DNA from: Escherichia coli
Lineage (GTDB): Bacteria > Pseudomonadota > Gammaproteobacteria > Enterobacterales > Enterobacteriaceae
Assembly (NCBI RefSeq): GCF_003334305.1
Contig: NZ_QOWS01000017.1
Direction: 5' to 3' (one strand)
Length of the DNA: 64,000 nucleotides
A program made the position numbers and the translations under genes. The notes below the pieces were generated by a model. The model was given only the letters and a program-made list of their open reading frames with translations, searched no databases and was not told the origin of the DNA. Below are positions 1 through 64,000 of this stretch, one piece after another; within the stretch, counting starts at the first letter, position 1; the number at the start of each line of letters is the position of its first letter.

Positions 1-477
1 GACAGTTACGCAATCAGTGAAAAGAGTCACGGCAGAGAAGAAATCCGTCTTCATATTGTTTGCGATGTCCCTGATGAACTTATTGATTTCACGTTTGAAT
101 GGAAAGGTCTGAAGAAATTATGCGTGGCAGTCTCCTTTCGGTCAATAATAGCAGAACAAAAGAAAGAGCCCGAAATGACGGTCAGATATTATATCAGTTC
201 TGCTGATTTAACCGCAGAGAAGTTCGCCACAGCAATCCGAAACCACTGGCACGTGGAGAATAAGCTGCACTGGCGTCTGGACGTGGTAATGAATGAAGAC
301 GACTGCAAAATAAGAAGAGGAAACGCCGCAGAATTATTTTCAGGGATACGGCACATCGCTATTAATATTTTGACGAATGATAAGGTATTCAAGGCAGGGT
401 TAAGACGTAAGATGCGAAAAGCAGCTATGGACAGAAACTATCTGGCGTCAGTCCTTGCGGAGAGCGGGCTTTCGTAG
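1..477 (+). mobile_element. ISAs1-family / H-repeat-associated transposase, C-terminal part (open at window edge)
   Basis: Reading frame is open from base 1. C-terminal motif [30 protein letters not shown] is typical of ISAs1/H-rpt proteins. It lies where K-12 has the H-repeat pseudogene yafF next to yafV (recalled). Confidence 0.6.
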
Positions 478-518
478 TCTTACCCCGACTCTCCCCCAGC
501 CTTAAACACAACCCCCAC

Positions 519-1289
519 TCACCGCAACCTAAACTCATCCGCATCCTGCCATGCCGGAAACTTTTCTCTATATTCCCGCAATGCCACCATCGACAGCTCC
601 GCATCAATGCGCGTTGCCTGATGCGCGTCGGCAGTAGCGATAATCTCGCCCTGCGGGTTAATCACCCGGCTGTCACCGCGATAATGGCAGCCGTTGCCAT
701 CGCTGCCGACGCGATTGCATCCCGCCACATACGCCTGATTCTCAATCGCGCGGGCCGTCAGCAATGCCTGCCAGTGCAGAGAGCGCGGAGCAGGCCAGTT
801 GGCAACGTAGATGGCGAGGTCATAATCGTTGAGATTGCGCGACCACACCGGAAAACGTAAGTCGTAGCACACCAACGGCAAAATACGCCAGCCGCGCCAT
901 TCCACAATCACTCGCGCATTGCCCGCTTTATAATGTAGATGCTCATCTGCCATGCGGAACAGATGACGCTTATCATAAAAATGTACCGTGCCGCCCGGCT
1001 CAACCAGCAAAAAGCGGTTAACCGAACCAGACTCCGTTTGTAATGCAACACTGCCTGCAATCAGCGCATTGCACTGCTGCGCCTTAGCTGTCATCCAGTT
1101 CACTACGTCATCTTGTGCTAGCGACGAAGCTGCCGCTTCCATGGCAAAGCCGCTGGTAAACATCTCCGGTAGAACGATCACATCGCGCCCGGTAATACCT
1201 TCCAGTTGACGATCAAAATGACGCAGGTTGGCAGGGCCATCCATCCACACCAGTGGTTGCTGCAAAAGCGTAATCTTCAAACCAGGCAC
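519..1289 (-). CDS. yafV: C-N hydrolase / 2-oxoglutaramate amidase YafV
   Basis: ORF product (V)PGLKITLLQQPLVWMDGPANLRHFDRQLEG matches recalled YafV. It is 256 aa if the GTG at 1289 is the start. Confidence 0.85.
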   Translation of the reverse strand: MPGLKITLLQQPLVWMDGPANLRHFDRQLEGITGRDVIVLPEMFTSGFAMEAAASSLAQDDVVNWMTAKAQQCNALIAGSVALQTESGSVNRFLLVEPGGTVHFYDKRHLFRMADEHLHYKAGNARVIVEWRGWRILPLVCYDLRFPVWSRNLNDYDLAIYVANWPAPRSLHWQALLTARAIENQAYVAGCNRVGSDGNGCHYRGDSRVINPQGEIIATADAHQATRIDAELSMVALREYREKFPAWQDADEFRLR

Positions 1290-1442
1290 GGTGTACAACT
1301 CCTTTATGCGAAGGGTTTTATAACTTTAACACCTTATCAGGCAGTTGCCTTAGCGCAGAATAAATTGATAACAAATGCTGATATTGGAAATATCTGATTT
1401 GCAAATTATCGTGTTATCGCCAGGCTTTAGAAGGTTAATAAC

Positions 1443-1916
1443 ATGGGCAGGATAAGCTCGGGAGGAATGATGTTTAAGGCAATAACGACAGTCGCCGCTC
1501 TGGTCATCGCCACCAGTGCAATGGCGCAGGATGATTTAACCATTAGCAGCCTTGCAAAGGGCGAAACCACCAAAGCTGCATTTAATCAGATGGTACAAGG
1601 GCATAAGCTGCCTGCCTGGGTGATGAAAGGCGGTACTTATACTCCCGCACAAACCGTAACGTTGGGAGATGAGACGTATCAGGTGATGAGCGCGTGCAAA
1701 CCGCATGACTGTGGCTCGCAACGTATCGCTGTGATGTGGTCCGAGAAATCTAATCAGATGACGGGGCTGTTCTCGACTATTGATGAGAAAACGTCGCAAG
1801 AGAAACTCACCTGGCTGAATGTGAACGATGCGCTTTCGATTGATGGTAAAACGGTGTTGTTCGCGGCGTTGACCGGCAGCCTGGAAAACCATCCGGATGG
1901 CTTTAATTTTAAATAA
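1443..1916 (+). CDS. ivy: inhibitor of vertebrate C-type lysozyme
   Basis: 157 aa with a signal peptide ending SAMAQ and the CKPHDCG inhibitory loop. Expected neighbour of fadE. Confidence 0.9.
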   Translation: MGRISSGGMMFKAITTVAALVIATSAMAQDDLTISSLAKGETTKAAFNQMVQGHKLPAWVMKGGTYTPAQTVTLGDETYQVMSACKPHDCGSQRIAVMWSEKSNQMTGLFSTIDEKTSQEKLTWLNVNDALSIDGKTVLFAALTGSLENHPDGFNFK

Positions 1917-1931
1917 TTAGCGGATAAAGAA

Positions 1932-1951
1932 ACGGAGCCTTTCGGCTCCGT
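1932..1951. terminator. hairpin between convergent ivy and fadE
   Basis: acggagcc-tttc-ggctccgt, a perfect 8-bp stem located between two convergent stop codons. Confidence 0.5.
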
Positions 1952-1958
1952 TATTCAT

Positions 1959-4403
1959 TTACGCGGCTTCAACTTTCCGCACTTTCTCCGGCAACTTTAC
2001 CGGCTTCGTCGCCAGCTCTTCCGGATCAAAGTCATCAACGTTAATACTGCGCAGACGGCTTTCTTCAGCTTTCACCAGAATAGCGGCTTCATCTTTATCA
2101 ATCAGCCCCTTCGCCAGCGCGTTGTGCGCCAGTTCATCCAGACGGGTAAACGGCAGGTTTTTACCCAGCTCTTTACAGATCCGCTGATGAATTGGGTCGG
2201 CGGCAATCACATCCACCAGCGCCTCTTCCAGCAAGCCAACCGGATTATGCTCGCTCGGCGTCAGGTACTGACCGCGACCAATGCGGGAACGGGTGGCGTT
2301 CGGCACTTGTAAAATCTTCGCCACTTTATGATCCAGCTTGTCAGAAGGTGCCAGATAATGACGTCCGGTCGGGAAGATCACCACATTCAGCAGCCCGGCA
2401 ACCACGCGGTTCGGGAAGTTTTGCAGTAAATCATCCATCGCCTGTTCAGCCTGATACAGCGCATCTTGTACGCCCCAGTGCACCAGCGGCAGGTCGGCTT
2501 CATTACGGCCTTCGTCGTCATAACGCTTCAGCACGGCAGAGGCGAGGTAGAGCTGGCTTAAAATATCCCCCAGACGGGCCGAGATGCGCTCGCGACGTTT
2601 CAGGCTGCCGCCCAGCACTGCCATCGAGACATCAGAAAGCAGGGCGAGGTTGGCGCTCAGGCGGTTCAGGTGCTGATAGTAGCGTTTAGTGGCATCGCCG
2701 GTTGGCGTGCTGCTGGTTAAACCGCGCGTCAGGCCCAGCCAGAAGCTGCGAACTTTGTTGCTACCGACGTGACCGATATGTTTGAACAACAGTTTATCGA
2801 ACGCGTTGACGTCATTGTTCTTCGCCGCTTCCATCTCTTCCAGCACGTACGGATGGCAACGAATCGCTCCTTGTCCGAAGATCATCATGCTGCGGGTCAG
2901 AATGTTAGCCCCTTCAACGGTGATGGCAATCGGTGCGCCCTGGTAAGCACGCGCCAGGAAGTTGCTTTGCCCGAGCATAATGCCTTTGCCACCAGTGATA
3001 TCCATCGCATCAATAATCGACTGCTGCCCGCGGTGGGTACAGTGATACTTAACGATAGCCGACAGCACGGCAGGTTTTTCGCCGAGCATAATGCCGTAGG
3101 TAATCAGCGATGCCGCAGCATCCATCACGTAGGCATTACCGGCAATACGCGCCAGCGGCTCTTCAATCCCTTCCATCTTACCGATAGAGATTTTGAACTG
3201 ACGGCGAATGTGAGCATACGCGCCCGTTGCCAGCGCTACCGATTTCACGCCGCCGGTTGAGTTGGAAGGCAGGGTGATGCCGCGGCCTACCGAGAGGCAC
3301 TCCACCAGCATCCGCCAGCCTTGCCCGGCCATTTTCGGCCCCCCGATGATGTAATCGATCGGTACGAAGACATCTTTACCGCGCGTCGGTCCGTTCTGGA
3401 ACGGTACGTTCAGCGGGAAGTGGCGACGACCAATTTCCACGCCCGGCGTGGTGGTCGGGATCAGCGCACAGGTAATACCTAAATCTTCTGCGCCACCCAG
3501 CAGCTTTTCCGGGTCGGAGAGTTTAAACGCCAGCCCAAGCACAGTCGCAATCGGTGCCAGCGTAATATAGCGTTTGTTCCAGGTCAGACGCATCCCCAGC
3601 ACCTGCTGGCCCTGCCATTCGCCCATGCAGACAATCCCGGTGTCCGGAATCGCGCCCGCATCGGAACCCGCTTCCGGGCTTGTCAGTGCAAAGCAAGGGA
3701 TCTCCTGACCACGCGCCAGACGCGGCAGATAGTGATCTTTCTGCTCGTCAGTGCCGTAATGTTGCAGCAGCTCGCCCGGGCCTAATGAGTTCGGCACGCC
3801 GACGGTAATCGCCAGGATCCCGCTCACGCCGGAGAGTTTTTGCAGCACGCGAGACTGGGCATAAGCTGAGAACTCCAGTCCGCCGTACTCTTTTTTGATA
3901 ATCATCGCGAAGAAGCGATGCTCTTTAAGGTACGCCCACAACTCCGGCGGCAGATCCGCCAGCTCATGAGTAATCTGGAAATCATTCGCCATCCGGCAGG
4001 CTTCTTCTACCGGGCCGTCGAGAAACGCTTGCTCTTCGGCGGTCAGGCGCGGCTGCGGATAGTTATGCAGCTTTTTCCAGTCCGGCTTGCCCTGGAACAA
4101 GTCGCCCTCCCACCAGGTGGTGCCCGCATCAATCGCTTCTTTCTCAGTGCGCGACATCGGCGGCATCACCTTACGGAAACCGCGAAATACCGGCGCGGAA
4201 ATCATCGACTTACGCATAGGCGCAAAGTTAAATGGCACGAGGATAATGGCCAGAGGCACCAGTACCCACGCCGACCACAGACCAGCAACGCCGAGGGCGG
4301 CTGTCCAGGCGAGCAAAATCAGACTGCTGATAAATAAGCTCACGCGGTGATAGAACAACGCGCCGAGCAGGACAACCGTAGCGAGAATACTCAAAATCAT
4401 CAT
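1959..4403 (-). CDS. fadE: acyl-CoA dehydrogenase FadE
   Basis: The ORF is 840 codons. Recalled FadE is 814 aa starting [14 protein letters not shown], which places the start at 4403. N-terminal TM helices are followed by acyl-CoA dehydrogenase domains. Confidence 0.9.
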
Positions 4404-4642
4404 AACGAAAAGCCCCTTACTTGTAGGAGGTCTGACCACTTGTGATGATATGGTTGTAGTGGATGTAAAAACATTTAGCAATGTGTTTACAATATAATTA
4501 CAACAAAGCTCACATTGTTGCTGTTTTTATCCGCACTTCAGGTCAAAAAGTCCTGGTCATAGCACCTGCCCGTACTTCTCGCTTTTGGCGGTATCCGGTA
4601 CACTGCATTTTGTCTATTACATTTATGCTGAAGGATATCCTC

Positions 4643-5221
4643 ATGTACCAGGATCTTATTCGTAACGAACTGAACGAAGCGGCGGAAACGCTGGCTAACT
4701 TTTTAAAAGATGACGCCAATATTCACGCCATTCAGCGCGCGGCGGTCCTGTTAGCAGACAGCTTTAAAGCCGGTGGCAAAGTGCTTTCCTGCGGCAACGG
4801 CGGTTCCCATTGCGACGCTATGCACTTTGCCGAAGAGTTGACCGGTCGCTACCGTGAAAACCGTCCGGGCTACCCGGCGATTGCTATTTCTGACGTTAGT
4901 CATATTTCCTGCGTCGGTAATGATTTCGGTTTCAATGATATTTTCTCCCGCTACGTTGAAGCGGTAGGTCGCGAAGGCGATGTACTGCTGGGGATCTCCA
5001 CCTCCGGTAACTCTGCAAACGTGATCAAAGCGATCGCAGCGGCGCGTGAGAAGGGGATGAAAGTGATCACCCTGACCGGTAAAGACGGCGGTAAAATGGC
5101 TGGCACGGCGGATATCGAAATTCGCGTTCCGCACTTTGGTTATGCCGACCGCATTCAGGAGATTCACATTAAAGTGATCCATATCCTGATCCAGTTAATT
5201 GAAAAAGAGATGGTTAAGTAA
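4643..5221 (+). CDS. gmhA: sedoheptulose-7-phosphate isomerase (SIS domain)
   Basis: 192 aa from the internal [24 protein letters not shown]...[16 protein letters not shown] matches recalled GmhA/LpcA. Confidence 0.9.
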
Positions 5222-5223
5222 GT

Positions 5224-5365
<142 letters not shown>

Positions 5366-5426
5366 GAAAATTCTTAAATCAATCTTCGCCGGGGGCCATG
5401 CGCTCCCGCTGTTGTGGAGGTTACCC

Positions 5427-6194
5427 ATGTGCGAATTGCTCGGGATGAGCGCCAACGTCCCTACCGATATCTGCTTTAGTTTCACCGGACTTGTACAGCG
5501 TGGTGGTGGAACCGGGCCACATAAAGATGGCTGGGGCATTACCTTTTACGAAGGTAAAGGCTGTCGCACATTTAAAGATCCACAACCCAGCTTTAATTCC
5601 CCCATCGCCAAACTTGTCCAGGACTACCCGATAAAATCCTGTTCGGTGGTGGCTCATATTCGCCAGGCTAATCGGGGCGAGGTGGCGCTGGAAAATACTC
5701 ACCCATTTACCCGCGAGTTATGGGGGCGTAACTGGACTTATGCCCATAACGGACAACTGACGGGCTACAAATCACTGGAAACCGGCAACTTCCGCCCGGT
5801 CGGTGAAACCGATAGCGAAAAAGCCTTCTGCTGGCTCCTGCATAAATTAACGCAGCGTTACCCGCGCACACCGGGCAACATGGCGGCAGTGTTTAAATAT
5901 ATCGCCTCACTGGCGGATGAACTGCGGCAGAAGGGCGTTTTCAACATGCTGCTTTCTGACGGGCGCTATGTGATGGCGTATTGCTCGACTAATTTACACT
6001 GGATCACCCGCCGCGCGCCGTTTGGCGTGGCAACGCTGCTGGATCAGGATGTGGAAATCGACTTCAGCTCGCAGACCACACCGAATGATGTGGTCACGGT
6101 GATTGCAACACAGCCGCTGACGGGCAATGAAACCTGGCAAAAGATTATGCCAGGCGAATGGCGCTTATTTTGCCTCGGGGAGCGTGTAGTTTGA
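5427..6194 (+). CDS. yafJ: class-II (N-terminal Cys) glutamine amidotransferase-like protein YafJ
   Basis: [20 protein letters not shown]-terminus, 255 aa, expected position. Confidence 0.85.
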
Positions 6195-6905
6195 TGCCAG
6201 TTGTGGCTGCACAACTTCGTGGCTTAACGGCTTGCTGACCACGTAACGACCATTGACCACAGAAACGGTCGGTGGCTTACGGGTTTGCTCAAAGTAGTCG
6301 TAACCCGGCTTCAGTTGCTCCCAGAAGTCCTTAAAGTTGGAATATTTATGGCGCTTCATATTGGCGTCGGTCATGCGGAACGGGTAAATACTCACTTGCA
6401 CGCTCGGCTGACCAAACACCAGCGCACCAGTAACGAACTGGAAGATCTCATCAATACCCTGATTGGTCATTGCGTAGCAGCCGATGGAAACACAATCGCC
6501 GTGGATCATCAGGTATTTCCCTTCATAACCATGCGCACGGTCATAGGCATTGGGGAAACCAATATTAATCGCTTTGTAGTAACGGCTGTCTGGTTTTAAC
6601 TGATTACGCTGGACGCTATAAAACCCTTCCGGGCTTTTGAAATCGCCCTGACGCTGTTTTGGCCCTAAGCCGCCGGAATATTTACAGATTTTATAACTGT
6701 CGAGCAGCTGATATTGCTCGCCCATTTTGACGTAGAGATCGAGCGTACGTTCTTCCTTGAAGATCTGGATGTAGACAGGGGATCCCATCAACTGCTGCTT
6801 ATACTCTTTGCTCACTGGCGTGGTCGAGCTACTGCTGCCCAGCAAACCGGCAAACGAAACGCACGGGATCAACAACATCGCAAGAATTAATGCGATTTTA
6901 CGCAT
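6165..6905 (-). CDS. yafK: YkuD-fold L,D-transpeptidase-like periplasmic protein YafK
   Basis: Signal peptide plus the active-site-like motif [13 protein letters not shown]. 246 aa. Confidence 0.85.
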
Positions 6906-7060
6906 ACTGCTTATTCCTTGATAAAACGGTTACACACGCCAGGACGGCAAAATAGATCCCAAATCGGAATAGTCTGGATTTGGAAGGCTCACATTATCAC
7001 CAAAAGAGTTTTACGCAAGCCTGTCGGCGCAGGGTTTACAAATTTCATCGGCAGCGTGCT

Positions 7061-7339
7061 TTACCCAAAGAGCGCCGCGTGAGTTCCAGTTCTCTCAAAT
7101 CGTAAAAGTTTATCGGTAAGTTTGTAAATCAGGATCCAGTCCGGTTCGACATGAGCATCGCGATAACCTTTCCATGAACCTTGCAGCGGGTGGTCTTTAT
7201 AAACAGCTGGAAGCGGTAAAGTATTATTGATAAGAAGCGTCATAAGATATTTCAATTTATTCATATCCTTATGACGCTTTTGTGCAAGTTTTACATCCTT
7301 TGAAAATTGTCCCGAGTATTCAATATCCCTTTGAATCAT
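7061..7339 (-). CDS. yafQ: YafQ ribosome-dependent mRNA interferase toxin
   Basis: 92 aa RelE/ParE-like product, 3 nt downstream of dinJ. Sequence MIQRDIEYSGQFSKDVKLAQKRHKD is recalled. Confidence 0.9.
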   Translation of the reverse strand: MIQRDIEYSGQFSKDVKLAQKRHKDMNKLKYLMTLLINNTLPLPAVYKDHPLQGSWKGYRDAHVEPDWILIYKLTDKLLRFERTGTHAALFG

Positions 7340-7341
7340 AT

Positions 7342-7602
7342 TTAAATTCCTAATTTATCAAATAAATCATCGGCGTCTTTGGCCTTATGAACATCAACGC
7401 CAGCTTCGCTGTTTTTGATTGATTGAATGGTTAATTGATTAGGCTCGCGTAAATCAAACGGCAATGCCTTTTCACGCGCGACCTTTGTGAGGGTTATGCG
7501 AACCAGGTCAGAGATGGTCAGCCCCATCCCGGCCAGTACGTCCGCCGCCTGATTCTTCAGATCTTCATCGATTCGGGCGCGAACAAATGCGTTAGCAGCC
7601 AT
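7342..7602 (-). CDS. dinJ: DinJ antitoxin (RHH)
   Basis: 86 aa, MAANAFVRARIDEDLKNQAADVLAGMGLTISD. Sits upstream of yafQ. Confidence 0.9.
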   Translation of the reverse strand: MAANAFVRARIDEDLKNQAADVLAGMGLTISDLVRITLTKVAREKALPFDLREPNQLTIQSIKNSEAGVDVHKAKDADDLFDKLGI

Positions 7603-7618
7603 TGGGGTATCTCCTGTG

Positions 7619-7634
7619 CTGTATATTTATTCAG
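7619..7634. promoter_or_regulatory. LexA box upstream of dinJ-yafQ
   Basis: CTGTATATTTATTCAG fits CTGT-N8-ACAG and lies 17 nt upstream of the dinJ start. Confidence 0.6.
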
Positions 7635-7811
7635 CTTGAATTGTAGCTCAAATGAGCAACAGCGACAATCCATGAGTAATTTAATAAACGGATGTTTTTA
7701 CATAATTAACTGAAATATATTTATTAATTTTATAATAATGGTTTATTAAGTTTGTTCAGGTACGGGCCGGGATACACTGCAACATCAATGCATGATCAGC
7801 CATTATTGAGT

Positions 7812-8561
7812 ATGTCCTTGCCGTCGATTCCCTCTTTTGTGTTGTCGGGATTACTGTTGCTTTGCTTGCCGTTTTCTTCATTTGCCAGCGCCACCACATC
7901 ACATATCACTTTCAGCTACGCCGCCCGCCAGCGGATGCAAAATCGTGCGCGTTTATTAAAACAGTACCAAACCCATCTGAAAAAACAGGCCAGCTATATT
8001 GTGGAAGGCAATGCCGAAAGCAGAAGGGCGCTACGCCAGCACAACCGCGAACAGATAAAACAGCATCCAGAATGGTTTCCTGCGCCGCTCAAGGCGAGTG
8101 ACAGACGCTGGCAGGCGCTGGCGGAAAACAACCATTTCTTAAGCAGCGACCATCTGCATAACATCACCGAAGTAGCGATTCACCGTCTGGAGCAACAGCT
8201 TGGCAAGCCTTACGTCTGGGGCGGTACGCGGCCCGATCAAGGCTTCGACTGTAGCGGGTTAGTTTTTTATGCCTACAACAAGATCCTTGAGGCGAAACTC
8301 CCACGCACGGCTAATGAGATGTATCACTATCGCCGGGCAACCATTGTGGCGAATAACGACCTGCGCCGGGGAGATTTGCTATTTTTCCATATCCACAGCC
8401 GCGAGATTGCCGACCATATGGGGGTGTATCTGGGCGACGGTCAGTTTATTGAGTCACCGCGCACCGGGGAAACCATTCGGGTAAGTCGGTTAGCTGAACC
8501 TTTCTGGCAGGATCACTTTTTAGGCGCGCGGCGGATTTTGACGGAGGAGACGATTTTGTAA
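7812..8561 (+). CDS. yafL: NlpC/P60-family lipoprotein YafL
   Basis: Signal/lipobox-like N-terminus. Catalytic Cys motif GFDCSGLVFYAY and His motif ADHMGVYLGDG. 249 aa from the internal ATG. Confidence 0.8.
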   Translation: MSLPSIPSFVLSGLLLLCLPFSSFASATTSHITFSYAARQRMQNRARLLKQYQTHLKKQASYIVEGNAESRRALRQHNREQIKQHPEWFPAPLKASDRRWQALAENNHFLSSDHLHNITEVAIHRLEQQLGKPYVWGGTRPDQGFDCSGLVFYAYNKILEAKLPRTANEMYHYRRATIVANNDLRRGDLLFFHIHSREIADHMGVYLGDGQFIESPRTGETIRVSRLAEPFWQDHFLGARRILTEETIL

Positions 8562-8617
8562 ATGGGTAATATTGACGAACTGACAAAAGGTCGGATGCCA
8601 CGCGGCATCCGACCTGT

Positions 8618-8974
8618 TTACATCTGGGCTGAAAACTCACGTTCTAAGACATCAACAATGAGCTGGTTTTTTGAAATGGAATGTTGTCTGGCGACGATGG
8701 TCAGCCGCGAATCAATGTGATGAGGAACACGAAGCGTCAGGCGTTTTTGCTCTTCTTCTTCACGAAAAGGGGCAATACCGTCCTCTTCACAATCCGCCAT
8801 CCACTCATCCAGCGCGCTTTCGCCTTCACGATATAATGCCTCAATACTTGTGGCTACAAAGTCACAATAACCGTTTACATTGAGGAACTTGCCGCGAAAT
8901 GCGTTGATATCGGCTTCAAATGTTACTGCGGCTGGTTGACCTTTAATTGTGATAATGTTCGATGCTTTATTCAT
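8618..8974 (-). CDS. HicB-family antitoxin (HicB fold plus C-terminal RHH)
   Basis: The N-terminal half resembles HicB (FEADINAFRGKFLNVNGYCDFVATSIEALYREGESALDEWM). The C-terminal LTLRVPHHIDSRLTIVARQHSISKNQLIVDVL is RHH-like. Overlaps the upstream toxin ORF by 8 nt. Confidence 0.6.
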   Translation of the reverse strand: MNKASNIITIKGQPAAVTFEADINAFRGKFLNVNGYCDFVATSIEALYREGESALDEWMADCEEDGIAPFREEEEQKRLTLRVPHHIDSRLTIVARQHSISKNQLIVDVLEREFSAQM

Positions 8975-9266
8975 AATCTACCCCTACACAGTTAACAAAC
9001 CACTCCTTAAGACCTGCTACTGCGCCTTTATCCATCACATTCTTTGGATGTGGCTCATGTGTGCTGAATTTGGTCGTTCCAATCTGAAATTTTCGTCTGG
9101 AGCCGTTGTTATTTTTTATTGTTCCACCCACAGCTTTAATGAGTGCAACAACATCATCCCATTTAATTCCAGATTTTGGCGGCTCCGTCATTACATCGTC
9201 GAATGTTTTTCTATGACGAGAACCTAGCGCGCTGACCTTAATCATACTATCAATCCATGACGTCAT
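8967..9266 (-). CDS. HicA-family toxin-like protein
   Basis: IKWDDVVALIKAVGG...GSRRKFQIGTTKFSTHEPHPKNVMDKGAVAGLKEWF fits the HicA/YcfA pattern (GSH-like, PHP...). Toxin-first order is typical of hicAB. The exact start is uncertain. Confidence 0.5.
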   Translation of the reverse strand: MTSWIDSMIKVSALGSRHRKTFDDVMTEPPKSGIKWDDVVALIKAVGGTIKNNNGSRRKFQIGTTKFSTHEPHPKNVMDKGAVAGLKEWFVNCVGVDYE

Positions 9267-9349
9267 TGTATGGTGTCATCGTAGTCTCTTTGCAGTGTGA
9301 CGTCAATTAATGGTGTCAGGTGCTGCAAAGCATGGAAAAGAATCCCCCA

Positions 9350-11089
<1,740 letters not shown>

Positions 11090-11819
11090 TATCGCCGCGC
11101 TGCACGGGCAGTCGATTTTTAACGGTGGTGGGCTGTCGCCGTTAAATAAAATCAGCCCGTCTCATCCGCCAAAACCTGCCACCGTGGCGGTGCCGGAAGA
11201 GACGGAGAAAAAAGCGCGTGACGTCAATGAGAAAACGGTGCTGCTGAAGAAGAAATCCGCCACCGAGCTTGGCGAGCTGGCAACCAGTATCAACACCATT
11301 GCCCGTGATGCGCATATGGAAGCGAATCTGGAGATGGAGATTGTCCCGCAGGGATTACGCGTGCTGATTAAAGACGACCAGAATCGCAATATGTTCGAAC
11401 GCGGCAGCGCGCAGATTATGCCGTTCTTTAAAAGGCTGCTGGTGGAGCTCGCGCCAGTTTTCGACTCGCTCGATAACAAAATTATTATTACCGGGCATAC
11501 CGATGCGATGGCCTACAAAAACAATATCTACAACAACTGGAACCTTTCGGGCGATCGCGCGCTTTCAGCTCGTCGGGTGCTGGAAGAGGCCGGAATGCCG
11601 GAAGATAAAGTGATGCAGGTAAGCGCAATGGCGGACCAGATGCTGCTGGATTCCAAAAATCCGCAAAGCGCGGGCAACCGGCGCATTGAGATTATGGTGC
11701 TGACCAAAAGTGCGTCCGATACGCTGTATCAATACTTTGGTCAGCATGGGGATAAAGTGGTGCAGCCGCTGGTGCAAAAGCTGGATAAGCAGCAGGTGCT
11801 TTCGCAGCGAACGCGTTAA
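11090..11819 (+). pseudogene. lafU: MotB-like C-terminal fragment, Flag-2 remnant (lafU/mbhA)
   Basis: OmpA/MotB C-terminal domain (IIITGHTDAMAYKNN...NWNLSGDRALSARRVLEE...NRRIEIMVL) with no N-terminal TM segment. The upstream part of the track ORF is antisense to lfhA. Confidence 0.7.
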
Positions 11820-11857
11820 ATGCTGAATCTTTACGCATTTCTCAAACCCTGAAATCA

Positions 11858-11873
11858 CTGTATACTTTACCAG
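11858..11873. promoter_or_regulatory. LexA box of dinB
   Basis: CTGTATACTTTACCAG lies 17 nt upstream of the dinB ATG. Confidence 0.7.
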
Positions 11874-11889
11874 TGTTGAGAGGTGAGTA

Positions 11890-12945
11890 ATGCGTAAAAT
11901 CATTCATGTGGATATGGACTGCTTTTTCGCAGCGGTGGAGATGCGCGACAATCCCGCCCTGCGCGATATCCCTATTGCTATTGGCGGCAGCCGCGAACGT
12001 CGGGGGGTGATCAGCACCGCCAATTATCCCGCGCGTAAATTTGGCGTACGTAGCGCTATGCCGACAGGGATGGCGCTCAAATTATGCCCGCATCTCACCT
12101 TGCTTCCGGGGCGCTTTGACGCCTACAAAGAAGCCTCAAATCATATCCGTGAAATCTTCTCGCGCTACACCTCGCGTATTGAACCGTTGTCACTGGATGA
12201 GGCTTATCTCGACGTCACCGATAGCGTCCATTGCCACGGTTCTGCGACCCTCATCGCCCAGGAAATCCGCCAGACGATTTTCAGCGAGCTGCAACTGACG
12301 GCGTCTGCGGGCGTGGCACCAGTAAAGTTTCTCGCCAAAATCGCCTCCGACATGAATAAACCCAACGGTCAGTTTGTGATTACGCCGGCAGAAGTTCCGG
12401 CATTTTTACAAACCTTACCGCTGGCAAAAATCCCCGGCGTCGGCAAAGTCTCGGCGGCAAAACTGGAAGCGATGGGGCTGCGGACCTGCGGTGATGTACA
12501 AAAGTGTGATCTGGTGATGCTGCTTAAACGCTTTGGCAAATTTGGCCGCATTTTGTGGGAGCGTAGTCAGGGGATTGACGAGCGCGACGTTAACAGCGAA
12601 CGGTTGCGAAAATCCGTCGGCGTGGAACGCACGATGGCGGAAGATATCCACCACTGGTCTGAATGTGAAGCGATTATCGAGCGGCTGTATCCGGAACTTG
12701 AACGCCGTCTGGCAAAGGTAAAACCTGATTTACTGATTGCCCGCCAGGGGGTGAAATTAAAGTTCGACGATTTTCAGCAAACCACTCAGGAGCACGTCTG
12801 GCCGCGGCTGAATAAAGCTGACTTAATCGCCACCGCGCGTAAAACCTGGGATGAACGCCGCGGCGGGCGCGGTGTGCGACTGGTGGGGCTGCATGTGACG
12901 TTGCTTGACCCGCAAATGGAAAGACAACTGGTGCTGGGATTATGA
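11890..12945 (+). CDS. dinB: DNA polymerase IV
   Basis: 351 aa, [34 protein letters not shown]-family polymerase. Confidence 0.95.
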
Positions 12946-13394
12946 ATAACATACAAATAAGAGACTATCAGCCTGGCGATTTTCAGCAACTATGCGCTAT
13001 TTTCATTAGAGCGGTTACGATGACTGCCAGTCAGCATTATTCACCACAACAAATTGCCGCCTGGGCGCAGATTGACGAATCTCGCTGGAAGGAGAAACTC
13101 GCGAAATCACAAGTGCGGGTTGCAGTCATTAATGCAAAACTGGTCGGCTTTATTACCTGCGTTGAACACTATATCGATATGTTATTTGTTGACCCTGAAT
13201 ACACCCGCCGTGGGGTTGCCAGCGCTTTGTTAAAACCTTTGATTAAGTCTGAATCCGAACTTACGGTGGACGCAAGCATAACCGCAAAACCCTTTTTTGA
13301 ACGTTATGGTTTTCAGACAGTTAAGCAGCAACGCGTTGAATGTCGGGGAGAGTGGTTTATTAATTTTTATATGCGTTATAAACAGCAACATTAA
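12942..13394 (+). CDS. yafP: GNAT-family acetyltransferase YafP
   Basis: 150 aa, [21 protein letters not shown]. The start overlaps the dinB stop (ATGA). Confidence 0.8.
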
Positions 13395-13612
13395 ATCCAG
13401 CTTGCAATGAAAATAACGCAAGCCTAGTATGTGCGCGTTTTCTTATTCCACAAACTGCAAGGAGGTAAATCATGACAAATCCTTTATCAATGACTCTTTG
13501 CAGACCTTTCCAGGATTAATTCTTTTTTTCTTGCCCTGGATTCGTCTGCCATTTCCTGATTTTTTAATTGTTACTCTCAATAATTCAAGTCGCAACACAT
13601 GCAACTTGAAGT

Positions 13613-14779
13613 ATGACGAGTCTATTTACGGAATGGTATATGGGCAATTATATTCGTCCCTTATCCGATGCGGTATTTACCATCGCATCTGATGACCTGT
13701 GGATCGAGAGTTTAGCGATCCAACAATTACACACCACGGCAAATTTACCCAACATGCAGCGCGTAGTGGGGATGCCAGATTTACATCCCGGACGCGGCTA
13801 TCCGATTGGCGCAGCGTTCTTCTCTGTTGGTCGTTTTTATCCGGCACTGGTCGGCAATGATATCGGCTGCGGTATGGCGCTATGGCAAACAGATATTCTC
13901 ACTCGCAAATACAACGCCGATAAGTTTGAAAAGCGATTATCAGATCTGGATGACGTTGCTGAAGAAAGCTGGCTGGAGGAAAACCTGCCGTCAGCATTTG
14001 CACAGCATCCGTGGCGCAGCTCGCTTGGCTCTATCGGTGGCGGCAATCATTTCGCTGAACTGCAACAAGTTGATCAAATCATCAACGCTGAACTGTTTGC
14101 ACTGGCAGGTCTGGATGCACAACATCTGCAACTGTTGGTTCATAGCGGCTCGCGGGGGGTGGGGCAGTCTATTTTACAGCGGCATATTGCCTCGTTCTCG
14201 CATCATGGTTTGCCTCAAGGCAGTGACGACGCGCTACGGTATATTGCGGAACATGACGATGCGCTGGCGTTTGCGTGTATTAATCGCCAGATGATCGCTT
14301 TGCGCATAATGCAACAAGTTAAGGCCACGGGAAGTCCGGTTCTGGATGTGGCGCATAACTTTGTTAGCGCGTGTCAAATCGGCGATCAACAGGGCTGGTT
14401 GCATCGTAAAGGTGCCACGCCGGATGACAACGGTCTGGTGATTATTCCCGGTTCACGTGGTGATTACTCCTGGATTGTACAGCCTGTTGCGAACGAAAAA
14501 ACGCTCCACTCGCTGGCGCATGGGGCAGGGCGTAAATGGGGGCGCACCGAGTGTAAAGGGCGTCTGGCAGCGAAATACACGGCGACGCAACTCTCGCGTA
14601 CTGAACTTGGCAGTCGGGTAATTTGTCGCGATAAACAACTCATCTTTGAAGAAGCGCCACAAGCCTATAAATCGGCTGAAAGCGTGGTGCAATGTCTGGT
14701 GCAGGCCGGTTTAATTATTCCTGTCGCGCGGCTGCGTCCGGTGCTAACGCTCAAAAACAGTGGAGGGAAAAAAGGATGA
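13613..14779 (+). CDS. RtcB-family RNA ligase paralogue (intact version of the K-12 ykfJ locus)
   Basis: RtcB motifs [21 protein letters not shown] and PGSRG. The stop overlaps the prfH start. The start could be 13640 instead. Confidence 0.8.
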
Positions 14780-15390
14780 TCTTGCTACAACTCTCCTCAG
14801 CGCAGGGGCCGGAAGAATGTTGTCTCGCAGTGAAAAAGGCGCTGGACAGGCTAATTAAAGAAGCTGCCCGACAAGACGTCGCGGTAACGGTGTTGGAAAC
14901 AGAAACGGGCCGCTACTCTGACACGCTGCGTTCAGCTCTGGTTTCTCTGGATGGCGATAACGCATGGGCATTAAGCGAAAGCTGGTGCGGCACTATTCAG
15001 TGGATTTGTCCGAGTCCGTATCGGCCTCATCATGGGCGCAAAAACTGGTTTCTGGGCATTGGGCGTTTTACCGCTGATGAGCAGGAACAATCGGATGCAA
15101 TCCGTTATGAGACGTTGCGTTCGTCGGGGCCGGGCGGTCAACATGTCAATAAAACCGACTCGGCGGTACGCGCCACGCATTTGGCATCCGGTATTAGCGT
15201 GAAGGTTCAGTCAGAGCGTAGTCAGCATGCTAACAAGCGGCTGGCACGATTGCTGATTGCCTGGAAGCTGGAGCAGCAGCAACAGGAAAATAGCGCGGTG
15301 CTGAAATCGCAGCGGCGAATGTTCCATCACCAGATTGAACGTGGCAACCCGAGACGGACATTTACAGGGATGGCTTTTATCGAAGGATAA
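14776..15390 (+). CDS. prfH: peptide chain release factor H
   Basis: 204 aa from the ATG overlapping the rtcB stop. GGQ motif [16 protein letters not shown]. Confidence 0.85.
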
Positions 15391-15446
15391 TGAAGGATGA
15401 AACTGCCGGAAGGCGATTAAACGCCATCCGGCAGCAAATCAAATAA

Positions 15447-16904
15447 TTACTTCGCCGGAATTTCTTTCAGCAGTTCAGTCAGCAGTGTCCAGTAATGACC
15501 TACGCTTTCGATGTGAACTTGCTCATCCGGAGAGTGTGGACCGGTGATAGTTGGCCCGATAGAAACCATGTCCATTTCCGGATACGGTTTTTTGAACAGA
15601 CCACATTCCAGGCCCGCGTGGATAATCTGGATGTTCGGTGTTTTGTTGAACAGACGCTGATAGGTTTCACGTACCAGATGCATCACCGGAGAATTAGCGT
15701 CCGGCTGCCAGCCAGGATATGCGCCTTTCGCTTCGGTTTTCGCGCCAGCTAGTTTACCCAGCGAATCCAGCATGCTCACCACGTAGTCTTTACCGCTGTC
15801 GATCAGTGAACGGATCAGGCAGTGAATTTCTACGTTATTGTCAGTCATGGTCACCACACCGACGTTCAGGGAGGTTTCGACCACACCTTTTGCCACGTCG
15901 GAATTGCGGATCACACCGTTCGGGGTGGCGTTCAGCAGACGAATAAAGGTATCGCGAGATTTCGCAATCAGGGCAGCTTTATCGTTCGCTACAGAGTCCA
16001 GCAACAAGGCCAGATTTTTCTCTTTCTCTGCCAGCTCGTTTTTCAGGATCTCCTGATAGGTATTCACCAGAGATTTCAGGACGTCGACTTTATCAGCTGC
16101 GACAGCAATGGTCGCAAAGGCTTCACGCGGGATGGCGTTACGCAGTGTGCCGCCGTTGAAATCGATAAGGCGCAGATCCAGTTCTTCCGCATGACCCGCC
16201 AGGAAGCGCACCAGTAGTTTGTTGGCATTACCCAGGCCAACGTGGATTTCACCGCCGGAGTGACCGCCTTTCAGACCTTTTAAGGTTAACTTGAAGGTTT
16301 CAAAACCAGCTGGAACCGCTTCACGATCTAAATGCAGGTTGGAGGTGAAGTCGATACCCCCCGCACAACCCATGTAGATTTCACCTTCTTCTTCGGAGTC
16401 GGTGTTAATCAGAATATCAGCCTGCAACCAGTTGCTCTGTAAGCCGAACGCACCGTCCATACCGGCTTCTTCGGTCATGGTCAGCAGCACTTCCAGCGGG
16501 CCGTGAACCACGTTTTCGTCAGCCAGAACCGCCAGCGCAGACGCCATACCAATGCCGTTATCTGCACCCAGCGTGGTGCCGCGCGCTTTAACCCATTCGC
16601 CATCAATATAAGGCTGGATAGGATCTTTCGTGAAGTCATGCACGGTGTCGTTATTTTTCTGCGGCACCATATCGAGGTGGGCCTGTAAGACGACCGGTTT
16701 ACGATTTTCCATACCTGCGGTAGCAGGTTTACGAATCAGGATATTACCTACCTGATCGCGTTCGACATGGAAACCTTTCTCTTTTGCCCAACCAACAATG
16801 TATTCAGCGAGTTGCTCTTCATGATAGGACGGGTGAGGAATAGAACAGATTTTGGCAAAAATATCCCACAGCGGCTGTGGAGATAATTGAGACAGTTCAG
16901 ACAC
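15447..16904 (-). CDS. pepD: aminoacyl-histidine dipeptidase (peptidase D)
   Basis: 485 aa, MSELSQLSPQPLWDIFAKICSIPHPSYHEE. Confidence 0.95.
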   Translation of the reverse strand: MSELSQLSPQPLWDIFAKICSIPHPSYHEEQLAEYIVGWAKEKGFHVERDQVGNILIRKPATAGMENRKPVVLQAHLDMVPQKNNDTVHDFTKDPIQPYIDGEWVKARGTTLGADNGIGMASALAVLADENVVHGPLEVLLTMTEEAGMDGAFGLQSNWLQADILINTDSEEEGEIYMGCAGGIDFTSNLHLDREAVPAGFETFKLTLKGLKGGHSGGEIHVGLGNANKLLVRFLAGHAEELDLRLIDFNGGTLRNAIPREAFATIAVAADKVDVLKSLVNTYQEILKNELAEKEKNLALLLDSVANDKAALIAKSRDTFIRLLNATPNGVIRNSDVAKGVVETSLNVGVVTMTDNNVEIHCLIRSLIDSGKDYVVSMLDSLGKLAGAKTEAKGAYPGWQPDANSPVMHLVRETYQRLFNKTPNIQIIHAGLECGLFKKPYPEMDMVSIGPTITGPHSPDEQVHIESVGHYWTLLTELLKEIPAK

Positions 16905-17164
16905 GTTAAGTCTCCTTGTCGATCACCCGCAAAACAGTATTGCAGGTCACAGGGTTAGCAGAAAATGTTGTCAACACAAGACAGGCTTGCGAGATATGTT
17001 TGAGAATACCACTTTATCCCGCGTCAGGGAGAGGCAGTGCGTAAAAAGACGCGGACTCATGTGAAATACTGGTTTTTAGTGCGCCAGATCTCTATAATCT
17101 CGCGCAACCTATTTTCCCCTCGAACACTTTTTAAGCCGTAGATAAACAGGCTGGGACACTTCAC

Positions 17165-17623
17165 ATGAGCGAAAAATACATCGTCACCTGGGACATGTTG
17201 CAGATCCATGCACGTAAACTCGCAAGCCGACTGATGCCTTCTGAACAATGGAAAGGCATTATTGCCGTAAGCCGTGGCGGTCTGGTACCGGGTGCGTTAC
17301 TGGCGCGTGAACTGGGTATTCGTCATGTCGATACCGTTTGTATTTCCAGCTACGATCACGACAACCAGCGCGAGCTTAAAGTGCTAAAACGCGCAGAAGG
17401 CGATGGCGAAGGCTTCATCGTTATTGATGACCTGGTGGATACCGGTGGTACTGCGGTTGCGATTCGTGAAATGTATCCAAAAGCACATTTTGTGACTATC
17501 TTCGCAAAACCGGCTGGTCGTCCGCTGGTTGATGACTATGTTGTTGATATCCCGCAAGATACCTGGATCGAACAGCCGTGGGATATGGGCGTCGTATTCG
17601 TCCCGCCAATCTCCGGTCGCTAA
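17165..17623 (+). CDS. gpt: xanthine-guanine phosphoribosyltransferase
   Basis: 152 aa, [27 protein letters not shown] motif [11 protein letters not shown]. Confidence 0.95.
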
Positions 17624-17714
17624 TCTTTTCAACGCCTGGCACTGCCGGGCGTTGTTCTTTTTAACTTCAGGCGGGTTACAATAGTTTCCAGTAAGTATTC
17701 TGGAGGCTGCATCC

Positions 17715-18959
17715 ATGACACAGGCAAACCTGAGCGAAACCCTGTTCAAACCCCGCTTTAAACATCCTGAAACCTCGACGCTAGTCCGCCGCTTTAATCA
17801 CGGCGCACAACCGCCTGTGCAGTCGGCTCTTGATGGTAAAACCATCCCTCACTGGTATCGCATGATTAACCGTCTGATGTGGATCTGGCGCGGCATTGAC
17901 CCACGTGAAATCCTCGACGTCCAGGCACGTATTGTGATGAGCGATGCTGAACGTACCGATGATGATTTATACGATACCGTGATTGGCTACCGTGGTGGCA
18001 ACTGGATTTATGAGTGGGCCACCCAGGCGATGGTGTGGCAACAAAAAGCCTGTGCGGAAGAAGATCCGCAACTCAGTGGTCGACACTGGCTGCATGCGGC
18101 TACGTTGTACAACATTGCCGCCTATCCTCATCTGAAAGGAGATGACCTGGCCGAGCAAGCGCAGGCTTTATCAAACCGCGCCTATGAAGAGGCCGCCCAG
18201 CGTCTGCCGGGCACGATGCGGCAGATGGAGTTTACCGTACCCGGCGGTGCGCCCATCACCGGCTTTTTGCATATGCCGAAAGGCGATGGCCCGTTCCCGA
18301 CAGTATTAATGTGTGGTGGTCTGGATGCGATGCAGACGGACTATTACAGCCTGTATGAACGTTATTTTGCGCCGCGCGGCATTGCGATGCTGACTATTGA
18401 TATGCCGTCGGTGGGCTTTTCTTCAAAATGGAAGCTCACCCAGGACTCCAGCCTGTTGCATCAGCACGTCTTAAAGGCGCTGCCTAACGTACCGTGGGTG
18501 GATCACACTCGCGTCGCGGCCTTTGGTTTCCGTTTCGGCGCTAACGTTGCCGTGCGTCTGGCATACCTTGAATCGCCGCGTCTGAAAGCGGTTGCCTGTC
18601 TTGGTCCGGTAGTTCATACCCTGTTGAGTGATTTTAAGTGCCAGCAACAGGTGCCGGAAATGTATCTTGACGTTCTGGCGAGTCGTTTGGGGATGCATGA
18701 TGCTTCCGATGACGCGTTGCGCGTGGAGCTGAATCGCTATTCATTAAAAGTGCAAGGATTGCTGGGACGTCGCTGCCCAACGCCAATGTTATCAGGCTAC
18801 TGGAAGAACGATCCGTTCAGCCCGGAAGAGGACTCACGCTTAATCACCTCATCATCTGCTGACGGTAAATTATTAGAGATCCCATTTAACCCGGTGTATC
18901 GGAATTTTGACAAAGGTCTTCAGGAAATCACCGGCTGGATCGAAAAACGCTTGTGTTAA
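17715..18959 (+). CDS. frsA: fermentation/respiration switch esterase FrsA
   Basis: 414 aa alpha/beta hydrolase, [24 protein letters not shown]. Confidence 0.9.
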
Positions 18960-19418
<459 letters not shown>

Positions 19419-19456
19419 GTGAAATGTGCCGGATGCATCACATCCGGCAATAATCA

Positions 19457-20512
19457 TTAAAACTGATAGGTCATGCCAACCGCGACAATATCATCATTAT
19501 TAATATTCAATTTGTTATCGCTATCCAGTTGGTTGATTTTATAATCAACAAACGCTGACATATTTTTGTTGAAATAATATGTAGCCCCGACATCGATATA
19601 ATTGACCAGATCTTCATCACCGATACCTTCAATATCTTTCCCTTTCGATAAGACATAACCCAGCGATGGACGCAGACCAAAGTCAAACTGGTATTGAGCG
19701 ACCGCTTCAAAGTTCTGTGTCTTATTGGCAAAGCCGCCAGTTATTGGCGTCATTTTGCGTGTTTCAGAATAAAAAGTTGCCAGATAAATATTATTGGCAT
19801 CGTATTTCAGACCTGTTGCCCATGCTTCTGCACGCTTGCCAGTGCCACGGCTTTGCAGGTTCTGCTCGTTGGTGCGATCTGAGTTGGTATAGGCACCACT
19901 AATGGCGAAATCGCTGCCGCCAAAGTCATATGTCAATGACGTGCCGAAGCCATCGCCGTTTTGCTTTTTAACGTCGCGGTTTTCGTTTTTCCCTTGATAT
20001 TGCAGGGTTAAGTTCAGGCCATCGATAACGCCGAAGAAGTCGGTGTTCCGATACGTCGCCAGACCGCTGGCGCGTTTGGTCATAAAGTTGTCGGTCTGCG
20101 CCGAGGAGTCGCCACCAAATTCCGGGAACATATCGGTCCAGGCTTCCACGTCATACAACGCGCCCAGGTTACGGCCATAGTCGAAAGAACCCAAATCTTT
20201 ATACTTCAATCCGGCAAAAGCGAGACGCGTTTTTTGCTGTGCAGTATCACTCTCCGCTTTATTTCCGGCAAACTCCGCTTCCCAACGGCCATAGCCAGTC
20301 AGTTGATCGTTAATTTGTGTTTCGCCTTTAAAACCAAAACGGATATAACTCTGGTCGCCATCTTTACTGTCGTTATCACTCATATAATGCATGGCTTTAA
20401 CTTTGCCATAGACATCCAGTTTATTACCGTCTTTGTTATATATTTCTGCGGCCTGTACGGATGCAGATGCCACAATGCCCATCACCACTAATGCCAGAGT
20501 GCTCTTTTTCAT
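19457..20512 (-). CDS. phoE: phosphoporin PhoE
   Basis: General porin with C-terminal ...VAVGMTYQF. 351 aa from [21 protein letters not shown]. Confidence 0.9.
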
Positions 20513-20799
20513 TTTCATTCCTGATTTTAATTAACGCGCGAATATTCAGCGGGAGAGCCCCGTTGAAAACAGGAAAGTTTTTAACCTGAGATTGTTAAAG
20601 ATATATTACAGATTAATAATATTCTTAAAATGTGGTAATTTATTAAATCTGTAATAAAAGCGTAAACAACTGCCGCTAGGCTTGCTGATCCCGCGCAACA
20701 AAACGCCATGCTTTGCTTGCAGATGGTTGGCAACCGACGACAGTCCTGCTAAAACGTTCGTTTGATATCATTTTTCCTAAAATTGAATGGCAGAGAATC

Positions 20800-21903
20800 A
20801 TGAGTGACAGCCAGACGCTGGTGGTAAAACTCGGCACCAGTGTGCTAACAGGCGGATCGCGCCGTCTGAACCGTGCCCATATCGTTGAACTTGTTCGCCA
20901 GTGCGCGCAGTTACATGCCGCCGGGCATCGGATTGTTATTGTGACGTCGGGCGCGATCGCCGCCGGACGTGAGCACCTGGGGTACCCGGAACTGCCAGCG
21001 ACTATCGCCTCGAAACAACTGCTGGCGGCGGTAGGGCAGAGTCGACTGATTCAACTGTGGGAACAGCTGTTTTCGATTTATGGCATTCACGTCGGGCAGA
21101 TGCTGCTGACCCGTGCTGATATGGAAGACCGTGAACGCTTCCTGAACGCCCGCGACACCCTGCGTGCGTTGCTCGATAACAATATCGTTCCGGTAATCAA
21201 TGAGAACGATGCTGTCGCTACGGCAGAGATTAAGGTCGGCGATAACGATAACCTTTCTGCGCTGGCGGCGATTCTGGCGGGTGCCGATAAACTGTTGCTG
21301 CTGACCGATCAAAAAGGTTTGTATACCGCTGATCCGCGCAGCAATCCGCAGGCAGAACTGATTAAAGATGTTTACGGCATTGATGACGCACTGCGCGCGA
21401 TTGCCGGTGACAGCGTTTCAGGCCTCGGAACTGGCGGCATGAGTACCAAATTGCAGGCCGCTGACGTGGCTTGCCGTGCGGGTATCGACACCATTATTGC
21501 CGCGGGCAGCAAGCCGGGCGTTATTGGTGATGTGATGGAAGGCATTTCCGTCGGTACGCTGTTCCATGCCCAGGCGACTCCGCTTGAAAACCGTAAACGC
21601 TGGATTTTCGGTGCGCCGCCGGCGGGTGAAATCACGGTAGATGAAGGGGCAACTGCCGCCATTCTTGAACGCGGCAGCTCCCTGTTGCCGAAAGGCATTA
21701 AAAGCGTGACTGGCAATTTCTCGCGTGGTGAAGTCATCCGCATTTGCAACCTCGAAGGTCGCGATATCGCCCACGGCGTCAGTCGTTACAACAGCGATGC
21801 ATTACGCCGTATTGCCGGGCACCACTCGCAAGAAATTGATGCAATACTGGGATATGAATACGGCCCGGTTGCCGTTCACCGTGATGACATGATTACCCGT
21901 TAA
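20800..21903 (+). CDS. proB: glutamate 5-kinase
   Basis: 367 aa from [20 protein letters not shown]-terminal PUA domain. Confidence 0.95.
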
Positions 21904-21914
21904 GGAGCAGGCTG

Positions 21915-23168
21915 ATGCTGGAACAAATGGGCATTGCCGCGAAGCAAGCCTCGTATAAATTAGCGCAACTCTCCAGCCGCGAAAAAAATCGCGTGCTGGA
22001 AAAAATCGCCGATGAACTGGAAGCACAAAGCGAAATCATCCTCAACGCTAACGCCCAGGATGTTGCTGACGCGCGTGCCAATGGCCTTGGCGAAGCGATG
22101 CTTGACCGTCTGGCACTGACGCCCGCACGGCTGAAAGGCATTGCCGATGATGTGCGCCAGGTGTGTAACCTCGCCGATCCGGTGGGGCAGGTAATCGATG
22201 GCAGCGTACTGGACAGCGGCCTGCGTCTTGAGCGTCGTCGCGTGCCGCTGGGGGTGATTGGCGTGATTTATGAAGCGCGCCCGAACGTGACGGTTGATGT
22301 CGCTTCGCTGTGCCTGAAAACCGGTAATGCGGTGATCCTGCGTGGTGGCAAAGAAACCTGTCGCACTAACGCGGCAACGGTGGCGGTGATTCAGGACGCC
22401 CTGAAATCCTGTGGCTTACCGGCGGGTGCCGTGCAGGCGATTGATAATCCTGACCGTGCGCTGGTCAGTGAAATGCTGCGTATGGATAAATACATCGACA
22501 TGCTGATCCCGCGTGGTGGCGCTGGTTTGCATAAACTGTGCCGTGAACAGTCGACAATCCCGGTGATCACAGGTGGTATAGGCGTATGCCATATTTACGT
22601 TGATGAAAGTGTAGAGATCGCTGAAGCATTAAAAGTGATCGTCAACGCGAAAACTCAGCGTCCGAGCACATGTAATACGGTTGAAACGTTGCTGGTGAAT
22701 AAAAACATCGCCGATAGCTTCCTGCCCGCATTAAGCAAACAAATGGCGGAAAGCGGCGTGACATTACACGCAGATGCAGCTGCACTGGCGCAGTTGCAGG
22801 CAGGCCCTGCGAAGGTGGTTGCTGTTAAAGCCGAAGAGTATGACGATGAGTTTCTGTCATTAGATTTGAACGTCAAAATCGTCAGCGATCTTGACGATGC
22901 CATCGCCCATATTCGTGAACACGGCACACAACACTCCGATGCGATCCTGACCCGCGATATGCGCAACGCCCAGCGTTTTGTTAACGAAGTGGATTCGTCC
23001 GCTGTTTACGTTAACGCCTCTACGCGTTTTACCGACGGCGGCCAGTTTGGTCTGGGTGCGGAAGTGGCGGTAAGCACACAAAAACTCCACGCGCGTGGCC
23101 CAATGGGGCTGGAAGCACTGACCACTTACAAGTGGATCGGCATTGGTGATTACACCATTCGTGCGTAA
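21915..23168 (+). CDS. proA: gamma-glutamyl phosphate reductase
   Basis: 417 aa, [25 protein letters not shown]. Confidence 0.95.
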
Positions 23169-23282
23169 ATAAAACCGGGTGATGCAAAAGTAGCCATTTG
23201 ATTCACAAGGCCATTGACGCATCGCCCGGTTAGTTTTAACCTTGTCCACCGTGATTCACGTTCGTGAACATGTCCTTTCAGG

Positions 23283-23358
23283 GCCGATATAGCTCAGTTG
23301 GTAGAGCAGCGCATTCGTAATGCGAAGGTCGTAGGTTCGACTCCTATTATCGGCACCA
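23283..23358 (+). tRNA. thrW: tRNA-Thr (anticodon CGU)
   Basis: 76-nt cloverleaf GCCGATA/TATCGGC acceptor stem, anticodon loop TTCGTAA, T-arm GTAGGTTCGACTCCTAT, encoded CCA. Lies downstream of proA as in K-12. Confidence 0.95.
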
Positions 23359-23360
23359 TC
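23340..23360. repeat. att core copy 1 (thrW 3' end; attL of the P4-like element)
   Basis: actcctattatcggcaccatc is repeated exactly at 35185-35205 and imperfectly at 47262-47280. Confidence 0.85.
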
Positions 23361-23522
23361 CCCACTTCTTCAAACGTCCGTATTTGTCCGTAACCATACT
23401 GTTTTATAAAAGATTTTTTGTTCTTGTTGTCCGTATTAGTCCATAACCTTCCAGTAGAATCCAGTACTAAATGTGTATAGGATTATGTATATGTTCCTGT
23501 TCGACTTTGGAATTCTATACAC

Positions 23523-24692
23523 ATGCCCCTAAATGATATGCAGATTCGTCGTGCTAAACCTGAAGCTAAAGCCTATACACTTGGGGATGGGCAAGGGCTG
23601 TCTTTACTTGTAGAGCCAAATGGAAGTAAAAGCTGGCGATTTCGTTATCGCTATGCAGGTAAACCTAAAATGATCTCGCTTGGTGTCTATCCAACGATCA
23701 CACTTGCTGAAGCTCGTTCCCGTCGTGATGAGGCCCGAAAAATAGTGGCTGAGGGAAAAAACCCTAGTGAGGTACGAAAAGAACAAAAACTAGCATTAAG
23801 AATTCAATCTGAGAATGCATTCGAAAAGATTGCTAGAGAGTGGCATCGGATGAAGTCGTTAAAATGGTCTGCTGGGTACGCCTCGGATATTATGGAAGCG
23901 TTCCAGAATGATATTTTTCCGTATGTGGGAACGAGGCCTATAGGAGAAATTAAACCGCTAGAGCTGTTAAATGTACTGCGTAAAATTGAGAAGCGTGGCG
24001 CATTGGAGAAAATGCGAAAAGTACGGCAACGTTGCTCAGAAGTTTTTCGATATGCCATTGCTACCGGAAGAGCAGAGTTTAATCCTGCCGCAGATCTATC
24101 CAGTGCTCTCGAAGTACATAAATCAAATCATTTTCCATTCTTAAAATCAGATGAGATACCTGATTTTCTGCGTGCTTTAGATCGCTATACAGGGAGTCAA
24201 CTTGTCGTTATTGCTACGAAGTTATTGATGATCACGGGAGTAAGAACCATCGAATTACGTACCGCATTATGGTCAGAATTTGATTTGGATAACGCTATTT
24301 GGGAAATTCCTGCTGAAAGAATGAAAATGCGCAGGTCACATCTTGTTCCATTGTCGACTCAAGCGTTAGATTTACTTAATGAACTCAAGATAATGACAGG
24401 GAACTATCGTTATGTTTTTCCGGGGCGGAACGACCCGAACAAGCCTATGAGTGAGGCGAGTATAAATCAGGTTATCAAAAGGATTGGTTATGGCGGAAAA
24501 CTTACTGGACACGGATTTAGGCATATGATGTCTACATTGTTGCATGAACAAGGGTTTGATTCATTTTGGATTGAGATTCAATTAGCCCATGTAGATAAAA
24601 ATAGTATTCGTGGAACTTATAATCATGCGCTGTATTTAGAAAAGCGAAGAGATATGCTTCAGTGGTACTCTTCTTTTATAATGGAGCACTAA
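23523..24692 (+). CDS. int: P4-type tyrosine integrase
   Basis: 389 aa. N-terminal arm-binding domain (AKAYTLGDGQGLSLLVEPNGSKSWRFRYRYAGKPK). Catalytic R (TGVRTIELR), HxxR (GHGFRHMMST) and Y (IRGTYNH). Adjacent to the tRNA. Confidence 0.9.
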   Translation: MPLNDMQIRRAKPEAKAYTLGDGQGLSLLVEPNGSKSWRFRYRYAGKPKMISLGVYPTITLAEARSRRDEARKIVAEGKNPSEVRKEQKLALRIQSENAFEKIAREWHRMKSLKWSAGYASDIMEAFQNDIFPYVGTRPIGEIKPLELLNVLRKIEKRGALEKMRKVRQRCSEVFRYAIATGRAEFNPAADLSSALEVHKSNHFPFLKSDEIPDFLRALDRYTGSQLVVIATKLLMITGVRTIELRTALWSEFDLDNAIWEIPAERMKMRRSHLVPLSTQALDLLNELKIMTGNYRYVFPGRNDPNKPMSEASINQVIKRIGYGGKLTGHGFRHMMSTLLHEQGFDSFWIEIQLAHVDKNSIRGTYNHALYLEKRRDMLQWYSSFIMEH

Positions 24693-24693
24693 A

Positions 24694-26397
24694 ATGTATA
24701 TTGATAATGTGTATTTAAAAGGATTTAGGAACTATTCTGATAGTTTTGTAAAATTTAATTATTCAACTCTTATAATTGGTGGTAATGATGTTGGTAAGAC
24801 CAACTTATTGTATTCATTAAGGATTTTGTTGGATAAAAGCTTTTCGGATTTAGATTTAGAACCTAAAAATAGCGATTTTCATATTGATGCGAAAGGAAAT
24901 CAGTGTGAAGAGTTAGAAATAATAATTAATTTTCGTGAAGTAAAAGAGGATGCTGTTCTCTCTAAGTTAGCGGGGTATGTTAGTGATGATGCACAAACAT
25001 ACATCAAATATAAAGCATACAGAGCTACTCTTGATTACAAGTTATATATAGGCCACAAAGAATCTGAAATGGATGAGATTAGTGGCAGATTTTATCTTAA
25101 ATATTTAAATTTACGCTATGTGAATTCACAGCGAGACCTTGCTAAATATATATCTACAGAGAAAAAACATTTACTTCGGCTTGCTCAGGAAATGAGAAAC
25201 GAGGAGCAAGTGCGGAAGGATGAAAATACTTTGAATGAATTAACTAATTTATTAAATGATGTCAATGATAAGGTAAAAGAAATAAGCTACGTCTCGACCG
25301 CTACGGAAGAATTGAATGATGAGTTAAAGAAATTATCATATAACAATGAAAAGATTTCTGTAATGCTCGATTCTGGAGCAATTGGTGTTGATCAGTTTAT
25401 TGAAAAATTAGAGTTAAGTTCAAATACAAATGGAAAAAAGGTAATGCTTGGAGGGGACGGATTTAATAACCAAGTATTACTTGCATTATGGAAAGCCAAG
25501 AGTGTACGCGAGCACGATACTGAAAATGAAGTGGTTATATATTGTGTTGAAGAACCTGAATCACATCTTTATCCGCACCAACAGAGAAAATTATCTGAGT
25601 ATTTAATTAGTAAATTGCCGGGGCAGTCTCTAGTAACTACGCATTCTCCGCAAATTGCCATTAATTACTCACCAGATTCAATAATTAAAATTTGCTCTTA
25701 TAACGGTGAGTCTTACGCAGCAAGTGAAGGGTGTTCAGATTGCATAAGTAATGCCTGGAGTGGAATGGGATACAGGATGAGTATACTTCCTGCAGAGGCA
25801 TTCTTCGCTAATGTCGTATTCTTGGTCGAAGGGCCTTCTGAAATGTTATTTTATCAGGCCCTTGCAAAAGAGTGCCAAATTGATCTGGATTTCTTTAATA
25901 TAAGTATATTATCAGTTGATGGCGTTCAATTTGAAGTTTATAGAAAAATTCTTGATGCACTTGAGATTAAATGGGTTGCTCGTACAGATAATGATTCGTC
26001 TAAAGTTCCAAGGAAAAAAGAGTGGCAATATTCAGGTTTAAATCGAGCTTTGGCTCTATGTGGAATGGAGCCACTAAAGAATGAATTAACGGAAATATCT
26101 CAAGCTCAAAGAATAGAGAAACACAAAATTTATAAAGATAAGCTTAAACATCATAATATATTTGTTTCAATTAATGATCTCGAGGGTGATATTGGCGTTG
26201 AGTTAAGTACACAGCTGAAAGAATATGTAGGTGTTGATAATGAGGAAATTGCTGCTGATTATTTAAGAGGAAAGAAAGCAATAAGGATGCAAGAGTTCTT
26301 AGGTGAATACTCTTATGCACTGAAAAATATTTCAGACGGTGAATTAATTCAACCCCTTTTAACTGCTGTAAAATTGGCTACGGAAGAGTTGAGATGA
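24694..26397 (+). CDS. gajA: OLD-family ATPase-TOPRIM nuclease (Gabija GajA-like, class 2 OLD)
   Basis: 567 aa. Walker A GGNDVGKTN, VEEPESHLYPHQQRKL (Walker B/D-loop). C-terminal TOPRIM-like VFLVEGPSE ... SVDG ... ARTDNDS. AT-rich compared with its flanks. Overlaps the following helicase gene. Confidence 0.75.
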   Translation: MYIDNVYLKGFRNYSDSFVKFNYSTLIIGGNDVGKTNLLYSLRILLDKSFSDLDLEPKNSDFHIDAKGNQCEELEIIINFREVKEDAVLSKLAGYVSDDAQTYIKYKAYRATLDYKLYIGHKESEMDEISGRFYLKYLNLRYVNSQRDLAKYISTEKKHLLRLAQEMRNEEQVRKDENTLNELTNLLNDVNDKVKEISYVSTATEELNDELKKLSYNNEKISVMLDSGAIGVDQFIEKLELSSNTNGKKVMLGGDGFNNQVLLALWKAKSVREHDTENEVVIYCVEEPESHLYPHQQRKLSEYLISKLPGQSLVTTHSPQIAINYSPDSIIKICSYNGESYAASEGCSDCISNAWSGMGYRMSILPAEAFFANVVFLVEGPSEMLFYQALAKECQIDLDFFNISILSVDGVQFEVYRKILDALEIKWVARTDNDSSKVPRKKEWQYSGLNRALALCGMEPLKNELTEISQAQRIEKHKIYKDKLKHHNIFVSINDLEGDIGVELSTQLKEYVGVDNEEIAADYLRGKKAIRMQEFLGEYSYALKNISDGELIQPLLTAVKLATEELR

Positions 26398-28016
26398 TAG
26401 ATTTTACCCATGAGCAAAAAGCAGCAATAGATTACCCATCTAGTATGGTATTGACGGCTTGTCCTGGAAGTGGGAAAACAGCAGTAATCGTAGAGAAGAT
26501 TGTCCGTGACTTGGTGGAATGCAAGGAATATCAGGGTGTTATTGCCATATCGTATACTAACAAAGCAAGCGATGAACTGAAAAAGAGATGTTTAAAGGCT
26601 ACTCCAAATTCAAAATCAAGCTTTTTTGGGACAATAGATAAATTTTATTTGACTGAAGTTATTTTACCATTCATTAAGCAATTATGGGGAAGAGTTGATG
26701 ACTTACATGTAGTTAAGCTTAATGAGTTAGCTTCTTCTGAAAAAGATAGGCTTTCTGCTTTTTTTAATGTCGAATTCATTTGTGAAAAAATTAATGAGTA
26801 TGATTTTAAGGATATAAAGGAACTATACGCCAATGGTATTCTAATACTGGAGTTTATACCATTGCTTGCATTTTATATATTGCGTAACTCGTTAGCATGT
26901 CGCCGATATATCGCTAAAAAATACACATCTATATATATTGATGAGTATCAAGATGCTGGATGTGTTCAGCATCTTCTTTTTCTTTATCTTTTCGAACTTG
27001 GAGTAAAAGCGGTTGCAGTTGGTGATGCTGACCAATCCATATATTCATATGCGGGTAAAAGTTCGAAATACTTAATGTCTTTACTGGATGAAAAAAGTGG
27101 CTTTGCCCCTTTTAAAATAACTATAAATCATCGTTCTCATTCATCTATAGTTAATTATGCTTCTCGATTGTTGAATGAAAACTGTGACTTGTTAATAACA
27201 GATGAAATTCGTGTCTACAGAAAAACTGTTAATGGTACTCAATGTGAAATAGCTAAGTGGATTGATGCTAATATTAACAATATTAAACGAAAGTTCAATA
27301 TTTCAAAAGAAAAAGAGATAGCGATACTTACTGCAACGAATAGTTCTGTCGCTTTAGTATCCGGCCTTATAAACTCCAAAGCAAGAGCATATCTTGATGA
27401 TGAGCTGTCTGTACTCGGTGGAGATGTGTCTCTCTTATTAAAGAACCTTTTGAATTATCGATTTAATAAAACGATTACAGCACAGGCTATCATTGAAAGT
27501 TTAAATTACAAGGTGCTAGAGAGGAATGCAATAAGAAAGATGAGGGGGGTTATTAGAGATGTGAGAGATTCTAATGACAACCAACTTATTCCTGATTTAC
27601 GTAAGGCAGTAAAATTATTAATCAACGCTGATATTTCTGCTAACCATATTGATGCCATTAACTCAATCTTACACAATAAAATGATGCTAAATAATTATTT
27701 ACCAGTTAGTGATGATGAGTTACAAATAATGACTTTACATAAAGCAAAAGGACTAGAGTTCGACTTTGTTTTTCATTTGGATCTTTATGATTGGATATTA
27801 CCGCGAAGGGAATATATAAAACATTGTTTTGATGAGGTTTTTTCACATTATGAGCAATGTCTGAATCTTCATTATGTTGGAGTTACTAGGGCCAAAAAAG
27901 CCGTGGTATTAATAAATTCTACTGAGCGTTTAAATTATCAGAGTGAATTAAAAAAAGCGAAACCATCTCAGTTCTTGTCACTAAAAGGACTTGAAAGTCT
28001 GTATAAAAAAATTTAA
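26394..28016 (+). CDS. gajB: UvrD/PcrA/Rep-like SF1 helicase (Gabija GajB-like)
   Basis: 540 aa. Motif I ACPGSGKT, II IYIDEYQD, III VGDADQSIY, IV NHRS, V/VI TLHKAKGLEFDFVF and YVGVTRAKK. 4-nt overlap with the upstream OLD-like gene. Confidence 0.75.
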   Translation: MIDFTHEQKAAIDYPSSMVLTACPGSGKTAVIVEKIVRDLVECKEYQGVIAISYTNKASDELKKRCLKATPNSKSSFFGTIDKFYLTEVILPFIKQLWGRVDDLHVVKLNELASSEKDRLSAFFNVEFICEKINEYDFKDIKELYANGILILEFIPLLAFYILRNSLACRRYIAKKYTSIYIDEYQDAGCVQHLLFLYLFELGVKAVAVGDADQSIYSYAGKSSKYLMSLLDEKSGFAPFKITINHRSHSSIVNYASRLLNENCDLLITDEIRVYRKTVNGTQCEIAKWIDANINNIKRKFNISKEKEIAILTATNSSVALVSGLINSKARAYLDDELSVLGGDVSLLLKNLLNYRFNKTITAQAIIESLNYKVLERNAIRKMRGVIRDVRDSNDNQLIPDLRKAVKLLINADISANHIDAINSILHNKMMLNNYLPVSDDELQIMTLHKAKGLEFDFVFHLDLYDWILPRREYIKHCFDEVFSHYEQCLNLHYVGVTRAKKAVVLINSTERLNYQSELKKAKPSQFLSLKGLESLYKKI

Positions 28017-28035
28017 TTACGTATCTTGGCGCGCA

Positions 28036-28054
28036 GTGCTCTCCCCGCCTCGCC
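28036..28054. other. P2/P4-type cos cohesive-end sequence
   Basis: The reverse complement reads GGCGAGGCGGGGAGAGCAC, one mismatch from the recalled 19-nt P2/P4 cos end GGCGAGGCGGGGAAAGCAC. Positioned next to psu as in P4. Confidence 0.7.
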
Positions 28055-28219
28055 CGCCCGCTTTGCGGGGCGGTTTTAATGCAGTTGCACTGACACGCTC
28101 AGACCGCGCCGGGAATGGCGCGGTCTGCAGAAAATGAGTCAGGAAAACGCATGCAAAGCCATGCACCTTATCGATGCATGGCTTTTTTCAGTAAAAACAG
28201 GCGGATTTTTCGGGGAGTT

Positions 28220-28792
28220 TTACACAGACTGACGTGATGCCAGTTCTGCACTTTTACGCGAAAAAATCATGTTCTGCGCAGGGGTGAATTTTTCACGGCT
28301 GTCATCCACCGAAGCCGCGTCAGGCCTGAATCCGATGGTCGTTAAAATGTCGCTATCCTGTGCGGAATAATTAATTTTTTCCCCCTTCGCAAGCCAGGAC
28401 AGAAGGGCTTCACGCAGGGCATCTGTGGCACGCTGTATGGCACAGTTTCGGGCAATGGCCGTCAGCTCACTGTAGCCCATCAGCTCCGGTGCCAGTGCGG
28501 CCGCCAGTGCTGTGCCGTGCTGCTGCATAAAATCATTCAGCCGCTCGCGGATGCTGATGTGCTGAACGGCTTCATGCGAACGAACATAACGACCGGCGGC
28601 CTGATTCACCTGCCATTTTCTGACTTCGATAATATTGCGTAATTCGTCCAGGCGACTGACGTTTCTGCCTTCCCCGGACAGAAGCCGCAGATATTCCTGT
28701 TCGGCTGCCGCCAGTTCATTTTTGCGCTGAAGCCATGCCGCTTTGTTATTCTGGCAGACCTCAAAAGCCTGCTGTAATGACATTGTGGTCAC
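28220..28792 (-). CDS. psu: Psu (polarity suppression / capsid decoration protein)
   Basis: 190 aa, MTTMSLQQAFEVCQNNKAAWLQRKNELAAAEQEYLRLL. Position and length match P4 Psu. Confidence 0.85.
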   Translation of the reverse strand: MTTMSLQQAFEVCQNNKAAWLQRKNELAAAEQEYLRLLSGEGRNVSRLDELRNIIEVRKWQVNQAAGRYVRSHEAVQHISIRERLNDFMQQHGTALAAALAPELMGYSELTAIARNCAIQRATDALREALLSWLAKGEKINYSAQDSDILTTIGFRPDAASVDDSREKFTPAQNMIFSRKSAELASRQSV

Positions 28793-28806
28793 ACCCCGTC
28801 TCCTGA

Positions 28807-29052
28807 TTAATGGTTGAATGGTGAGCTGTAACAGCCTTTAACTTTTCGGACAACAGCCGGTGCTGTGCTTGCCGGTGCTGGTTTTTCCTCCGTGACCGGA
28901 GAACGAATCACGGCACAAATTGACTCATGCGTTTTAAATGTCGCCGAACAGTAAATATTCTGGCACTGCAGATAACTTTCTTTGACATTGTCACTCACAT
29001 ACCGGCTGGTGCGGGTATGCGCTGAATGACGACAGAAAGGGCAGCGCATCAT
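28807..29052 (-). CDS. delta: Ogr/Delta-family zinc-finger late transcription activator
   Basis: 81 aa with CPFC...CQNIYC, the four-Cys arrangement typical of Ogr/Delta. Lies between sid and psu. Confidence 0.8.
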   Translation of the reverse strand: MMRCPFCRHSAHTRTSRYVSDNVKESYLQCQNIYCSATFKTHESICAVIRSPVTEEKPAPASTAPAVVRKVKGCYSSPFNH

Positions 29053-29783
29053 GACAGCAGTCCTCTGGCCTTAAGCACTGCTCCCTGCTGGTCTATTTTG
29101 TCCTGCCACACCTTGCGCTGTGCCGGTGTGCCTGCCACCTCATAATCCATGTGCGGGAGTGTTGCCGCTGACAGTCCGGTCAGCCGGAGAACCGGCTCGC
29201 CGGTGAGGCTGATTTGCATCTGTTTTATTTTCTGTTCCAGCGATGATTTCACCTGCTGCATGACAGCTTTATCGGGTGCGACGTAGCCCTGATGGCCGGT
29301 GGTGTTGGCGAGCGGATTTTCCTGTACCAGGATACTCAGATGCATTGCCCGGACAAGCGCCTCACAGGTTTCATTCAGGGCGTGTTCCAGCTCATGCTCT
29401 GCATACAGACTCAGAAGGTGATGATGTGCCTTCCGGTAGGCGGTGGCCGTGCTGTCACACGCCCCTTTCAGGCGTTCACGTTCAAAATTCAGCACCACGG
29501 CCAGATTGTCATATTCCTGTACCAGCTCCCGGCGTGCCACGCGCTCAATGTGGCGCTGTTTCAGCTCATCGCTCAGGACACCACCGGCTGCACGAAAGGC
29601 CGTGCGCCAGTCGTCAGCGTCGTTTCCGTCGGCCTGCGCCAGCGCATTTTTTTCCTGCTCTGCCCGTTCAATGGCCGTAACGGTCTCATCCATCAGGCGG
29701 GCGTTCTCAAGATGGGCGGCTCTGGACTTTTCCAGTTGTGCCAGTGCGGGTTGCAGATATTCAGGGATAGTGTGGTCAGACAT
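29049..29783 (-). CDS. sid: Sid capsid size-determination (external scaffold) protein
   Basis: 244 aa from MSDHTIPEYLQPALAQLEK, coiled-coil rich. The longer 266-codon ORF start is unlikely because the Ogr/Delta box fits a TSS near 29810. Confidence 0.8.
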   Translation of the reverse strand: MSDHTIPEYLQPALAQLEKSRAAHLENARLMDETVTAIERAEQEKNALAQADGNDADDWRTAFRAAGGVLSDELKQRHIERVARRELVQEYDNLAVVLNFERERLKGACDSTATAYRKAHHHLLSLYAEHELEHALNETCEALVRAMHLSILVQENPLANTTGHQGYVAPDKAVMQQVKSSLEQKIKQMQISLTGEPVLRLTGLSAATLPHMDYEVAGTPAQRKVWQDKIDQQGAVLKARGLLS

Positions 29784-29855
29784 TTTCCGGCTCCTCGTCA
29801 CTTCAGGTTGAGAAAATTGTGACGTACACCGGACAACAACACGACGCATTGCAGA

Positions 29856-29873
29856 TGTGCCAGCCCTGACACA
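29856..29873. promoter_or_regulatory. TGT-N12-ACA activator box (Psid-like late promoter)
   Basis: tgtgccagccctgacaca. Its centre is about 55 bp upstream of a TSS that would lie ~27 nt before the sid ATG. This fits recalled P2/P4 late promoter architecture. Confidence 0.55.
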
Positions 29874-29952
29874 GGAGACTCATCCTCAGACCGGCAAGCC
29901 AGGAAAAGGTCGCAGGAAAAACCGGCTTACTGTTTGTTTTTTTATATTTTAC

Positions 29953-30056
29953 TGTTCACCTCTGTTCACCATAAGAAAAAAGATAAGTAATACAGTAAGT
30001 TAAAGGGTGAACAATCGCAGTAATGACTGTTCACCGTCTGTTCACCACTGTTCACC
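29953..30056. repeat. P4 ori-like iteron cluster (TGTTCACC octamers)
   Basis: Six copies: 29953, 29963, 30028, 30039 and 30049 direct, and 30006 inverted. Recalled alpha-protein type I repeats. Confidence 0.75.
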
Positions 30057-30215
30057 CGTTGATGGGCTTTTTGTGCTGTTTATTACTGTTTGTTTTTATT
30101 AATTCGCCGGGAATGAATAAGAAAAAACGATTTGTATTTCACTATAAAAATTACGAATTGCTTTAAGTGGCTTTAAATGACTTTAAGTGGAGATGAACAA
30201 AAAACACACAAGCAT

Positions 30216-30233
30216 TGTAAGGCTGCCGGAACA
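30216..30233. promoter_or_regulatory. TGT-N12-ACA activator box (PLL-like late promoter toward vis)
   Basis: tgtaaggctgccggaaca, centred ~110 bp upstream of the vis ATG and divergent from Psid. Confidence 0.5.
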
Positions 30234-30335
30234 AATCCCCCCTGTTGCGTCTGCTGAAAATATTCACAAAATAAAACGCTACCCGAAGCCGGACGGACTT
30301 ATCCGGTGCTGTATGGACATTAACGAGGTAGCCCG

Positions 30336-30602
30336 ATGCAAGCTGTTTTTTCTTCCCCGTCTCCTGCCCCTGTGACGCCACTGATGCCGCTGCCGGACAT
30401 CACACAGGAGCGTTTTTTACGTCTGCCGGAAGTGATGCACCTGTGCGGCCTGTCACGCTCGACCATCTATGAACTTATCCGTAAGGGGGAATTTCCGCCG
30501 CAGGTGAGTCTTGGCGGTAAAAATGTGGCCTGGCTGCACTCTGAAGTCACCGCATGGATGGCCGGGCGCATTGCCGGACGCAAACGGGGGTACGACGCAT
30601 GA
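30336..30602 (+). CDS. vis: Vis / AlpA-family excisionase-regulator
   Basis: 88 aa. MerR-like w[49 protein letters not shown]. Same length as P4 orf88 (Vis). Confidence 0.8.
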
Positions 30603-30637
30603 TGATGCCCGCTCTGCAAAAAGTCCCTTTTTCTGGC

Positions 30638-30667
30638 TTGCCTTTTTCCGGCATTTGCGGATATAGT
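30638..30667 (+). promoter_or_regulatory. candidate PLE-like sigma70 promoter
   Basis: TTGCCT - 18 nt - TATAGT immediately downstream of vis, where P4 places its early/immunity promoter (recalled). Confidence 0.35.
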
Positions 30668-30991
30668 TTTTCCGTTGCCGCAAAATCGGCAGCCGGGCGT
30701 GAGAACCCGTGTAACTCGAAGGCGACATATGACGCGCCATGCGTCTTTTTTTGTGTCGCAATCAACGCCACAGAGCGCCAGATTATGGTGTGGCGTGTGG
30801 TTTGCCGTGCAGGTATGATCCTGTTCGCAATCGCATGTTATGCCACTGAGTCAATGGTAGCTCAGGCGGGGCAGCCTCCGGGCTGGCCGGTATTCTTCGA
30901 GGCCGGTATTCTCACCCCCGTCTGGGCTATCGCCATCGAGCGTGAGAACTCCGGCGATAGCAGTTATTTGCTACTCGAAGGAGGCTGCCTT

Positions 30992-31189
30992 ATGGCTACA
31001 ACCCTTACCCCCTCACACCCTGAATTTGTCTTTGTGTTTGCGGCTGTCCGTCGCGCAGACCGTCATCCCCGTATCTGCATGCTTCGCACCGTCGCCGGTG
31101 ATGAACGCAGCGCCCGCCGTTCCCTTGTCCGTGACTATGTGCTCTCCCTTGCTGCCCGTCTGCCGGTGGTGGAGGTGTCCCGTGCGTAA
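30992..31189 (+). CDS. Icd-like / P4 kil-region small protein
   Basis: 65 aa [45 protein letters not shown]... with a strong RBS gaaggagg 6 nt upstream. Resembles proteins annotated as Icd-like cell-division inhibitors in P4-like elements (recalled). Confidence 0.5.
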
Positions 31190-31469
31190 TAAAAAAGCCC
31201 CTCAGACCGTCTCAGCACGTCATGACGCCCGTGAACACCTCAGCATTGAGGCTTACCATAAGCTCAACCGCGCCAGCTCCGTATCCCAGTTTGTTGGGGG
31301 TGATTTGATTCACCGTGAACTCTCCGGCCTGCATCAGCTCTACATTCCGCATATTTTCAGCTACCTGAATGAAGATATTGATTTTGTGCTGAATGAGCTG
31401 AAAGCCAAAGGCCTGTGCCGCGATTTTCTCGCCCAGCAGAAAGACCGGGGAGACAGGACGCATGTTTGA
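31182..31469 (+). CDS. eps: Epsilon-like antirepressor (derepresses P2-type helper)
   Basis: 95 aa from a GTG preceded by ggaggtg. Position directly upstream of orf151 as in P4. Confidence 0.6.
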
Positions 31470-31917
31470 TTTTCCCCAGCCCGGTGAGATTTACCGTTCT
31501 GCCGGTTTTCCCGATGTGGCCGTGGTCGGCATTCTGGAAGACGGTATTCCGTGGGAAATGCCGTACCGCTGCCCGGACATTGTCTGGAACCCGTACCGCC
31601 GTAAATTCAGTATCCTTGTGCGTATCCTCGCTGACGGACGCACCACAGACATCCCGCTGGGGCGTTTTCTGCGGGAATTTACCTGTGACCGTCCTGACCT
31701 GTTTAAACGCAGCCCCGTAAACCGGCATGCGGTACTGAAAGAAATGGCCGGAGACCCGGAATTACAGAAATGGCGGGAAAAATATCTGGATATTTACCCG
31801 CAGGCCCCTGTTCCGGTCAGCCGGGCGGCACCGGTGGCGCGGGAATGGCGGGAAATTCCCCGCACGGAGCCTGACCCGGAAATCACCCCGGATAACAGTT
31901 ACCGCAATTATCTGTAA
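31462..31917 (+). CDS. P4 orf151-like protein
   Basis: 151 aa. The start overlaps the epsilon stop. Same length and position as P4 orf151. Confidence 0.65.
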   Translation: MFDFPQPGEIYRSAGFPDVAVVGILEDGIPWEMPYRCPDIVWNPYRRKFSILVRILADGRTTDIPLGRFLREFTCDRPDLFKRSPVNRHAVLKEMAGDPELQKWREKYLDIYPQAPVPVSRAAPVAREWREIPRTEPDPEITPDNSYRNYL

Positions 31918-32052
31918 TTAAAAAACGACACCCGAAAAATTAAATGTGCGTATTCGCGCAGGGATACGCACGTCTTCAGGAGACGCAGATATGCCTTATC
32001 AGTTAATGCAACCGGCACGGAATGCAGTCATCTGTCACAGGGAGGAAAGCAA

Positions 32053-32373
32053 ATGAAAACCCCCTTACCGCCCGTCTTACGCGCAGCCCTTTACCGTCGC
32101 GCTGTCGCCTGTGCCTGGCTGACCGTGTGCGAACGTCAGCACCGCTACCCGCATCTCACCCTTGAATCACTGGAGGCGGCCATCGCCGCTGAGCTGGAAG
32201 GCTTTTATCTGCGCCAGCACGGTGAGGAAAAAGGGCGTCAGATAGCCTGTGCCCTGCTGGAAGATTTAATGGAATCCGGCCCCCTGAAGGCCGCGCCGTC
32301 GCTGTCCTTTCTCGGGCTGGTTGTGATGGATGAACTCTGTGCCCGTCACATAAAAGCGCCGGTACTGCACTGA
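32053..32373 (+). CDS. conserved P4-family hypothetical protein upstream of alpha
   Basis: 106 aa with RBS gggagga. Same position, and as far as I recall the same length, as a P4 left-operon ORF. Confidence 0.55.
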
Positions 32374-32387
32374 AGGAGAACAACACC

Positions 32388-34721
32388 ATGAAAATGAACG
32401 TAACCGCCACCGTCAGCCATGCACTCGGCCACTGGCCGCGTATTCTCCCGGCGCTGGGGATTCAGGTGCTGAAAAACCGTCATCAGCCCTGTCCGGTCTG
32501 TGGCGGGAGTGACCGCTTCCGTTTTGATGACAGGGAGGGGCGCGGCACCTGGTACTGCAATCAGTGTGGTGCCGGTGACGGCCTGAAACTGGTTGAAAAG
32601 GTGTTTGGTGTTTCCCCGTCCGACGCGGCCGCAAAGGTGGCTGCCGTGACCGGCAGCCTGCCACCGGCTGACCCGGCAGTGACGGCCGCCGCCGTTGCTG
32701 AAACAGACGCTGCCCGGAAGAACGCCGCCACACTGGCACAAACCCTGATGGCGAAAACCCGTACCGGAACCGGTAACGCCTACCTGACCCGCAAGGGCTT
32801 TCCCGGCCGGGAATGCCGGATGCTGACCGGCACACACAGAGCCGGTGGCGTGAGCTGGCGCGCCGGTGACCTTGTGGTGCCACTGTATGACGACAGCGGC
32901 GAACTGGTTAACCTTCAGTTAATCAGTGCTGACGGCCGTAAGCGCACCCTGAAAGGCGGACAGGTCAGGGGCACCTGTCACACCCTTGAAGGACAGAATC
33001 AGGCCGGAAAACGTCTGTGGATAGCGGAGGGATACGCGACCGCACTTACCGTACATCACCTGACCGGTGAAACGGTGATGGTGGCGCTTTCTTCCGTGAA
33101 CCTCCTTTCTCTGGCCAGCCTTGCCCGGCAGAAGCATCCGGCCTGTCAGATTGTCCTTGCCGCAGACCGTGACCTCAGCGGTGACGGCCAGAAAAAAGCC
33201 GCCGCAGCCGCAGATGCGTGTGAGGGCGTTGTTGCCCTGCCGCCGGTCTTCGGTGACTGGAATGATGCCTTCACGCAGTACGGCGGGGAGGCCACCCGTA
33301 AGGCCATTTACGATGCCATCCGGCCACCGGCTGAAAGCCCGTTCGACACCATGAGCGAAGCAGAGTTTTCCGCCATGAGTACCAGCGAAAAGGCCATGCG
33401 TATCTATGAGCATTACGGTGAGGCGCTCGCGGTCGATGCCAACGGCCAGCTTCTGTCTCGCTATGAAAATGGTGTCTGGAAGGTGCTGCCGCCACAGGAC
33501 TTTGCCCGGGATGTGGCCGGGCTGTTTCAGCGTCTGCGCGCGCCGTTCTCCTCCGGGAAGGTGGCCTCCGTGGTGGACACCCTGAAGCTGATTATTCCGC
33601 AGCAGGAAGCCCCCTCCCGCCGCCTGATTGGCTTTCGTAACGGTGTGCTCGACACACAGAACGGCACGTTCCACCCGCACAGTCCGTCACACTGGATGCG
33701 CACCCTGTGCGATGTGGATTTCACCCCGCCGGTGGACGGTGAAACGCTGGAGACCCACGCCCCCGCGTTCTGGCGCTGGCTTGACCGTGCCGCCGGTGGC
33801 CGTGCGGAAAAACGCGACGTGATTCTGGCCGCACTGTTTATGGTGCTGGCAAACCGCTATGACTGGCAGCTCTTTCTGGAGGTGACCGGTCCCGGCGGCA
33901 GCGGCAAAAGTATCATGGCCGAAATAGCCACCCTGCTGGCCGGGGAGGATAACGCCACGTCGGCCACCATTGAGACGCTGGAATCCCCGCGTGAACGTGC
34001 CGCGTTAACTGGCTTCTCACTGATACGCCTGCCGGACCAGGAAAAATGGAGCGGCGACGGTGCCGGACTCAAGGCCATCACCGGCGGCGATGCGGTGTCC
34101 GTTGACCCGAAATACCGGGATGCATACTCCACGCATATCCCGGCGGTGATTCTGGCCGTGAACAATAACCCGATGCGCTTCACCGACCGCAGCGGCGGCG
34201 TGTCACGCCGGCGGGTGATTATTCACTTCCCGGAACAGATAGCCCCGCAGGAGCGCGACCCGCAGCTTAAGGACAAAATCACCCGCGAGCTGGCGGTCAT
34301 CGTGCGTCACCTGATGCAGAAGTTCAGCGACCCGATGCTCGCCCGGTCACTGCTTCAGTCCCAGCAGAACTCAGACGAGGCGCTGAACATCAAACGGGAT
34401 GCCGACCCGACGTTTGATTTTATCGGCTATCTGGAAACCCTGCCGCAGACCAGCGGCATGTATATGGGGAACGCCAGTATCATCCCGCGTAATTACCGTA
34501 AATACCTCTATCACGCCTATCTGGCCTACATGGAGGCAAACGGCTACCGGAATGTACTCAGTCTGAAAATGTTCGGGCTGGGGCTGCCGGTGATGCTGAA
34601 GGAATACGGACTGAATTACGAGAAGCGCCATACCAAACAGGGGATACAGACCAACCTGACGCTGAAAGAGGAAAGCTACGGCGACTGGCTGCCAAAATGT
34701 GACGACCCTGCAACAACCTGA
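32388..34721 (+). CDS. alpha: Alpha primase-helicase-origin binding protein
   Basis: 777 aa. Zinc-ribbon CPVCGGSDRFRFDD...WYCNQCG, TOPRIM primase region, Walker A GPGGSGKS helicase domain. Confidence 0.9.
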   Translation: MKMNVTATVSHALGHWPRILPALGIQVLKNRHQPCPVCGGSDRFRFDDREGRGTWYCNQCGAGDGLKLVEKVFGVSPSDAAAKVAAVTGSLPPADPAVTAAAVAETDAARKNAATLAQTLMAKTRTGTGNAYLTRKGFPGRECRMLTGTHRAGGVSWRAGDLVVPLYDDSGELVNLQLISADGRKRTLKGGQVRGTCHTLEGQNQAGKRLWIAEGYATALTVHHLTGETVMVALSSVNLLSLASLARQKHPACQIVLAADRDLSGDGQKKAAAAADACEGVVALPPVFGDWNDAFTQYGGEATRKAIYDAIRPPAESPFDTMSEAEFSAMSTSEKAMRIYEHYGEALAVDANGQLLSRYENGVWKVLPPQDFARDVAGLFQRLRAPFSSGKVASVVDTLKLIIPQQEAPSRRLIGFRNGVLDTQNGTFHPHSPSHWMRTLCDVDFTPPVDGETLETHAPAFWRWLDRAAGGRAEKRDVILAALFMVLANRYDWQLFLEVTGPGGSGKSIMAEIATLLAGEDNATSATIETLESPRERAALTGFSLIRLPDQEKWSGDGAGLKAITGGDAVSVDPKYRDAYSTHIPAVILAVNNNPMRFTDRSGGVSRRRVIIHFPEQIAPQERDPQLKDKITRELAVIVRHLMQKFSDPMLARSLLQSQQNSDEALNIKRDADPTFDFIGYLETLPQTSGMYMGNASIIPRNYRKYLYHAYLAYMEANGYRNVLSLKMFGLGLPVMLKEYGLNYEKRHTKQGIQTNLTLKEESYGDWLPKCDDPATT

Positions 34722-34728
34722 CCCACCT

Positions 34729-34753
34729 GACCGGCATCTGCCGGTCTTTTTTT
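34729..34753 (+). terminator. intrinsic terminator after alpha
   Basis: gaccggca-tc-tgccggtc followed by T7. Confidence 0.7.
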
Positions 34754-34767
34754 ATCCCTGAATTCCC

Positions 34768-35070
34768 CGAAGGTGAACAATCCACTGTTCACCCTTCACC
34801 GTATATTCACCCGTTATCACACTGAAATTAAAAGAGAAAAACGAAAGGTGAACAGTGTGAACAATCAAATCAAAAAAAACTTTTTTCTTCCTGAGTGATT
34901 TCAGCACGGGAAATTAATCCCCTGCACAAGTCACACCGGCAGAATGCCGGAGGTGAAGAATCGAATGTTCACCCTTCACCCATTATTCACCACCTATCCA
35001 ACTGAAATAAAAGGAGAAAACAGAAAGGTGAACAGTGTGAACAGTTCTTTCGAAAAAAAATTTTTTTCTT
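34768..35070. repeat. crr-like cis replication region: two ~120-bp direct repeats with TGTTCACC/GGTGAACA octamers
   Basis: 34768-34885 and 34948-35065 align nearly base for base (ggtgaa[c/g]aatc..tgttcacccttcacc..attcacc..gaaaggtgaacagtgtgaaca). About 4.8 kb from the ori cluster, as in P4. Confidence 0.75.
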
Positions 35071-35184
35071 ATTTTTAATTGTGCGAAAAACAAGCGACAC
35101 ACGCAGTGTGTATAGATATGTGTATAGTTATATTTTTTGAATATTATAATGTATTACAAATCAATGTGTTAGCTTGTAATATTC

Positions 35185-35205
35185 ACTCCTATTATCGGCA
35201 CCATC
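35185..35205. repeat. att core copy 2 (attR of P4-like element = attL of second island)
   Basis: Exact 21-bp copy of the thrW 3' end. Confidence 0.85.
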
Positions 35206-35270
35206 AAGAAAATCAATAACTTAGCTTAACTTCTCTAAGAAATTGTATCTTCTGTTATCACTTACAAACG

Positions 35271-35675
35271 CCTATACGTTGTTATGGGCTTTGGTAGTGT
35301 AACACGTATGGGCGAGTAGTTCCCAGGCTCAACCTCGTAACAAGTTCCTTTGAAGCTGGAAGACGTGCCACCGTCTCTAAACCTTCTACCAAAACTCTTA
35401 GCAAGATGTTCCACACCTGGCGCGGTGTCCAATGATGCTACACGTCGTGAGACGTTGCAGAGGATAAACAGGCTAAATGATGGGAAGAGTTTTAAGTGCA
35501 ATAGTGGATTAAAGCCCACCTCTTCAAAACCTAACTTGATCGGGAAAGAATCAAGCTCTAGCACGGTTTCGTCCACCGGAGTACAACGGGTGCCTGATAA
35601 GAGAAGAACTGCTAAGACTTCATAGCTTTTGTGAAAAAGCCCTTTTTAGTGGATACGCCTACGGCGCTTATTTTT
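35271..35675 (+). ncRNA. candidate structured non-coding RNA (class unknown)
   Basis: GC-enriched patch in AT-rich DNA. Contains a 13-bp hairpin (35271-35311), GUGA-capped hairpins (35442-35455 and 35625-35640), 6-bp helices (35484-35525 and 35535-35555), and a weak stem plus T6 at 35656-35676. The only ORFs here are two mutually antisense ones without RBS. Confidence 0.3.
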
Positions 35676-35808
35676 TGGTATAACCATCAAAGGCGCTTTA
35701 TGGCTCCTATTGTCTTGAAAATGTATCTTTACTTGTATTGTGTTTTATGCGTAGTCTCCCTGTGTAGTATGTAACTTGTTAATTTTCATATGAATACAGA
35801 GGCACACG

Positions 35809-35967
35809 ATGAAAAACATTGCAGCTATCAAACGGAATAACCGCAAGATTCACGCTCGTAAGTTCCTGTCTACGCCAGAAGGAAAAGCCTGGCTAGAGCG
35901 TAAACAGAGAGAAAACGAAGAAAGAAAACTCCTTAGTGAGTTGAAATGGCTTAGAGAGGATTTCTGA
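35809..35967 (+). CDS. small basic hypothetical protein (52 aa)
   Basis: MKNIAAIKRNNRKIHARKFLSTPEGKAWLERKQRENEERKLLSELKWLREDF. Weak RBS (gagg). Below the size cutoff of the ORF track. Confidence 0.3.
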   Translation: MKNIAAIKRNNRKIHARKFLSTPEGKAWLERKQRENEERKLLSELKWLREDF

Positions 35968-36310
35968 AAATCTCCAGAACGCAACAGGACGCATTCTAAC
36001 GCTGTTTTCATTACTCGGTATAGGGATTATAGGTGATGTGTGTTTAATGCGTCTGTGAGCTTGTTTTGTGCCTTATTTTGCATTTTCATAATGCAGGAGA
36101 GAACACGGAAAGCCTTAAAATTAATTATTGGGGTATTTAAGGCTATTTTTAGGTTATTTAAGGGTATTAAACTTGATTTAATTGATTGAAATATAAACAG
36201 ATAATTATGTATCTTATTGATTTATAAGGTTATTTTTAAATAAAGGTAAATAAAAAATAAATAGCCATAAATAGCTATAAATACATCTAAATACCTATAT
36301 CCCTTCCCTT

Positions 36311-36694
36311 ATGGCTAGATTGCGAGAAGTGCTTAACGCGATTTTCAGCGCCCCCCGATCTGGAAAATCCAGAATCCCCAAATATCAGCAAGGAATTTTC
36401 TTGCGTAATCAACATCGTTTTTACCTATTAAATCATTACACAGAAAGCCTTTCTGTAATGTCTCTCACTAAACTTTCACTAAACACGAGAATGATCGGTT
36501 TTATGTCGGATCAGATGCTAGAAATAGCACCACGTCTCACAAGGGCTGTAAGCGATGAAACCAGTGTTTATGCGGGTGCAGGTCAAAATATAGGCCAAAA
36601 TACATTTAACATAATAAACGTAATATGCACTAAGGAACACATAGAACGCCTTGAGTTGATGTATCAGGGGAAAAGTGGTGGATTTTTTACGTAG
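36311..36694 (+). CDS. hypothetical protein
   Basis: 127-codon ORF with no recognisable domain and no clear RBS. An internal start at MSLTKLSLNTR is possible. Confidence 0.3.
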   Translation: MARLREVLNAIFSAPRSGKSRIPKYQQGIFLRNQHRFYLLNHYTESLSVMSLTKLSLNTRMIGFMSDQMLEIAPRLTRAVSDETSVYAGAGQNIGQNTFNIINVICTKEHIERLELMYQGKSGGFFT

Positions 36695-36713
36695 GAGCAC
36701 GAGAGGGCTTCTA

Positions 36714-36741
36714 TTGACTTTTGTATGCTATGAAATATAAT
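36714..36741 (+). promoter_or_regulatory. candidate sigma70 promoter
   Basis: TTGACT - 16 nt - TATAAT. It overlaps the putative start of the 36730 ORF, so one of the two calls is probably wrong. Confidence 0.35.
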
Positions 36742-36999
36742 AGAAGGTTTTTTTATGTTGATAGTGATTGCACATTAAAGATTGAAAGCAAATTTAAACA
36801 TAAATTTTCAACACGTGAAAGAGAACTTGTTCGACAAATGATAAAACGTTTATTGAGCAACAATTTTGCAGTGATGCGCTATATGCCGAATTACACAAGG
36901 CTTTGCGAAAGTGATGTAAAAGTGAAGAAAGTAAGAATTGCAACTTTAAGCTACTTTTCATTGAATTTTTTAGTATGGAATTACACAGGAATAAGTTAG
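36730..36999 (+). CDS. hypothetical protein (doubtful)
   Basis: 89-codon ORF from ATG 36730. No domain recognised. The 3' end runs into the TTACAC motif field. Confidence 0.2.
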   Translation: MKYNRRFFYVDSDCTLKIESKFKHKFSTRERELVRQMIKRLLSNNFAVMRYMPNYTRLCESDVKVKKVRIATLSYFSLNFLVWNYTGIS

Positions 37000-37084
37000 G
37001 GATATTCTATGATTTACACAGGGAATATAGGGGGATTATGGCACACACATAGAAAGACATTACACAAAGTGCTATGTGACAAAT

Positions 37085-37305
37085 GGATGTAACGAGAGGT
37101 TACATTCAGCTATCTGAAATGCTCTCTGTAAGAAAGTTGGTAGTAACGATATGTTACATAGACTAATTATTGAATGTAACGATATTACACATCGGTAGTA
37201 ACGATACGTTACATCGACTAATTATTGAATGTAACGATATTACACATCGGTAGTAACGATACGTTACATCGACAGATGATTGGATGTAACGAAAGGTTAC
37301 ACAAT
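37085..37305. repeat. iteron array: 55-bp tandem repeats carrying GTAAC-N5-GTTAC palindromes
   Basis: Units at 37139-37193 and 37194-37248 differ at 2 positions. A third partial unit runs 37249-37302, with a further palindrome atgtaacgagaggttacat at 37087-37105. That makes about 7 palindromic or half-palindromic sites. Confidence 0.85.
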
Positions 37306-37500
37306 AAGACTATATTATTTATAATACTAAATAAAACTATATTAGATTATTAATTAGATCATAATAATATTCTTTATATCTATATATATGATCTTTTGCC
37401 TTCCGGCGTTAGCTTCACTCCCTGGCAAGCAGCCTTACTCCGCTACCTTTCGGGCTACGTTGGCTGGCCCGTTCCGCTCACACCGAAAGCAAAGCGTTAC

Positions 37501-37542
37501 TTTCTTCGTGTAACTATCGTGGCGGTAACGCCCACGAAGAAA
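37501..37542. other. long hairpin with GNRA-capped inner helix inside a GC-rich patch
   Basis: tttcttcgtg (37501-37510) pairs perfectly with cacgaagaaa (37533-37542). Inner ggcg-GTAA-cgcc at 37521-37532. Confidence 0.5.
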
Positions 37543-37624
37543 TACTATTGCGCTGTGCGCAGAAGAGTAATCACCTAACCAATCATAGATTGCTTATGTG
37601 TTAACTCTCTCTACCTCTTAATTC

Positions 37625-37776
37625 CACTTCCTACATTTAATAACTCTGTTATTCTCTGTAGTTGTGTAATTACTCGAAGAGAGAGCGGCTAAAGCTCAAT
37701 TACACTCTGCTTTCCTCGTGTAAGTTCACTAAGCCTCAATACAATTTCACTTCCTACATTCTGTAGTCGTGTAATT
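37625..37776. repeat. dispersed direct repeats (cacttcctacatt and ctgtagtYgtgtaatt)
   Basis: cacttcctacatt at 37625 and 37748. ctgtagttgtgtaatt at 37656 and ctgtagtcgtgtaatt at 37761. The modules are adjacent in copy B and 18 bp apart in copy A. Confidence 0.75.
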
Positions 37777-38398
37777 GTTTTCGGTGGAAAAGCCAGAGGC
37801 GACACCGAAAGAGAATTCTGATCTTATTAATCTTATCTATCTTAGTTAATCTTCTTACTTTATCTACTTTATTATTAATAATAGCTTTATAAGCTCTGTG
37901 TAGCTCTCTGACGCAAGAAACAGCATTCAGGAAGGGAATCACCTTAGAAAAGGTGTTCTTTGCGTCATAATGTGTTTTATGAAGGATTCAGAGGTGTTTC
38001 ATAACAGGAATGTATAGAGGATATTTTAATTAATTAAAAATAAGGGGTCTAAATGCTTCTCTAACAACATTAAGCAGGGTAGGGAATGGAAACGCATTGC
38101 CTACATATAATAAGCTCACTACAGGGCTTTACAGAGCGTTTTATAAAGTGACTCTCTGTTTTATATTTACCATTACCTTTTCATATACCTAACAAATACA
38201 AAATAAGCCCCTTCAATAAGCCTCTGGCGAGCGAAACAGCCATTAGATAAGGGAATGTATTGCTTTTATCAAAATCTCGTCAGAATGCGATTGAGAGTGT
38301 TTTAGCGGATAATGAAGAATAGCACTACATAGAAGAGCACGAATTGTTAAGCAAAATCATAACATACTGAAAAAGATCAGTTTTTTTGTGAAAAGGTA

Positions 38399-38427
38399 TT
38401 GACAAACGTCTCTTTCTGTGCAATAAT
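38399..38427 (+). promoter_or_regulatory. strong sigma70 promoter P1 (extended -10)
   Basis: TTGACA - 17 nt - TGcAATAAT, followed by agg-TATTAG-aGGGG. Paralogous to the promoter at 40928. Confidence 0.65.
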
Positions 38428-38486
38428 AGGTATTAGAGGGGACAGGAATAGATTCTTATCCTCTAAATAATTAAACCAATGCACCG

Positions 38487-38526
38487 CACTTTGAAGCCCA
38501 AGAGGCTTGCAAGGTGTTTTTTCTTT
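38487..38526 (+). terminator. intrinsic terminator ending the P1 leader
   Basis: Interrupted stem (acttt-g-aagcc / ggctt-gc-aaggt) followed by gTTTTTTCTTTT. Ends 29 nt before the first ATG of the operon. Confidence 0.6.
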
Positions 38527-38554
38527 TAACCAAATCGAATAAGGAGGCTAATTA

Positions 38555-38731
38555 ATGAAATATTTCACTCCACAGGATGTAGTAGAAGCCTGGAAACGTG
38601 GTGAGATCAACCGCTTTAAAGTAAGGATGTATAGAAACACCGCTCGCCGTTGTGGTTATCCAGAGCGTGAAAAATGTTTTGACGATGCACTGAAAATTAT
38701 TGATGAACTGCGTAAAGCTGAGAAAGAATAA
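38555..38731 (+). CDS. small hypothetical protein (58 aa)
   Basis: ATG preceded by aaggagg at optimal spacing. MKYFTPQDVVEAWKRGEINRFKVRMYRNTARRCGYPEREKCFDDALKIIDELRKAEKE. Missed by the 60-aa ORF cutoff. Confidence 0.55.
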   Translation: MKYFTPQDVVEAWKRGEINRFKVRMYRNTARRCGYPEREKCFDDALKIIDELRKAEKE

Positions 38732-38753
38732 TAGACAAGAGAAGGAGAAAACT

Positions 38754-38921
38754 ATGAGCGAAACTAAGAAACCAATTCCGCGCACTTACCTTCACGTTGA
38801 CCCTGAAATCTTCAAGGTTTTATTTGCTGAAGCCAAGAAAAGGCAAATTATGGTCAGTGATTTGATGTTAGAAATCATTACTGAAGCAGCAGAGAACATC
38901 AAACAAAAAAAGGGTAAGTGA
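38754..38921 (+). CDS. ribbon-helix-helix (Arc/CopG-like) DNA-binding protein
   Basis: 55 aa from the ATG after gaaggag. The pattern PRTYLHVDPEIFKVLFAEAKKRQIMVSDLMLEIITEAAENI fits strand-helix-helix. Confidence 0.5.
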   Translation: MSETKKPIPRTYLHVDPEIFKVLFAEAKKRQIMVSDLMLEIITEAAENIKQKKGK

Positions 38922-38974
38922 TCCTCATTCACTTTAGTAGCGCATTAAGCGTGATTTATAAGGAGATGATTCTA

Positions 38975-39718
38975 ATGTCTAAAATTAAATTGATTCGTGA
39001 AAAATACCAGTATGTTGATAAACAAACAGGAGAAATTAAAGACCGAACTTTGAATATACCGCATTACTTTTGTGAGATTGAATTTATCTACTCCTCAAGT
39101 GTTGATGGTGGAAAAGTTAAGTTTAGTGCAGAAATGCAAAAATTATATTGCTATGTTTCAGATTGGGAGAAATCAGGGGGGATATGTTTTGAAACACAAA
39201 CGAAGTTAAGTAAAGTTTGTGGCTGTAGCCGTAAGACAGTTAATGAACTGATTGGTCTTATGATTAAAATCGGTCTTTTAGAAGAGGTCGGAGAACGAAT
39301 TCCAAAACGTCCTTTAAAATTACGTGCGCTACCTCTCACAGATGCACATATTACTCCCCCAGGAGAATCATCACTCTCTGATCTTTCTGAGGCAGAAGAA
39401 GCACAGGAACAACCTAAAGGCCATAAACAGCCTTCTTTTGATGTTCTTGATGATTGGGATGCGCCTTTACCGTGGGAGACGGAAGAAACACCTGTTTCAT
39501 CAAGTGAAAAGGTAGCTAATGATAATGAGGAGGATGTATTAGAGAATTTTGCCTCTCTTATCATCCAGGAGAAACACACAAGAACAGGAGGAGCATCATT
39601 TATTGAGTTTGCAAATTCACTAGCTTATAGATACGGGCTAAAACGACCAAATGGTATTGAGGCATATTTTTCTAAGAATTACCCAAATGTATATGATGAA
39701 TTTGATATTCCCTTTTAA
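38975..39718 (+). CDS. wHTH replication-initiator-like protein with acidic linker
   Basis: Start after taaggag. The segment LYCYVSDWEKSGGICFETQTKLSKVCGCSRKTVNELIGLMIKIGLLEE resembles HTH_36-type plasmid/phage Rep N-domains (recalled pattern). Has an acidic D/E/S-rich middle. Confidence 0.45.
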   Translation: MSKIKLIREKYQYVDKQTGEIKDRTLNIPHYFCEIEFIYSSSVDGGKVKFSAEMQKLYCYVSDWEKSGGICFETQTKLSKVCGCSRKTVNELIGLMIKIGLLEEVGERIPKRPLKLRALPLTDAHITPPGESSLSDLSEAEEAQEQPKGHKQPSFDVLDDWDAPLPWETEETPVSSSEKVANDNEEDVLENFASLIIQEKHTRTGGASFIEFANSLAYRYGLKRPNGIEAYFSKNYPNVYDEFDIPF

Positions 39719-39729
39719 TAAGGAGGACT

Positions 39730-40009
39730 ATGATTCAATATTTAGTAAAAAAATCAAGTAGACAGAATTCAGTGTAATGACACAGGAAAACGCATCTACG
39801 AAACACTTGCTTACCTCTATAAAGGAAAGCCAACACCGCTAAAATATAGCGATGTGTTACATCGAGCAGGGTGCTCTGAAGCTGGTTTAAAATTCTGGCT
39901 GAAACAGCTATCAAATTTCGGTGTTATTGAAATGAAAGAGCTGTCTTTTTCTACATTCAATCTCAAAAGATTAGATAAAGAAATAGAATTCATCTATTCC
40001 ACTCTCTAA
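39730..40009 (+). pseudogene. wHTH protein gene interrupted by a frameshift in an A7 run (or using programmed slippage)
   Basis: Strong RBS taaggagg then ATG 39730. The frame closes at 39777. The +1 frame stays open to 40009 and encodes ...GKRIYETLAYLYKGKPTPLKYSDVLHRAGCSEAGLKFWLKQLSNFGVIEMKE. The switch point is A7 at 39747-39753. One fewer A gives a continuous 92-aa ORF. Confidence 0.5.
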
Positions 40010-40050
40010 AATCTCTCTATGTAATTAAAATATAAAAGGAAAACATTATT

Positions 40051-40170
40051 ATGATAGTAGCTATGTATTGGTTATTGTTCTTTCTCACGTTAGAAGCATA
40101 CTTTGGGGTGTTTTCCTTTAAAAGAAAAGGAAAAGTAAATAATGGCAAAAAGAAAAAACAACGTTGTTAA
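40051..40170 (+). CDS. small hydrophobic peptide with polybasic tail (39 aa)
   Basis: MIVAMYWLLFFLTLEAYFGVFSFKRKGKVNNGKKKKQRC: one TM helix plus a K-rich tail. RBS-like aagga 10 nt upstream. Overlaps the next ORF by 29 nt. Confidence 0.3.
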   Translation: MIVAMYWLLFFLTLEAYFGVFSFKRKGKVNNGKKKKQRC

Positions 40171-40558
40171 GAAAATCGGTGATTCAGCTTCTCTTCTAAG
40201 TAAACCTAAACCTAAATCTATTCTAAGACGTAAAGACTTTAAAGAGCTAGTTACGCTCACCAAGCAAAATAGCGCCCCTGGCGAATGGAAAACAGAGATC
40301 ATAGAACATTCTCCCTCTGTGCCTTGTGGAGATGAATTTAACGCCTTGCAAGAAATCTTATCTTCAACACCTGGCGTATTCTGGAAACCTAGAAAAAGAA
40401 AAGAGTATATCGTTGATAGCTCTGATTTACGCAAATACCAGATTTTAGGATTTGAAGATTATAACCACTACGTCGGTTATCTCGCCACCAATGGCCTAAA
40501 TAATTTAGTTCCTGAATTCCAAATTTTAGATAATGCTGATCACTATGGAGACTTTTAA
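40142..40558 (+). CDS. hypothetical protein with basic N-terminus
   Basis: 138 aa in the same orientation as the operon. No domain recognised. Confidence 0.5.
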   Translation: MAKRKNNVVKKIGDSASLLSKPKPKSILRRKDFKELVTLTKQNSAPGEWKTEIIEHSPSVPCGDEFNALQEILSSTPGVFWKPRKRKEYIVDSSDLRKYQILGFEDYNHYVGYLATNGLNNLVPEFQILDNADHYGDF

Positions 40559-40559
40559 T

Positions 40560-40898
40560 ATGAACAAAAACACGTATGACACAATTTATTCACTAATTAA
40601 TTATTATGAGGATGATTACCTCCTGCCTTTAAACCGCGCTGAACTTGAAGCATACAAAGAAAACACGCCAGGGGCGCTAAATGAGGCGTTTAAACACTGG
40701 GATTTAGCTGTGAATGCCTTTGAGCACCTTTCTAAAAGAGTAGAGATGCTCTGTAAGCGTGAAAACGCATACCTGACAGCCGATCAGATATGGGAGCTAT
40801 CAAACTGGATAGAAGATATTGAATCTGATGTTCGCTATGTAGGGGATGGCCTGGTTGAATTAGCTCAACGCTTAGGCGCTACTATCACAGAAGAATAA
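40560..40898 (+). CDS. hypothetical protein
   Basis: 112 aa from an ATG 2 nt after the upstream stop. Helical and acidic. No domain recognised. Confidence 0.5.
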   Translation: MNKNTYDTIYSLINYYEDDYLLPLNRAELEAYKENTPGALNEAFKHWDLAVNAFEHLSKRVEMLCKRENAYLTADQIWELSNWIEDIESDVRYVGDGLVELAQRLGATITEE

Positions 40899-40927
40899 AA
40901 AAAGCAACAAAAAAGTTGTAAAATATC

Positions 40928-40956
40928 TTGACATTCCATCTATTGTATGTTAATAT
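40928..40956 (+). promoter_or_regulatory. strong sigma70 promoter P2 (extended -10)
   Basis: TTGACA - 17 nt - TGtTAATAT, followed by aat-TATATA-GGGG. Same layout as P1. Confidence 0.65.
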
Positions 40957-41094
40957 AATTATATAGGGGTGATTATTTTTCCTTTATTGGTTCGATATTA
41001 AAAATTCTTCCTGTCATTAAAGGGGAGTAAAATCTCCGCTCCCCGCTTCTCCTCCTTAAGTAAATACTGTGTCATTATACCTCTTTTTTCCTTT

Positions 41095-41124
41095 GTTATG
41101 CATACATCTTGGAGTATGCATAAC
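41095..41124. other. perfect 10-bp inverted repeat in the P2 leader
   Basis: gttatgcata-catcttggag-tatgcataac. Confidence 0.6.
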
Positions 41125-41153
41125 ATAGGGTAATTACATAGGTATGAGTTAAT

Positions 41154-41185
41154 AAAAGGCGGCTCTAAATGCTGCCTTTTATTTT
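41154..41185 (+). terminator. intrinsic terminator ending the P2 leader
   Basis: aaaaggcggc-tctaaat-gctgcctttt (10 bp including one G-U) followed by ATTTT. Ends 63 nt before ATG 41248. Confidence 0.65.
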
Positions 41186-41247
41186 GCCCGTTATGCAACT
41201 TAAAAGTTGTATTTCTTACTTTAAAAAAGGTAACAAGGTTTATATAA

Positions 41248-41460
41248 ATGTTGTTTTTAAACGATAAAGAGCAAATCATCAAGTATAAAGATGAAATGCT
41301 GAAAATTAATCCACAAATTACCGAAATGGTAGCTAAATACGCTGGGTGTTCTGTCGAGGAAGTAGAAAGATGTGTTGAAAAATATTTTTCTCCTTCTACT
41401 CCGTCTACACCTTCCCTTAATGAATTAATCAAATTAAAAGCTAAGGAGATTACTAAATGA
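41248..41460 (+). CDS. small hypothetical protein
   Basis: 70 aa. First gene after the P2 leader. The stop overlaps the next start (ATGA). Confidence 0.5.
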   Translation: MLFLNDKEQIIKYKDEMLKINPQITEMVAKYAGCSVEEVERCVEKYFSPSTPSTPSLNELIKLKAKEITK

Positions 41461-41819
41461 TTATTGATTTAGACACTCTGTTTCCAGTTAGAAAGACTTT
41501 CACAGATATTGTAAGTTATTGTACTGATCCGTTTGCCTCTGTAGAAAGCAAGGTTTTTGCTTCTCTTCCTGCTGATGTTGAGTGCGGCGACTTGATCACC
41601 AGTACTGGCGCTAAATATGAATCAGGAGATGATATCTATGTTGTTATGAGTGAATTTGTAACGGCTGGAGAAAACAAGCCTGTAGATGTGCTACGTAGTA
41701 ATGCTGGTCTTGTCTGCATCAAAGCTGATGCGCTGAATGCTGTAAGTGAAGCAGCAAAAACAGCATTAATTAAAAAAGGCTTCCAGCTTGAAGGGTTCCA
41801 TTCTGTTTTCACTTCTTAA
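41457..41819 (+). CDS. head-decoration-like protein (lambda D-like position and size)
   Basis: 120 aa directly upstream of the capsid-like gene. The size and G-rich beta-type pattern loosely resemble lambda gpD-type decoration proteins. The call is based on synteny. Confidence 0.4.
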   Translation: MIIDLDTLFPVRKTFTDIVSYCTDPFASVESKVFASLPADVECGDLITSTGAKYESGDDIYVVMSEFVTAGENKPVDVLRSNAGLVCIKADALNAVSEAAKTALIKKGFQLEGFHSVFTS

Positions 41820-41837
41820 TAAAAGGAATAATAATAA

Positions 41838-42869
41838 ATGATTCTAGGTAATGATTACGTTGATTTAGCTCCGCTTTTCCAGGCACACAGCACTAGAAAC
41901 TTTCTGCTCTCTACCCTCGACTTCACTGATCCGGTGGGCGTTAGTTCTCATAAAGTAGCTGTTTCTCAGCTTGTCGAAAGCAACGAATCTCTGTTCAACA
42001 AAGAAACCTCTCGTTTCTCTTCTGAACACAATGTTACTAAGCGTGAACAAGGTAAAGAATGGCTGATTGAAATCCCGTATTTTCTTCGTGAAGATGTGAT
42101 CCGTCCTTCTGATGTTCAAGGCAAGCGTAAGCCTGGCACTGATTTTCAGGAAACACTCACTGATATCTATGCGGAATATATCGCTAAACACCACGTAGCG
42201 TATCAGCGTACAAAAGAGAGCGTGTTGGCTGCATCTCTGTTTAGCGGTAAAACTTACACGCCTAAAACTGATGATGTTCTTATCGAGTGGGGCAAGCTGT
42301 TTAACGTGGCACCTATGAAAGCCACCTTGAACGCTTCCAGCACTGACACAATGACCGTTTTCAAGCAATTTGACCAGCTTGCTACGGATATGATTGCTAA
42401 GGCACAAAACCAGGCTGCAACCATTGAGCGTGTTGTTGTGTTCTGTAAACCTGCGGCATTCAACGCTATTCGTTACAGTGTTGGTATGGTCAATGCTTTC
42501 CAATATGCAAGCCCTGTAGACGATGCCAACGTGGTGTTTAATGTGCGTTCCCTGCTACCAGGTGTAACTACTTTCACCATTCCAGGAACTAACATTGACC
42601 TGATCAAAGTGACTGATCCGCTACACCTTGCACATATGGCTTCTGATGCGGTTGCTGTGCCTAAATTCGCTAAGGGGGCAGGTGTTTACCAATCTATCTA
42701 TGGGGCAGCTTCCAGCACCTTTGAACTGATCAATGCCGCTCCTGCTGAGGTGTATAGCTATAGCTATGAATCTTCTTCTCGTGGTGATGCTGTTAACGTT
42801 GTTACAGAGAATAGCCAGATGGTGGTAAACCACGGCGTTGGTTTCTCCGTTCAAATCACTGTTAAATAA
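41838..42869 (+). CDS. major capsid protein, lambda gpE-like family (putative)
   Basis: 343 aa (lambda gpE is 341 aa). N-terminal LAPLFQAHSTRNFLLSTLDF resembles the P.TFLLDTFF motif I recall from Phage_cap_E proteins. RBS aaaggaa. Followed by a strong terminator. Confidence 0.5.
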   Translation: MILGNDYVDLAPLFQAHSTRNFLLSTLDFTDPVGVSSHKVAVSQLVESNESLFNKETSRFSSEHNVTKREQGKEWLIEIPYFLREDVIRPSDVQGKRKPGTDFQETLTDIYAEYIAKHHVAYQRTKESVLAASLFSGKTYTPKTDDVLIEWGKLFNVAPMKATLNASSTDTMTVFKQFDQLATDMIAKAQNQAATIERVVVFCKPAAFNAIRYSVGMVNAFQYASPVDDANVVFNVRSLLPGVTTFTIPGTNIDLIKVTDPLHLAHMASDAVAVPKFAKGAGVYQSIYGAASSTFELINAAPAEVYSYSYESSSRGDAVNVVTENSQMVVNHGVGFSVQITVK

Positions 42870-42887
42870 TATTTTAACGTGTAATAG

Positions 42888-42922
42888 AGGCGTGGCGTGA
42901 ATAACACGCTTCGCCTTTTTTT
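42888..42922 (+). terminator. intrinsic terminator after the capsid-like gene
   Basis: aggcg-tg-gcgtg aataa cacgc-tt-cgcct followed by T6. Confidence 0.7.
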
Positions 42923-42955
42923 ATTTATTTTTAAATTTTGAGAGGTGATTAAAAT

Positions 42956-43159
42956 ATGGAAGTGATTCTGAAATCAAAAAATGGTGTACACGTTTATTTA
43001 GATGCTAATGATTCAAGAGGCTTGTTAAATCTGAAATATCTATGTTCTCTCTTGGATGTTCCATATGAAGGCGTAAAAGCCCGAATGTTCAGATTAAACG
43101 AGAGTATTGATCAAGCTCTACACCATTTCTTAAGCAAAGAAGGTGGTAAAAATGATTAA
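42956..43159 (+). CDS. small hypothetical protein (possible HTH)
   Basis: 67 aa with RBS gagagg. The segment LKYLCSLLDVPYEGVKARMFRLNESIDQAL looks HTH-like. Confidence 0.45.
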   Translation: MEVILKSKNGVHVYLDANDSRGLLNLKYLCSLLDVPYEGVKARMFRLNESIDQALHHFLSKEGGKND

Positions 43160-43173
43160 TAAGGGGATTTTAA

Positions 43174-45012
43174 ATGTTAGAAATTAACACTTCTAAAATT
43201 AAGAACACAGTAACATTTAGTGTAGATAAAGACAGCTTGAAAAAAGCGAAAGACTCTATTACAGGCTTAAAGGAATTCACAGAAAACATCAAGCCAGCTA
43301 AATTAAGGTTTGATAGTGTCACTAAAGGCTATAAGAAAGCACAAAGCGAAGTAGACAAGATTGCTCAACAGAAAGCTAAAACAGAAAAGCAGAATCAAAG
43401 AGCACAAGCTGCCGCAGCAAGAGCACAGGCAAGGCAACAGACACAAATAGCAGCACGTAAAGAGAAAGCAGAATTAAAGCTCCTCGATGTGTCAAGCTCT
43501 ATCAGTGCAATGCACCGCCTCTCTGTAGCGGAACAATACAAAGCTATTGCACAGGCTAGAGAGATAGCAAAACAATATGAGCAAGGGGCTATCTCGCTTG
43601 CACGTATGAATAGTCAGATGAAACGCCTACAACAGCAACAACGTAAGATTAATGGCAACAGAAAAGCTCAATTAGCCCCCGTTAAGGGAGGAGGATCAGG
43701 GAATTCCGCCACGATGGGTGCTCTGTTATTTGGAGGCGCTACAGCGGCTGCTGGCGTGATGGCTGTTAGTAAAGCGTCGGAGTTTGTTAGTAACAGTTTC
43801 GCTAACGCAGAGACACAAGGTGAGCTAATTCAACGTGCAAGGCTTGGCGGTGTAGACGTTAACCAGATGTACAACATTACAGAATGGGCCTATAGAAACG
43901 GCGTTGACTCTATGATGGGTGATCAAGGGGCTAGGAAATACCTGGATCAGATGAAAGATGTTAGGGAACGTGCCGCAAAATCCTATAGTGAAGCTGAATA
44001 TGTAGTCGATAAAAAAACTGGTAAAGGCGGCGAATGGAAAGGCGGTGATAACGCTATTAATGAACTTCTAAACATCGGTGTTATTAACAAGAGCGACCTT
44101 AAAAAATTTGCTGATAATCCAGCCGGATTAATTTCTAAGGCTGTTAATGGAATGATGAAAAAAGGGTTTTCAGACTCCCAAATTGGACAACGTTTAGAAG
44201 ACCTGGGTGATGATTTGATGCTTACATCAAAATATTGGCAACGTTCCGTTAAAGATGTACAAACAAGCATCGAGCAGCAAAAAGCCTCTGGAAAATGGCT
44301 AACAGAAACACAGCAAGATTCTATTGTTAAATTCAGAGAACTAAACAGACAGCTTTCACAGCTTTCTGATGCAAGACAAGTAGCATTTGTAGACGGCTTT
44401 ATGAAATCTCTCGATCCAAAAGTAACGGAAGAGTTTATGAAAAACCTTTCTAATCTCACTCCGTATTTTACAAAGCTGGGAGAAGCTACAGGAAGTCTCT
44501 TTGAAGCTATTATGAAGATTGTAAACTGGTTTAATCGTAATGATGATAAGACAGATGCTATTCAGAAAAATTTAGGTGATGCACCGCCATTAAGCAATGA
44601 AGGAATGAAACAGAATCTTTCTAATCTCGTTCCTGATCAATATAAAGGCGCTGGCACCGGAACAACTAAGCCAGATAACAGCAATTCCCTGTTTAACACT
44701 ATTAAGGGATTGCTTTTCGATGATAAGTCTTCTTCTGTGTCAGATGTAAAAATGTCAGTCAGCGAAGCACCGATAACCAATCTCAAACAGGGCGCTTTAA
44801 ATAATCTTGCAATGACAACTCCGGCTTATAATTTATCTCCTGTGTTTAATCTGAATCCTACATTTGAAGTGGTAACAGAGGTTCCTCTTACTATTAATTC
44901 TGACACATCAAGATTAAGCGATTATGTGGATTTTACAGCGAGATCAAGTCGGGATAGCTTCTTGAAATCATTAACATTAACCAGCTTATCAGGACAATCT
45001 AACGGCGGGTAA
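43174..45012 (+). CDS. tape-measure-like protein
   Basis: 612 aa. N-terminal Q/A/K-rich coiled coil, Gly-rich hydrophobic segment GGGSGNSATMGALLFGGATAAAGVMAV, then a long helical region. This composition is typical of tail tape measure proteins. Confidence 0.45.
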   Translation: MLEINTSKIKNTVTFSVDKDSLKKAKDSITGLKEFTENIKPAKLRFDSVTKGYKKAQSEVDKIAQQKAKTEKQNQRAQAAAARAQARQQTQIAARKEKAELKLLDVSSSISAMHRLSVAEQYKAIAQAREIAKQYEQGAISLARMNSQMKRLQQQQRKINGNRKAQLAPVKGGGSGNSATMGALLFGGATAAAGVMAVSKASEFVSNSFANAETQGELIQRARLGGVDVNQMYNITEWAYRNGVDSMMGDQGARKYLDQMKDVRERAAKSYSEAEYVVDKKTGKGGEWKGGDNAINELLNIGVINKSDLKKFADNPAGLISKAVNGMMKKGFSDSQIGQRLEDLGDDLMLTSKYWQRSVKDVQTSIEQQKASGKWLTETQQDSIVKFRELNRQLSQLSDARQVAFVDGFMKSLDPKVTEEFMKNLSNLTPYFTKLGEATGSLFEAIMKIVNWFNRNDDKTDAIQKNLGDAPPLSNEGMKQNLSNLVPDQYKGAGTGTTKPDNSNSLFNTIKGLLFDDKSSSVSDVKMSVSEAPITNLKQGALNNLAMTTPAYNLSPVFNLNPTFEVVTEVPLTINSDTSRLSDYVDFTARSSRDSFLKSLTLTSLSGQSNGG

Positions 45013-45046
45013 TTCCCGCCATAACATTACAAGGAAAATTATTATT

Positions 45047-45760
45047 ATGGCGACCGCCGGGATTTTAACCATACGTGCAGCAAATACTCCAGAACAACAC
45101 GTTCAGGCTGTTTACAAAGCAGAACAAGATATAAATTCTACAAAAAACGAAAATAGCAAAGCTAATAAAACAAAAGGAGAGAACGGATTTGCTATTGTTA
45201 CCAGTGGCTTGGCATCTTCTGGCAATGACGTTTATGAAAATTATATGGCCCTGGCCTTTGACAGTGTAGACGATGTGAACGTGAGACGTTCGGCAGATGT
45301 CACAAGCTACCCCGTAGAAAATGGTGCTACTGTGTCTGATCACGTTCAAATTAAAAACAATAAGTTTTCTCTTAAAGGAAGGATCACTGAAACACCGATT
45401 AAAAGCGATCCTGGCTTGTTAAAGAGTGCAGGGGTGAACGGGAACAGAAGATCATTAGCCATAGACTACTTGAATCAGATTATGGACAGTAGACAGCCTT
45501 TTCTTCTTGTTACAGAAAATAAAACTTTTGAGAACGTTGTTTTAACAGGCATCGAATACACAGAAGAGGCAAGCGAATCCCTGGTATTTGATCTTAGCTT
45601 TGAGCAGATCAGATTAGTTTCTTATGGCACTGTATCCACTATTGCACTTAAAACACAACCATCTAAGAACATCGGGGCGAATATGAAAAAACGTGTTAAC
45701 ACTGAAAAATCAAGTAGTGAAGGTGAAGACACTATTACTCCTGCCTTTAAGCAGAAATAG
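45047..45760 (+). CDS. putative virion (tail-lumen / tube-initiator-like) protein
   Basis: 237 aa directly after the TMP-like gene. The motif VTSYPVENGATVSDHVQIKNNKFSLKGRITE recalls the (H)EYPGRD..VEDLG...S..G pattern of Mu gp43-type tail proteins. The resemblance is weak. Confidence 0.3.
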   Translation: MATAGILTIRAANTPEQHVQAVYKAEQDINSTKNENSKANKTKGENGFAIVTSGLASSGNDVYENYMALAFDSVDDVNVRRSADVTSYPVENGATVSDHVQIKNNKFSLKGRITETPIKSDPGLLKSAGVNGNRRSLAIDYLNQIMDSRQPFLLVTENKTFENVVLTGIEYTEEASESLVFDLSFEQIRLVSYGTVSTIALKTQPSKNIGANMKKRVNTEKSSSEGEDTITPAFKQK

Positions 45761-45801
45761 CCGTAAACGCCTCTAAAACGCTCTGTAACGATGTAATTAT
45801 A

Positions 45802-45834
45802 AAAGAGGCTGCCAATCTATGTTGAAGCCTCTTT
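45802..45834. terminator. bidirectional hairpin between convergent genes
   Basis: aaagaggct - 15 nt - agcctcttt, a 9-bp perfect stem between the 45760 stop and the integrase stop. Confidence 0.55.
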
Positions 45835-45841
45835 ATTGTGT

Positions 45842-47206
45842 TTATGGCGTTGTTTTACGCCTTAAATTTGATTTTTTATTGATTGATAAGCCTTTCTCTA
45901 TTTCAGGGTAGCGTAGAAGCTCAATATAGTTTTTAAGCTCTACTGGAGAAGCTGCATTCTTGCTATATGTGCGGAATGTCTCTGTATTGCCGCGTGTATG
46001 GCCCAGGAGAAGGGCGATCCTGTCTTCTGGAATTTGATTTCGATCAAGAAGCTGTGCTACTCCGTGTCTCAGAGAATGAAACACTTTCCTTTCTGTTCCC
46101 TTTTCCCCTAAAGCCTTTCGTTTAGCTCTTGTAAATCTCTGCGTGTGCCACGTGGAACGTTTACCATCAGCACGCTCTGTAATGCTGGCGTGATAGAACA
46201 AAAAGCCATTATGAGGCTTTTCACGCAGCGACAACACCAACGGAGTGATAAGGCTATGTACAGGCACAACACGTGCCGCAGCTTTCGTTTTTCCCTGTGT
46301 GATTTCAAAACACAGCACACCTTCGATCTCTTTCACATCGTCTATTGTGAGACTTGCTATCTCATTGATCCGCATACCTGTATATAAACCGATAAGACAC
46401 AAAGCCATCATTTCTTTGTTTTCTGCTGAATTACCGGAAAATACTTGCAACACCTGCAATAGCTCTTTGTTAGAAAATGCCTCGTAGCTCTCTCTACTTT
46501 GTGCCACATCAAGCCTATGCCCTCGCCAGGGGGAGAGCGCCCTTTCTGGCGCATCGTGGTAACGTGATGAAGCTAACTCCCATAGCTGGGCTATTGGGCT
46601 GATATAATTTGCAATTGATTGTTGTGAAAGAGTTTTTTGCATGTGTTCTATCCAGCCTGTAACAGTGGTGCGGCTCACATCTTGCAATGCAATATCAGGC
46701 TTTTTACGGTAGGAGAGAAACATCTCTACCGCTTTTCTTGCCTTAGCTAAAGTGGCTGGCTTCTTCTTCGTGCTGTTAATTGTCAGGTAGATTTCAAGAA
46801 TTTTAAGCAATGACGGACACGAAGACGCTGTATCTTGCATTCTGGTAGCTGTTTTGGCGTATTTAGCCTTACTGCGTAACAGCTCCAGCGTGTTCTCTAT
46901 TGTGCTGTTTACAGGGGCGACACTCTCCCGTAGGCAATGGTATTCATCTGCAATCTGATCACGCTTTCTACGTGCAACACGAAGATTATTTGTGTGTAGA
47001 CTTCTGACAAACGTCCTTTTTCCTTCAAAAAAGGGCTGCATATACACAGGCAGCGTGATCCTTAAATAGTAGTTACCGTAAGAATCACAGATTAAGTATT
47101 GGTTAGGCTTGTATCTCATAAAATCTCCGGCTAAAGTGTCGGAGCGTTTGTAATGTGAAAATTGATTGTAACGCATAGAAAATGATAATTTTTCTATAAG
47201 ATTCAA
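45842..47206 (-). CDS. tyrosine recombinase/integrase of the second island (K-12 IntF-like position)
   Basis: 454 aa. Catalytic R (TGMRINEIASL), HxLRH (FHSLRHGVAQLL) and HTRGNTETFRTYSK (H...Y). N-terminal YYLRITLPVYMQPFFEGKRTFVRSLHT arm-type domain. Adjacent to the thrW-like fragment, as intF-ptwF is in K-12 (recalled). Confidence 0.85.
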   Translation of the reverse strand: MNLIEKLSFSMRYNQFSHYKRSDTLAGDFMRYKPNQYLICDSYGNYYLRITLPVYMQPFFEGKRTFVRSLHTNNLRVARRKRDQIADEYHCLRESVAPVNSTIENTLELLRSKAKYAKTATRMQDTASSCPSLLKILEIYLTINSTKKKPATLAKARKAVEMFLSYRKKPDIALQDVSRTTVTGWIEHMQKTLSQQSIANYISPIAQLWELASSRYHDAPERALSPWRGHRLDVAQSRESYEAFSNKELLQVLQVFSGNSAENKEMMALCLIGLYTGMRINEIASLTIDDVKEIEGVLCFEITQGKTKAAARVVPVHSLITPLVLSLREKPHNGFLFYHASITERADGKRSTWHTQRFTRAKRKALGEKGTERKVFHSLRHGVAQLLDRNQIPEDRIALLLGHTRGNTETFRTYSKNAASPVELKNYIELLRYPEIEKGLSINKKSNLRRKTTP

Positions 47207-47217
47207 TCAATTAGTAA

Positions 47218-47280
47218 TGGTCGTAGGTGATGGCATTAACACGAGATTAATCGAGTGTTTTACTCCTATTATCGCACCAT
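47218..47280 (+). pseudogene. thrW-like tRNA 3' fragment / degenerate att core copy 3 (ptwF-like)
   Basis: ggtcgtaggt (as thrW 23328-23337), then 34 nt of unrelated sequence (47228-47261), then actcctattatcg-caccat (thrW 3' end with a 1-nt deletion). Confidence 0.65.
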
Positions 47281-47405
47281 TAAAATCAAAGAGTTACCCC
47301 ATATTTAAATACACCACGTTTCCTCCTGTGCCGCATTTGTGCCATTGTAACCTTGGCAATTCATCAAAATACTGTTCTGACATCAGGCAGTGCAGGTGCA
47401 GCTAT

Positions 47406-47790
47406 TTAAACCAATTGCTGCCGCCATTCTTTGACGTAGTCAATCAGGGCGCGGAGCTTTGGTGCAATATTGCGACGCTGTGGGAAATACAGATAGAAGC
47501 CCGGAAATTGTGGAAGAAAGTCATCAAGCAGCGATACAAGCTTACCGCTTTCAATATATGGCCTGAAAGTTTCCTGAGTGGCAATTGTTATTCCTCCGCC
47601 GGCAAGAGCCAGCCTCAACATCAGACGCAGATCATTAGTCGTAATCTGCGGTTCAATCGCAAGGTCGAAAGTTCTCCCGTTTTCTTCAAATGGCCAGCGA
47701 TAAGGCGCAACCTCCGGGGACTGACGCCAGCCGATACACTTATGGGTATTTCCCCCGGAGGCGAGAAAGCGCTCTCCACGCCCGGCCGCA
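47406..47790 (-). pseudogene. yagP: LysR-family regulator C-terminal fragment (yagP-like)
   Basis: Only the effector-binding C-terminal half is present (ITTNDLRLMLRLALAGGGITIATQETFRPYIESGKLVSLLDDFLPQFPGFYLYFPQRR). There is no HTH. The upstream part of the track ORF overlaps paoD out of frame. Confidence 0.6.
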
Positions 47791-47794
47791 AGGA

Positions 47795-48751
47795 TCAGGA
47801 CGACGGGGGCAGGCATGAATCCTCCTCCTGATGGAGACGTACAGAGGCGACTTCTGCCAGCACGGAGAGTGCCAGAGTATGCGCATCCCGGGCTTTGGGG
47901 AATATCCCGACGGGTGCCCGGATTTGCGTTGTTTCCTCCCTGGACCATCCCAGCTCGTGGAGCTTTTGCAGACGTAACGTGTGGGTTCGATAGCTGCCCA
48001 ATGCGCCGAGATAAAAGGGTTTTGCTTCTCGCGCGGCCTGCAACACTGGCAGCTCCCGGTTGAGATCATGGCACAGCAAAATGACCGCCGTATCGGTATC
48101 GATCTGAGCGCTGGCTGAGGCCGGAAAAAGATCGAAGATATGGCTGTCATAGCCTGTGGCTGCTGCAAGACTCGCAGTTGCCTGCGCCTCAAGAGAACGT
48201 CCGTAAATCATCAGCCTGACGCATGGCCTGAACCCCACCTCAAAGCCATTGAGATTCCAGCCCGTTCGGGTTTGCGTGGGCAGGCACACCAGCGATTGTG
48301 CTTGCGGATCGTAGCGCAGCCCCGCCGGTTTTCTCTGTTCCAGACGGTTCAGCACGGCGAGCAGAGGCTGTGCCGAGCGTAGTTTATGGAGCGTCAGCGT
48401 GATCCCACCGCCGCAGGGCAGAACGATGTCAAACCACGGCGAACCTTCGCCATAGCGAATTTCGCGATCGCGGCCTGAGCCCATCATCTCCAGCGCTTCA
48501 AAAGCGGCAGCGGCCTCCACGCAGCCGCCAGAGACAAAACCGCAGTAACGACCATCTTCGCGAACCACCATCTGCGCCCCGAGCGGGCGCGCTGCGCCGC
48601 CGCGTATCTCCACCAGCGTCACCAGCACCGCTCCTTTACCGGACATTAGCGCCTCTACGGCGAAGCGCAGAATGGTCCGGTGGTCATCGGTGAGAAACGC
48701 CTGCTCTGGCTTATGCCAGTGTTCGTCTTTATCAAAAAGCGGGTATGACAT
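47795..48751 (-). CDS. paoD: molybdenum cofactor insertion chaperone PaoD (XdhC-like)
   Basis: 318 aa, MSYPLFDKDEHWHKPEQAFLTDDHRTILRFAVEAL. Sits downstream of paoC. Confidence 0.85.
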   Translation of the reverse strand: MSYPLFDKDEHWHKPEQAFLTDDHRTILRFAVEALMSGKGAVLVTLVEIRGGAARPLGAQMVVREDGRYCGFVSGGCVEAAAAFEALEMMGSGRDREIRYGEGSPWFDIVLPCGGGITLTLHKLRSAQPLLAVLNRLEQRKPAGLRYDPQAQSLVCLPTQTRTGWNLNGFEVGFRPCVRLMIYGRSLEAQATASLAAATGYDSHIFDLFPASASAQIDTDTAVILLCHDLNRELPVLQAAREAKPFYLGALGSYRTHTLRLQKLHELGWSREETTQIRAPVGIFPKARDAHTLALSVLAEVASVRLHQEEDSCLPPSS

Positions 48752-48760
48752 TGTTTCTCC

Positions 48761-50959
48761 TTAAACCACATCCGGCAGCTTATCGAGCAGCTTATCCAGA
48801 GTGATGGGATAATCCCGTACCCGAATACCGGTGGCGTTATACACCGCGTTGGCGATAGCCGCGCTCACGCCGCACAGGCCCAGCTCACCGACACCTTTGG
48901 CCTTCATCGGGGAGGATATGGGGTCGGTATCATCCAGGAAAATCACCTCCTGTTTTGGGATATCCGCATGGACCGGCACCTCATACCCCGCCATATCGTG
49001 ATTAACGAAGTAGCCCAAACGGTCATCCACCGCCAGCTCCTCCATCAGTGCCGCGCCCATGCCCATAGTCATTGCGCCAATGACCTGGCTGCGCGCAGTT
49101 TTCGGATTCAGGATGCGTCCTGCAGCACACACAGCGAGCATACGCCGGACCCGAACTTCTCCCGTCGCGCTATGCACGCCGACCTCCACAAAATGCCCGG
49201 CAAAGGTCGACTGCTGGTACTCTTTGCTCAGTGTTCCGAATTCAATGCTCTCTTCCGCTGTCAGTCTGCCGCCTGCGGTGGCTTCATGTAGCGTGGCGCT
49301 TCGGGTACCGTTGGTAATCTTGCCGTCGGCAAACTGCGACTGCTCAGGATCAAACCCGACTGCCGAGGCAATCATTTCGCGAAGCTTCATACAGGCGGCG
49401 TAAACGCCGGAGGTGGAGGTATTCGCGCCCCATTGTCCACCAGAACCCGCAGAAACCGGGAAACTGGAATCGCCGAGGTGAACCGCAACCTGCTCCAGCG
49501 GTACGCCAAGCATTTCCGCTGCCGTCTGGGCCAGAATGGTGTAGCTGCCGGTGCCAATGTCGGTCATGTCCGTTTCTACGGTAACGGTGCCGTTTTGTTC
49601 GAGGTGAACCCGAGCACCCGATTTTTCCAGCAGATTATTGCGAAAGCCCGCCGCAACACCGTGGCCGACTAGCCACTCCCCGTCGCGCACCTGTCCGGGT
49701 GTGGCGTTGCGCTGCTTCCAGCCAAATTTATCCGCTCCGGTGCGCAAGCACTCGATAAGCTGACGGCGAGAGAAGCAGCGCGTCGGGTCGGCGGGGTCAA
49801 CCTGAGTGTCATTCAGGATGCGAAACTCGACGGGATCGATGCCCGCTTTTTCCGCCAGTTCGTCGATCGCGATTTCGAGCGCCATCAGACCGGGGGCTTC
49901 GCCGGGCGCACGCATGGCGTTCCCTTCCGGCAAATCAAGCGTGGCGAGCCGCAGGCCGGTATGACGATTCGCCCCGGCGTAGAGTAATTCGCTTTGCTGT
50001 ACCGCCGTTTCCGGCGTGCCGCCGGGCAGGTTTCCAGACCAGCTTTCATGTGAGATAGCGGTGATTTTCCCGCTCTGGTCGGCACCGATACGCAAGTGCT
50101 GAAGGGTGGCGGGGCGGTGCGTGGTGTTATTGGGAATAGAGGGGCGGGGGAGCATCACTTTAACCGGACGTTTCACCGCTCGGGCGGCGAGGGCCGCCAG
50201 CAGCGCATCGCTTCTCAGGAACAGCTTGCCGCCAAACCCTCCGCCGATATACGGGGAGATAATACGCACATTCTCCACGGGAACTTTCAGCGTTTTTGCC
50301 AGATCGGTGCGGCACCAGTCAATCATCTGATTTGAGGTCCAGAGGGTAAGCTTATTTCCATCCCAGACGGCCATCGAGGCATGCGGCTCCATCGCCATAT
50401 GGCTCTGGTCCGGGGTCGTGTAGGTAGCATCAATCTTCACCGCAGCGGAGGTGAAAGCCCCGTCAAAGTCACCGACGTTTTTGTCGGGCGTGTCTTCCGG
50501 CGGCTGATTGACGGCCTGTTTTTCGTCCGCCAGGGGGTAAGCTCCTTTATTACGGCGATAGTGTGCCTGCACCAGCGAGGCCGCCGCTCGCGCCTGTTCG
50601 AAGGTCTCGGCCACTACCAGCGCAATGGCCTGATGATAGTGCTCAATAGTGGGGCCGCCTAACAGCCTGGCGGTGTTTTTGTCGCCTTTGCCGAGTGCCC
50701 CGGCGTTACTGGCGGTAATGACAGCCAGTACGCCCGGCGCTTTTTGCGCGGCGTCCGTATCAAGGGCGGTGAGGCGTCCTTTGGCAATGGCGGAACCGAC
50801 GATATAGCCATAGGCGGCGTTGGGGGCCTCTTCATGCCATTCGTAGGCGTAGCGTGCCGTGCCGGTAGTTTTCAGCGGTCCGTCGATGCGGTCATGGGGA
50901 CGACCGACAACCTTCAGCTGATCGATCGGGTTTTCCCCTGCGGGTTTATCAAATTTCAT
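48761..50959 (-). CDS. paoC: periplasmic aldehyde oxidoreductase, molybdopterin subunit
   Basis: 732 aa xanthine-dehydrogenase-family MoCo subunit. Confidence 0.9.
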
Positions 50960-51912
50960 GCCTGTGCCCTCGCTTCAGCCAGTACGGAGGCAAGCGTTCG
51001 CTTCGCCAACAGGAGTTTAAAGGTGTTTTCAGCGGTGGGATGGGCGCTGGCGAACAGCGTGTCATATACGGCCTGCGCCCCCTGGGATAGCTGAGCATCC
51101 GCAGCCTCAATGCGCCAGGGCTTATGTGCTACTCCGCCCAGCGCGACGCGCCCGCTGCCGTCAGGCTGAATAATCGCCGCGACCGATACCAGGGCAAAGG
51201 CGTAGGAGGCGCGATCGCGCACCTTACGGTAGATATGTTTTCCGCCGAGCGGTGGAGGTAACGTCACCGCAACGATAAGCTCACCGGGAAGCAGGGCGGT
51301 TTCAATGTGCGGCGTTTTCCCCGGTGGGTGATAAAAATCAGCCAGTGTGATACTGCGAGTCTTTCCCTCCGGCGTGATGGTTTCCACCACCGCATCCAGC
51401 AACCGCATTGCGACCGCCATATCGCTCGGATGGGTGGCTATGCAGGCTTCACTTACGCCTACCACCGCGTGCTGACGGCTAAAGCCTTCAAGCGCCGCGC
51501 AGCCGCTCCCGGGCAGGCGCTTATTGCAGGGCTGATTGGTGTCGTAAAAATAGGGGCAGCGCGTGCGCTGGAGCAGATTACCTGCGGTGGTTGCCTGATT
51601 ACGTAACTGACCAGATGCGCCAGCGAGCAGGGCGCGGGAGAGTACCGCGTAATCACGACGCACGCGCTCGTGAGCCGCCAGGTCGGTGTTCCGTACCAGT
51701 GCGCCGATGCGCAGCCCACCCGCGTCGGTCACTTCAATCTTATCGAGCCCGAGGCCGTTCACATCGATAAGGTGGGTGGGCGTTTCAATTTCCAGCTTCA
51801 TCAGGTCCAGCAGATTGGTCCCGCCCGCGATAAATTTTGCGCCGGGTACGCGCTGAGCGCTAAGTGCCGCCTCGGCTGGGGTGTTCACTCGTTCATAGGT
51901 AAACGCCTTCAT
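50956..51912 (-). CDS. paoB: aldehyde oxidoreductase FAD-binding subunit
   Basis: 318 aa CO-dehydrogenase-flavoprotein-like product with overlapping stops/starts with paoA and paoC. Confidence 0.9.
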
Positions 51913-52598
51913 GATTTTATCTCCCCCGCAGCATCTTCAATGGCGGCAAGGATGTTAGCGTATGCACCACAGCGACAGATGTTGCCGCTCATACGTTCAC
52001 GGATCTCATCGGCAGTTGTTTCTGGAGCGGAAACCAAATCGACCGTGACGTGACTGGGAATGCCGTCCTGAATCTCTTTTAGCACCGCTACTGATGAGCA
52101 AATTTGCCCGGAGGTGCAGTAGCCGCACTGGAAGCCATCATGCTTGATAAAGGCCGCCTGCATGGGGTGAAGATTATCTGGCGAACCCAGGCCTTCAATG
52201 GTGGTGATCTCGGCCCCCTGATGCATGACTGCAAGCGTCAGGCAGGCATTAAGCCTGCGACCATTGACCAGCACGGTACAGGCTCCGCACTGTCCGTGAT
52301 CGCAACCTTTCTTGGTACCGATCAAATGCAGATTTTCACGCAAAGCGTCCAGTAGCGTGGTTCGGGTATCCACCTCAAGCTGCTCGGTTTTGCCGTTCAC
52401 CTTCAGTGTCAGGGGCATTATCTCTGGCGCGGGTGTAGCTGCCGGAACGCTTGCCGCCAGCGTAGAATGAGGATAAACCACGGCGGTCGCCGCTGTTGCG
52501 GCGCTCACTTTAATCAGATCGCGACGGGTCAAACTTAAATCGTGCGGCTCGTGCTTCCCAACCCGATTATCTTCGGGGTATTCGCCTTGGTTGCTCAT
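51909..52598 (-). CDS. paoA: aldehyde oxidoreductase 2Fe-2S subunit with Tat signal
   Basis: 229 aa. Twin-arginine motif LTRRDLIKV. Two [2Fe-2S] Cys clusters ([19 protein letters not shown]). Confidence 0.9.
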
Positions 52599-53015
52599 AC
52601 CAGGCCTCCGGTATTCTAAAGGGGAAAATAAGAGTGCGTTGCGAGAGTGCTGATGCTTTTTTAAATGTTAAGCATAGTCGGCGACAGCAGGAGGATTATT
52701 CTTAAAACGCGAATGCAGCTATGAGCCCGGCTAATAAATTCATGTTCGCCGGGATGTTGATGATGATGGGAGCTGGTTTATTGCTTTAGTTGTACGATGC
52801 AAAAACCAATAAGGAAACCTGTGATTTTCAGCTCTGCATCACCCTGCAAATCTCTGTCACTTCTAATATAAAAATAGGGAGAAATGATGGAGCTTATATT
52901 CATTGGCGATTAGGAAACCATCTTGTTATACAAAACAATACAGTTCTTTACATTTGCCTTGTTTTATGAATACTCCTGAAGAGGTGTATAACATAATGGT
53001 ACAAGCAGGGTAGAT

Positions 53016-53630
53016 ATGAATATATTTGAACAAACTCCACCGAACCGCAGACGTTATGGTCTTGCTGCATTCATTGGGCTGATTGCTGGCGTTGTTTCCG
53101 CATTCGTGAAGTGGGGGGCTGAAGTTCCATTGCCGCCACGTAGCCCGGTGGATATGTTTAATGCAGCGTGTGGCCCGGAATCATTAATCAGGGCTGCAGG
53201 CCAAATTGATTGCTCGCGTAATTTTCTCAATCCACCGTATATTTTTCTTCGAGACTGGTTGGGGCTGACAGATCCCAATGCGGCTGTTTATACCTTTGCC
53301 GGGCATGTCTTTAACTGGGTTGGTGTTACGCACATTATCTTTTCGATAGTGTTTGCTGTCGGTTATTGTGTGGTCGCTGAAGTATTTCCAAAAATTAAAC
53401 TCTGGCAGGGCTTACTGGCAGGTGCTTTAGCCCAACTTTTTGTTCATATGATTTCATTCCCTCTCATGGGACTGACGCCACCTCTGTTTGATCTCCCGTG
53501 GTATGAGAATGTTTCTGAAATTTTTGGACATTTAGTCTGGTTCTGGTCTATTGAAATTATTCGCAGAGATTTACGAAACAGAATTACTCATGAGCCAGAC
53601 CCTGAGATCCCTTTAGGCTCAAACAGATAA
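53016..53630 (+). CDS. yagU: inner membrane protein YagU (DUF1440)
   Basis: 204 aa, multi-[36 protein letters not shown]. Confidence 0.85.
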
Positions 53631-53877
53631 TGCATTGAATGATAAAAATGGCGCAAATACAGCGCCATTTTTATAGGTTAAAAACATTGCTTTTTATATT
53701 CTGATGCAGATAGTCAGTGAGTATATCGCGCTACTTCAGGATGATGTAGATCCGAAGAACGCTACAGAAGAGAGGCATTGTTGCTGGCAAATAGAAGAAG
53801 TATCGGGTTTTGTTACCCCTGAAAAACGAAGCCCCGCTATTATCGCTGGCGGGGCATTGCAATTAATTATTGTATGT

Positions 53878-54207
53878 TTATAACGGTGTCAGCCCGTATT
53901 TAGCCCTTGCACGATTGCAAGCCTCATTGACGACTCCGTTCTCACCAGACATGGCGAATTCTCTGCATGTGGACGATCGATTTTTATATATCGTGCAGCA
54001 GGCATTTTTGCCCGGGGTTCCTGCAAGGGCAATACATCGGGGGTTTTTCTGATTGGTACCGCTCATGCATCGGTGAAAAGGGGATATTTGTTCAGTGAGC
54101 CTGGCGGGAATAGTACCGCCAGCATCGTCGGCTTCGGCCCAGTAAAAAGAGACGCGGAAAAATGCACAACAGGCACCACACGTCATGCATGGATTCAGAT
54201 TGCTCAT
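53878..54207 (-). CDS. ykgJ: YkgJ zinc/iron-chelating Cys-rich protein
   Basis: 109 aa, [15 protein letters not shown]... CxxCxxCC motif. Confidence 0.85.
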
Positions 54208-54519
54208 AATTCACCAGTACAGCTAAAAATCGTAAAGAGAACAGCGGTACATCGTATGTAAGAACGTACCGCGGTTGGCTGGGGAACTTTCGATAGTGTG
54301 AGTATTGAATGATTTCCAGCCGTTACCGATTTTACGTACTAATTCGTGATTAAACCACTCGTTAGCAGGCTGCCTGATACCTTTCCGTGTCTCCTGAACA
54401 CTATGGTGTGCATATGAGAAAGCCCATCGTTACAGGTGATATTGACGATCGCTTCCACATCATTTAAACGATTTTTGGGGCTCTGAGGTGGAATTCTTCC
54501 CTCGACCGATGGATAAGTC

Positions 54520-55230
54520 TTAGTCCGCCGAAGGGGGCTTAGCCGGACAGGAATCGCTAATCTTAATGAATTTGTCGTTATAGACCAGATAATGATTCCC
54601 CGGCTGACGTAACTCAGGCTGATGAACCACGTCTCCCGGACGTAGATACCAGGCATCGCCTTCCTCTTCGGTCGAATCACATCCTGGCTTAATCAGTAGC
54701 TTAAACCATGTGTTGCCAGTGTTACTTACCGTTCCTGTCACCTTGTCGAAGGACCATTTAAACTGAACCTGACGTGGTCGTACTACCAGAATGGTATCCA
54801 TCACCACCACCGGCTCCGTGCTGACCTCGCCGCCGGTTGGGCTACGTCTTGTCTGGTTACGAGTGGGGACTTCGCGAAATGAGACCCGGTAGTAGCGCTC
54901 GCGGTTATCCCGTGGACCATGATAGTAAAATTTAAAATACTCGCTCTCACCAGCCTGCAACGCCAGTTGGCGGGGGGCGAAAAGCAGTTCACCATCCACC
55001 GGTCGGGTGCGCAATTCACTGCTGCCCGGGCTATCAATAGCACTGATGGCAATACGGTATATCCGTGCGCTTTTGTTGTTATTCACTACACGTTTGCTGA
55101 CAAAGTCAGTCTCGGACGGCAGCGAAAATGTCAGATTGCCGACCGAAATCGCCTGTGTCAAAGGTGCCGCCAGCATACAGACCGCTGTCAGCAGGGCTTT
55201 AGTTAATGTTACGCCACGTCGCCTGAACAT
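54520..55230 (-). CDS. ecpE: E. coli common pilus chaperone EcpE
   Basis: 236 aa from [27 protein letters not shown]. Last gene of the ecp operon. Confidence 0.85.
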
Positions 55231-56842
55231 GAATCTCTCCTGAAGCGCTGACTTCGCCAAACCAGCCGTTATCATCTACCGTACGCAGCGAAATGGCGTT
55301 ATCCATTGGAATCGAAAATTTGACTGTGGTCTTATCCATCTGCCCCACTTCGCCAGAGATATCAGTCCACGGTGTGGTCAACCACAGCGCATCGGTCATA
55401 TCCCGCCAGCTATCATCGCACCCGGCATCGTAGGTTTTTGTAGCTCCGTTGCGGGTAATAAAGGAAAGTGTCGCCGGGAACGGTACTTTCGCCTTACCGT
55501 CATCGGAGCTGAAGACACAATAGGAGCGCCCGCCAATCACCTGCGCGGGTCCGGTCACCTTGATCAGCACTTCGTCGGCAGCTGTTTTACCGCTGGTGGT
55601 TACGATATAGCCGAAATCGAGTGCCGACTCGCCGCTGCCAACATATCCCTCCCGCGACGGTGTCTGAGTATATTCATCGGAGATAATACTGATGCTGAAA
55701 TCACGGGGTTTGATAATCAGCGTGTTGGAGGTAGAAAATTCATACCAGCCAGACTCCGGTGATGTGGTGTTCTGAAAGCGAAAGTTGAATAGATCTTTGG
55801 TGTTGATATCGCTGATCCCGAGGTTCACCATCTGCTTAAAGAAGTTGCTCGAGAAGAAAACATAGATCGAGTCTGCGCTCTTCATCTCGTTGAAGGTGTA
55901 GTAATAGGCGGTATTGCTCACCGGTTTCCATGAACTGCCATTCAGACTGAACTGCATATCGTACGCCCCGACGGCCGAGGCTAACGACGAGTTGGCGATC
56001 GCCGGGAATATATGGATTGAGGTGTTGCTGAGTCCGTTTGTTTGCAGGGTATAGTTGACCATCTTACAACTTAATCCTGAAAGGCTGCCGATGGTCTGTG
56101 TCCGGCAGTCGGCGTTCCCTTCGCCCAGAGTCGGTACTCCGTCGCTGTTGATAAATACCTCCGCCAGCGAGTGGGTATTTATTAACCGCAGATTTGCTGC
56201 TTTCGTATGGGTGACGTTGCGAACATACCAGTTGCCGGTGGCCTGATCCTTACAGCGTGCGCCGCTGCTGGCGTCATAGTTCACAGAGGTCTGGCAGGCA
56301 TTGATGGTCATTGTAAAGCTGCTGCCGACGGGCATTTGTTGCAGATACTGGTAAAACGCGTCTGACAACATGCCGTGCATCCACTTCGCGCCGCCGCTGG
56401 TCACCGTCGCGCCATAAAATCCACTGGCGTCGGTGGTTTGCGGCAGGATAAGACTGGTGGTCATATTACACCCAGCGTACCAGTTGATGCAGCGCAAGCC
56501 AGTTAAAGGAGATGAAACTGGTGAATTTTCCAGCCACATATCAAACTTCCAGTTGGTATAAAGGCCGGTGTTGTAACCGTTATCAATGTAGCCGAGGCTT
56601 TGCTGATAGATGGTTCCTGAACCAGTGTATTTTAAACCGGTCCAGCGGTTGGCACCGGTCAGGCGCGGATCCAGCGCCCCGCCAGGAGTGACGAAAAAGT
56701 TGTCGTCTGAGTTGTTTTCGACAAACACAAACTCGCGTGCCGGTGCATCCGCCCAGGTTGTTTTGCTCACTGCCGCTCTGAGCTCAGTTACTGGCCAGAT
56801 TAGCGCGAAAATTATCATCGTTATTAGTAGGTTAACTCTCAT
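55199..56842 (-). CDS. ecpD: ECP tip adhesin/polymerised fibre subunit EcpD
   Basis: 547 aa with signal peptide. Position within ecpRABCDE. Confidence 0.85.
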
Positions 56843-59357
56843 TCTCTTCTCCTGTCTGCGTCACCGCCGCCCACGATGAGAGGCCGCTGCAGACCACATC
56901 ACCGACCCAGACGGCACCGCGCGCCTGGTTGAGTTCCAGTGCCACTTCGCAGGTTTTATTGCCACTGTAGCGAAAATCGATAGTGGGATATTTCTTATCC
57001 ACGTCCATGACAAACTCGCCGTTTTCATCGGTTCGGGTTCGGCCGATATGGTTGTTAATCCGTGCGTTAGCCAGCAGTGTGCCGTCTTCCGCACGGATAC
57101 GACCGGAGACGGTAACCATCTGCTTCACCTCTGGCTCAATGACAGCGACATTGCCTGGATAGAGAGTCAGATGGCTTTTGCGGCCGCTGACGATATCGTA
57201 GCTGTCGAGTGAGTTTTTGCTGTTCTGTAACTCCACCTCATATCTTCCATAGGGAGAGAGCGGGAGATAGTTACGCTTGCCGTTAAGCGGGAAAATCCGC
57301 CCGTTGATTTTGGCGCTGATCTGACCGTCGTCCTCCAGCCCGGTGTTGAATATCACCCCAGCGTTGCCATCAGTCCGCCCGCTGGCAGCGATGTTTTTAC
57401 CCTGCCAGCCGACGCTGCCATTGGCGGTCAAGTTGGTATTGATGTAGCCGTCCGCCGCGCTATTGACGTTCAGCGTTCCGCTGGCGTAACGAGCGTCGAA
57501 CTGTGCATACGCCCCACCGCTGAGGGTTTTGTCATCACCGGTATCGCCGGAGATGGCACGTGACAGATTGGCACCAACAGTGCGAATGGTTCCTTCATCA
57601 AACTGTTTGCGTGCTGACAGGTTTGCCATGGTGTAGCCGTTTTGATGGGTCATCCCTGCGCTAAACCAGTTGCCCAGTGGTAGCGAGAGATCGAGAGCGA
57701 TATATTTCCCTGTATTGGCGTTGCTGTCGCCGTTGTTATAGCGCTGAATACCGGCCCGCAGGCCAAGCGAACCAAAGGTACCGCTGTAGACATTTTGATA
57801 GTAATCTGCCGTGTAATAATGGCTGTTGTAACGGCGGTCATCATTGTAGCTGATGCTGAATGTGCCCAGCTTCGACCACAGTGAGTTCAGGTTGAGTGTG
57901 CCGCCGATTGCACGGTTGTCGGCATCGCTACGTCGCAATTGATTGCCAATGCGGGTTTTTTCCTGGTTAACCCACAGCGAACTAAAGCCTCCCGGTAGAG
58001 TGGCGCTGATGCTGCCGATGCTGCTCCATGAGCTGTCACTGGCCAGCATATTTTGCAGGTTAACGTTGATCGCCCCCCCAAGCGGCAGCGTCAGACGGGT
58101 TTCACCCACCGCCTGATTATCGTATCCATATCCCGTTGCCGCCCAGCTAAGCGTACTCAATGAGCCGGAGGTCGAGGCACCTGCTAGCCAACTCTCTTTA
58201 GCTGGTCGCGTCTTTTTCCCGTTTTCCGACCAGCGATCCATATGAAAGCTACCGCCCCATACCTGCCACGCCAGTGGTGCACCGACGCCGCGCCCCCGGC
58301 TAAACAGCTTATTGACCCGCTGGGGGCGTTTGCTGATCACGCGACCGTTAACGATCACCTCAACTTCCACATCGTAAATCCCGTACGGTAGACCCCGGGT
58401 ATCCACTTCATGATTGCCCATAGTGAAGTTCTGAACGCTTAGTAGCCGCCCATCACGGGTGAGATGTACTTCGCCCGCCGCCGGTAAAAAGGCGATCACT
58501 GGCGTGGCTGACTGGCTGCTGTCGAAGATGGTGGAGCTGGCCTGGTTTCCCCAGGAAAGGCCGTAAATCTTCCCTGCTGAAATGGCGGTCATCGGCCCTA
58601 AGGACTGCAAGTTCCAGGTGTCGAGCATTCCACCGGCAAATCGGTGACCGGCAAAATCGCGTTCATACATCGCTTTATATAATTCACTGTCCTGTTGACC
58701 GCTACCGATCCCGTACAGCGAGCCGTCGAGCACCACATGATGTTCGCGCAGCGCAGTAACGTTATTCAGCGACAGATAGCTGGATGTGTTGCTCCCGCCG
58801 TTACGCAACTGGTTGTTATAGACGCCCAAGTTATAGCTCAGATTACTGCTGAGGGTGTTAACACTGGACTGCCCGATGTCTTCGCTACGTGAGCGTAGTA
58901 CGGTGCCCAGCGCTTCGCGCTTGACCACCAGCTGCAGCAGCAGTTGGCGCAAGCTGAGATCCAGCTGCGCGTTGTCAGTCAGGGGGATGGTAAGGGCCTC
59001 ATTGAACGGGGCGTTGGCCAGAGCCATCAGCTGCTGTCGAGTTTGTTCGCTGACACTGGCGTTATCTTCACTCTCTTCCAGCTGTATTTTCCGGATGCGT
59101 AGCTGTCCATCATCCAGCCAGATAAAAGCGCTGCCGATTCGCTGATCGTCCTGGCGACCCTGGCTACCGGCGAGATGAATATAGAGCGGGACGCTCATGC
59201 CGTCCTGAAGCGCCTGACTGAAGGCCTGCGGAATAATCACCCCACCTATTTGCTGCGCACTTATGTCAGCAGCGCTGGCATCGGGTTGAACGAACAAAAA
59301 GACCATGCCGAAGGCAAACTGGGCTTTCAGTCCTGGGGAGAACCGTCGTAAAGGCAT
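56832..59357 (-). CDS. ecpC: ECP outer-membrane usher EcpC
   Basis: 841 aa usher-sized beta-barrel protein. Confidence 0.85.
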
Positions 59358-59382
59358 TGTCGTTATCCATCTGCACAGCTAT

Positions 59383-60051
59383 CTATTTCACGGGAATGAA
59401 CTTATCACCCTGCCAAAGTGCAACCCGTCCTTTGTTATCCGCAGTGTCCACACGGGTAAAACGACGCGACTTGCCCGGCATCAGGTAGTAATTCTCTTTA
59501 CACTCCTTACCGTTGGCGGCTTTCAGGCAAGGGCCGTAGGCGAGGATCCGCAGCGTCGCATTTCCTGTATTTGTCAGGGAGCCGTTGGCGTACTGAAAGT
59601 GGTAGTTCGCCTGGCGAGGGGCGACGACCAGAATGGTGCCGATGCGGGCGGAAGCAGTGGCCACAGCGCTGCGGTTGGCATTATCGCGCTGCGCATCACT
59701 GAGGGCCTGATCAAACCAGACAATGCGGTAGTAGCGCTCTTTTTCATCTGCGGGTCCCTTATAGAAGAAGCGGATCACTTCGCTGGCTTGGGCGGGTAGC
59801 AGCAAGCTGGCGGGAGTGAGTAGCAACTCATCCGGCTTGTCCATTGAGATAACCTGCCCGTCGTCAAGCGGTGAAGAGAGCCGTTCGAGACGGATATTGA
59901 TAAGGCGACCACTGTCGGTACTGTTTTTGATCGTTTTGCTCAGCGTGCTGCTGTCACTGTTCATAAACGATGATATATCGCCGACATCCAGCGCCTGGGC
60001 CGGAGGTATTCCGGAAAACAGCAGAGCGAGAGGCAGAAGGTGCTTTTTCAT
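59383..60051 (-). CDS. ecpB: ECP periplasmic chaperone EcpB
   Basis: 222 aa with signal peptide. Confidence 0.85.
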
Positions 60052-60108
60052 AACAATTCCGTCCAGGAATAAAGCAGGGGGGCTACCCCTGCTGGTACAT
60101 CAGAGAGA

Positions 60109-60696
60109 TTAACTGGTCCAGGTCGCGTCGAACTGTACGCTAACGTCGCCGCTCCAGATGCCTTCCGGTAGAGTGCTGTAATCGGTTACTGCGGTGGTAC
60201 CATTGGTGGTGCCGCTGATGATGGTGAAGGTGAAACCATCCTGTGCGGTGGTACGATTGCTGGCATTGTAACCGTTAGCCAGCGGGCTAAGGTTGCCGCC
60301 CAGTACGCCGTTGGCGGTATCGATCATCACGGTATCGCCAGTTTTTTCGACTGCCGCGCCGTTATAATCCACGCCCACATTCAGTGTGGAACCTGAGGTA
60401 TCCAACTGGGTTAATGTGTTGGTGATAAGACGTGAGGTCAGTTTAAAGGCGGTAGCCGTTGAGTCACCCTCGATAGCCACGTCAAATAGACCTTTCTGTG
60501 AGTTAAAACCTTTAATGCCTTCGGCATACTGGAACGCCAGGCTACCGAGTGGCGTCACAACCAGCTTACTGGTGGTGTCTTTTTTGGCTGTTGCCGACCA
60601 GGTCGCTACAGCCTGAGCTGTTACGTCAGCAGCCTGCGCCACACCCATGCCGGTAAACACCGTTACCAGAGCTATTGCCAGAACCTTTTTTTTCAT
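60109..60696 (-). CDS. ecpA: ECP major pilin EcpA (MatB)
   Basis: 195 aa, [35 protein letters not shown]. Confidence 0.9.
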
Positions 60697-60770
60697 TGCA
60701 TTTCTTCCCGAGTTGAATTGAGGACGTGATGTCCCAGTGAGTCATTTTTTAAAACTAACTTGCCTGGAGT

Positions 60771-61382
<612 letters not shown>

Positions 61383-62131
61383 TTACAGGTGCATTCAGTT
61401 TCCTTAGTAAACCGGAAGTAAATAAGATACGTAGTACATATCAATAAAGGTTAAACGAGATTAAGTTTAATTATTTTCGATTGGGCTTAAATTTATGTTT
61501 TTTTCCCGATGAGTGTCAATATGTGAACGGAAAAGGAATTCAATGGTTAAGTCAATATTTAGAAAAACTGAAAATATTGCTTTTTTGATAAGAAGAAAAA
61601 GACATTTGGTTTCATAAGGTTATTGGCAATATAACGTTCAATTCTTACTTGCATTTTATATTGGTCAGGAACTTTGCCCTGAAGTGTTAGGAATAGTCTT
61701 AATGCGCTGTGTGATGGACTAGTAAAAAAAACAAGTTTTAAGGGTAAGGGATAGAATATAAAACTATAATGAGCTGTCATTGAAGATGATTTGCCAATCA
61801 GTAAGAAATTTTAATGGATTAACATGCCGCACAAAATGGTTATAGGTGTTCATTACAATAAGTGATGGAAAATTGAACGGGCGTATGTACGTCATCTGTT
61901 CGGTAAGACCCCCAAGAGCCAGATTAAGTGAAGTTAAACGAAGGCTGCCAGCTGTCACAGGAACGATGGCCTCTTTGTCAGGGCACTGAGTGCAGTTATC
62001 TGTGCGCGTTACTCTAACTGGCACTCGAACGTCGGCGATGGGCTTACCGGTGGATCAAACTGTTCCTGTGGCGTAAACGTTTTTATGTTAGTACCAACAG
62101 ATTTACCACATTTATCATCTTAACAGTTTGA

Positions 62132-62365
62132 GTGAAAACGCAGGCTGCGCCGCAAAGGGAGGAGACTGAGTGGCGTGTTCAGTCTAAAAGAGGGTTGATG
62201 CCAGCATACAGGGGCGAAGCTGGTCAACAAGTCAACATTAAGATAATGGAATATTCGGAGAGAAACGTCAGGCAGTTGGCCTCAAATGAACAGGAAGAAT
62301 ATATCCCCAGGAAAATTAATGTTGGTGTTATAAACACACCAACATTAATCCGATCTGATTATTAA
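62132..62365 (+). CDS. ykgL: YkgL-like small protein
   Basis: 77-codon ORF at the position of K-12 ykgL (recalled). No domain recognised. Confidence 0.45.
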   Translation: MKTQAAPQREETEWRVQSKRGLMPAYRGEAGQQVNIKIMEYSERNVRQLASNEQEEYIPRKINVGVINTPTLIRSDY

Positions 62366-62399
62366 TCAGACAAATATCGTTAATTCGTCGAATTTTGAA

Positions 62400-62540
62400 T
62401 CAACGTTTTTTCTTACGACCCTGAACGGCCTTAAAACGTGGATTAGATTTACAAATCACATACAACCGTCCTTTTCGCTTCACAATCTGACAGTCTTGAT
62501 GGCGTTCTTTTGCGGTACGCAGAGAGTTAAGAACTTTCAT
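62400..62540 (-). CDS. ykgO: zinc-independent ribosomal protein L36 paralogue
   Basis: 46 aa [46 protein letters not shown] on the minus strand. The start overlaps the ykgM stop by 1 nt. Too short for the ORF track. Confidence 0.85.
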
Positions 62541-62806
62541 TACGCCCCCTTTTTCGTGCTAACAAAACGACCAAAACGTTGGGTGAACCGTGCAACATTT
62601 CCTTCTGATGCCACTGTTCTCAGCTTCCCTGTATAGAACGGGTGCGATTTCGAAGAGACATCAATTGTTACGTACGGATACGTTACGCCATCCAGCTCAA
62701 TCTCACGGTCTGTTTTGATAGTCGAGCCGATTTTAAAGTACTCATCAACACTGGTGTCGTGGAACACCACAGTACGATACTCAGGATGGATATTGGGCTT
62801 CATCAT
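62540..62806 (-). CDS. ykgM: zinc-independent ribosomal protein L31 paralogue
   Basis: 88 aa, [29 protein letters not shown]. Lacks the CxxC zinc ribbon. Confidence 0.9.
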
Positions 62807-62814
62807 TTTTACCT

Positions 62815-62832
62815 GTTATGTTATAACATAAC
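62815..62832. promoter_or_regulatory. Zur box upstream of ykgM-ykgO
   Basis: Perfect palindrome GTTATGTTATAACATAAC 9 nt upstream of the ykgM start. ykgMO is a known Zur target. Confidence 0.7.
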
Positions 62833-63165
62833 CATAAAGATACATGCTCATCCGGATCATTTCAACACCCAATCCCTGTGACTCTTTGTGGATGTGGAAT
62901 TTTCGCAACGGGGAACTCTGGCATTGTTAGCAGCCATTGGTGACGCTCCCATAAACGCCTGGATGAGTGATTGATGATGGTTTTGCTGAGAGTATGGATT
63001 TTTCGACAATGGAGGTTATCTCCACTTTACTGGCCGATGATTTATCGCAGTATGATTGATTACCTGACAGCGTGTATTCCTCTCCCACGGATATAATAAT
63101 TACTTACAAAAAGGGAGAGGATGCATATTTTAAATATCACTGAAGTGAACAGTTTATTGCCGTTA

Positions 63166-63267
63166 TTAATAGAAATGGAGAAATAAATAGGCGTATTCTA
63201 CAATTGCGACAAAAACAACGATATTAATCAGTTTATGACTGATTTGTTGTACTTTATTCTCTTTCAT
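63166..63267 (-). CDS. ykgR: small membrane protein YkgR
   Basis: 33 aa MKENKVQQISHKLINIVVFVAIVEYAYLFLHFY on the minus strand. Matches the recalled K-12 small protein. Confidence 0.6.
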   Translation of the reverse strand: MKENKVQQISHKLINIVVFVAIVEYAYLFLHFY

Positions 63268-64000
63268 TGGTACTTCCTCGCTTTAAAAAAGAGCGCACTT
63301 CGTAAGTGCCCTTATATAAATAACGAGTTTGGTCAACCAATTTTTTGACATGTATCACAAATTTGAATAGATGTATTACATCGGCTATCTTTTATTGCAC
63401 CAACGTCATTGATATATGTCGCCTGAAGTCAGTTCCGGGAATGAGTCTGATCTCAAGACTGGCCCAGTCCGGGCGTTGATTGGCGCTGAGGAGCATATCG
63501 CATCTCATCATAATGTCGTATCTCCTGGGGTGTTATACAAGATATCGTTGTTGGTGACCTGGGAGAGGAATTGAGTTCTATTAAACCGTCAACTATGCCG
63601 GATACATACTGGATTACACTGCAGGCACGCCTTACGAGAGAACGTGCCGCAGTGACGGGTTAATTATCTGAAAGAATTTGTGAGGCTGTATCGGTTACTC
63701 ATTGATTTGATAGTTTTACTCTCGGGAGAGTAATAGATATTTAATCTATTAACGGAAACCAGCCAGTTCCTTTCGATGCCTGAATTTGATTCCATAGTTT
63801 ATCCGGAATGGTTAATTCATGAATAAGTTGTGTTCTCGTTCATGAGAAGCATAACGTAAAGGGAAAAGCTCGATTAGACGGCAGGATTTGTCAGGGGTTA
63901 TGAACGAAATTCATAAATCTGTTTGAGTGTTGCGATGGGTAGTGCAAGTTCGAAATCTCCGCAATTTACAGTCCGATGAAGGAAAATGAATATCCATAAA

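Follow-up and report, generated by a model that had tools for sequence, protein, structure and literature searches.

Among the closest described systems are the ColE1-like plasmids of Pasteurellaceae, and pPSAS1522, pTYM1 and pYMH5 belong to the ColE1-like plasmids curated by Ares-Arroyo et al. (2021; PMC8683028). According to that study, the ori of such plasmids lies upstream of the mob genes, in a protein-free stretch that is transcribed from an RNA II promoter with a TTGACA element, and the RNA I of Pasteurellales has two stem-loops (PMC8683028). A second group is formed by the qnrD plasmids typed as Col3M, whose replication is described as uncharacterised and which lack a known replicase (PMC3913671), as would fit an RNA-only replicon. 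Here, we describe a structured element that is related to both groups of plasmids but resides in a chromosomal island of Escherichia coli, side by side with a P4-like phage satellite. To our knowledge, none of the described satellite families (P4-like, PICI, cfPICI, PLE, PICMI) replicates via an RNA-primed origin of the plasmid type.

The window, which is the whole stretch of 64,000 nucleotides that was analysed (E. coli assembly GCF_003334305.1, contig NZ_QOWS01000017.1), carries the tRNA-Thr gene thrW at 23283-23358, followed by a P4-like satellite with an alpha primase (32388-34721), crr iteron repeats (34773-35078) and C4/isrK RNAs. The att copy that forms the right boundary of this satellite is also the left boundary of a 12-kb island, which runs from 35204 to an imperfect attR and holds the structured element within its first 500 nt (Table 1). 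Where strains lack the P4-like element, the island adjoins the tRNA itself, and many E. coli have the island directly against thrW. The products of the 12-kb island include HTH_36/replication-initiator-like, tape-measure-like and Dit-like proteins, a capsid protein of the lambda-E type and, at the far end, a tyrosine integrase; terminase and portal are absent from its Pfam/PHROG annotation. A long AT-rich region is also present. In the excised circle, attP is flanked by the integrase gene on one side and the RNA element on the other, and transcription of the integrase gene leads away from the element. The small ORF directly downstream of the element is probably a real gene; its counterpart in a diverged island (L005), located at the corresponding place, matches it with 81% identity over 37 aa, and other members of the island family carry an HNH gene instead.

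Table 1. Parts of the structured element and neighbouring features of the island (positions in the window)
Feature	Position	Strand	Remarks
att	35186-35203	+	exact 18-nt copy of the thrW 3' end
AT-rich spacer, att to first helix	35204-35261	+	partly conserved TTATCA..TACAAA.GCC
Conserved module	about 35262-35721	+	~460 nt
5' domain (type 1)	35262-35434	+	hairpins 1, 2 and 3
Hairpin 1	35270-35278 (GCCTATACG) / 35305-35313 (CGTATGGGC)	+	94% paired, multiple compensatory pair types
Hairpin 2	35313-35316 / 35334-35337	+	conserved loop TAGTTCCCAGGCTCAAC; 98% paired
Hairpin-2 loop with TTGAAGC	TTGAAGC at 35350-35356	+	possible pairing
Hairpin 3	35361-35365 / 35372-35376	+	in 5' domain
ACACC/GGTGT helix	35413-35428	+	present in sequence
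Universal core	35435-35606	+	covariance model R1, 82.1 bits, E=5e-21
Hairpin ACGTC-GTGA-GACGT	35442-35455	+	core; GNRA-capped
Long-range helix CAGG/CCTG	35469-35472 / 35593-35596	+	core, with GGATAAACAGG; recovered independently by RNAalifold
Insert hairpin GAAGAG/CTCTTC	35484-35525	+	lineage-specific; only in the window's subgroup and L007
Hairpin P3, CTTGAT-CGGGAAAGA-ATCAAG	35535-35555	+	core; confirmed alignment-free; followed by GCTCT
Stem S1, CGG/CCG	35564-35566 / 35576-35578	+	9-nt loop
Pseudoknot S2, GTCC/GGGT	35571-35574 / 35588-35591	+	S1 loop with four bases just 5' of CCTGAT
CCTGATAAG	core 3' end	+	conserved core motif
3' tail, presumed origin	35607-35721	+	conserved in islands and plasmids
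GNRA hairpin GCTTTT-GTGA-AAAAGC	35625-35640	+	tail; one subtype only
Weak stem plus T-run	35656-35676; T-run 35671-35676	+	present in sequence
Terminal hairpin GGCGC/GCGCT	35663-35667 / 35693-35697	+	T-rich loop
TTATGG	35698-35703	+	then CTCCTATTGTCT, then A-run
52-aa ORF, very basic	35809-35967	+	directly downstream of the element; RefSeq: hypothetical protein
Tyrosine integrase (DUF6538 type)	45842-47206	-	Pfam PF00589 and PF20172; PHROG integrase
attR of 12-kb island	47262-47279	+	ACTCCTATTATCG-CACCA, one base shorter than att; read directly, matches L003 12415-12446

An earlier note on this DNA had flagged about 400 nt immediately inside the left att site of the island as a candidate structured RNA. 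The placement next to att is borne out and a conserved element does lie there, but the true module is slightly larger than the flagged extent. Its GC content of 0.41-0.49 exceeds that of the AT-rich flanks (0.29-0.31 upstream and 0.21-0.39 downstream), in agreement with the note, and all of the local helices that it listed were found where it had placed them, although two of these, GAAGAG/CTCTTC and the GTGA hairpin at 35625-35640, are not general among relatives. The note had also pointed to two overlapping ORFs, 35350-35625 on the + strand and 35262-35576 on the - strand, and had judged neither to be real. Both exist in the window, but the possibility that one of them is translated, and that the conservation acts at the protein level, can be regarded as effectively excluded. 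Neither ORF has a Pfam match and no reading frame is conserved: most indel runs that separate homologues from the window have lengths not divisible by three (689 and 256, compared with 227 of divisible length), the longest stop-free stretch ranges from 49 to 115 aa across 91 distinct homologues, and substitutions are compensatory across helices rather than codon-periodic.

When the region was compared with Rfam 15 at gathering thresholds, nothing was found in 35204-35800, and at E<=10 the sole overlap was a chance-level match to SNORA22 at 35675-35814 (18 bits, E=9.5, gathering score 80). The note had named no family for the RNA, and Rfam indeed holds none. A blastn search of a phage database with the element gave no match. 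Minimum free energy showed no excess stability over shuffled sequences, with z-scores of -0.32 for the + strand and -0.66 for the - strand. Taken alone, the z-score and Rfam tests, both proposed in the note, would have wrongly dismissed the element, whose identification as a non-coding structured RNA is supported by covariation among homologues and by loops specific to the + strand, as described below.

The element was found in 510 of 5426 complete E. coli genomes, and a DNA pattern derived from the core located it in more than 120 metagenome contigs and 33 IMG/VR contigs. Sequence diversity was drawn from these DNA-pattern scans, of whose 135 new loci 127 were confirmed, and from contigs encoding capsid homologues. 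In Enterobacterales, 12-13 kb capsid-encoding islands carry it at the end far from the integrase, where it immediately follows tRNA-Thr, tRNA-Leu or tRNA-Gly, with diverged copies of 92%, 74% and about 80% identity occupying the same position after tRNA-Thr, tRNA-Leu and tRNA-Gly. Since it follows three different tRNA genes, the element belongs to the island and not to the host, and its constant position across these genes and across genera identifies it as a cis element of the island. Tracing capsid homologues revealed the same island architecture in Klebsiella, Enterobacter, Citrobacter, Cronobacter, Dryocola and Sodalis, and in nearly all of these capsid-homologue islands an iterated nhmmer profile located the element at the left end. 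Literature searches returned no report of the island family or of the RNA, and the occurrence of such an element in an integrative, capsid-encoding, satellite-like island appears to be unreported in the searchable literature.

Conservation is unequal along the module. The 3' ~260 nt, comprising core and tail, are universal, and the 5' ~170 nt exist in at least two unrelated conserved versions among islands: the type 1 domain is found in thrW and leuX islands, another conserved domain in the tRNA-Gly islands, and yet another in the plasmids considered below. Because core and tail are common to three tRNA sites and to plasmids without an integrase, the distribution argues against a role of 35435-35721 as an att arm, an argument that does not extend to 35204-35261. 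A Xer/cer site was also considered and rejected, as there is no 11-6/8-11 Xer core and covarying loops of RNA type do not fit such a site.

Since subtypes of the core are offset from one another by 1-2 columns, its inner helices were defined from per-sequence folds between conserved anchors and then tested on alignments. A MAFFT alignment of 42 diverse core sequences, built without regard to structure, had 75.8% of its cells paired, compared with 31-36% for slid partners, and its covariation score was 0.223 against values of at most 0.124, with none of 500 shuffles reaching 0.223. The covariance model R1 (133 positions) detected 76 loci at E<=1e-6, scoring 82 bits on the window, and in a model-based alignment of 76 sequences 78.1% of the cells paired, compared with 31-37% for slid partners, and 206 double-change cells were counted. 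In the 5' domain, 25 non-redundant sequences showed 94% pairing in hairpin 1 and 98% in hairpin 2, with 3-4 pair types per position. Hairpin P3 could be evaluated with no alignment at all: all six pairs formed in 70 of 87 sequences, by 24 different stems, whereas shuffling left 1 of 87. The long-range helix CAGG/CCTG is replaced by CGAG/CTCG in two lineages, and the S2 pseudoknot likewise covaries, appearing as GATC/GATC, AGCC/GGCT, GGCC/GGTC, GCTC/GAGC and ACGC/GCGT; a permissive alignment-free test of S2 found alternative registers, and we do not count it as evidence. RNAalifold, applied to an HMM-based alignment and a mixed-subtype MAFFT alignment, returned only the long-range helix or a wrong helix, which we attribute to the column offsets between subtypes rather than to absence of structure. 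A first pseudoknot idea, in which a segment 5' of P3 pairs with the P3 loop, was dropped, as only 63-65% of its cells paired. By eye only, the 9-nt loop of S1 (e.g., TTCGATC in relatives) recalls the tRNA T-loop. The element is a real, strongly conserved, pseudoknotted RNA element of about 460 bases, with a fold that is undescribed and has no Rfam model.

The strand of the RNA is the + strand. The tetraloops are canonical on this strand only, including those of a mini-hairpin in one subtype that is capped by UUCG, GAAA, GCAA or UAAC, and about 20 G.U cells in hairpin 1 would become A.C mismatches if read on the other strand. Single-strand initiation signals are also orientation-specific, consist of several stem-loops over 100-200 nt and adjoin plasmid origins. 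These general traits fit the element, and RNA cannot be told from single-stranded DNA by covariation alone; moreover, G.U cells only modestly outnumber A.C cells in the core overall (97 vs 68). We nevertheless consider it quite improbable that the structure forms in single-stranded DNA, as an ssi (G4-type/primosome assembly) or a rolling-circle sso that primes the lagging strand. Nested pseudoknots, the interchange of UUCG, GAAA and GCAA and a T-loop-like loop (by eye only) are characteristic of RNA, G.U-rich helices such as hairpin 1 are tolerated on one strand, and in one of the related plasmids, pPSAS1522, a ColE1-like promoter would drive transcription through the element. In addition, the ORFs tested in three others, pSUH-6, p7WGR351 and pPROV103-2, have no Pfam match, rolling-circle Rep families included.

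These plasmids came to light because a distant subgroup of the metagenome matches consists of mini-plasmids. One multi-copy contig, L157, had raised the idea of an IS-associated guide RNA (omega RNA or bridge RNA) or a retron; it proved to be a concatemeric mini-plasmid assembly, no reverse transcriptase or nuclease is consistently adjacent, and Rfam gave no match of this kind. A blastn search of PLSDB with the mini-plasmid version of the element identified 325 plasmids, mostly of 1.7-6 kb, including Col3M-typed qnrD plasmids of Proteus, Providencia and Morganella, tiny plasmids of E. coli, Klebsiella, Salmonella and Enterobacter, the Erwinia plasmid pEP03 and sul2/strA plasmids of Pasteurellaceae. 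Model R1 matched pCGS13 (Col3M) at E=1.5e-21, pEP03 at 3e-15, pSUH-6 at 5e-15, p7WGR351 at 2e-14 and the Pasteurellaceae plasmid pPSAS1522 at 2e-13 (55.9 bits). The nhmmer profile of the islands covered both core and tail in pEP03 (1.9e-21), profile positions 391-468 matched the tail in pPSAS1522 (2587-2664), and islands and plasmids alike conserve the tail motif GTCGC..GCTCCG-(T-rich loop ..ACCACCA)-CGGGGCTTTATGGCTTCTATTGTCTAAAA. The 5' domain of the island is unrelated to that of the plasmids by nhmmer. Core and 3' tail are, on these comparisons, homologous to the replication region of small ColE1-like/Col3M plasmids, a relationship that the earlier note had missed and that turns a structured RNA of unknown kind into a specific mechanistic proposal.

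The homology extends to pPSAS1522, which is accepted as ColE1-like, and to pEP03, which encodes a genuine Rop (PF01815, 1.3e-25), the protein of the RNA I/RNA II kissing complex. In pPSAS1522, the promoter TTGACA-17-TAATCT at 1925 is near-identical to the ColE1 RNA II promoter TTGAGA-17-TAATCT, and the core follows about 150-290 nt downstream on the same strand and points towards mobC, the orientation also found in ColE1. If pEP03 followed the gene order of ColE1, the position of rop would place the RNA on the opposite strand; this assignment was rejected because it is outweighed by the direct evidence from tetraloops, G.U pairs and the promoter and mob orientation of pPSAS1522.

In blastn comparisons, the related plasmids, which are 1.7-4.2 kb in size and carry unrelated cargo, have essentially just a ~220-450-bp segment in common, and this is the segment that contains the element. 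The exceptions are pSUH-6 and pEP03, with a few further short common stretches, and three plasmid pairs without any blastn match. The four smallest, mini-plasmids of 1.7-2.7 kb, have no recognisable Rep: the ORFs tested in pSUH-6, p7WGR351 and pPROV103-2 belong to no Pfam family, and nothing Rep-like is annotated on pCGS13. Since these plasmids have essentially only the segment in common and lack a recognisable Rep, the segment must contain or overlap the plasmid origin. This also bears on the main rival to an origin in the island, in which the structured RNA does another job, as a cis leader or attenuator or as a trans-acting maintenance, immunity or copy-control RNA, and replication starts elsewhere. 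Co-oriented genes do follow the RNA, the weak stem and T-run in the tail could attenuate their transcription and have a terminator-like counterpart at the equivalent place in pPSAS1522, and C4/isrK in the neighbouring P4-like satellite set a precedent for small regulatory RNAs of satellites; the island also has an initiator-like protein and a long AT-rich region able to hold an origin. We hold this explanation to be unlikely, though, because the downstream genes vary both among islands (52-aa ORF, HNH, others) and among plasmids, because a purely regulatory role does not account for mini-plasmids whose origin lies within or overlaps the segment, and because Rop in pEP03 points to RNA-controlled priming.

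The closest relatives of the element are the protein-free replication regions of tiny ColE1-like and qnrD resistance plasmids. It is most likely the RNA-primed origin of a phage-satellite-like island, and the best explanation is that it represents a divergent ColE1-like lineage, together with the Col3M/qnrD mini-plasmids, pEP03, the pSUH-6-like plasmids and the 'ColE1-like' plasmids of Pasteurellaceae. On balance we favour the view that 35262-35721 (+) specifies an RNA II-like preprimer with an origin at its 3' end and serves to replicate the excised island. After excision of the 12-kb island from thrW, host RNA polymerase would transcribe the element inward from the att side. The pseudoknotted core would then fold and position the 3' tail, in which the terminal hairpin with its T-rich loop is followed by GGCGCTTTATGG..., for a persistent RNA-DNA hybrid, and host RNase H and DNA polymerase I would turn this hybrid into a primer. 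Leading-strand synthesis would proceed rightwards into the island, and an initiator encoded by the element would not be needed. Transcription, priming, the dependence on DNA polymerase I and RNase H, and the use of the origin by the excised island are steps that we infer. The variable 5' domain may be the part that determines copy control and incompatibility, as the target of an antisense RNA; in pSUH-6, a promoter-like site lies on the - strand at 877-849, inside the 5' region, and in the island hairpin 1 is followed on the - strand by a short U-rich run, read from sequence only. Among the points against an origin here is the HTH_36/initiator-like protein of the island, given which a second origin may be superfluous.

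An active ColE1-type origin is deleterious when integrated in a polA+ chromosome, and the element should therefore be silent while the island is integrated. Its location right next to att hints that its upstream sequence changes on excision. The promoter for the RNA would be expected in the spacer 35204-35261, and neither a search tool nor inspection by eye found a sigma-70-like site on the + strand of the island between att and hairpin 1. We tentatively raise a broader possibility, to which we give a rather low probability: that the core (~130 nt) and tail constitute an undescribed class of structured RNA, acting as a replicator cassette that is portable, needs no initiator and passes between mini-plasmids, among them the clinically relevant qnrD/Col3M plasmids, and an undescribed family of capsid-encoding integrative satellites. 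In the satellites the cassette would be gated by att, being silent or read differently when integrated and firing once excision joins it to sequences from the integrase end.

If the origin reading is true, the Col3M/qnrD plasmids and many cryptic plasmids of 1.7-3 kb in Enterobacterales would gain a concrete replicon, and a conserved fold with a long-range helix, a pseudoknot and tetraloops would be defined for a divergent branch of ColE1-like systems. The covariance model could then detect such replicons where sequence profiles and Rfam fail. A satellite-like island that about one in ten complete E. coli genomes carry would possess an att-proximal origin of plasmid type that depends on host polymerase, and how an integrated origin stays silent would become a question.

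Among known systems, the P4 CI/C4 antisense RNA, encoded in the neighbouring satellite at 30661-30937, is also a non-coding RNA of a phage satellite at a tRNA locus. C4 differs in being an immunity RNA of approximately 80 nt with an Rfam model, whereas the element is about 460 nt, has no Rfam model and is kin to plasmid origins. ColE1/pMB1 RNA II is similar in general design: the replicon is protein-free and about 450-550 nt in length, and a structured transcript runs towards the origin, where a hairpin with a T-rich loop is followed by G-rich..TATGG..A-run. The link to ColE1 also passes through relatives, pEP03 having Rop and pPSAS1522 a near-identical RNA II promoter and the same mob orientation. 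In contrast, the two are without statistically detectable similarity in sequence or structure. Canonical ColE1 RNA II gave no nhmmer match at E<=10, the covariance model gave no match in ColE1 at E<=1, and blastn and nhmmer searches with ColE1 RNA II as query did not find the related mini-plasmids. The Rfam model RNAI (RF00106), which describes the enterobacterial type with three stem-loops, matched only ColE1 and neither the window nor the related plasmids. By eye only, a resemblance to the ColE1 origin GGGGGGCGGAGCCTATGGAAAAACGCC can be seen in the conserved tail (hairpin with T-rich loop, then GGGGCTTTATGG...AAAA), and the motifs AACAGG, GGGAAA-loop hairpin, GGTTTCG.CCACC, TCTGAC and GGGGC..TATGG..AAAA appear colinear in the two. 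We know of no description of a pseudoknotted multi-helix core for RNA II, and unlike ColE1 the element lies next to att in a chromosomally integrated island and not on a plasmid.

The ColE1-like plasmids of Pasteurellaceae (pB1000, pIG1, pLS88, pPSAS1522; PMC8683028) have a homologous core and tail in the same architecture, and their core, like that of the island, contains TAAACAGG, the hairpin, GCTCT, the pseudoknot and CCTGATAAG. They differ in having a two-stem-loop RNA I region where the island has its 5' domain, and about 350 nt inserted between core and tail. As assigned by Ares-Arroyo et al. (PMC8683028), the oriV of the Pasteurellaceae plasmids lies about 150-220 bp upstream of the conserved tail that we take as the origin. 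The Col3M replicon of the 2.7-kb qnrD plasmids of Proteeae differs from the island in its 5' region and its spacing, and is carried on plasmids rather than integrated elements, but it has the same core (CM E about 1e-21) and a similar tail.

When we examined the genes of these islands, which measure 12-13 kb (window 38918-47206, together with L074-L090 among islands reached through capsid homologues), we found capsid E-like, tape-measure-like, Dit-like and HTH_36 rep-like genes together with a DUF6538 integrase, and neither a terminase nor a portal was encoded. The island family spans at least seven Enterobacterales genera and, since we found no published description of it in the literature, these capsid-encoding islands may represent an unrecognised family of phage satellites. 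The most distant member is the Sodalis island (L074), with a capsid that is 41% identical; no copy of the structured RNA element was detected in L074 within 10 kb of sequence. A large serine recombinase lies on the left side of this island.

At thrW, the tRNA-Thr gene, two distinct satellite-like elements are arranged in tandem (window 23283-47279), and copies of the tRNA 3' end bound both of them. Two Rfam matches elsewhere in the window are unrelated to the RNA element.

Features of the window other than the RNA element
Feature	Window coordinates	Position or support	Content
P4-like element	23359-35185	first at thrW	alpha primase, crr repeats, C4/isrK RNAs
Capsid-bearing 12-kb island	35204-47279	second at thrW
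Basic ORF, 52 aa	35809-35967	directly 3' of RNA element	strongly basic
IS009	53636-53835	Rfam, 202 bits
naRNA4	5232-5309	Rfam, 76 bits

The 5' domain of the RNA element is not the same in all islands. In those at tRNA-Gly (L007, L008, L075, L079, L085, L089, L090), the window's version is replaced by another conserved domain, which occupies the first ∼240 nt after the tRNA and opens with a covarying hairpin immediately following it. In L082 the RNA core occurs again at 15405-15536, just beyond the integrase end of an Enterobacter island, which suggests a tandem or remnant element.

The tail motif was kept across all islands and plasmids. In the Pasteurellaceae plasmid pPSAS1522 (L230) it lies at 2587-2664, whereas the published putative oriV is at 2430-2445, and in Pasteurellaceae ColE1-like plasmids the motif is found ∼150-220 bp downstream of the published putative oriV; the true RNA-DNA transition site in these plasmids may need re-examination. 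Within the region 5' of the core, the antisense strand of the mini-plasmid pSUH-6 has a sequence resembling a promoter (L228:849-877, - strand), GTGACA-17-TAGGAT preceded by a TG; this site would be the start of an RNA I-type copy-control transcript.

Window 35970-38550 contains few ORFs, is very AT-rich (GC minimum 0.21) and differs among strains. In relatives, the corresponding place is taken by a FimB-like tyrosine recombinase (186-205 aa) or a small serine recombinase, accompanied by cargo such as HNH or Dam and followed by 1.5-2 kb free of ORFs; the stretch may act as an invertible switch or as a hotspot for cargo or defence genes. The 52-aa ORF has a counterpart in a diverged island with 81% identity, and is comparable in size to Rop, the RNA I/RNA II kissing-complex protein of ColE1-type plasmids, but without a sequence match to it.

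Follow-up and report, generated by a model that had tools for sequence, protein, structure and literature searches.

Among the closest described counterparts of the locus analysed here are the PLE satellites of Vibrio cholerae and the phage ICP1 that they meet. The PLE origin of replication is non-coding and carries semi-palindromic iterons (PMC8263062; PMC7145576), and ICP1 encodes Odn, a protein that joins a RepA_N-like domain to a T5orf172 nuclease domain and cuts the PLE origin at these iterons (PMC8263062). A natural variant, PLE1-Mut, carries a 42-bp iteron duplication (PMC8263062).

Here we describe an array of GTAAC-N5-GTTAC palindromes in a 64-kb window of the Escherichia coli genome (the window being the whole stretch of DNA that was analysed). 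In our view the array serves a 12-kb integrative satellite as the type-A iteron block of its replication origin, with a probability of roughly 0.8. Although an iteron origin by itself is ordinary, its interest lies in the setting that the array revealed, which resembles the PLE and ICP1 system in several respects.

The palindromic array and its surroundings

The array lies within a 12-kb satellite-like element (35185/35205 to 47274) with a copy of the thrW 3′ end at either border (35185-35205 and 47262-47274). An integrase is encoded on the minus strand (45842-47119), and plus-strand MCP, TMP and Dit-like genes (41838-45760) are the sole structural genes. About 12% of complete E. coli genomes carry the element, of which we found no earlier description in the literature that we searched. 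Logan contigs of 12.1-12.4 kb end in the att repeats. The TMP and Dit-like proteins of the element have homologues in the lytic phage inny (inny_105 and inny_106), and 626 bp of the element are 97.6-99% identical to that phage. By these sequence features this common element appears to be a satellite that depends on, and parasitises, virulent phi92/phAPEC8-like phages (Stephanstirmvirinae), which are phage-therapy candidates. Searches against Pfam, PHROG and NCBIfam recovered no recognisable helicase, primase or loader in the element, and the 138-aa and 112-aa proteins encoded downstream of Rep had no match in these databases; the missing helicase or loader is a point against an origin.

Tandem Repeats Finder reported a tandem at 37139-37292 with a period of 55 bp (2.8 copies, 93% matches, score 266), and a repeat search found the units at 37139-37193 and 37194-37248 to be 96% identical and the third, at 37249-37303, to be 76% identical, in agreement with the two near-identical units and one diverged unit described in the initial annotation. 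At a finer scale the array consists of seven copies of a 21-nt site, which start at 37084, 37138, 37171, 37193, 37226, 37248 and 37281 and together span 37084-37301. Five of the seven contain the perfect GTAAC-N5-GTTAC palindrome (at 37089, 37143, 37198, 37253 and 37286), and the remaining two (37171 and 37226) carry the variant GTAACGATATTACAC, which corresponds to the imperfect palindrome previously noted in each unit. Iteron 1 (37084-37104; TGGATGTAACGAGAGGTTACA) stands 54 bp before iteron 2 (37138-37158; TGGTAGTAACGATATGTTACA), both with perfect palindromes, while iteron 3 (37171-37191; TGAATGTAACGATATTACACA) combines one good half-site with a displaced TTAC. Iteron 4 (37193-37213; CGGTAGTAACGATACGTTACA) is again perfect, iterons 5 and 6 (37226-37268) are a variant followed by a perfect palindrome, and iteron 7 (37281-37301; TGGATGTAACGAAAGGTTACA) is a perfect palindrome that abuts an AT-rich stretch. 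Iterons 3 and 4 and iterons 5 and 6 make up the two near-identical 55-bp units, either of which may be the newer copy. The start-to-start gaps between the seven sites are 54, 33, 22, 33, 22 and 33 bp, and since all are close to multiples of 11 the sites would lie on one face of the helix; the earlier description of about seven evenly phased sites was therefore correct in number and phase, but the spacing itself is uneven.

The palindrome is specific to this position, as the five perfect copies in the 64-kb window all fall in a span of 212 bp inside the array. When up to one mismatch was allowed, six palindromes were observed; shuffling the whole window gave 1.14 ± 0.98, and the count of six was reached in none of 100 shuffles. 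We found no perfect DnaA box at the array. Iteron 3 agrees with the DnaA-box consensus at eight of nine positions (TATTACACA), and four matches of this quality occur in 230 bp where about 0.55 are expected, which is a weak signal.

Related elements with a complete array have five or six sites in all cases examined, in the layout P-54-P-33-variant-22-P-33-P or close to it. Iteron 1 is kept in most of the related loci that retain the array, and the variant site of iteron 3 is conserved in relatives. The additional 55-bp unit, composed of one variant and one perfect site, was seen in this strain only; the sole 100%-identical match in a single piece among 5,426 genomes came from strain A7, the source of the window, and a BLAST search of 37050-37600 against plasmids returned a partial copy on one E. 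coli plasmid. Judged by this comparison, the ancestral array did not have the form of a 55-bp tandem.

The AT-rich stretch that follows (37302-37395) has a GC content of 10-18%, falling from 18% at 37290-37349 to a regional minimum of 10% at 37320-37379, the most AT-rich 60 bp. It is a candidate DNA unwinding element, as had been suggested in the initial annotation, and both this role and the origin reading proposed there find support in the anatomy of the locus and in the covariation described below. Next to it lies a GC-rich element (37390-37580) with hairpins (TTTCTTCGTG...CACGAAGAAA; GCGCTGTGCGC) that have z-scores of -2.4 and -2.6. Given that variants of this element differ by indels of 1-2 nt, it is non-coding. 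It varies little across 15 variants and is constant in standard-backbone elements of all five Rep types, but is missing from the diverged L010-type backbone (L010, L147 and L148). It may be a priming or primosome-assembly site, or alternatively a small RNA; an Rfam scan of 34500-47500 at E ≤ 1 gave two chance-level matches, neither of them in the array or in the GC-rich element. On the other side of the array, the left flank of the iteron slot (36888-37066, plus strand) holds four same-strand TTACAC(A) repeats at 36891, 36981, 37014 and 37060, with three more copies within the array. These repeats weakly resemble DnaA boxes, and every Rep type from A to E is represented among the elements that keep the flank.

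A plus-strand promoter-like site at 38399-38427 (TTGACA-17-(TG)cAATAAT; 11 of 12 matches), 1.1 kb downstream of the array, precedes an operon encoding a 58-aa protein, a 55-aa protein resembling the ribbon-helix-helix (RHH) fold and a 247-aa winged-helix (wHTH) protein, Rep type A (38975-39718, plus strand). Rep resembles the lambda O initiator. It matches PHROGs 270, 1032 and 8102 (‘replication initiation protein’) and 391, 345 and 678 (‘replication initiation O-like’), and in Pfam it matches HTH_36 only, which places it outside the RepA_N family. The N-terminal wHTH specificity domain covers approximately residues 1-129 (38975-39361) and is followed by an acidic linker and a constant C-terminal domain ending in ...YDEFDIPF, of which DEFDIPF resembles the SSB tip. 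A sequence search of the PDB with Rep returned only designed repeat proteins (E about 0.005), the NCBIfam search gave nothing useful, and a scan of GTDB species representatives against the Rep alignment yielded 213 pattern matches, none of which was confirmed. The best 120 of 594 protein homologues all come from Escherichia or from metagenome assemblies. The 1.3-1.7 kb previously given as the distance from the array to the RHH and wHTH genes proved accurate, at 1.45 kb to the start of the RHH-like gene (38754) and 1.67 kb to rep. The array lies upstream in non-coding DNA, and the rep gene itself (38975-39718), unlike the initiator gene of lambda, contains no repeats; this arrangement, too, speaks against an origin.

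If the array is an origin, Rep dimers would use their N-terminal winged helix to bind the palindromes, and because a spacing in multiples of about 11 bp places the sites on one helix face, the bound DNA may be wrapped or bent. Binding would then open the adjacent 10%-GC stretch (37302-37395), the constant C-terminal half of Rep with its SSB-tip-like DEFDIPF could bring in replication proteins of the host or helper, and the GC-rich hairpin element beside the AT-rich stretch may start priming or primosome assembly. Such an origin would presumably fire upon infection by the helper.

Covariation of the iteron block with Rep type

At least five types of the Rep N-terminal domain have been exchanged among these elements, and each is accompanied by a distinct iteron block in one slot. 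We compared 28 related loci, and as these come from related E. coli strains the counts do not represent independent events. In 15 loci the block abutting the final AT-rich stretch was read base by base, and motif counts were used for the others; the adjoining block agreed with the Rep type in all 15 of the loci that were read. Of the 15 type-A loci, 14 had GTAACGA half-sites (4-7 each) as their sole iteron type; in the remaining locus, L148, IS2 replaces the origin region. The nine type-B loci had 4-7 copies of TAGGTCAnnnTGAnCTAGGGGG together with 0-5 GTAAC sites that constitute distal relics. Type C (one locus) has CCCCTATCAA-N4-TGATA repeats, type D (two loci) has (C)ACAGAATTCTGT repeats, and type E (one locus) has GGAAGTGGTTnCC repeats. 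In elements with two blocks, each is followed by its own copy of the AT-rich segment.

We considered whether types A and B use one array in L002-L006 and rejected this, as type B has an extra block beside the AT-rich stretch. The type-B locus L002 retains a complete GTAAC array of five sites, so the presence of an array alone is no proof of its current use. Relic blocks left beside the cognate block form a readable record of past swaps.

The 1.2 kb between the origin and Rep exist in two haplotypes that assort independently of Rep type, as do the alleles of the 58-aa protein. In this interval L122 and L124, both of type A, share 95-97% identity with type-B loci but only 85-88% with the window and L012, which are themselves of type A. 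The pairing of Rep type and block also holds in a diverged backbone (L010 and L145-L147). On the evidence of these alignments, the pairing is one that survives recombination of the intervening DNA and is not a matter of mere proximity.

These results bear on several proposals in the initial annotation. The 247-aa wHTH protein, which had been named as a candidate binder, gains credit from its initiator and O-like PHROG matches and from an N-terminal domain type that covaries with the block, and it is probably the protein that recognises the array. A 92-aa wHTH reading frame (36721-36999) had been put forward as another binder, but relatives have other DNA in place of the variable cargo segment to which it belongs, and the proposal is not supported. 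Absence of the array from otherwise homologous islands had been named as an observation that would refute its proposed role. The array is in fact absent from many of them, but in each case a different block fills the slot and accompanies a different Rep N-terminal domain, so the absences are evidence for the origin reading. The locus thus has the form of a cassette system at an origin, in which the specificity domain of the initiator and the iterons are swapped jointly at one slot. Within this family of elements it also provides a rule for annotation, as the block adjoining the AT-rich stretch predicts the Rep type.

Palindromes in viral genomes and alternative readings of the array

A scan of IMG/VR for paired GTAAC-N5-GTTAC palindromes recovered 111 loci, where by our own estimate a few at most would be expected by chance. 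In 13 distinct lineages the palindromes lie inside, or at most 500 bp from, a gene for a wHTH protein similar to the Rep N-terminal domain, and their period in the examples that were read is 21-24 bp. All nine of the viral wHTH proteins tested against initiator PHROGs matched the same families as Rep, and a profile built from viral proteins only scored 24 bits with Rep type A and 37 bits with type B. The gene order in one of these loci (L046) is lambda-like, with cI, cro, an O-like gene with internal iterons and then a DnaB-like helicase. The recognition helices of viral initiators associated with the palindrome are varied, without a shared signature that predicts GTAAC, so the palindrome is not predictable from protein sequence. 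An exact-pattern scan of IMG/VR for GTAACGATAYGTTACAT found nothing beyond copies of this element and isolated chance matches.

An alternative, which we regard as unlikely, is that the array is an operator through which this wHTH protein, as a transcription factor, controls a promoter. The promoter it would control could be a promoter-like site at 37296-37325 (GTTACA-18-TATAAT) that reads into the GC-rich element and whose first hexamer is overlapped by iteron 7, or it could be that of the distant rep operon. PGAP labels the protein a ‘transcriptional regulator’, and many of the paired palindromes in the viral scan flank promoters in the fashion of repressor operators. Covariation with the N-terminal domain is expected of an operator as well, and taken alone it fits the operator of a regulator as well as it fits an initiator site. 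The architecture is harder to reconcile with regulation, as five to seven phased sites extend over 160-220 bp while only the last touches the promoter-like site, the strong operon promoter lies 1.1 kb away, and every iteron block has its own copy of the AT-rich segment. In addition, the wHTH protein matches initiator families and not repressor families, and the phage nuclease fusions described below appear to target the DNA-binding domain of Rep, as with the PLE origin. Regulation could nevertheless coexist with origin function, as iterons commonly autoregulate.

The initial annotation had also raised the possibility of a pac or cos site read by the small terminase of a helper. No recognisable terminase was detected in the element with Pfam or PHROG, so it must offer some packaging signal, and arrays of short repeats are known from pac sites, those of P1 and SPP1 among them. 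A site recognised by the helper should stay constant, however, and here the block changes with the N-terminal domain of the satellite Rep while the morphogenesis genes and the flanks are constant, which makes a packaging site very improbable. Moreover, the genome of inny, a relative of the likely helper, contains neither GTAAC-N5-GTTAC nor a profile match to the site, BLAST of 37050-37600 gave no match in 50,697 phage records, and the viral scan, in which initiator genes and promoters were the contexts considered, placed the motif at both.

The array could alternatively contain binding sites for the 55-aa RHH-like protein (38754-38921, plus strand), either as a partition centromere or as an RHH operator. 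Arrays of short repeats are typical targets of RHH proteins, the gene shares an operon with rep, and it travels with the Rep N-terminal domain into phage genomes, the protein being 100% identical to muut_153 of phage muut. This protein had been named as a candidate binder, but a role as determinant of specificity is contradicted by its invariance across iteron types: an invariant protein cannot set the specificity of an array whose blocks are swapped, and the identical protein (WP_000005056.1) is encoded by elements without any GTAAC site (L135 and L142). A type-E element has no annotated RHH gene, and no RHH homologue was found beside the palindrome arrays of the viral loci. The fold itself is assigned from a sequence pattern, as the protein has no Pfam, PHROG or NCBIfam match, and the constant TTACACA repeats could be its target instead. 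We therefore give this reading very little weight. Lastly, res- or hix-type sites for a serine recombinase are extremely unlikely: resolvase sites are imperfect palindromes in arrays and a 179-aa resolvase/invertase gene about 600 bp upstream faces the array in many relatives (L002, L003, L006, L124-126, L137 and L138), but by tblastn the window and several relatives have the array and no recombinase, the recombinase-bearing elements carry different blocks that track Rep type, and the conserved TTACACA flank separates the array from the recombinase gene.

Phage nuclease fusions and comparison with known systems

Returning to the origin reading, the DNA-binding domains of the satellite Rep recur in nucleases of lytic phages. 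Residues 1-129 of the protein encoded by inny gene 184 are 96% identical to the N-terminal domain of Rep type A, and are followed by a second HTH_36 domain and a MUG113/T5orf172 nuclease domain (phrog_681 ‘endonuclease’, E = 3.9e-18). Similarly, residues 1-123 of muut_154 are 98.4% identical to satellite Rep type C, and the N-terminal domain of a nuclease of phage Mt1B1_P17 shares 86% identity with satellite Rep type D. The second wHTH domain is constant in all three phage proteins, with about 80% protein identity to satellite Rep type E and 98.9% DNA identity over 261 bp, so that these T5orf172 fusions combine type E with type A in inny, with type C in muut and with type D in Mt1B1_P17. Among 50,697 phage records there was a matching nuclease for each of the five types except B, which is also the commonest non-A type in a small sample (9 of 13 loci).

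We put at even odds that the array is one front of an arms race of the PLE and Odn kind in E. coli, in which phages counter cassette-swapping satellites by means of T5orf172 nucleases equipped with two DNA-binding domains acquired from satellites, and in which inny gp184 cuts the array. Type B could then be an escape type. It is doubtful that the 55-bp iteron duplication is an escape variant like PLE1-Mut. If such cleavage takes place, it would provide a second natural case of an origin-directed nuclease, the previous one being that of ICP1 and PLE in Vibrio cholerae. The setting is E. coli, and inny and muut were isolated on K-12 MG1655, so every step is open to standard genetics.

Several described origins share parts of this organisation. 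The iteron plasmids pSC101, P1, F, R6K and RK2 likewise have phased repeats of about 22 bp, an adjacent AT-rich stretch and a winged-helix Rep, possibly along with DnaA-box-like motifs beside the iterons, which are weak here and include no perfect box at the array; their iterons are direct repeats bound by Rep monomers, whereas the palindromes of the satellite suit dimers. SaPI and other PICI resemble the satellite in having their own initiator and a cognate, type-specific iteron origin beside an AT-rich stretch. The SaPI repeats are short direct hexamers or octamers on both sides of the AT-rich region, directly downstream of a helicase-type Rep, whereas in the satellite palindromes lie on one side of the AT-rich stretch and upstream of a non-helicase wHTH protein.

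The lambda origin offers another parallel. There, as in the array, several dyad-symmetric initiator sites stand beside an AT-rich stretch, and the N-terminal winged helix of O sets specificity while a constant C-terminal half presumably recruits the replisome. In lambdoid origins, as in the satellites, N-terminal domain and iterons are exchanged together between relatives, and the likeness extends to the O-like PHROG matches of Rep and to the occurrence of the palindrome at O-like genes in 13 phage lineages. The two differ in that the lambda iterons are inside the initiator gene, compared to 1.67 kb upstream of rep here, and in that no P-like loader or helicase gene follows rep. Rep also matches HTH_36 in place of Phage_rep_O, and its C-terminus mimics the SSB tip.

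With respect to setting, the PLE offer a further parallel. They depend on a virulent phage, as the satellite appears to do. Like the probable origin of the satellite, the PLE origin is non-coding and has semi-palindromic iterons (PMC8263062; PMC7145576), and in both cases the Rep N-terminal domain and the origin behave as exchangeable modules of several specificity types. The chimera of a satellite Rep DNA-binding domain and a T5orf172 nuclease in ICP1 has its counterparts in inny, muut and Mt1B1_P17, and the 42-bp duplication of PLE1-Mut has one in the 55-bp duplication of this strain. In contrast to PLE and ICP1, the host is E. coli, the phages belong to Stephanstirmvirinae, and the satellite initiator is of the HTH_36/O-like type and not RepA_N. 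For types A and C the domains of phage and satellite share 96-98% identity, compared to 42% for Odn, and the E. coli phage proteins have a tandem pair of satellite-type DNA-binding domains. A further difference from PLE is that at least five specificity types occupy one slot in these satellites, with non-cognate relics retained beside the cognate block.

Anatomy and setting of the array

Tandem Repeats Finder returned a period of 55 bp at 37139-37292 (2.8 copies, 93% matches), and we found the true repeat unit to be a 21-bp site present seven times, with starts at 37084, 37138, 37171, 37193, 37226, 37248, and 37281. The initial annotation had proposed about seven evenly phased sites; the number holds and each spacing is near a multiple of 11 bp, but the spacing itself is uneven (54, 33, 22, 33, 22, and 33 bp). 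Perfect GTAAC-N5-GTTAC palindromes make up five of the seven sites and occur nowhere else in the 64 kb (shuffling the whole window and allowing one mismatch gave 1.14 +/- 0.98 palindrome matches), and the other two are a conserved variant, GTAACGATATTACAC. Relatives that have kept the array whole carry five or six sites; a second 55-bp unit was observed in strain A7 only. Very AT-rich DNA directly follows the array, as had been claimed, and holds the lowest GC content of the region (10%, at 37320-37379). Of the 20 copies of TTACAC(A) in the whole window, seven lie on the same strand at 36891-37303; the constant left flank has four of these and the array the other three. Four DnaA-box-like sequences, each matching at 8 of 9 positions, occur at 37012-37246.

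In E. coli strain A7 (NZ_CP028767.1), to which the window is identical, this stretch lies between proA/thrW and the pao genes. Three copies of a tRNA-Thr 3′ end (ACTCCTATTATCGGCACCA; 23340, 35185, and 47262, the last shortened) mark off two tandem elements. The first is a P4-like satellite (23340-35205) with an integrase, psu, delta, a sid-like gene, and the alpha primase gene, just past which lie two blocks of its own iterons (TGTTCACC/GGTGAACA; 34770-35060); it also encodes an ATP-dependent (OLD-type) nuclease and a UvrD-type helicase (24694-28016) that resemble the Gabija defence pair. The second, a low-GC 12-kb element (35205-47274), carries the array. Its plus strand encodes, in order, a 58-aa protein, a 55-aa RHH-like protein, the 247-aa wHTH protein (Rep), four small unknowns, a lambda-E-type major capsid protein, a tape-measure protein (TMP; 612 aa), and a Dit-like tail protein, followed by a tyrosine integrase on the minus strand; no terminase, portal, or tail-tube genes were recognised between 35205 and 47274. 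The element looks like a satellite family, of which we found no description in the literature searched.

The array region was matched in 655 of 5,426 complete E. coli genomes (about 12%; 685 with a longer query), and integration sites of the element include thrW, a tRNA-Gly gene, and others. Five Logan contigs of 12.1-12.4 kb (L122-L126) comprise the element alone with att repeats at their ends, which is compatible either with assembly breaks at repeats or with excised circles. Upstream of the array, between attL and the origin, lies a variable cargo slot (35205-37000) that in relatives (L002, L003, L006, L137, and L138) encodes a serine recombinase, a GmrSD-type nuclease, an HNH endonuclease, or an HTH protein, and in the window holds two uncharacterised ORFs (36311-36694 and 36721-36999).

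Right after the AT-rich stretch comes a 190-nt GC-rich, hairpin-rich segment (37390-37580; GC 50-60%), which is nearly identical among standard-backbone elements of all five Rep types and missing from the diverged L010-type backbone. Its variants differ by 1-2-nt indels, which rules out coding, and Rfam gave no match for it. No ORF longer than 62 aa occurs from the array to the operon, whose strong promoter-like site lies at 38399-38427. The intervening ~0.8 kb (37580-38400), a possible source of non-coding RNAs, exists as two population haplotypes that are about 86% identical and includes a ~106-123-bp duplication (37620-37671 and 37743-37776) that L002 lacks.

Pairing of Rep type with iteron block

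Rep (38975-39718, plus strand) matches Pfam HTH_36 and PHROGs labelled 'replication initiation protein' and 'replication initiation O-like'. Its N-terminal ~115-130 residues fall into sharply distinct types and its C-terminal half is nearly invariant. The C-terminus (39695-39718) ends in YDEFDIPF, and all variants read end in D(E/D)FD(I/L)PF, resembling the tip of E. coli SSB (DFDDDIPF), the docking site of PriA, the chi subunit, DnaG, and other proteins.

A single array common to types A and B would count against Rep as the binder, and this possibility was refuted by an extra block in type-B elements; once this block was seen in the DNA separating the array from the GC-rich element, the verdict against Rep was reversed. 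Each type-B element has a second block, in which TAGGTCAnnnTGAnCTAGGGGG is repeated 4-5 times at intervals of about 22-23 bp, and an eroding GTAAC array of 5, 4.5, 3.5, or no sites; in the type-B locus L002 the second block is inserted within the AT-rich stretch, which recurs as a second copy just after the block. Wider genome sampling recovered three more N-domain types, each of which has a distinct block in this slot: CCCCTATCAA-N4-TGATA in type C (one locus), (C)ACAGAATTCTGT in type D (two loci), and GGAAGTGGTTnCC in type E (one locus).

Across 28 loci from related E. coli strains, 14 of the 15 with a type-A Rep contain 4-7 GTAACGA half-sites as their sole block. The exception (L148; NZ_CP027445.1, 644-1960) has IS2 in place of the origin region and no array, and this element is probably immobilised. 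Each of the 13 non-A loci has a different block, and any GTAAC sites there are relics (0-5) located farther from the AT-rich stretch. Where the origin was read base by base (15 loci), the block adjoining the final AT-rich stretch fits the Rep type; non-A elements have up to five different adjacent blocks, the cognate one being nearest that stretch (L004, 3330-3720; L005; L011; L143, 1270-1740). Such multi-block origins constitute a legible record of successive origin-cassette swaps.

Judged from these sequence comparisons, the pairing is not mere linkage. The 1.2 kb between origin and operon exists as two haplotypes whose distribution is independent of Rep type: there, the type-A loci L122 and L124 share 95-97% identity with type-B loci compared with 85-88% with the type-A window and L012. 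Alleles of the 58-aa protein likewise assort independently, and the pairing persists in the backbone of L010 and L145-L147, where the Rep C-terminus and downstream genes are distantly related or undetectable. The RHH-like protein (WP_000005056.1) is identical in elements with and without GTAAC sites and therefore cannot set which block is read. Of the candidate binders originally put forward, the 247-aa wHTH protein is retained, its N-domain type pairing with the block, and the RHH protein, invariant across block types, is not.

The same palindrome recurs at other initiator genes. A search of IMG/VR for GTAAC-N5-GTTAC palindromes paired within 35 bp returned 111 loci, compared with a few at most expected by chance according to our own estimate. 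Thirteen distinct lineages have the palindromes within, or no more than 500 bp from, a gene whose wHTH product is homologous to the Rep N-domain, with a period of 21-24 bp in the examples read. All nine of these proteins tested belong to the same initiator PHROGs, a profile built from the viral domains alone detects both satellite N-domain types, and one locus (L046) has the classic lambdoid order of cI-like, cro-like, O-like gene with internal iterons, and DnaB-like helicase. GTAAC-N5-GTTAC is therefore a recurrent iteron type of O-like initiators; the recognition helices of the viral initiators that share it are too diverse for predicting specificity. Part of the IMG/VR loci are operator-like pairs flanking promoters, and the array may, though less probably than an origin, be an operator for the same wHTH protein; the two functions may also coexist.

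Array anatomy, family assignment, covariation, and the phage chimeras described below are established from sequence. The array is most likely the iteron block of a replication origin. Rep-A dimers bound to the phased palindromes would melt the adjoining AT-rich DNA, the replisome would be recruited by the constant C-terminal half of Rep, and the GC-rich element (37390-37580) might have a role in priming.

Rep domains in phage nuclease chimeras

A tblastn search with Rep against 50,697 phage records gave a single match, the lytic phage inny (Justusliebigvirus, 147 kb). Its gene 184 (L127, 6001-7104) encodes a three-part protein: residues 1-129 share 96% identity with Rep type A, residues 184-243 form a second HTH_36 domain, and residues 271-365 are a MUG113/T5orf172 domain (GIY-YIG superfamily) that matches phrog_681 'endonuclease'. 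Homologues in the phages muut (muut_154; L132, 1198-2196) and Mt1B1_P17 (L133, 1204-2190) retain the second wHTH and the nuclease and have different N-terminal domains, 98.4% identical to satellite Rep type C and 86% identical to type D, respectively. The second wHTH common to the phage proteins corresponds to satellite Rep type E (~80% protein identity; 98.9% DNA identity over 261 bp), so that the domain pairs preceding the nuclease are A+E in inny, C+E in muut, and D+E in Mt1B1_P17; no type-B domain was found among the 50,697 records. The RHH-like gene also lies directly upstream in phages (100% identical in muut, 96% in inny), and inny and the satellite have 626 bp of DNA in common at 97.6-99% identity, spanning this gene and the Rep N-domain.

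The satellite Dit-like protein is 61% identical to inny_106 and its TMP is 55% identical to inny_105 over the N-terminus and 27% over the rest, homology that points to Stephanstirmvirinae as candidate helper or target. The inny genome (L129) also has six GC hairpins (GGCGGGAAATGGTTTCCCGCC; 127797, 130682, 131563, 133871, 135605, and 136464), each preceded by a promoter-like -10 and followed by the RBS of a small early gene, and these have a core, GGAAATGGTTTCC, in common with the satellite type-E iterons. The shared core may be coincidental, or the type-E domain may have started out as a phage regulator.

The whole inny genome has no GTAAC-N5-GTTAC palindrome and no match to a profile of the seven sites. 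This absence, together with the covariation with Rep type, contradicts the earlier suggestion that the array is a packaging site. Covariation also contradicts an RHH centromere, given the identical RHH protein in elements without GTAAC sites, and recombinase sites, given the presence/absence pattern (the window cargo consists of other ORFs).

We found no paper in the literature searched that links satellites to these coliphages or names these proteins. The closest parallel comes from Vibrio cholerae, where the phage ICP1 encodes Odn, a RepA_N-like domain joined to T5orf172, which was shown to cut the origin of the satellite PLE in an iteron-requiring manner, and which PLE escapes by replication-module swap or by a 42-bp iteron duplication (PMC8263062). 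Chimeras of the inny gene 184 type have the same architecture as ICP1 Odn, a Rep DNA-binding domain joined to T5orf172.

Follow-up and report, generated by a model that had tools for sequence, protein, structure and literature searches.

The window, a 64-kb stretch of Escherichia coli DNA, contains a 12.1-kb integrated element (35186–47279) bounded by attL (35186–35203, plus strand), which copies 18 nt from the 3' end of a tRNA-Thr gene (thrW), and by attR (47262–47279, plus strand; ACTCCTATTATCG-CACCA), which repeats attL imperfectly. The real tRNA-Thr holds the identical 18 nt at 23341–23358, and in other strains thrW is directly adjoined by the island. The tyrosine integrase of the island is encoded on the minus strand (45842–47206). 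Seven iterons with the palindromic core GTAACGAnAnGTTAC (37084–37301) are situated upstream of the first promoter described below, P1, and probably represent the replication origin of the island.

Two operons are found on the plus strand. Operon 1 (38555–40898) specifies a 58-aa protein (ATG at 38555), a 55-aa protein judged by eye to be ribbon-helix-helix-like, a replication-initiator-like HTH protein (38975–39718), a small winged-HTH protein whose gene is disrupted, a 138-aa protein with a basic N-terminus (40142–40558), and a 112-aa protein (40560–40898). The structure model of the 138-aa protein is of low confidence (pLDDT 57), and the 112-aa protein has a generic fold, a three-helix bundle. 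The first part of operon 2 (41248–42869) encodes proteins of 70 and 120 aa and a major capsid protein of the Phage_cap_E family (41838–42869). Its distal part (42956–45760) encodes a 67-aa protein and, as indicated by family scans, a tape-measure-like protein (43174–45012) and a Dit-like, tail-tube-initiator-like protein (45047–45760). Directly after the capsid gene is a strong intrinsic terminator, t3 (42886–42925, plus strand; −19.6 kcal/mol, followed by a U-run), which is kept in relatives L012, L007 and L009; a consensus scan showed no promoter between t3 and the next genes.

Operon 1 is preceded by the sigma-70 promoter P1 (38399–38427, plus strand), which is made up of TTGACA (38399–38404), a 17-nt spacer and the extended −10 TGcAATAAT (TGc, 38419–38421; AATAAT, 38422–38427), and is followed by a second hexamer, TATTAG (38431–38436), and GGGG (38438–38441). 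The predicted start region (TATTAGAGGGG) and the 5'-terminal hairpin together span 38431–38464 on the plus strand, with the start at about 38434–38436 and the hairpin placed by folding at 38437–38464. The leader of about 90 nt has a full fold of −26.8 kcal/mol (z −3.2). It ends in the intrinsic terminator t1 (38486–38527, plus strand), a hairpin (38486–38517; −16.2 kcal/mol) followed by UUUUUCUUUU, and the ribosome-binding site and ATG of operon 1 lie about 25 nt past it.

The second sigma-70 promoter, P2 (40928–40956, plus strand), begins 30 nt past the stop codon of the 112-aa gene and comprises TTGACA (40928–40933), a 17-nt spacer and the extended −10 TGtTAATAT (TGt, 40948–40950; TAATAT, 40951–40956), followed by TATATA (40960–40965) and GGGG (40966–40969). 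Its leader of about 220–225 nt (body 40960–41153, plus strand; start motif TATATAGGGG) folds at −69.2 kcal/mol (z −5.9). Folding indicates a GGGGAG segment able to pair with CUCC or CUCCCC (41022–41045), a pyrimidine tract (41046–41058) contains CUCCUCCUUA, and the inverted repeat reported at 41095–41124 in the initial annotation is present as a hairpin, though with arms of 11 rather than 10 bp. The P2 leader matched neither an Rfam family nor phage DNA. Terminator t2 (41154–41185, plus strand) has the form AAAAGGCGGC-loop-GCUGCCUUUU followed by AUUUU (hairpin 41154–41180; −14.2 kcal/mol). Transcription leaving operon 1 would meet t2 as its first terminator, and the ribosome-binding site and first ATG of operon 2 (41248) are about 65 nt past it.

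All of the promoter, leader and terminator features of the initial annotation were recovered where it had placed them. P1 and P2 scored 11/12 and 10/12 in the consensus scan, with TG in both, and were the only two sites on either strand of the window to match TTGACA-N14-TG-N-NANNAT (expected 0.07); none of 100 shuffled windows contained two or more matches. Judged by these signatures, both P1 and P2 qualify as genuine sigma-70 promoters close to the consensus. The proposal that they are paralogous was not upheld, their local similarity being at chance (346 of 500 shuffles scored as well or better). A bulge and the A-U-rich base of a stem caused a simple terminator scan to miss t1 and t2; both are canonical, with a U tract in each. 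With the 3' arm blocked, no competing fold was revealed for the 5' arm of either terminator, and the two leaders yielded neither a competing antiterminator fold nor a credible leader peptide; read-through would therefore need a factor.

The layout of promoter, structured leader, intrinsic terminator and operon recurs in related islands of Escherichia, Klebsiella, Citrobacter, Kluyvera, Buttiauxella and other genera, often with non-homologous leaders, and this part of the initial proposal is upheld. At the position of P1, all 51 distinct related leaders keep the −35, a 17- or 18-nt spacer and the −10, and most have a start-site hairpin, the sequences of which differ. A canonical t1-type terminator lies 25–62 nt before the start codon in 42 of them. 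In a covariation analysis of leaders of the kind suggested earlier, the t1 stem shows among 22 relatives compensatory double changes at 5 of 11 pairs, a single broken pair in 242 cells and two invariant G-U pairs, a pattern which points to a structure in the plus-strand RNA.

An extended −10 promoter follows a gene of about 100 aa in most of the relatives examined. The P2 leaders downstream fall into three types, of about 220 nt, about 945 nt and 520–700 nt, and the examined members of each type begin with such a promoter directly after that gene. In the 31 distinct variants of the window type the −35 is invariant, the −10 nearly so (two single-base variants) and the arms of the leader hairpin invariant, with insertions and deletions confined to the stretches between elements. 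The long type, for which nhmmer found no homology to either E. coli type, contains many helices with compensatory changes, the terminator included. Thirty-eight of 42 distinct relatives have a terminator 33–80 nt upstream of the first ATG of the capsid operon. P2 and t2 are conserved in their architecture and not in sequence. The U tract is weak, with the hairpin kept, in 9/51 P1 and 4/42 P2 leaders, and the most distant relative (L010) has P1 without t1, so the arrangement is not universal.

The conserved element at the predicted start is TA(R)(R)G, which forms the 5' arm of the 5'-terminal hairpin. TA(G/A)(G/A)G was present in 35/51 (P1 leaders, 4–12 nt after the −10), 26/29 and 21/31 promoters of the island family against a background of 5%. 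The second hexamer itself is not kept, being TATATG in 10/31 window-type variants of P2 and TTATAG, GATAAG or AGTAGG in other genera. The second hexamer and its G4 run are a predicted start-site motif together with one arm, the 5' one, of the 5'-terminal hairpin, and not a sigma-dependent pause element.

The helper that had been postulated for the island can now be made concrete, since the island has tail genes of phi92-like type as well as a site from the boundary of the terminal repeat of these phages. A candidate helper packaging or cutting site (36320–36360, plus strand) is a copy, about 40 nt long, of the inner boundary of the phi92-like direct terminal repeat, with 93.5% identity to about 56 phages of the Stephanstirmvirinae; the phi92 counterpart straddles nt 343, the annotated end of the left terminal repeat. 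Twenty-six E. coli loci retrieved for comparison contain the core of this boundary, oriented the same way. Identity to proteins of phage alia is 61% for the Dit-like protein (gp015) and 28–55% for the tape-measure-like protein (gp014). At least 12 early promoters of phage alia display the layout seen on the island (−10, ATAG(G/A)G, 5' hairpin), which was found at 13 of 68 promoter-like sites against a background of 4% (p = 5e-6); the start motif is 1–3 nt closer to the −10 in the island than in the early promoters of the putative helper. Its occurrence in both could reflect mere selection for stable 5' ends. Most likely, the island has virulent phi92-like myoviruses (Stephanstirmvirinae) as its helpers and is their satellite.

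Since the promoter-terminator layout is kept across related islands of several genera, the island probably keeps its replication and capsid genes off through early termination until infection by a phi92-like helper. Transcripts of P1 and P2 are predicted to begin with an A or G of the motif TA(R)(R)GGG, and a 5'-terminal hairpin would form on each at once. RNA polymerase would reach an unconditional intrinsic terminator after about 90 nt (P1) or 220 nt (P2), just before the first ribosome-binding site, and most transcripts would therefore be expected to stop there. The replication operon under P1 and the capsid/tail operon under P2 would thereby be expressed at a low basal level with no classical repressor involved; the capsid/tail operon has an additional terminator, t3, after the capsid gene. 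For full expression polymerase would have to pass t1, t2 and t3, which points to processive antitermination by a trans-acting factor; the strength of t3 and the lack of a visible promoter before the tail genes likewise call for processive read-through. Such a factor would be made or triggered on helper infection and could be helper-encoded or come from operon 1; none was found on the island, whose proteins gave no matches to the Q, N, AlpA or NusG/RfaH families. The antitermination idea of the initial annotation fares well as regards the need for a read-through factor, but its Q-type pause element is unsupported. Gating of both operons by unconditional termination, with opening by an antiterminator that acts in trans, is the explanation we tentatively prefer, at slightly short of an even chance. 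Against it, post-capsid terminators are common in phages, one being present after the capsid gene of phage alia also, and are no proof of antitermination; silencing of the AT-rich promoters could instead be due to H-NS or to a repressor that escaped notice.

The short terminated transcripts may themselves be functional, the P1 (about 90 nt) and P2 (about 220 nt) leaders serving as stable regulatory RNAs, either sRNAs or an immunity RNA like the CI RNA of P4, with read-through supplying basal operon expression. We regard this as unlikely but deserving of attention, and it can coexist with a terminator gate. In its anatomy the P1 leader is a textbook Hfq-type sRNA (5' hairpin, A/U-rich single-stranded linker, terminator with a long U tail), 5'-terminal hairpins stabilise RNAs, and a CA-rich linker motif resembling AAUC(C/A)AAAUCA was seen by eye upstream of t1 in several divergent leader types. 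Strong promoters running into a terminator would also be wasteful unless the RNA matters. However, no Rfam family was matched, and across genera the leaders keep their architecture and not their sequence: the hairpins and part of the linkers vary among P1 leaders, and the long P2 leader is non-homologous to the E. coli types. An sRNA acting through a seed would not usually behave in this way. In addition, the terminator is always immediately upstream of an operon which lacks a promoter of its own.

Less probable again is that the terminators are fixed attenuators or insulators which damp strong promoters and block read-through from upstream; t2 would then simply close operon 1, and t1 whatever unit is transcribed across the origin region, with induction arising elsewhere, for example from relief of H-NS silencing, copy number after excision or helper takeover. 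The position of t2 as the first terminator past operon 1 agrees with this, as do the weak U tracts or missing t1 of some relatives. The structural module of the putative helper is itself full of intergenic terminators, occasionally with sigma-70 promoters right after them, as in phage alia with the order TMP, terminator, promoter, Dit-like gene. In the island family, on the other hand, the promoter precedes the terminator, so that the island's own transcripts hit it, and nearly all relatives retain this order, with only 90–700 nt between the two, although the leader sequence has turned over completely.

A DNA-bound antiterminator of the Q or AlpA type, loading at a sigma-dependent pause over the second −10-like hexamer and GGG, is very improbable. 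The layout matches PR'–6S RNA–tR' of lambda, P2 closely follows the end of a small gene, as PR' follows Q, and an element so near the start is feasible, the −10-like element of PalpB lying at −1 to +5 and overlapping the start (PMC9371919). Antitermination by AlpA requires A at position 2 and T at position 6 of the hexamer (PMC9371919), and T is absent from position 6 of both TATTAG and TATATA; the second hexamer and G4 thus find no support as the lambda-type pause element proposed at first. The hexamer also begins 9 bp after the start of the −10 as against 11–13 bp in PalpB and lambda, and its −10-like character is not conserved among relatives. No candidate binding element is common to the spacers of P1 and P2 (4 of 14 positions alike), and family searches found no Q or AlpA homologue on the island. 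Further hexamers with A2 and T6 occur downstream of P1 and P2, as expected by chance in AT-rich sequence. Least probable of all is a cis-acting mechanism of the HK022 put type, in which leader hairpins make polymerase started at P1 or P2 terminator-resistant and t1 and t2 stop only transcripts coming from upstream: the hairpin is always right at the 5' end and the long P2 leaders are elaborately structured and covarying, but there is no similarity to put RNAs and no Rfam match, the 5' hairpins vary widely in sequence among relatives, and both strong promoters would be fully on in the uninfected cell.

Among known systems, late control in phage lambda consists of PR', the 194-nt 6S RNA and tR', with the antiterminator Q. 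Like P2, PR' is a strong constitutive promoter that directly follows a small gene in regulatory position, and it gives, as predicted for P2, a short terminated transcript of about 200 nt; as in operon 2, a terminator stands just before the structural operon and more lie inside it. Unlike lambda, the island has no Q homologue or recognisable Q-binding element, its proposed −10-like hexamer departs from the A2/T6 rule and is not kept in relatives, the proposed gate also precedes the replication operon, and this small island is linked to a virulent myovirus and not to a lambdoid phage. AlpA-family proteins control phage-inducible islands of E. coli. In the AlpA–PalpB–tB system of Pseudomonas aeruginosa, a small processive antiterminator bypasses an intrinsic terminator (PMC7969949, PMC9371919). 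As on the island, a promoter is followed by an intrinsic terminator; unlike that system, the island has no AlpA-family protein or counterpart of the AlpA-binding site, and the −10-like sequence needed there is lacking.

Immunity of satellite P4 involves the constitutive promoter PLE, the CI RNA and premature termination, and the P4 leader RNA is itself stable. As proposed here, the replication operon is kept off by early termination in the leader, from a constitutive promoter and without a protein repressor. Termination in P4 needs pairing of the processed CI RNA with seqA/seqC, whereas the island has a plain hairpin and U tract with no alternative fold, and its leaders show no Rfam similarity to the C4/CI RNA family. 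The PLE islands of Vibrio cholerae have the virulent phage ICP1 as helper. There is no sequence relationship to them, the present island, unlike PLE, encodes its own capsid protein, and to our knowledge leader-terminator gating of operons has not been described for PLE. What the two have in common is a small integrated island, apparently tied to a virulent myovirus and carrying pieces that match the helper, in this case tail proteins and a packaging-related site.

Promoters of the sigma-70 extended -10 class were sought as a TTGACA-like -35 element, a 16-18-nt spacer, TGn and a TATAAT-like -10 element with A2 and T6. P1, in front of the replication operon (operon 1), consists of TTGACA at 38399, a 17-nt spacer and TGcAATAAT (11/12 in a consensus scan, with the TG), while P2, in front of the capsid/tail operon (operon 2), consists of TTGACA at 40928, a 17-nt spacer and TGtTAATAT (10/12, also with the TG). 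Both are predicted promoters of this class. They are the sole matches to TTGACA-N14-TG-N-NANNAT on either strand of the 64-kb window, where 0.07 would be expected, and two matches occurred in none of 100 shuffles. The coordinates of the two modules are as the initial annotation placed them, and the -35 and -10 elements are retained in 51 variants of P1 and about 60 of P2. An invertible promoter switch was rejected, relatives that match P1 only from position 60 carrying a diverged promoter at the same place. TATAGGG resembles a T7 start, and a promoter for a single-subunit phage RNA polymerase was also considered and dropped; the upstream part misfits by eye, and the promoters of the candidate helper phage are themselves sigma-70-like. 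At 38367-38380 lies CTGAAAAAGATCAG, which contains a GATC site and is IHF-like by eye; related forms are found upstream of the P1 -35 element in most relatives, and this may be a regulatory or architectural site.

Each promoter had been described as preceding a structured leader and a canonical terminator, and our folds and energies agree. The P1 leader (-26.8 kcal/mol, z -3.2) forms a hairpin at 38437-38464 and ends in t1, a hairpin at 38486-38517 (-16.2 kcal/mol alone) followed by UUUUUCUUUU. The P2 leader, approximately 225 nt in length (-69.2 kcal/mol, z -5.9), contains GGGGAG/CUCC/CUCCCC pairing alternatives and a hairpin at 41095-41124, the arms of which are 11 bp and not 10 bp as first given. 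Its terminal hairpin, t2 (41154-41185; -14.2 kcal/mol for the hairpin alone), is followed by AUUUU, with four more U residues in the stem. Defined as a G+C-rich hairpin with a U tract directly after it, an intrinsic terminator is predicted at both t1 and t2. A further strong terminator, t3, is predicted 3' of the capsid gene (42886-42925, -19.6 kcal/mol); several relatives also possess a strong post-capsid terminator, and no promoter was seen between t3 and the tail-like genes. No Rfam family matched the window leaders (E <= 1, 34.5-47.5 kb searched), nor were there matches in five related loci at gathering thresholds.

Three other roles for the leaders were discarded. The P2 leader showed no phage DNA match that would make it a cos or pac site, and the helper-like site of the island lies elsewhere, at 36320-36360. 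Pairing between the P1 and P2 leaders (GACAGGAA/UUCCUGUC) is affected by non-compensatory changes in relatives, in which P1 and P2 types assort independently. The Esr41/EcOnc sRNAs of O157 are a separate matter, Esr41 residing in SpLE1 and strain Sakai having no island at thrW.

The initial annotation called the two modules paralogous, which the alignments do not bear out: 346 of 500 dinucleotide shuffles scored as well as or better than their best local alignment (283 of 500 with the leaders alone), and the promoter spacers match at 4 of 14 positions. It also compared a second hexamer downstream of each -10 element to the pause element of lambda. Both the Q and AlpA systems require a -10-like element (PMC9371919); mutation of its A2 or T6 impairs antitermination in the AlpA system, and in PalpB the element occupies -1 to +5 (PMC9371919). 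A Q/AlpA site was accordingly taken to be a -10-like element with A2 and T6, situated within or close to the initially transcribed region, at which sigma-dependent pausing occurs. The second hexamers of P1 (TATTAG) and P2 (TATATA) lack T6 and start just 9 bp downstream of the first base of the -10 element. They are not conserved, being TATATG in 10 of 31 variants of the window-type P2 leader and TTATAG, GATAAG or AGTAGG in other genera. By sequence, then, neither promoter carries a site of this type. What is conserved instead is TA[GA][GA]G, 4-12 nt after the -10 element, which is present in 35 of 51 leaders of P1 and, for P2, in 26 of 29 of the long type and 21 of 31 of the window type (background 5%). 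This motif comprises the predicted start and a run of G residues, the latter being the 5' arm of a hairpin at the extreme 5' end of the RNA.

The P1 module is present in 642 E. coli genomes with 79-100% identity. Genomes, metagenomes and viral contigs yielded 51 distinct usable leaders 5' of the first gene, and relatives came from Escherichia, Citrobacter, Kluyvera, Buttiauxella, Scandinavium and Enterobacter, with Klebsiella among the protein matches. All 51 have TTGAC(A/T), a 17- or 18-nt spacer and a good -10 element, in most cases preceded by TGn; a hairpin is predicted right at the start in the majority, and the RBS comes after the terminator hairpin. A canonical terminator lies 25-62 nt 5' of the start codon in 42; in the nine remaining leaders the hairpin persists with a weak U tract. 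When 22 leaders were aligned, 5 of the 11 pairs of the t1 stem proved to have compensatory double changes, one pair was broken in 242 cells and two G-U pairs were invariant, a pattern that assigns the structure to the plus-strand RNA. Other lineages, including L006 and L007 (loci of related islands), have unrelated terminators at the t1 position. The most distant relative (L010; capsid protein 36% identical) has the promoter and no t1.

The window-type P2 leader was found in 307 E. coli genomes (91-100% identity). Among its 31 distinct variants the -35 element, the GGGGAG/CUCCCC segment, the arms of the 11-bp hairpin and the t2 stem are invariant, the -10 element varies by a single base in two, and indels are confined to the stretches between the invariant elements. 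A leader of ~945 nt, without detectable similarity to the window type, is found in other E. coli islands; it begins TTGCAT-17-TATAAT-aa-TATTAGGGG and has a terminator ~230-260 nt downstream. In other genera a noncoding leader of 520-700 nt (L006 8740-9400, L007 8750-9393, L008, L009 and ~25 metagenome loci) starts at an extended -10 promoter directly 3' of the stop codon of a ~100-aa gene, and its terminator lies 33-80 nt 5' of the first ATG of the capsid operon. Searches with nhmmer revealed no homology between this long leader and either E. coli type, and none of the three types matched Rfam. In the long leader there are at least 14 helices, and compensatory pairs are numerous in several of them (at best 7/8 and 5/10), the terminator included. 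Covariation, proposed as a check on the leaders, was seen as compensatory changes both in the t1 stem and in the long-leader helices. The check on conservation gave a divided answer: the terminators are kept in most relatives (P2 leaders of 38 of 42 distinct relatives have a canonical one, beside the 42 of 51 for P1) and the second hexamer is not.

The island is 12.1 kb in length with 37% GC. Repeat comparison placed an 18-nt attL-type repeat at 35186-35203, which duplicates the tRNA 3' end, with a further, imperfect copy at 47262-47279; the tRNA-Thr gene (thrW) is at 23283-23358. The order is iterons, P1, operon 1, P2, operon 2 and a tyrosine integrase gene on the opposite strand. Operon 1 specifies 58-aa and 55-aa proteins, a replication-initiator-like HTH protein, a basic 138-aa protein and a 112-aa protein, and operon 2 specifies 70-aa and 120-aa proteins, a capsid-E-type major capsid protein and 67-aa, tape-measure-like and Dit-like proteins. 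Nearly all are hypothetical in the RefSeq annotation, and family scans of the island proteins found no terminase or portal. The P1-to-P2 region is present in 672 of 5426 complete E. coli genomes (~12%). Seven iterons with the palindromic core GTAACGAnAnGTTAC and an adjoining AT-rich stretch (37084-37301) are probably the origin of the island. TAAC-N6-GTTA palindromes similar to this core directly follow t2 in relatives, the window counterpart being CAAC-N6-GTTG (41196-41209).

Several features of the island and its surroundings deserve mention in their own right. The left ~3.2 kb (35204-38398) has a single annotated gene, of 52 aa; the matching region of L012 and L013 encodes a serine recombinase of ~180 aa. 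An AT-rich gene-free region includes a G+C-rich piece (37395-37580) whose core matches a Citrobacter island (L009 5719-5783) with 95% identity between unrelated flanks; its folding does not exceed that of shuffled sequence (z -1.2, -2.0). A small gene 3' of the replication-initiator gene (39731-40009) appears disrupted in the window; its L012 counterpart is an intact 91-aa ORF, and no CDS is annotated there in strain A7, which is 100% identical to the window. The gene for the 67-aa protein (42956-43159) is flanked by t3 and the tape-measure-like gene. The L006 homolog of this protein has a sub-threshold match to the sigma-70 region-4 HTH (E = 0.03), and the protein may serve as a small regulator that binds DNA or may determine packaging specificity. 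A P4-like satellite occupies 23359-35203, with an Icd-like protein, a derepression protein and, last, the alpha primase (gene end 34721) among its genes and a block of 33-36% GC at 24-28 kb. It stands in tandem with the island at thrW, so that two different satellites share one tRNA site.

A phage satellite was taken to have an integrase, replication genes of its own, an incomplete virion set, and a helper packaging signal or helper-matching parts. With its att repeats, integrase, initiator-like gene and iterons, and helper-matching parts, the island is probably such an element. Its Dit-like protein is 61% identical to the homolog in phage alia (gp015) and its tape-measure-like protein 28-55% identical to alia gp014 and relatives. 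The tail proteins matched alia and ~130-400 other phage records, mostly Stephanstirmvirinae of ~145-150 kb (phi92, phAPEC8 group), and relatives of the genes at 43174-45760 include Justusliebigvirus and Phapecoctavirus, virulent myoviruses of ~147 kb. Among 50,697 phage records there was no close relative of the island capsid protein, and neither leader sequence was found in phage records. A 40-nt stretch (36320-36360) is 93.5% identical to a site in ~56 phi92-like phages; the phi92 counterpart straddles nucleotide 343, where the annotated left direct terminal repeat (343 bp) has its inner end. Its core is present in the same orientation in 26 fetched E. coli islands and absent from the recombinase-containing variants L012 and L013. 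In this stretch the island may carry a site for packaging or cutting by the helper. In alia (NC_052655, 78-88 kb and 55 kb; L118-L120) at least 12 early promoters are predicted, of the form TTGACA-16/17-(-10)-GTATCAC-ATAG(G/A)GCGG with a G+C-rich 5' hairpin and then an RBS (p = 5e-6). We found no published description of this promoter class, of the island or of satellites of phi92-like phages.

The leaders were also examined for a switch of their own, either terminator and antiterminator folds that exclude one another or a leader ORF that is translated. In folds where the 3' arm of either terminator, t1 or t2, was blocked, no meaningful partner emerged for the 5' arm. The only leader ORF (38479-38529, MHRTLKPKRLARCFFF, 16 codons) was rejected as a leader peptide, having no Shine-Dalgarno sequence and, in several related leaders, no ATG. 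Neither a riboswitch nor a leader-peptide attenuator is indicated by these sequences. A P4 CI/C4 antisense RNA, for which homology to C4/CI RNA and complementary seq target sites in the leader were sought, was dismissed as well, with no Rfam match and the terminator in no alternative pairing. Since there is neither a competing fold nor a credible leader ORF, read-through would be constitutive leakage or factor-dependent.

Among the island proteins there was no match to the Q, N, AlpA or NusG/RfaH families (Pfam, NCBIfam, and PHROG for Q/AlpA), nor any of note to known defence systems. An N/nut system would pair an N-like protein carrying an arginine-rich motif with a leader RNA containing boxA and boxB. 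The universally conserved ~130-aa protein (138 aa in the window) has, by eye, a basic N-terminus like KERNxIxRIE; its model is poor and of low confidence (pLDDT 57), the type of N-terminus does not track the P1 hairpin type, L010 retains t2 though it has no protein of this type, and no convincing boxA was seen in the leaders. The 112-aa protein, encoded directly 5' of P2, is modelled confidently as a three-helix bundle (pLDDT 89) with generic structural neighbours only.

Exceptional promoters, canonical and unconditional predicted terminators, an architecture kept through complete sequence turnover, covariation at the RNA level and phage links to one lineage together describe, on sequence grounds, a real and conserved regulatory architecture. 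Its logic is already known; the satellite family that hosts it is uncharacterised and apparently new. We infer that transcripts would start at TA(R)(R)G and mostly end at t1 and t2, that this early termination would keep a repressor-less satellite quiet, and that a trans-acting processive antiterminator tied to helper infection would open t1, t2 and t3. The fullest form of this proposal is a tentative one, to which we attach a low probability: an undescribed satellite family of virulent phi92-like (Stephanstirmvirinae) myoviruses, found throughout Enterobacterales and in ~12% of complete genomes of E. coli, would use its two leader terminators as helper-sensing gates, a helper early factor making terminator-resistant those transcripts that open with AUAG(R)G, a motif of the helper-early type, and a 5' hairpin, and the repressor-less island would turn on replication and then its capsid/tail genes within minutes of lytic infection.

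That the short RNAs are themselves the functional products is likewise unlikely. An Hfq-type sRNA would be an independent transcript with 5' structure, a single-stranded seed, a U-tailed terminator and conserved seed-target pairing; the P1 leader has the full anatomy of an sRNA, and its linker is partly conserved by eye. It is rather doubtful that t1 and t2 are fixed attenuators or insulators. Very improbable is an RNA like HK022 put, which would have two conserved stem-loops acting in cis on RNA polymerase. The leaders are structured, have no Rfam match (E <= 1) and are unrelated in sequence. The Q-type pause of the initial annotation is the least supported.

Should the terminators act as gates in the manner inferred, a common E. 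coli island would be silent without a repressor through the early end of strongly initiated transcripts, and would be switched on by a factor linked to infection by a virulent phage. This would provide an entry point to a widespread element annotated almost entirely as hypothetical, and the structured 520-700-nt leaders of related genera would join the catalogue of uncharacterised RNAs. The helper assignment opens direct tests with phi92, alia and phAPEC8-like isolates. A Q- or AlpA-type site would also involve a cognate DNA-binding antiterminator with its binding element in the promoter; the P1 and P2 spacers are unrelated and have no candidate element in common. With the alia early promoters they have in common the start motif and the 5'-hairpin design, whereas a terminator follows in the island and not in alia. 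If true, the proposed gating would be a termination-based induction circuit new to satellite biology, beyond the lambdoid, P4 and AlpA cases.

Follow-up and report, generated by a model that had tools for sequence, protein, structure and literature searches.

Known phage satellites either re-size the coat proteins of their helper (P4, SaPI, PLE) or bring a full head-and-packaging module of their own (cf-PICI, MiniFlayer). In cf-PICIs a full head and packaging set was described, comprising portal, maturation protease, head-tail adaptor, closure, HNH, TerS and TerL, and tail genes are lacking (PMC10690885, PMC13230959). For the Streptomyces satellites MulchRoom and MiniFlayer, which are associated with virulent helpers, capsids encoded by the satellite itself are presumed (PMC10690885). 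PICMI encodes no capsid-remodelling genes (PMC10803314).

The locus presented here lies in a window of 64,000 nucleotides of Escherichia coli DNA (contig NZ_QOWS01000017.1; the whole stretch that was analysed). It consists of two adjoining shell genes housed by an integrative island of about 12.1 kb at thrW (35185-47274), with att repeats at both borders. The pair is probably the head-shell module of a ~12-kb integrative satellite which parasitises phi92-like virulent myoviruses (Stephanstirmvirinae: Justusliebigvirus, Phapecoctavirus). The island had previously been lumped into a thrW ‘pathogenicity island’ with its genes annotated as hypothetical proteins only, and a full-text search of the searchable literature found no account of such a satellite or of this island as one. 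The island context (att borders, integrase, Rep-like gene, iterons, tail homologues) was also missed in an earlier note on this DNA. The features are listed in Table 1.

Table 1. Features of the thrW island (positions in the window)
Feature	Position	Strand	Remarks
Left att repeat	35185..35205	.	ACTCCTATTATCGGCACCATC; copy of thrW 3' end; exact repeat of the tRNA-Thr 3' end at 23340
orf52	35809..35967	+	Small conserved ORF; in RefSeq; 78-100% identity in many related loci, including other genera
Mimic of phi92-type DTR inner boundary (genome terminus, putative terminase cut junction)	36310..36387	-	Core 36314-36359; minus strand reads ...ATCGGGGGGCGCTGAAAATCGCGTTA / AGCACTTCTCGCAATCTAGC (slash, junction)
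Iteron array	37084..37303	+	TGTAACGAnAnGTTACA-type motif in five copies at a spacing of mostly 55 nt; presumed replication origin (repeat search)
Sigma-70-type promoter	38399..38427	+	TTGACA-17-AATAAT with TG; 11/12 consensus positions; 5' of the orf58-orf55-Rep operon
orf58	38555..38731	+	Small conserved ORF; 31-100% identity across genera
orf55	38754..38921	+	Small conserved ORF; RefSeq CDS; near-identical copy in Justusliebigvirus phages inny and muut
Rep-like winged-helix protein, 247 aa	38975..39718	+	Presumed replication initiator acting on the iterons
orf138	40142..40558	+	Core island protein, basic N-terminus; in nearly all loci; dN/dS 0.17-0.24
orf112	40560..40898	+	Core island protein; acidic, helical-looking by eye; conserved; dN/dS 0.10-0.17
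Sigma-70-type promoter, extended -10	40928..40956	+	TTGACA-17-TAATAT; heads the capsid-operon leader; kept in 12 E. coli islands
Hairpin with U-tract, putative terminator/attenuator	41154..41186	+	In the leader, about 60 nt 5' of orf70
orf70	41248..41460	+	First capsid-operon gene; stop codon overlaps decoration gene start; 42-99% conserved; dN/dS 0.08-0.26
Capsid decoration/cement-like protein, 120 aa	41457..41819	+	By fold likeness only
Major capsid protein (MCP), 343 aa	41838..42869	+	Phage_cap_E / HK97 type, no delta domain; Pfam, PHROG, PDB profile, Foldseek
Intrinsic terminator closing the capsid operon	about 42887..42926	+	About -20.6 kcal/mol, then T7 run
orf67	42956..43159	+	Small core ORF 5' of the TMP gene; position of phi92 gp133; dN/dS 0.06-0.29
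Tape-measure-like protein (TMP), 612 aa	43174..45012	+	Homologue of phi92 gp134; phrog_16051, E 4.4e-54
Dit-like tail-tube-initiator or baseplate protein, 237 aa	45047..45760	+	Homologue of phi92 gp135; PF21821, E 4.3e-29
Tyrosine integrase, 425 aa as annotated	45842..47119	-	thrW-distal island end; RefSeq annotation
Right att core	47262..47274	.	ACTCCTATTATCG; 13-nt core

The capsid operon and its shell proteins

Both ORFs which the earlier note had taken for a decoration-like and a gpE-like capsid gene are real and adjacent, with a spacer of 18 nt and not 19 nt as was noted. Their order agrees with that of lambda D-E, as was claimed, and a closer parallel is found in gp123-gp124 of phage phi92. 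Judged by its family matches, the 343-aa product is a Phage_cap_E / HK97-type major capsid protein, as had been suspected from its N-terminus. It passes PF03864 (Phage_cap_E) with 53.3 bits against a gathering cut-off of 22.9 bits (E 2.8e-14; residues 24-342 on positions 19-329 of the 329 in the profile) and matches PHROG 29, ‘major head protein’. In the PDB, the profile of the MCP family aligns from end to end with phi92 gp124, a capsid protein of solved structure (E 7.5e-18, 3-342 against 4-332), and the capsid proteins of PhiTE, Bas63 and Sf14 are matched as well. The AF2 model is weak (pLDDT 57.6) with disordered N-arm and E-loop regions, and its best 12 Foldseek matches are all HK97-fold phage capsids (probability 1.0, TM 0.33-0.38); the ICP1 capsid protein (8g1r) is among the best structural matches. 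Homologues with 37-94% identity are found only in Enterobacterales chromosomes and in the same island context, and dN/dS amounts to 0.11-0.16 for the MCP gene and to 0.07-0.23 across MCP and decoration gene, both of which are under purifying selection. The MCP of this window is a rare allele.

The 120-aa protein looks like a capsid decoration or cement protein by its fold: the core of the model reaches a pLDDT of about 80 and resembles solved decoration proteins of the lambda gpD, PhiTE and Sf14 type. No family match was obtained for it in Pfam, PHROG, NCBIfam or PADLOC, no sequence match in the PDB, and no detectable sequence similarity to phi92 gp123. The decoration gene directly precedes the MCP gene, with which it shares an operon, and this arrangement is alike in all relatives.

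The description of the pair as cargo of its own promoter-leader-terminator unit is borne out, down to the strong terminator at its end, with the addition that orf70 shares the operon. The leader has a length of roughly 290 nt, and for its hairpin RNAfold gives about -22 kcal/mol (41140-41200). A hairpin and T-tract recur at this place in at least five divergent island lineages, with stems that differ in sequence. A search for mimicry of late promoters was uninformative, since the island and the structural region of phi92 both have sigma-70-like TTGACA plus extended -10 promoters.

The thrW island and its likeness to phi92-like phages

The left att repeat doubles as the right att of an adjoining P4-like satellite. 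The att-to-att distance is 12,077 bp in this window and 12.0-13.4 kb among 9 distinct islands, and island length is constrained to that range. The integrase at the far end has PF00589, DUF6538 and SAM-like domains and matches phrog_1 (E 1.5e-33). One further iteron copy is present at 39847-39865, and the array would serve as origin of replication for the Rep-like protein. The latter matches PHROG replication-initiator families (best 9e-7) and weakly HTH_36, and the proteins of relatives carry DUF6945; the Rep slot is exchangeable, as relatives hold other Rep types of up to 485 aa there. The long ORF-poor stretch at 35.9-38.5 kb holds the iterons and a conserved terminus site (see below). No credible RNA family was revealed by an Rfam scan of 34-48 kb, and orf138, orf112, orf70, orf67, orf58, orf55 and orf52 gave no family match in Pfam, PHROG, NCBIfam, PADLOC or PDB.

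The same reduced gene set with intact ORFs in the same order occurs in Escherichia, Klebsiella, Citrobacter, Enterobacter, Kluyvera, Buttiauxella, Scandinavium and Sodalis, the islands of Klebsiella and Sodalis being inserted at other chromosomal sites. Every core gene is under purifying selection (dN/dS 0.05-0.25). About 7-8% of complete E. coli genomes, including ExPEC/APEC strains, contain the island family, with up to three copies each.

The view that the element brings only the shell proteins had to be given up, because homologues of the tape measure and tail-tube initiator of phi92-like phages are encoded directly downstream. The TMP is a core gene of the island family across genera and is 47 aa shorter than gp134 (612 vs 659 aa). 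Its residues 1-66 are 56% identical to gp134 and the remainder 26%; in DNA, 86% identity is reached over the first 87 nt. The Dit-like protein is 61% identical to gp135 (2e-92), nearly identical at the N-terminus, and its best matches are all Justusliebigvirus. When profiles of the island families were run against all phi92 ORFs, matches were obtained for MCP (gp124, E 2e-17), TMP (3.5e-110) and initiator (2e-95) alone; no similarity of orf67 to gp133 was detectable. The order of decoration gene and MCP (gp123-gp124) and of small ORF, TMP and tube initiator (gp133-gp135) is shared with phi92 (Justusliebigvirus). In contrast to phi92, the island is without TerL, portal, scaffold, neck, sheath, tube, chaperone and hub genes, its MCP shares no more than about 20% identity with gp124, and its decoration protein is alike in fold only. 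Islands of the Klebsiella type have no Dit gene and their TMP best matches Phapecoctavirus-like phages. Island L021 carries Dit and TMP of the Phapecoctavirus type. In L021 the segment homologous to the orf55 region has a DNA identity of 96-98% with inny and muut, two phages of Justusliebigvirus, which points to recent DNA exchange between the islands and the helper lineage. By homology, all phage-related island genes point to the phi92-like lineage of Stephanstirmvirinae, Justusliebigvirus and Phapecoctavirus. A lambdoid phage or siphophage, as the earlier note had envisaged, was rejected as helper on these grounds, the predicted helpers being virulent phi92-like myoviruses.

The reported lack of portal, protease and terminase is confirmed by ORF sizes, by protein families and in 15 related loci. 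Only the Rep-like protein, MCP, TMP and integrase have about 250 aa or more, and no island ORF is big enough for a portal or large terminase. Portal, protease, connector and terminase families were found in no island ORF (Pfam, PHROG, NCBIfam), and phi92 TerL, portal, gp121, scaffold, sheath, tube and hub gave no tblastn match in the 15 loci. A lack of scaffold, also reported, is not demonstrable, as no function could be assigned to four of the conserved small ORFs.

A copy of the phi92-type genome terminus is placed in the ORF-poor stretch. Its core is 93.5% identical to phi92 318-363 over 46 nt (E 1.7e-12); up to the annotated genome end of phi92 26/26 nt agree, and past it 17/20. With Klebsiella and Citrobacter Stephanstirmvirinae the alignment is longer (68-79 nt). 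Among phages the site is found in phi92-like ones only, at about 291-368 where record ends are defined. The mimic is kept in 13 island loci, and 0/220 shuffled controls match. Of 5426 complete E. coli genomes, 426 (about 8%) contain it, 385 of them at an identity of at least 95%, and it is never annotated as a gene. In L021 the Phapecoctavirus junction is present instead, as an 83-nt match to the genome ends spanning the junction of the 328-bp DTR of WPEC4. The terminus site, like the tail genes, thus appears to co-vary with the helper genus; the mosaic island L019, which has Phapecoctavirus-type tail genes and a phi92-type site, counts against this. Only one boundary is copied, as a search for the left DTR boundary gave no convincing mimic; the match of a second DTR-internal segment, co-linear with the first, is marginal, and in this window it is weak. 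Islands outside E. coli lack the phi92-type core, apart from L003 with a half-site and the Klebsiella islands with a weak match. It can be said that the island seems to carry the packaging signal of its helper.

Proposed life cycle and rival explanations

Slightly better than an even chance is given to the following fuller account. The pair would be the shell module of a previously undescribed Enterobacterales satellite family, represented in some 7-8% of the complete genomes of E. coli, which lives on large virulent phi92-like myoviruses (145-150 kb). Such a satellite would supply only the shell (MCP and decoration protein) plus its own tape measure and tube initiator, and would borrow portal, terminase, sheath, tube and baseplate from the helper. 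It would be packaged via a copied DTR junction whose allele, like the tail genes, switches with the helper genus.

The island resides at thrW between att repeats, together with its own tyrosine integrase. After helper infection it would be excised and replicated from the iteron origin by the Rep-like initiator, and transcription past the leader hairpin would give orf70, decoration gene and MCP gene. The MCP and decoration protein would then build a small shell, probably T=4 and fitting 12-13 kb, on the helper portal; since the island supplies a shell without portal or motor, both would have to be taken from the helper. The junction copy (...CGCGTTA/AGCAC...) may be cut by the helper terminase, which would fill the small heads. 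These may join helper contractile tails, nucleated or modified by the island TMP and tube initiator, of which the ends are helper-like. The helper would also be inhibited, because its 148-kb genome cannot fit small shells. The suggestion that portal and packaging motor are borrowed had already been made in the earlier note, and it is strengthened by the terminus-junction mimic; the element also has an integrase, att sites and a putative replication module. The piracy itself is what we infer from these genes and sites.

No excised or packaged form was seen in IMG/VR, where the matches come from prophages predicted in the genomes of isolates. The island-specific site was met in 25 metagenome contigs and 12 viral contigs, all of them chromosomal; none is circular and none ends at the cut site. 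This is what would be expected if the island were not particle-borne at all and served in defence, an unlikely explanation on the whole. The homologues of capsid, TMP and initiator together with the site copy would then be dominant-negative decoys, poisoning the assembly of heads and tails in phi92-like phages and titrating their terminase, thus protecting the population, and the integrase would stand for ordinary mobility. Tail-assembly interference is a known phage-defence strategy (PMC11364771). Interaction ends that resemble the helper, with diverged middles (TMP, Dit N-terminus), fit such decoys; tail alleles follow helper genera as an arms race predicts, and the island stands in tandem with another, defence-carrying satellite. 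However, no PADLOC defence model is matched by any island protein, a full-length MCP-decoration pair under purifying selection is not needed for poisoning, and an MCP about 20% identical to its target is too distant for efficient co-assembly. The Rep-iteron module and the size constraint would be superfluous, and interference can coexist with satellite transfer. As an account of the att sites, the integrase, the Rep gene and its iterons, the terminus mimic and the narrow size range, pure defence is the less economical one.

The tail genes stand much closer to phi92 than do the MCP and decoration protein, and the best phage tblastn matches of the MCP are Pseudomonas Pakpunavirus and a Limnohabitans phage (23-25% identity). 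In another reading, the shell is paired with portal and terminase from a different helper, for instance a temperate phage whose capsid is E-like; tail genes and site of the phi92-like kind would then be secondary recombination gains with little part in packaging. Mosaicism is indeed frequent (L019; the rare MCP allele of this window). This reading is considered quite improbable: the best relative of solved structure is still phi92 gp124, the TMP is core across genera, and the site is highly conserved and co-varies with the helper genus. As no phage MCP above about 25% identity to that of the island was found in 50,697 phage records, there is no better helper candidate. Strongly disfavoured, and the least credible, is an inert remnant, a decayed phage fragment or cryptic prophage without current function. 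The hypothetical-protein annotation, the ‘pathogenicity island’ label and the ORF-poor stretch may give such an impression, but that stretch is filled by the conserved site and iterons, intact genes recur in eight genera from Escherichia to Sodalis, every core gene has a low dN/dS, and the related phages are virulent 145-150-kb myoviruses without lysogeny.

Comparison with known satellites

Phage-satellite parasitism of phi92-like myoviruses, the preferred reading, agrees with the gene content: recombinase with att repeats, an incomplete virion and packaging gene set and a helper terminus mimic, the generic marks of a phage satellite, appear together in the island. With cf-PICI/cf-PISP it shares the small size (about 10-15 kb), an own MCP of HK97 type distinct from phage MCPs, an integrase, a putative replication module and, presumably, satellite-sized heads on helper-made tails. 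In contrast to cf-PICIs, MCP and decoration protein come without portal, protease, connector or terminase, a helper terminus mimic and two tail-assembly genes are present, and the MCP belongs to PF03864, whereas PF05065 was used for the cf-PICI capsid tree (PMC13230959). Membership was therefore rejected, in spite of the own MCP.

P4-like satellites are likewise about 12 kb long, reside at a tRNA gene in E. coli and use the helper terminase via a copied site (cos in P4). A small capsid excluding the helper genome is a further common feature, which for the island is proposed from its genes. P4 differs in having no capsid protein, the size of its P2-derived shell being set by Sid, an external scaffold acting on the P2 MCP, and in its temperate helper. 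The island was not counted among P4-like elements; psu, delta, sid and alpha sit in the neighbouring element at 23.3-35.2 kb.

PLE (V. cholerae, helper ICP1) and PICMI (Vibrionaceae) are also chromosomal satellites of virulent phages with helper-dependent packaging and virion parts. In contrast to the island as proposed here, they use helper coat proteins, which PLE remodels via TcaP, neither encodes an MCP, tape measure or tube initiator, and hosts and recombinases are other ones; general libraries (Pfam, PHROG, NCBIfam, PADLOC) gave no link from the island to them. MulchRoom and MiniFlayer carry TerS, TerL, portal, scaffold, MCP and adaptor, have no recognisable replicase and are unrelated in sequence and host. 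The ‘novel satellite’ from E. coli of the gut (PMC12251178) is another element, without structural genes.

The terminus mimic gives a precise hypothesis on substrate recognition by the DTR-type terminases of phi92-like phages. Phi92-like, Justusliebigvirus and Phapecoctavirus phages are popular candidates for therapy and biocontrol. If the proposal is true, an island which hijacks or blocks them in 7-8% of E. coli would affect host-range prediction and phage therapy, and could mobilise adjoining virulence DNA, for example the vat locus at thrW. It would also be, as far as the literature found goes, the first E. coli satellite that lives on virulent phages and the first with tail-assembly nucleators, and it would show that MCP-portal compatibility can span about 20% sequence identity. 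A shell-only element fitted to a foreign portal would then be the missing intermediate between satellites that re-size helper coat proteins and those with a complete head-and-packaging module.

The capsid pair and its operon

The two genes of the capsid pair lie exactly where the earlier note had placed them and form a close tandem as stated there, with a spacer of 18 nt instead of 19 nt. The proposed assignment of the 343-aa product as a gpE-like major capsid protein (MCP) is borne out: it scores 53.3 bits against Pfam Phage_cap_E (cut-off 22.9) with nearly the whole profile covered, matches PHROG 29 'major head protein', and its family profile aligns end to end with the solved phi92 capsid protein gp124 (E 7.5e-18) and also matches capsid proteins of PhiTE, Bas63 and Sf14. 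The AlphaFold model made for the fold check suggested earlier is mediocre (pLDDT 57.6, shallow alignment), though its best 12 Foldseek matches are all HK97-fold capsids (ICP1, PhiTE, Bas63, Sf14). Taken together, the matches identify the 343-aa product as a major capsid protein. For the 120-aa protein no sequence-family match was found in any library searched; the core of its model reaches a pLDDT of about 80, and it is decoration-like, as had been supposed, by predicted fold only.

The pair also forms the expected promoter-leader-terminator unit of its own, with a leader of about 290 nt downstream of the promoter and a strong terminator 3' of the genes. The stop codon of orf70, a small conserved ORF, overlaps the start of the 120-aa gene. 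In island relatives of several genera the leader hairpin and its T-tract keep their position and differ in stem sequence. A perfect palindrome (TTATGCATAC-ATCTTGGA-GTATGCATAA, 41096-41123) between promoter and hairpin may serve as an operator or as an RNA element. The MCP allele of the window is unusually divergent (85-89% amino acid identity to the other E. coli islands, L002 and L010-L024), the decoration, TMP (tape-measure-like) and Dit (tail-tube-initiator-like) genes flanking it there being 87-100%, mostly 94-100%, identical. The capsid operon is matched at 99% or more in only 2 of 5426 genomes, and the capsid gene of the window looks mosaic or recombinant.

The island at thrW and its relatives

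As chromosomal E. coli DNA with 100% identity to strain A7, the window spans proA/thrW to paoABCD/ecp. Copies of the tRNA-Thr(CGT) 3' end lie at 23340, 35185 and 47262 and delimit two tandem elements, a P4-like satellite and the island. At the right end of the former, just before the shared att site, a 120-nt direct repeat was noted (34767-34886 and 34947-35066, 81% identity, 180 nt apart). Besides the capsid operon the island holds several small ORFs and the genes listed in the table. The tail genes, integrase, att sites and replication module are absent from the earlier note, and its statement that only shell proteins are carried fails on the TMP-like and Dit-like genes directly downstream.

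Features of the two tandem elements at thrW
Feature	Coordinates	Remarks
P4-like satellite (first element)	23340-35205	at thrW, in tandem with island; 23.3-35.2 kb
int	23523-24692	P4-like satellite
GajA (Gabija)	24694-26397	int-proximal hotspot of P4-like satellite; E 1e-253
GajB (Gabija)	26394-28016	P4-like satellite; E 3e-229
psu	28220-28792	P4-like satellite
ogr/delta	28807-29052	P4-like satellite
sid-like	29049-29849	P4-like satellite
alpha primase	32388-34721	P4-like satellite
Island (second element)	35185-47274	about 12.1 kb; 34-43% G+C; contains capsid pair
Iteron array	37084-37303	inside ORF-poor 2.6-kb stretch
Rep-like winged-helix protein		island; weak profile matches
Promoter	40928-40956	sigma-70-type with extended -10 element; upstream of capsid pair
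Hairpin and U-tract	41154-41186	capsid-operon leader
Decoration-like gene, 120 aa	41457-41819	plus strand; ORF call
MCP gene, 343 aa	41838-42869	plus strand; ORF call
67-aa ORF		immediately downstream of capsid operon
Tape-measure-like protein, 612 aa		downstream of capsid operon; phrog_16051, E 4e-54
Dit-like protein, 237 aa		downstream of capsid operon; PF21821, E 4e-29
Tyrosine integrase, 425 aa		far end of island

Homologues of both capsid-pair proteins (37-98% identity) were found only in Enterobacterales chromosomes, in genera including Escherichia, Klebsiella, Citrobacter, Enterobacter, Cronobacter, Kluyvera, Buttiauxella, Scandinavium, Sodalis and Serratia. The same order recurs in about 45 loci: Rep-type gene, orf138, orf112, orf70, decoration, MCP, orf67, TMP, optional Dit, integrase. 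Nine distinct islands measure 12.0-13.4 kb from att to att, and 390 of 5426 complete E. coli genomes contain the capsid operon, invariably in the chromosome and in at most three copies. Since dN/dS is 0.05-0.25 for each core island gene, these genes are taken to be maintained and working. Searches by tblastn for phi92 TerL, portal, gp121, scaffold, sheath, tube and hub gave no match in 15 related island loci, and Rep, MCP, TMP and integrase are the only island ORFs of at least 250 aa, so that portal and large terminase are, as had been claimed, absent and not just unrecognised.

Some islands differ in their surroundings or content. In APEC O1 (NC_008563, 295044-313072) thrW directly adjoins the island, beyond which come the remnant of an integrase gene, a regulator of the MarR type and vat, the gene of an autotransporter toxin; the 20-kb 'PAI-APECO1-thrW' of PMC7545054 thus contains the island as the 12 kb next to thrW. 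At the left end of the Klebsiella islands L004-L006 (about 2968-5083) lie a further integrase-like gene, short at 205 aa, and a gene for a Dam methyltransferase, and in these islands 42-aa and 92-aa ORFs take the place of a Dit-like gene.

Tail genes and terminus site

Identity of 58-61% links the Dit-like protein to the 'tail tube initiator' of Justusliebigvirus, a genus of virulent myoviruses (145-150 kb) in the subfamily Stephanstirmvirinae. The TMP-like protein has a homologue in phi92 gp134 (56% identity over the first 66 residues, 26% over the remainder), and the first 87 nt of its gene show 86% DNA identity to that of gp134. These similarities connect the tail genes with phi92-like phages. 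The head genes stand much further apart, with only about 20% identity between the MCP and gp124 and no sequence similarity detected between the decoration protein and phi92 gp123. As the phi92 order is TerL, portal gp120, gp121, scaffold gp122, decoration gp123, MCP gp124, sheath, tube, chaperone, gp133, TMP gp134 and initiator gp135, the island holds just two excerpts of this module, and when island-family profiles were compared with phi92 proteins only the MCP, TMP and Dit counterparts were matched. A segment that takes in orf55 and the Rep gene's 5' end (L021 2986-3554; in the window orf55, 38754-38921, and the Rep start) shows 96-98% DNA identity to inny and muut, two virulent phages of Justusliebigvirus, its genes being inny_185/184 in inny. 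This indicates recent DNA exchange between the islands and this lineage of presumed helpers. Five 'Campylobacter phage' records (MG065639, MG065645, MG065656, MG065689, MG065650) behave as phi92-like or Phapecoctavirus-like coliphages in TMP, Dit and terminus site, and their host label looks doubtful.

The phi92 genome has annotated direct terminal repeats (DTRs) of 343 bp. Besides the two tail genes, comparison of island and phi92 DNA revealed a 46-nt match (93.5% identity, E 1.7e-12) pairing island 36314-36359 (minus strand) with phi92 318-363. In phage orientation the island site reads ATCGGGGGGCGCTGAAAATCGCGTTA up to a junction at 36333/36334 and AGCACTTCTCGCAATCTAGC beyond it; the 26 nt to the left repeat the final 26 nt of phi92 without a mismatch, and 17 of the 20 nt to the right agree with the phi92 sequence following the left repeat. 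Among 50,697 phage records the site was found only in phi92-like phages (62 records), at about 291-368 in every one with defined ends (phi92, W22, PHB05, VEcB, UAB_1 and Klebsiella phage phi1_175008), and Klebsiella and Citrobacter Stephanstirmvirinae align with it over 68-79 nt, with GATATTTGGGG and CTGAAAATCGCGTTAAGCACCTCTCGCAA as common blocks. Over the 29-nt core, 11 island loci match the site exactly and 2 more differ at one or two positions; shuffled loci gave no match (0/220). Of 5426 complete E. coli genomes, 426 have the site (identity at least 95% in 385), and in none is it annotated as a gene. A mimic of the left DTR boundary was sought in the island and not found. Tail genes and terminus site both match phi92-like myoviruses, and these are the predicted helpers in place of the lambdoid or other siphophages envisaged earlier.

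For a second E. coli TMP/Dit allele, with 63% and 60% identity to that of the window, the best matches are in Phapecoctavirus and not in Justusliebigvirus. The island L021, in which this allele is present, is without the phi92-type site; in its place there is a segment of 83 nt with 80% identity to phages of Phapecoctavirus, and its counterpart lies 270-357 nt from the genome end in WPEC1, WPEC2, WPEC4 and KKP 3954. The WPEC4 DTR is 328 bp, with the junction lying between ...TTCGCGTT(A) and AGCACTTC; the L021 segment covers a junction of this type, between ...GAATTGTCGCCGCGTGGACCTGACGGCGCTGATCTTCGCGTTA and AACATTG. Two island variants thus bear the terminus junctions of two helper genera. In Klebsiella islands the best TMP match is to Phapecoctavirus-like phages and a weaker terminus-like match is present, and one locus (L019, IMGVR_UViG_2534682060_000015) is mosaic, combining Phapecoctavirus-type TMP and Dit alleles with a phi92-type terminus site.

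Interpretation and comparison with known satellites

The most economical reading of these sequences is that the capsid pair most likely serves as head-shell module in a satellite of virulent, phi92-like myoviruses. It rests on the att repeats, integrase and iterons, on purifying selection acting on a genuine MCP and a protein with a decoration fold, on helper-type TMP and tube initiator next to a missing portal and terminase, on the narrow size range, and on a conserved mimic of the helper terminus junction that co-varies with helper genus. In such a cycle the helper would induce the island, Rep would drive its replication and transcription would read through the leader hairpin. Around the helper's portal would assemble a small shell that, to judge from P4 with its 11.6 kb, is probably of T=4, the helper's terminase would cut and package island DNA, and the heads would join helper tails. 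The least clear step is the role of TMP and initiator, which may act as extra nucleators giving more and slightly shorter tails, serve satellite-specific DNA delivery, or interfere with the helper; their helper-like termini suggest that docking onto helper chaperones and baseplate parts is needed. The core idea of the earlier note, a mobile shell that needs a helper's portal and motor, is strengthened, yet it was incomplete.

Excised or packaged forms of the island were not found, the IMG/VR hits being prophage predictions and the metagenome contigs with the terminus site chromosomal fragments. An inert remnant is contradicted by the conservation of, and selection on, the island genes. A pure decoy or defence function, which could coexist with satellite transfer, is less likely and leaves unexplained the replication module, the size constraint and an MCP too divergent for co-assembly with that of its target. 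That a different helper serves the head genes is possible though unlikely; no phage of the collection (50,697 records) has an MCP closer than about 25% identity.

The island shows every sequence-testable feature of the generic satellite definition. No account of it as a described satellite was found in the open-access full-text literature, and an earlier description elsewhere is possible. It does not belong to the cf-PICIs, being without portal and terminase and having tail genes, nor is it P4-like. P4, SaPIs and PLE re-size the coat protein of the helper, whereas the island encodes its own MCP. In this it resembles cf-PICIs, cf-PISPs and MulchRoom/MiniFlayer. Those elements, unlike the island, add to their MCP a portal, a protease or scaffold, connectors and terminases, and they lack tail genes (PMC10690885, PMC13230959). 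According to PMC10803314, PICMIs do not remodel capsids. The island is most likely a new variant among phage satellites, with shell genes but without portal or terminase.
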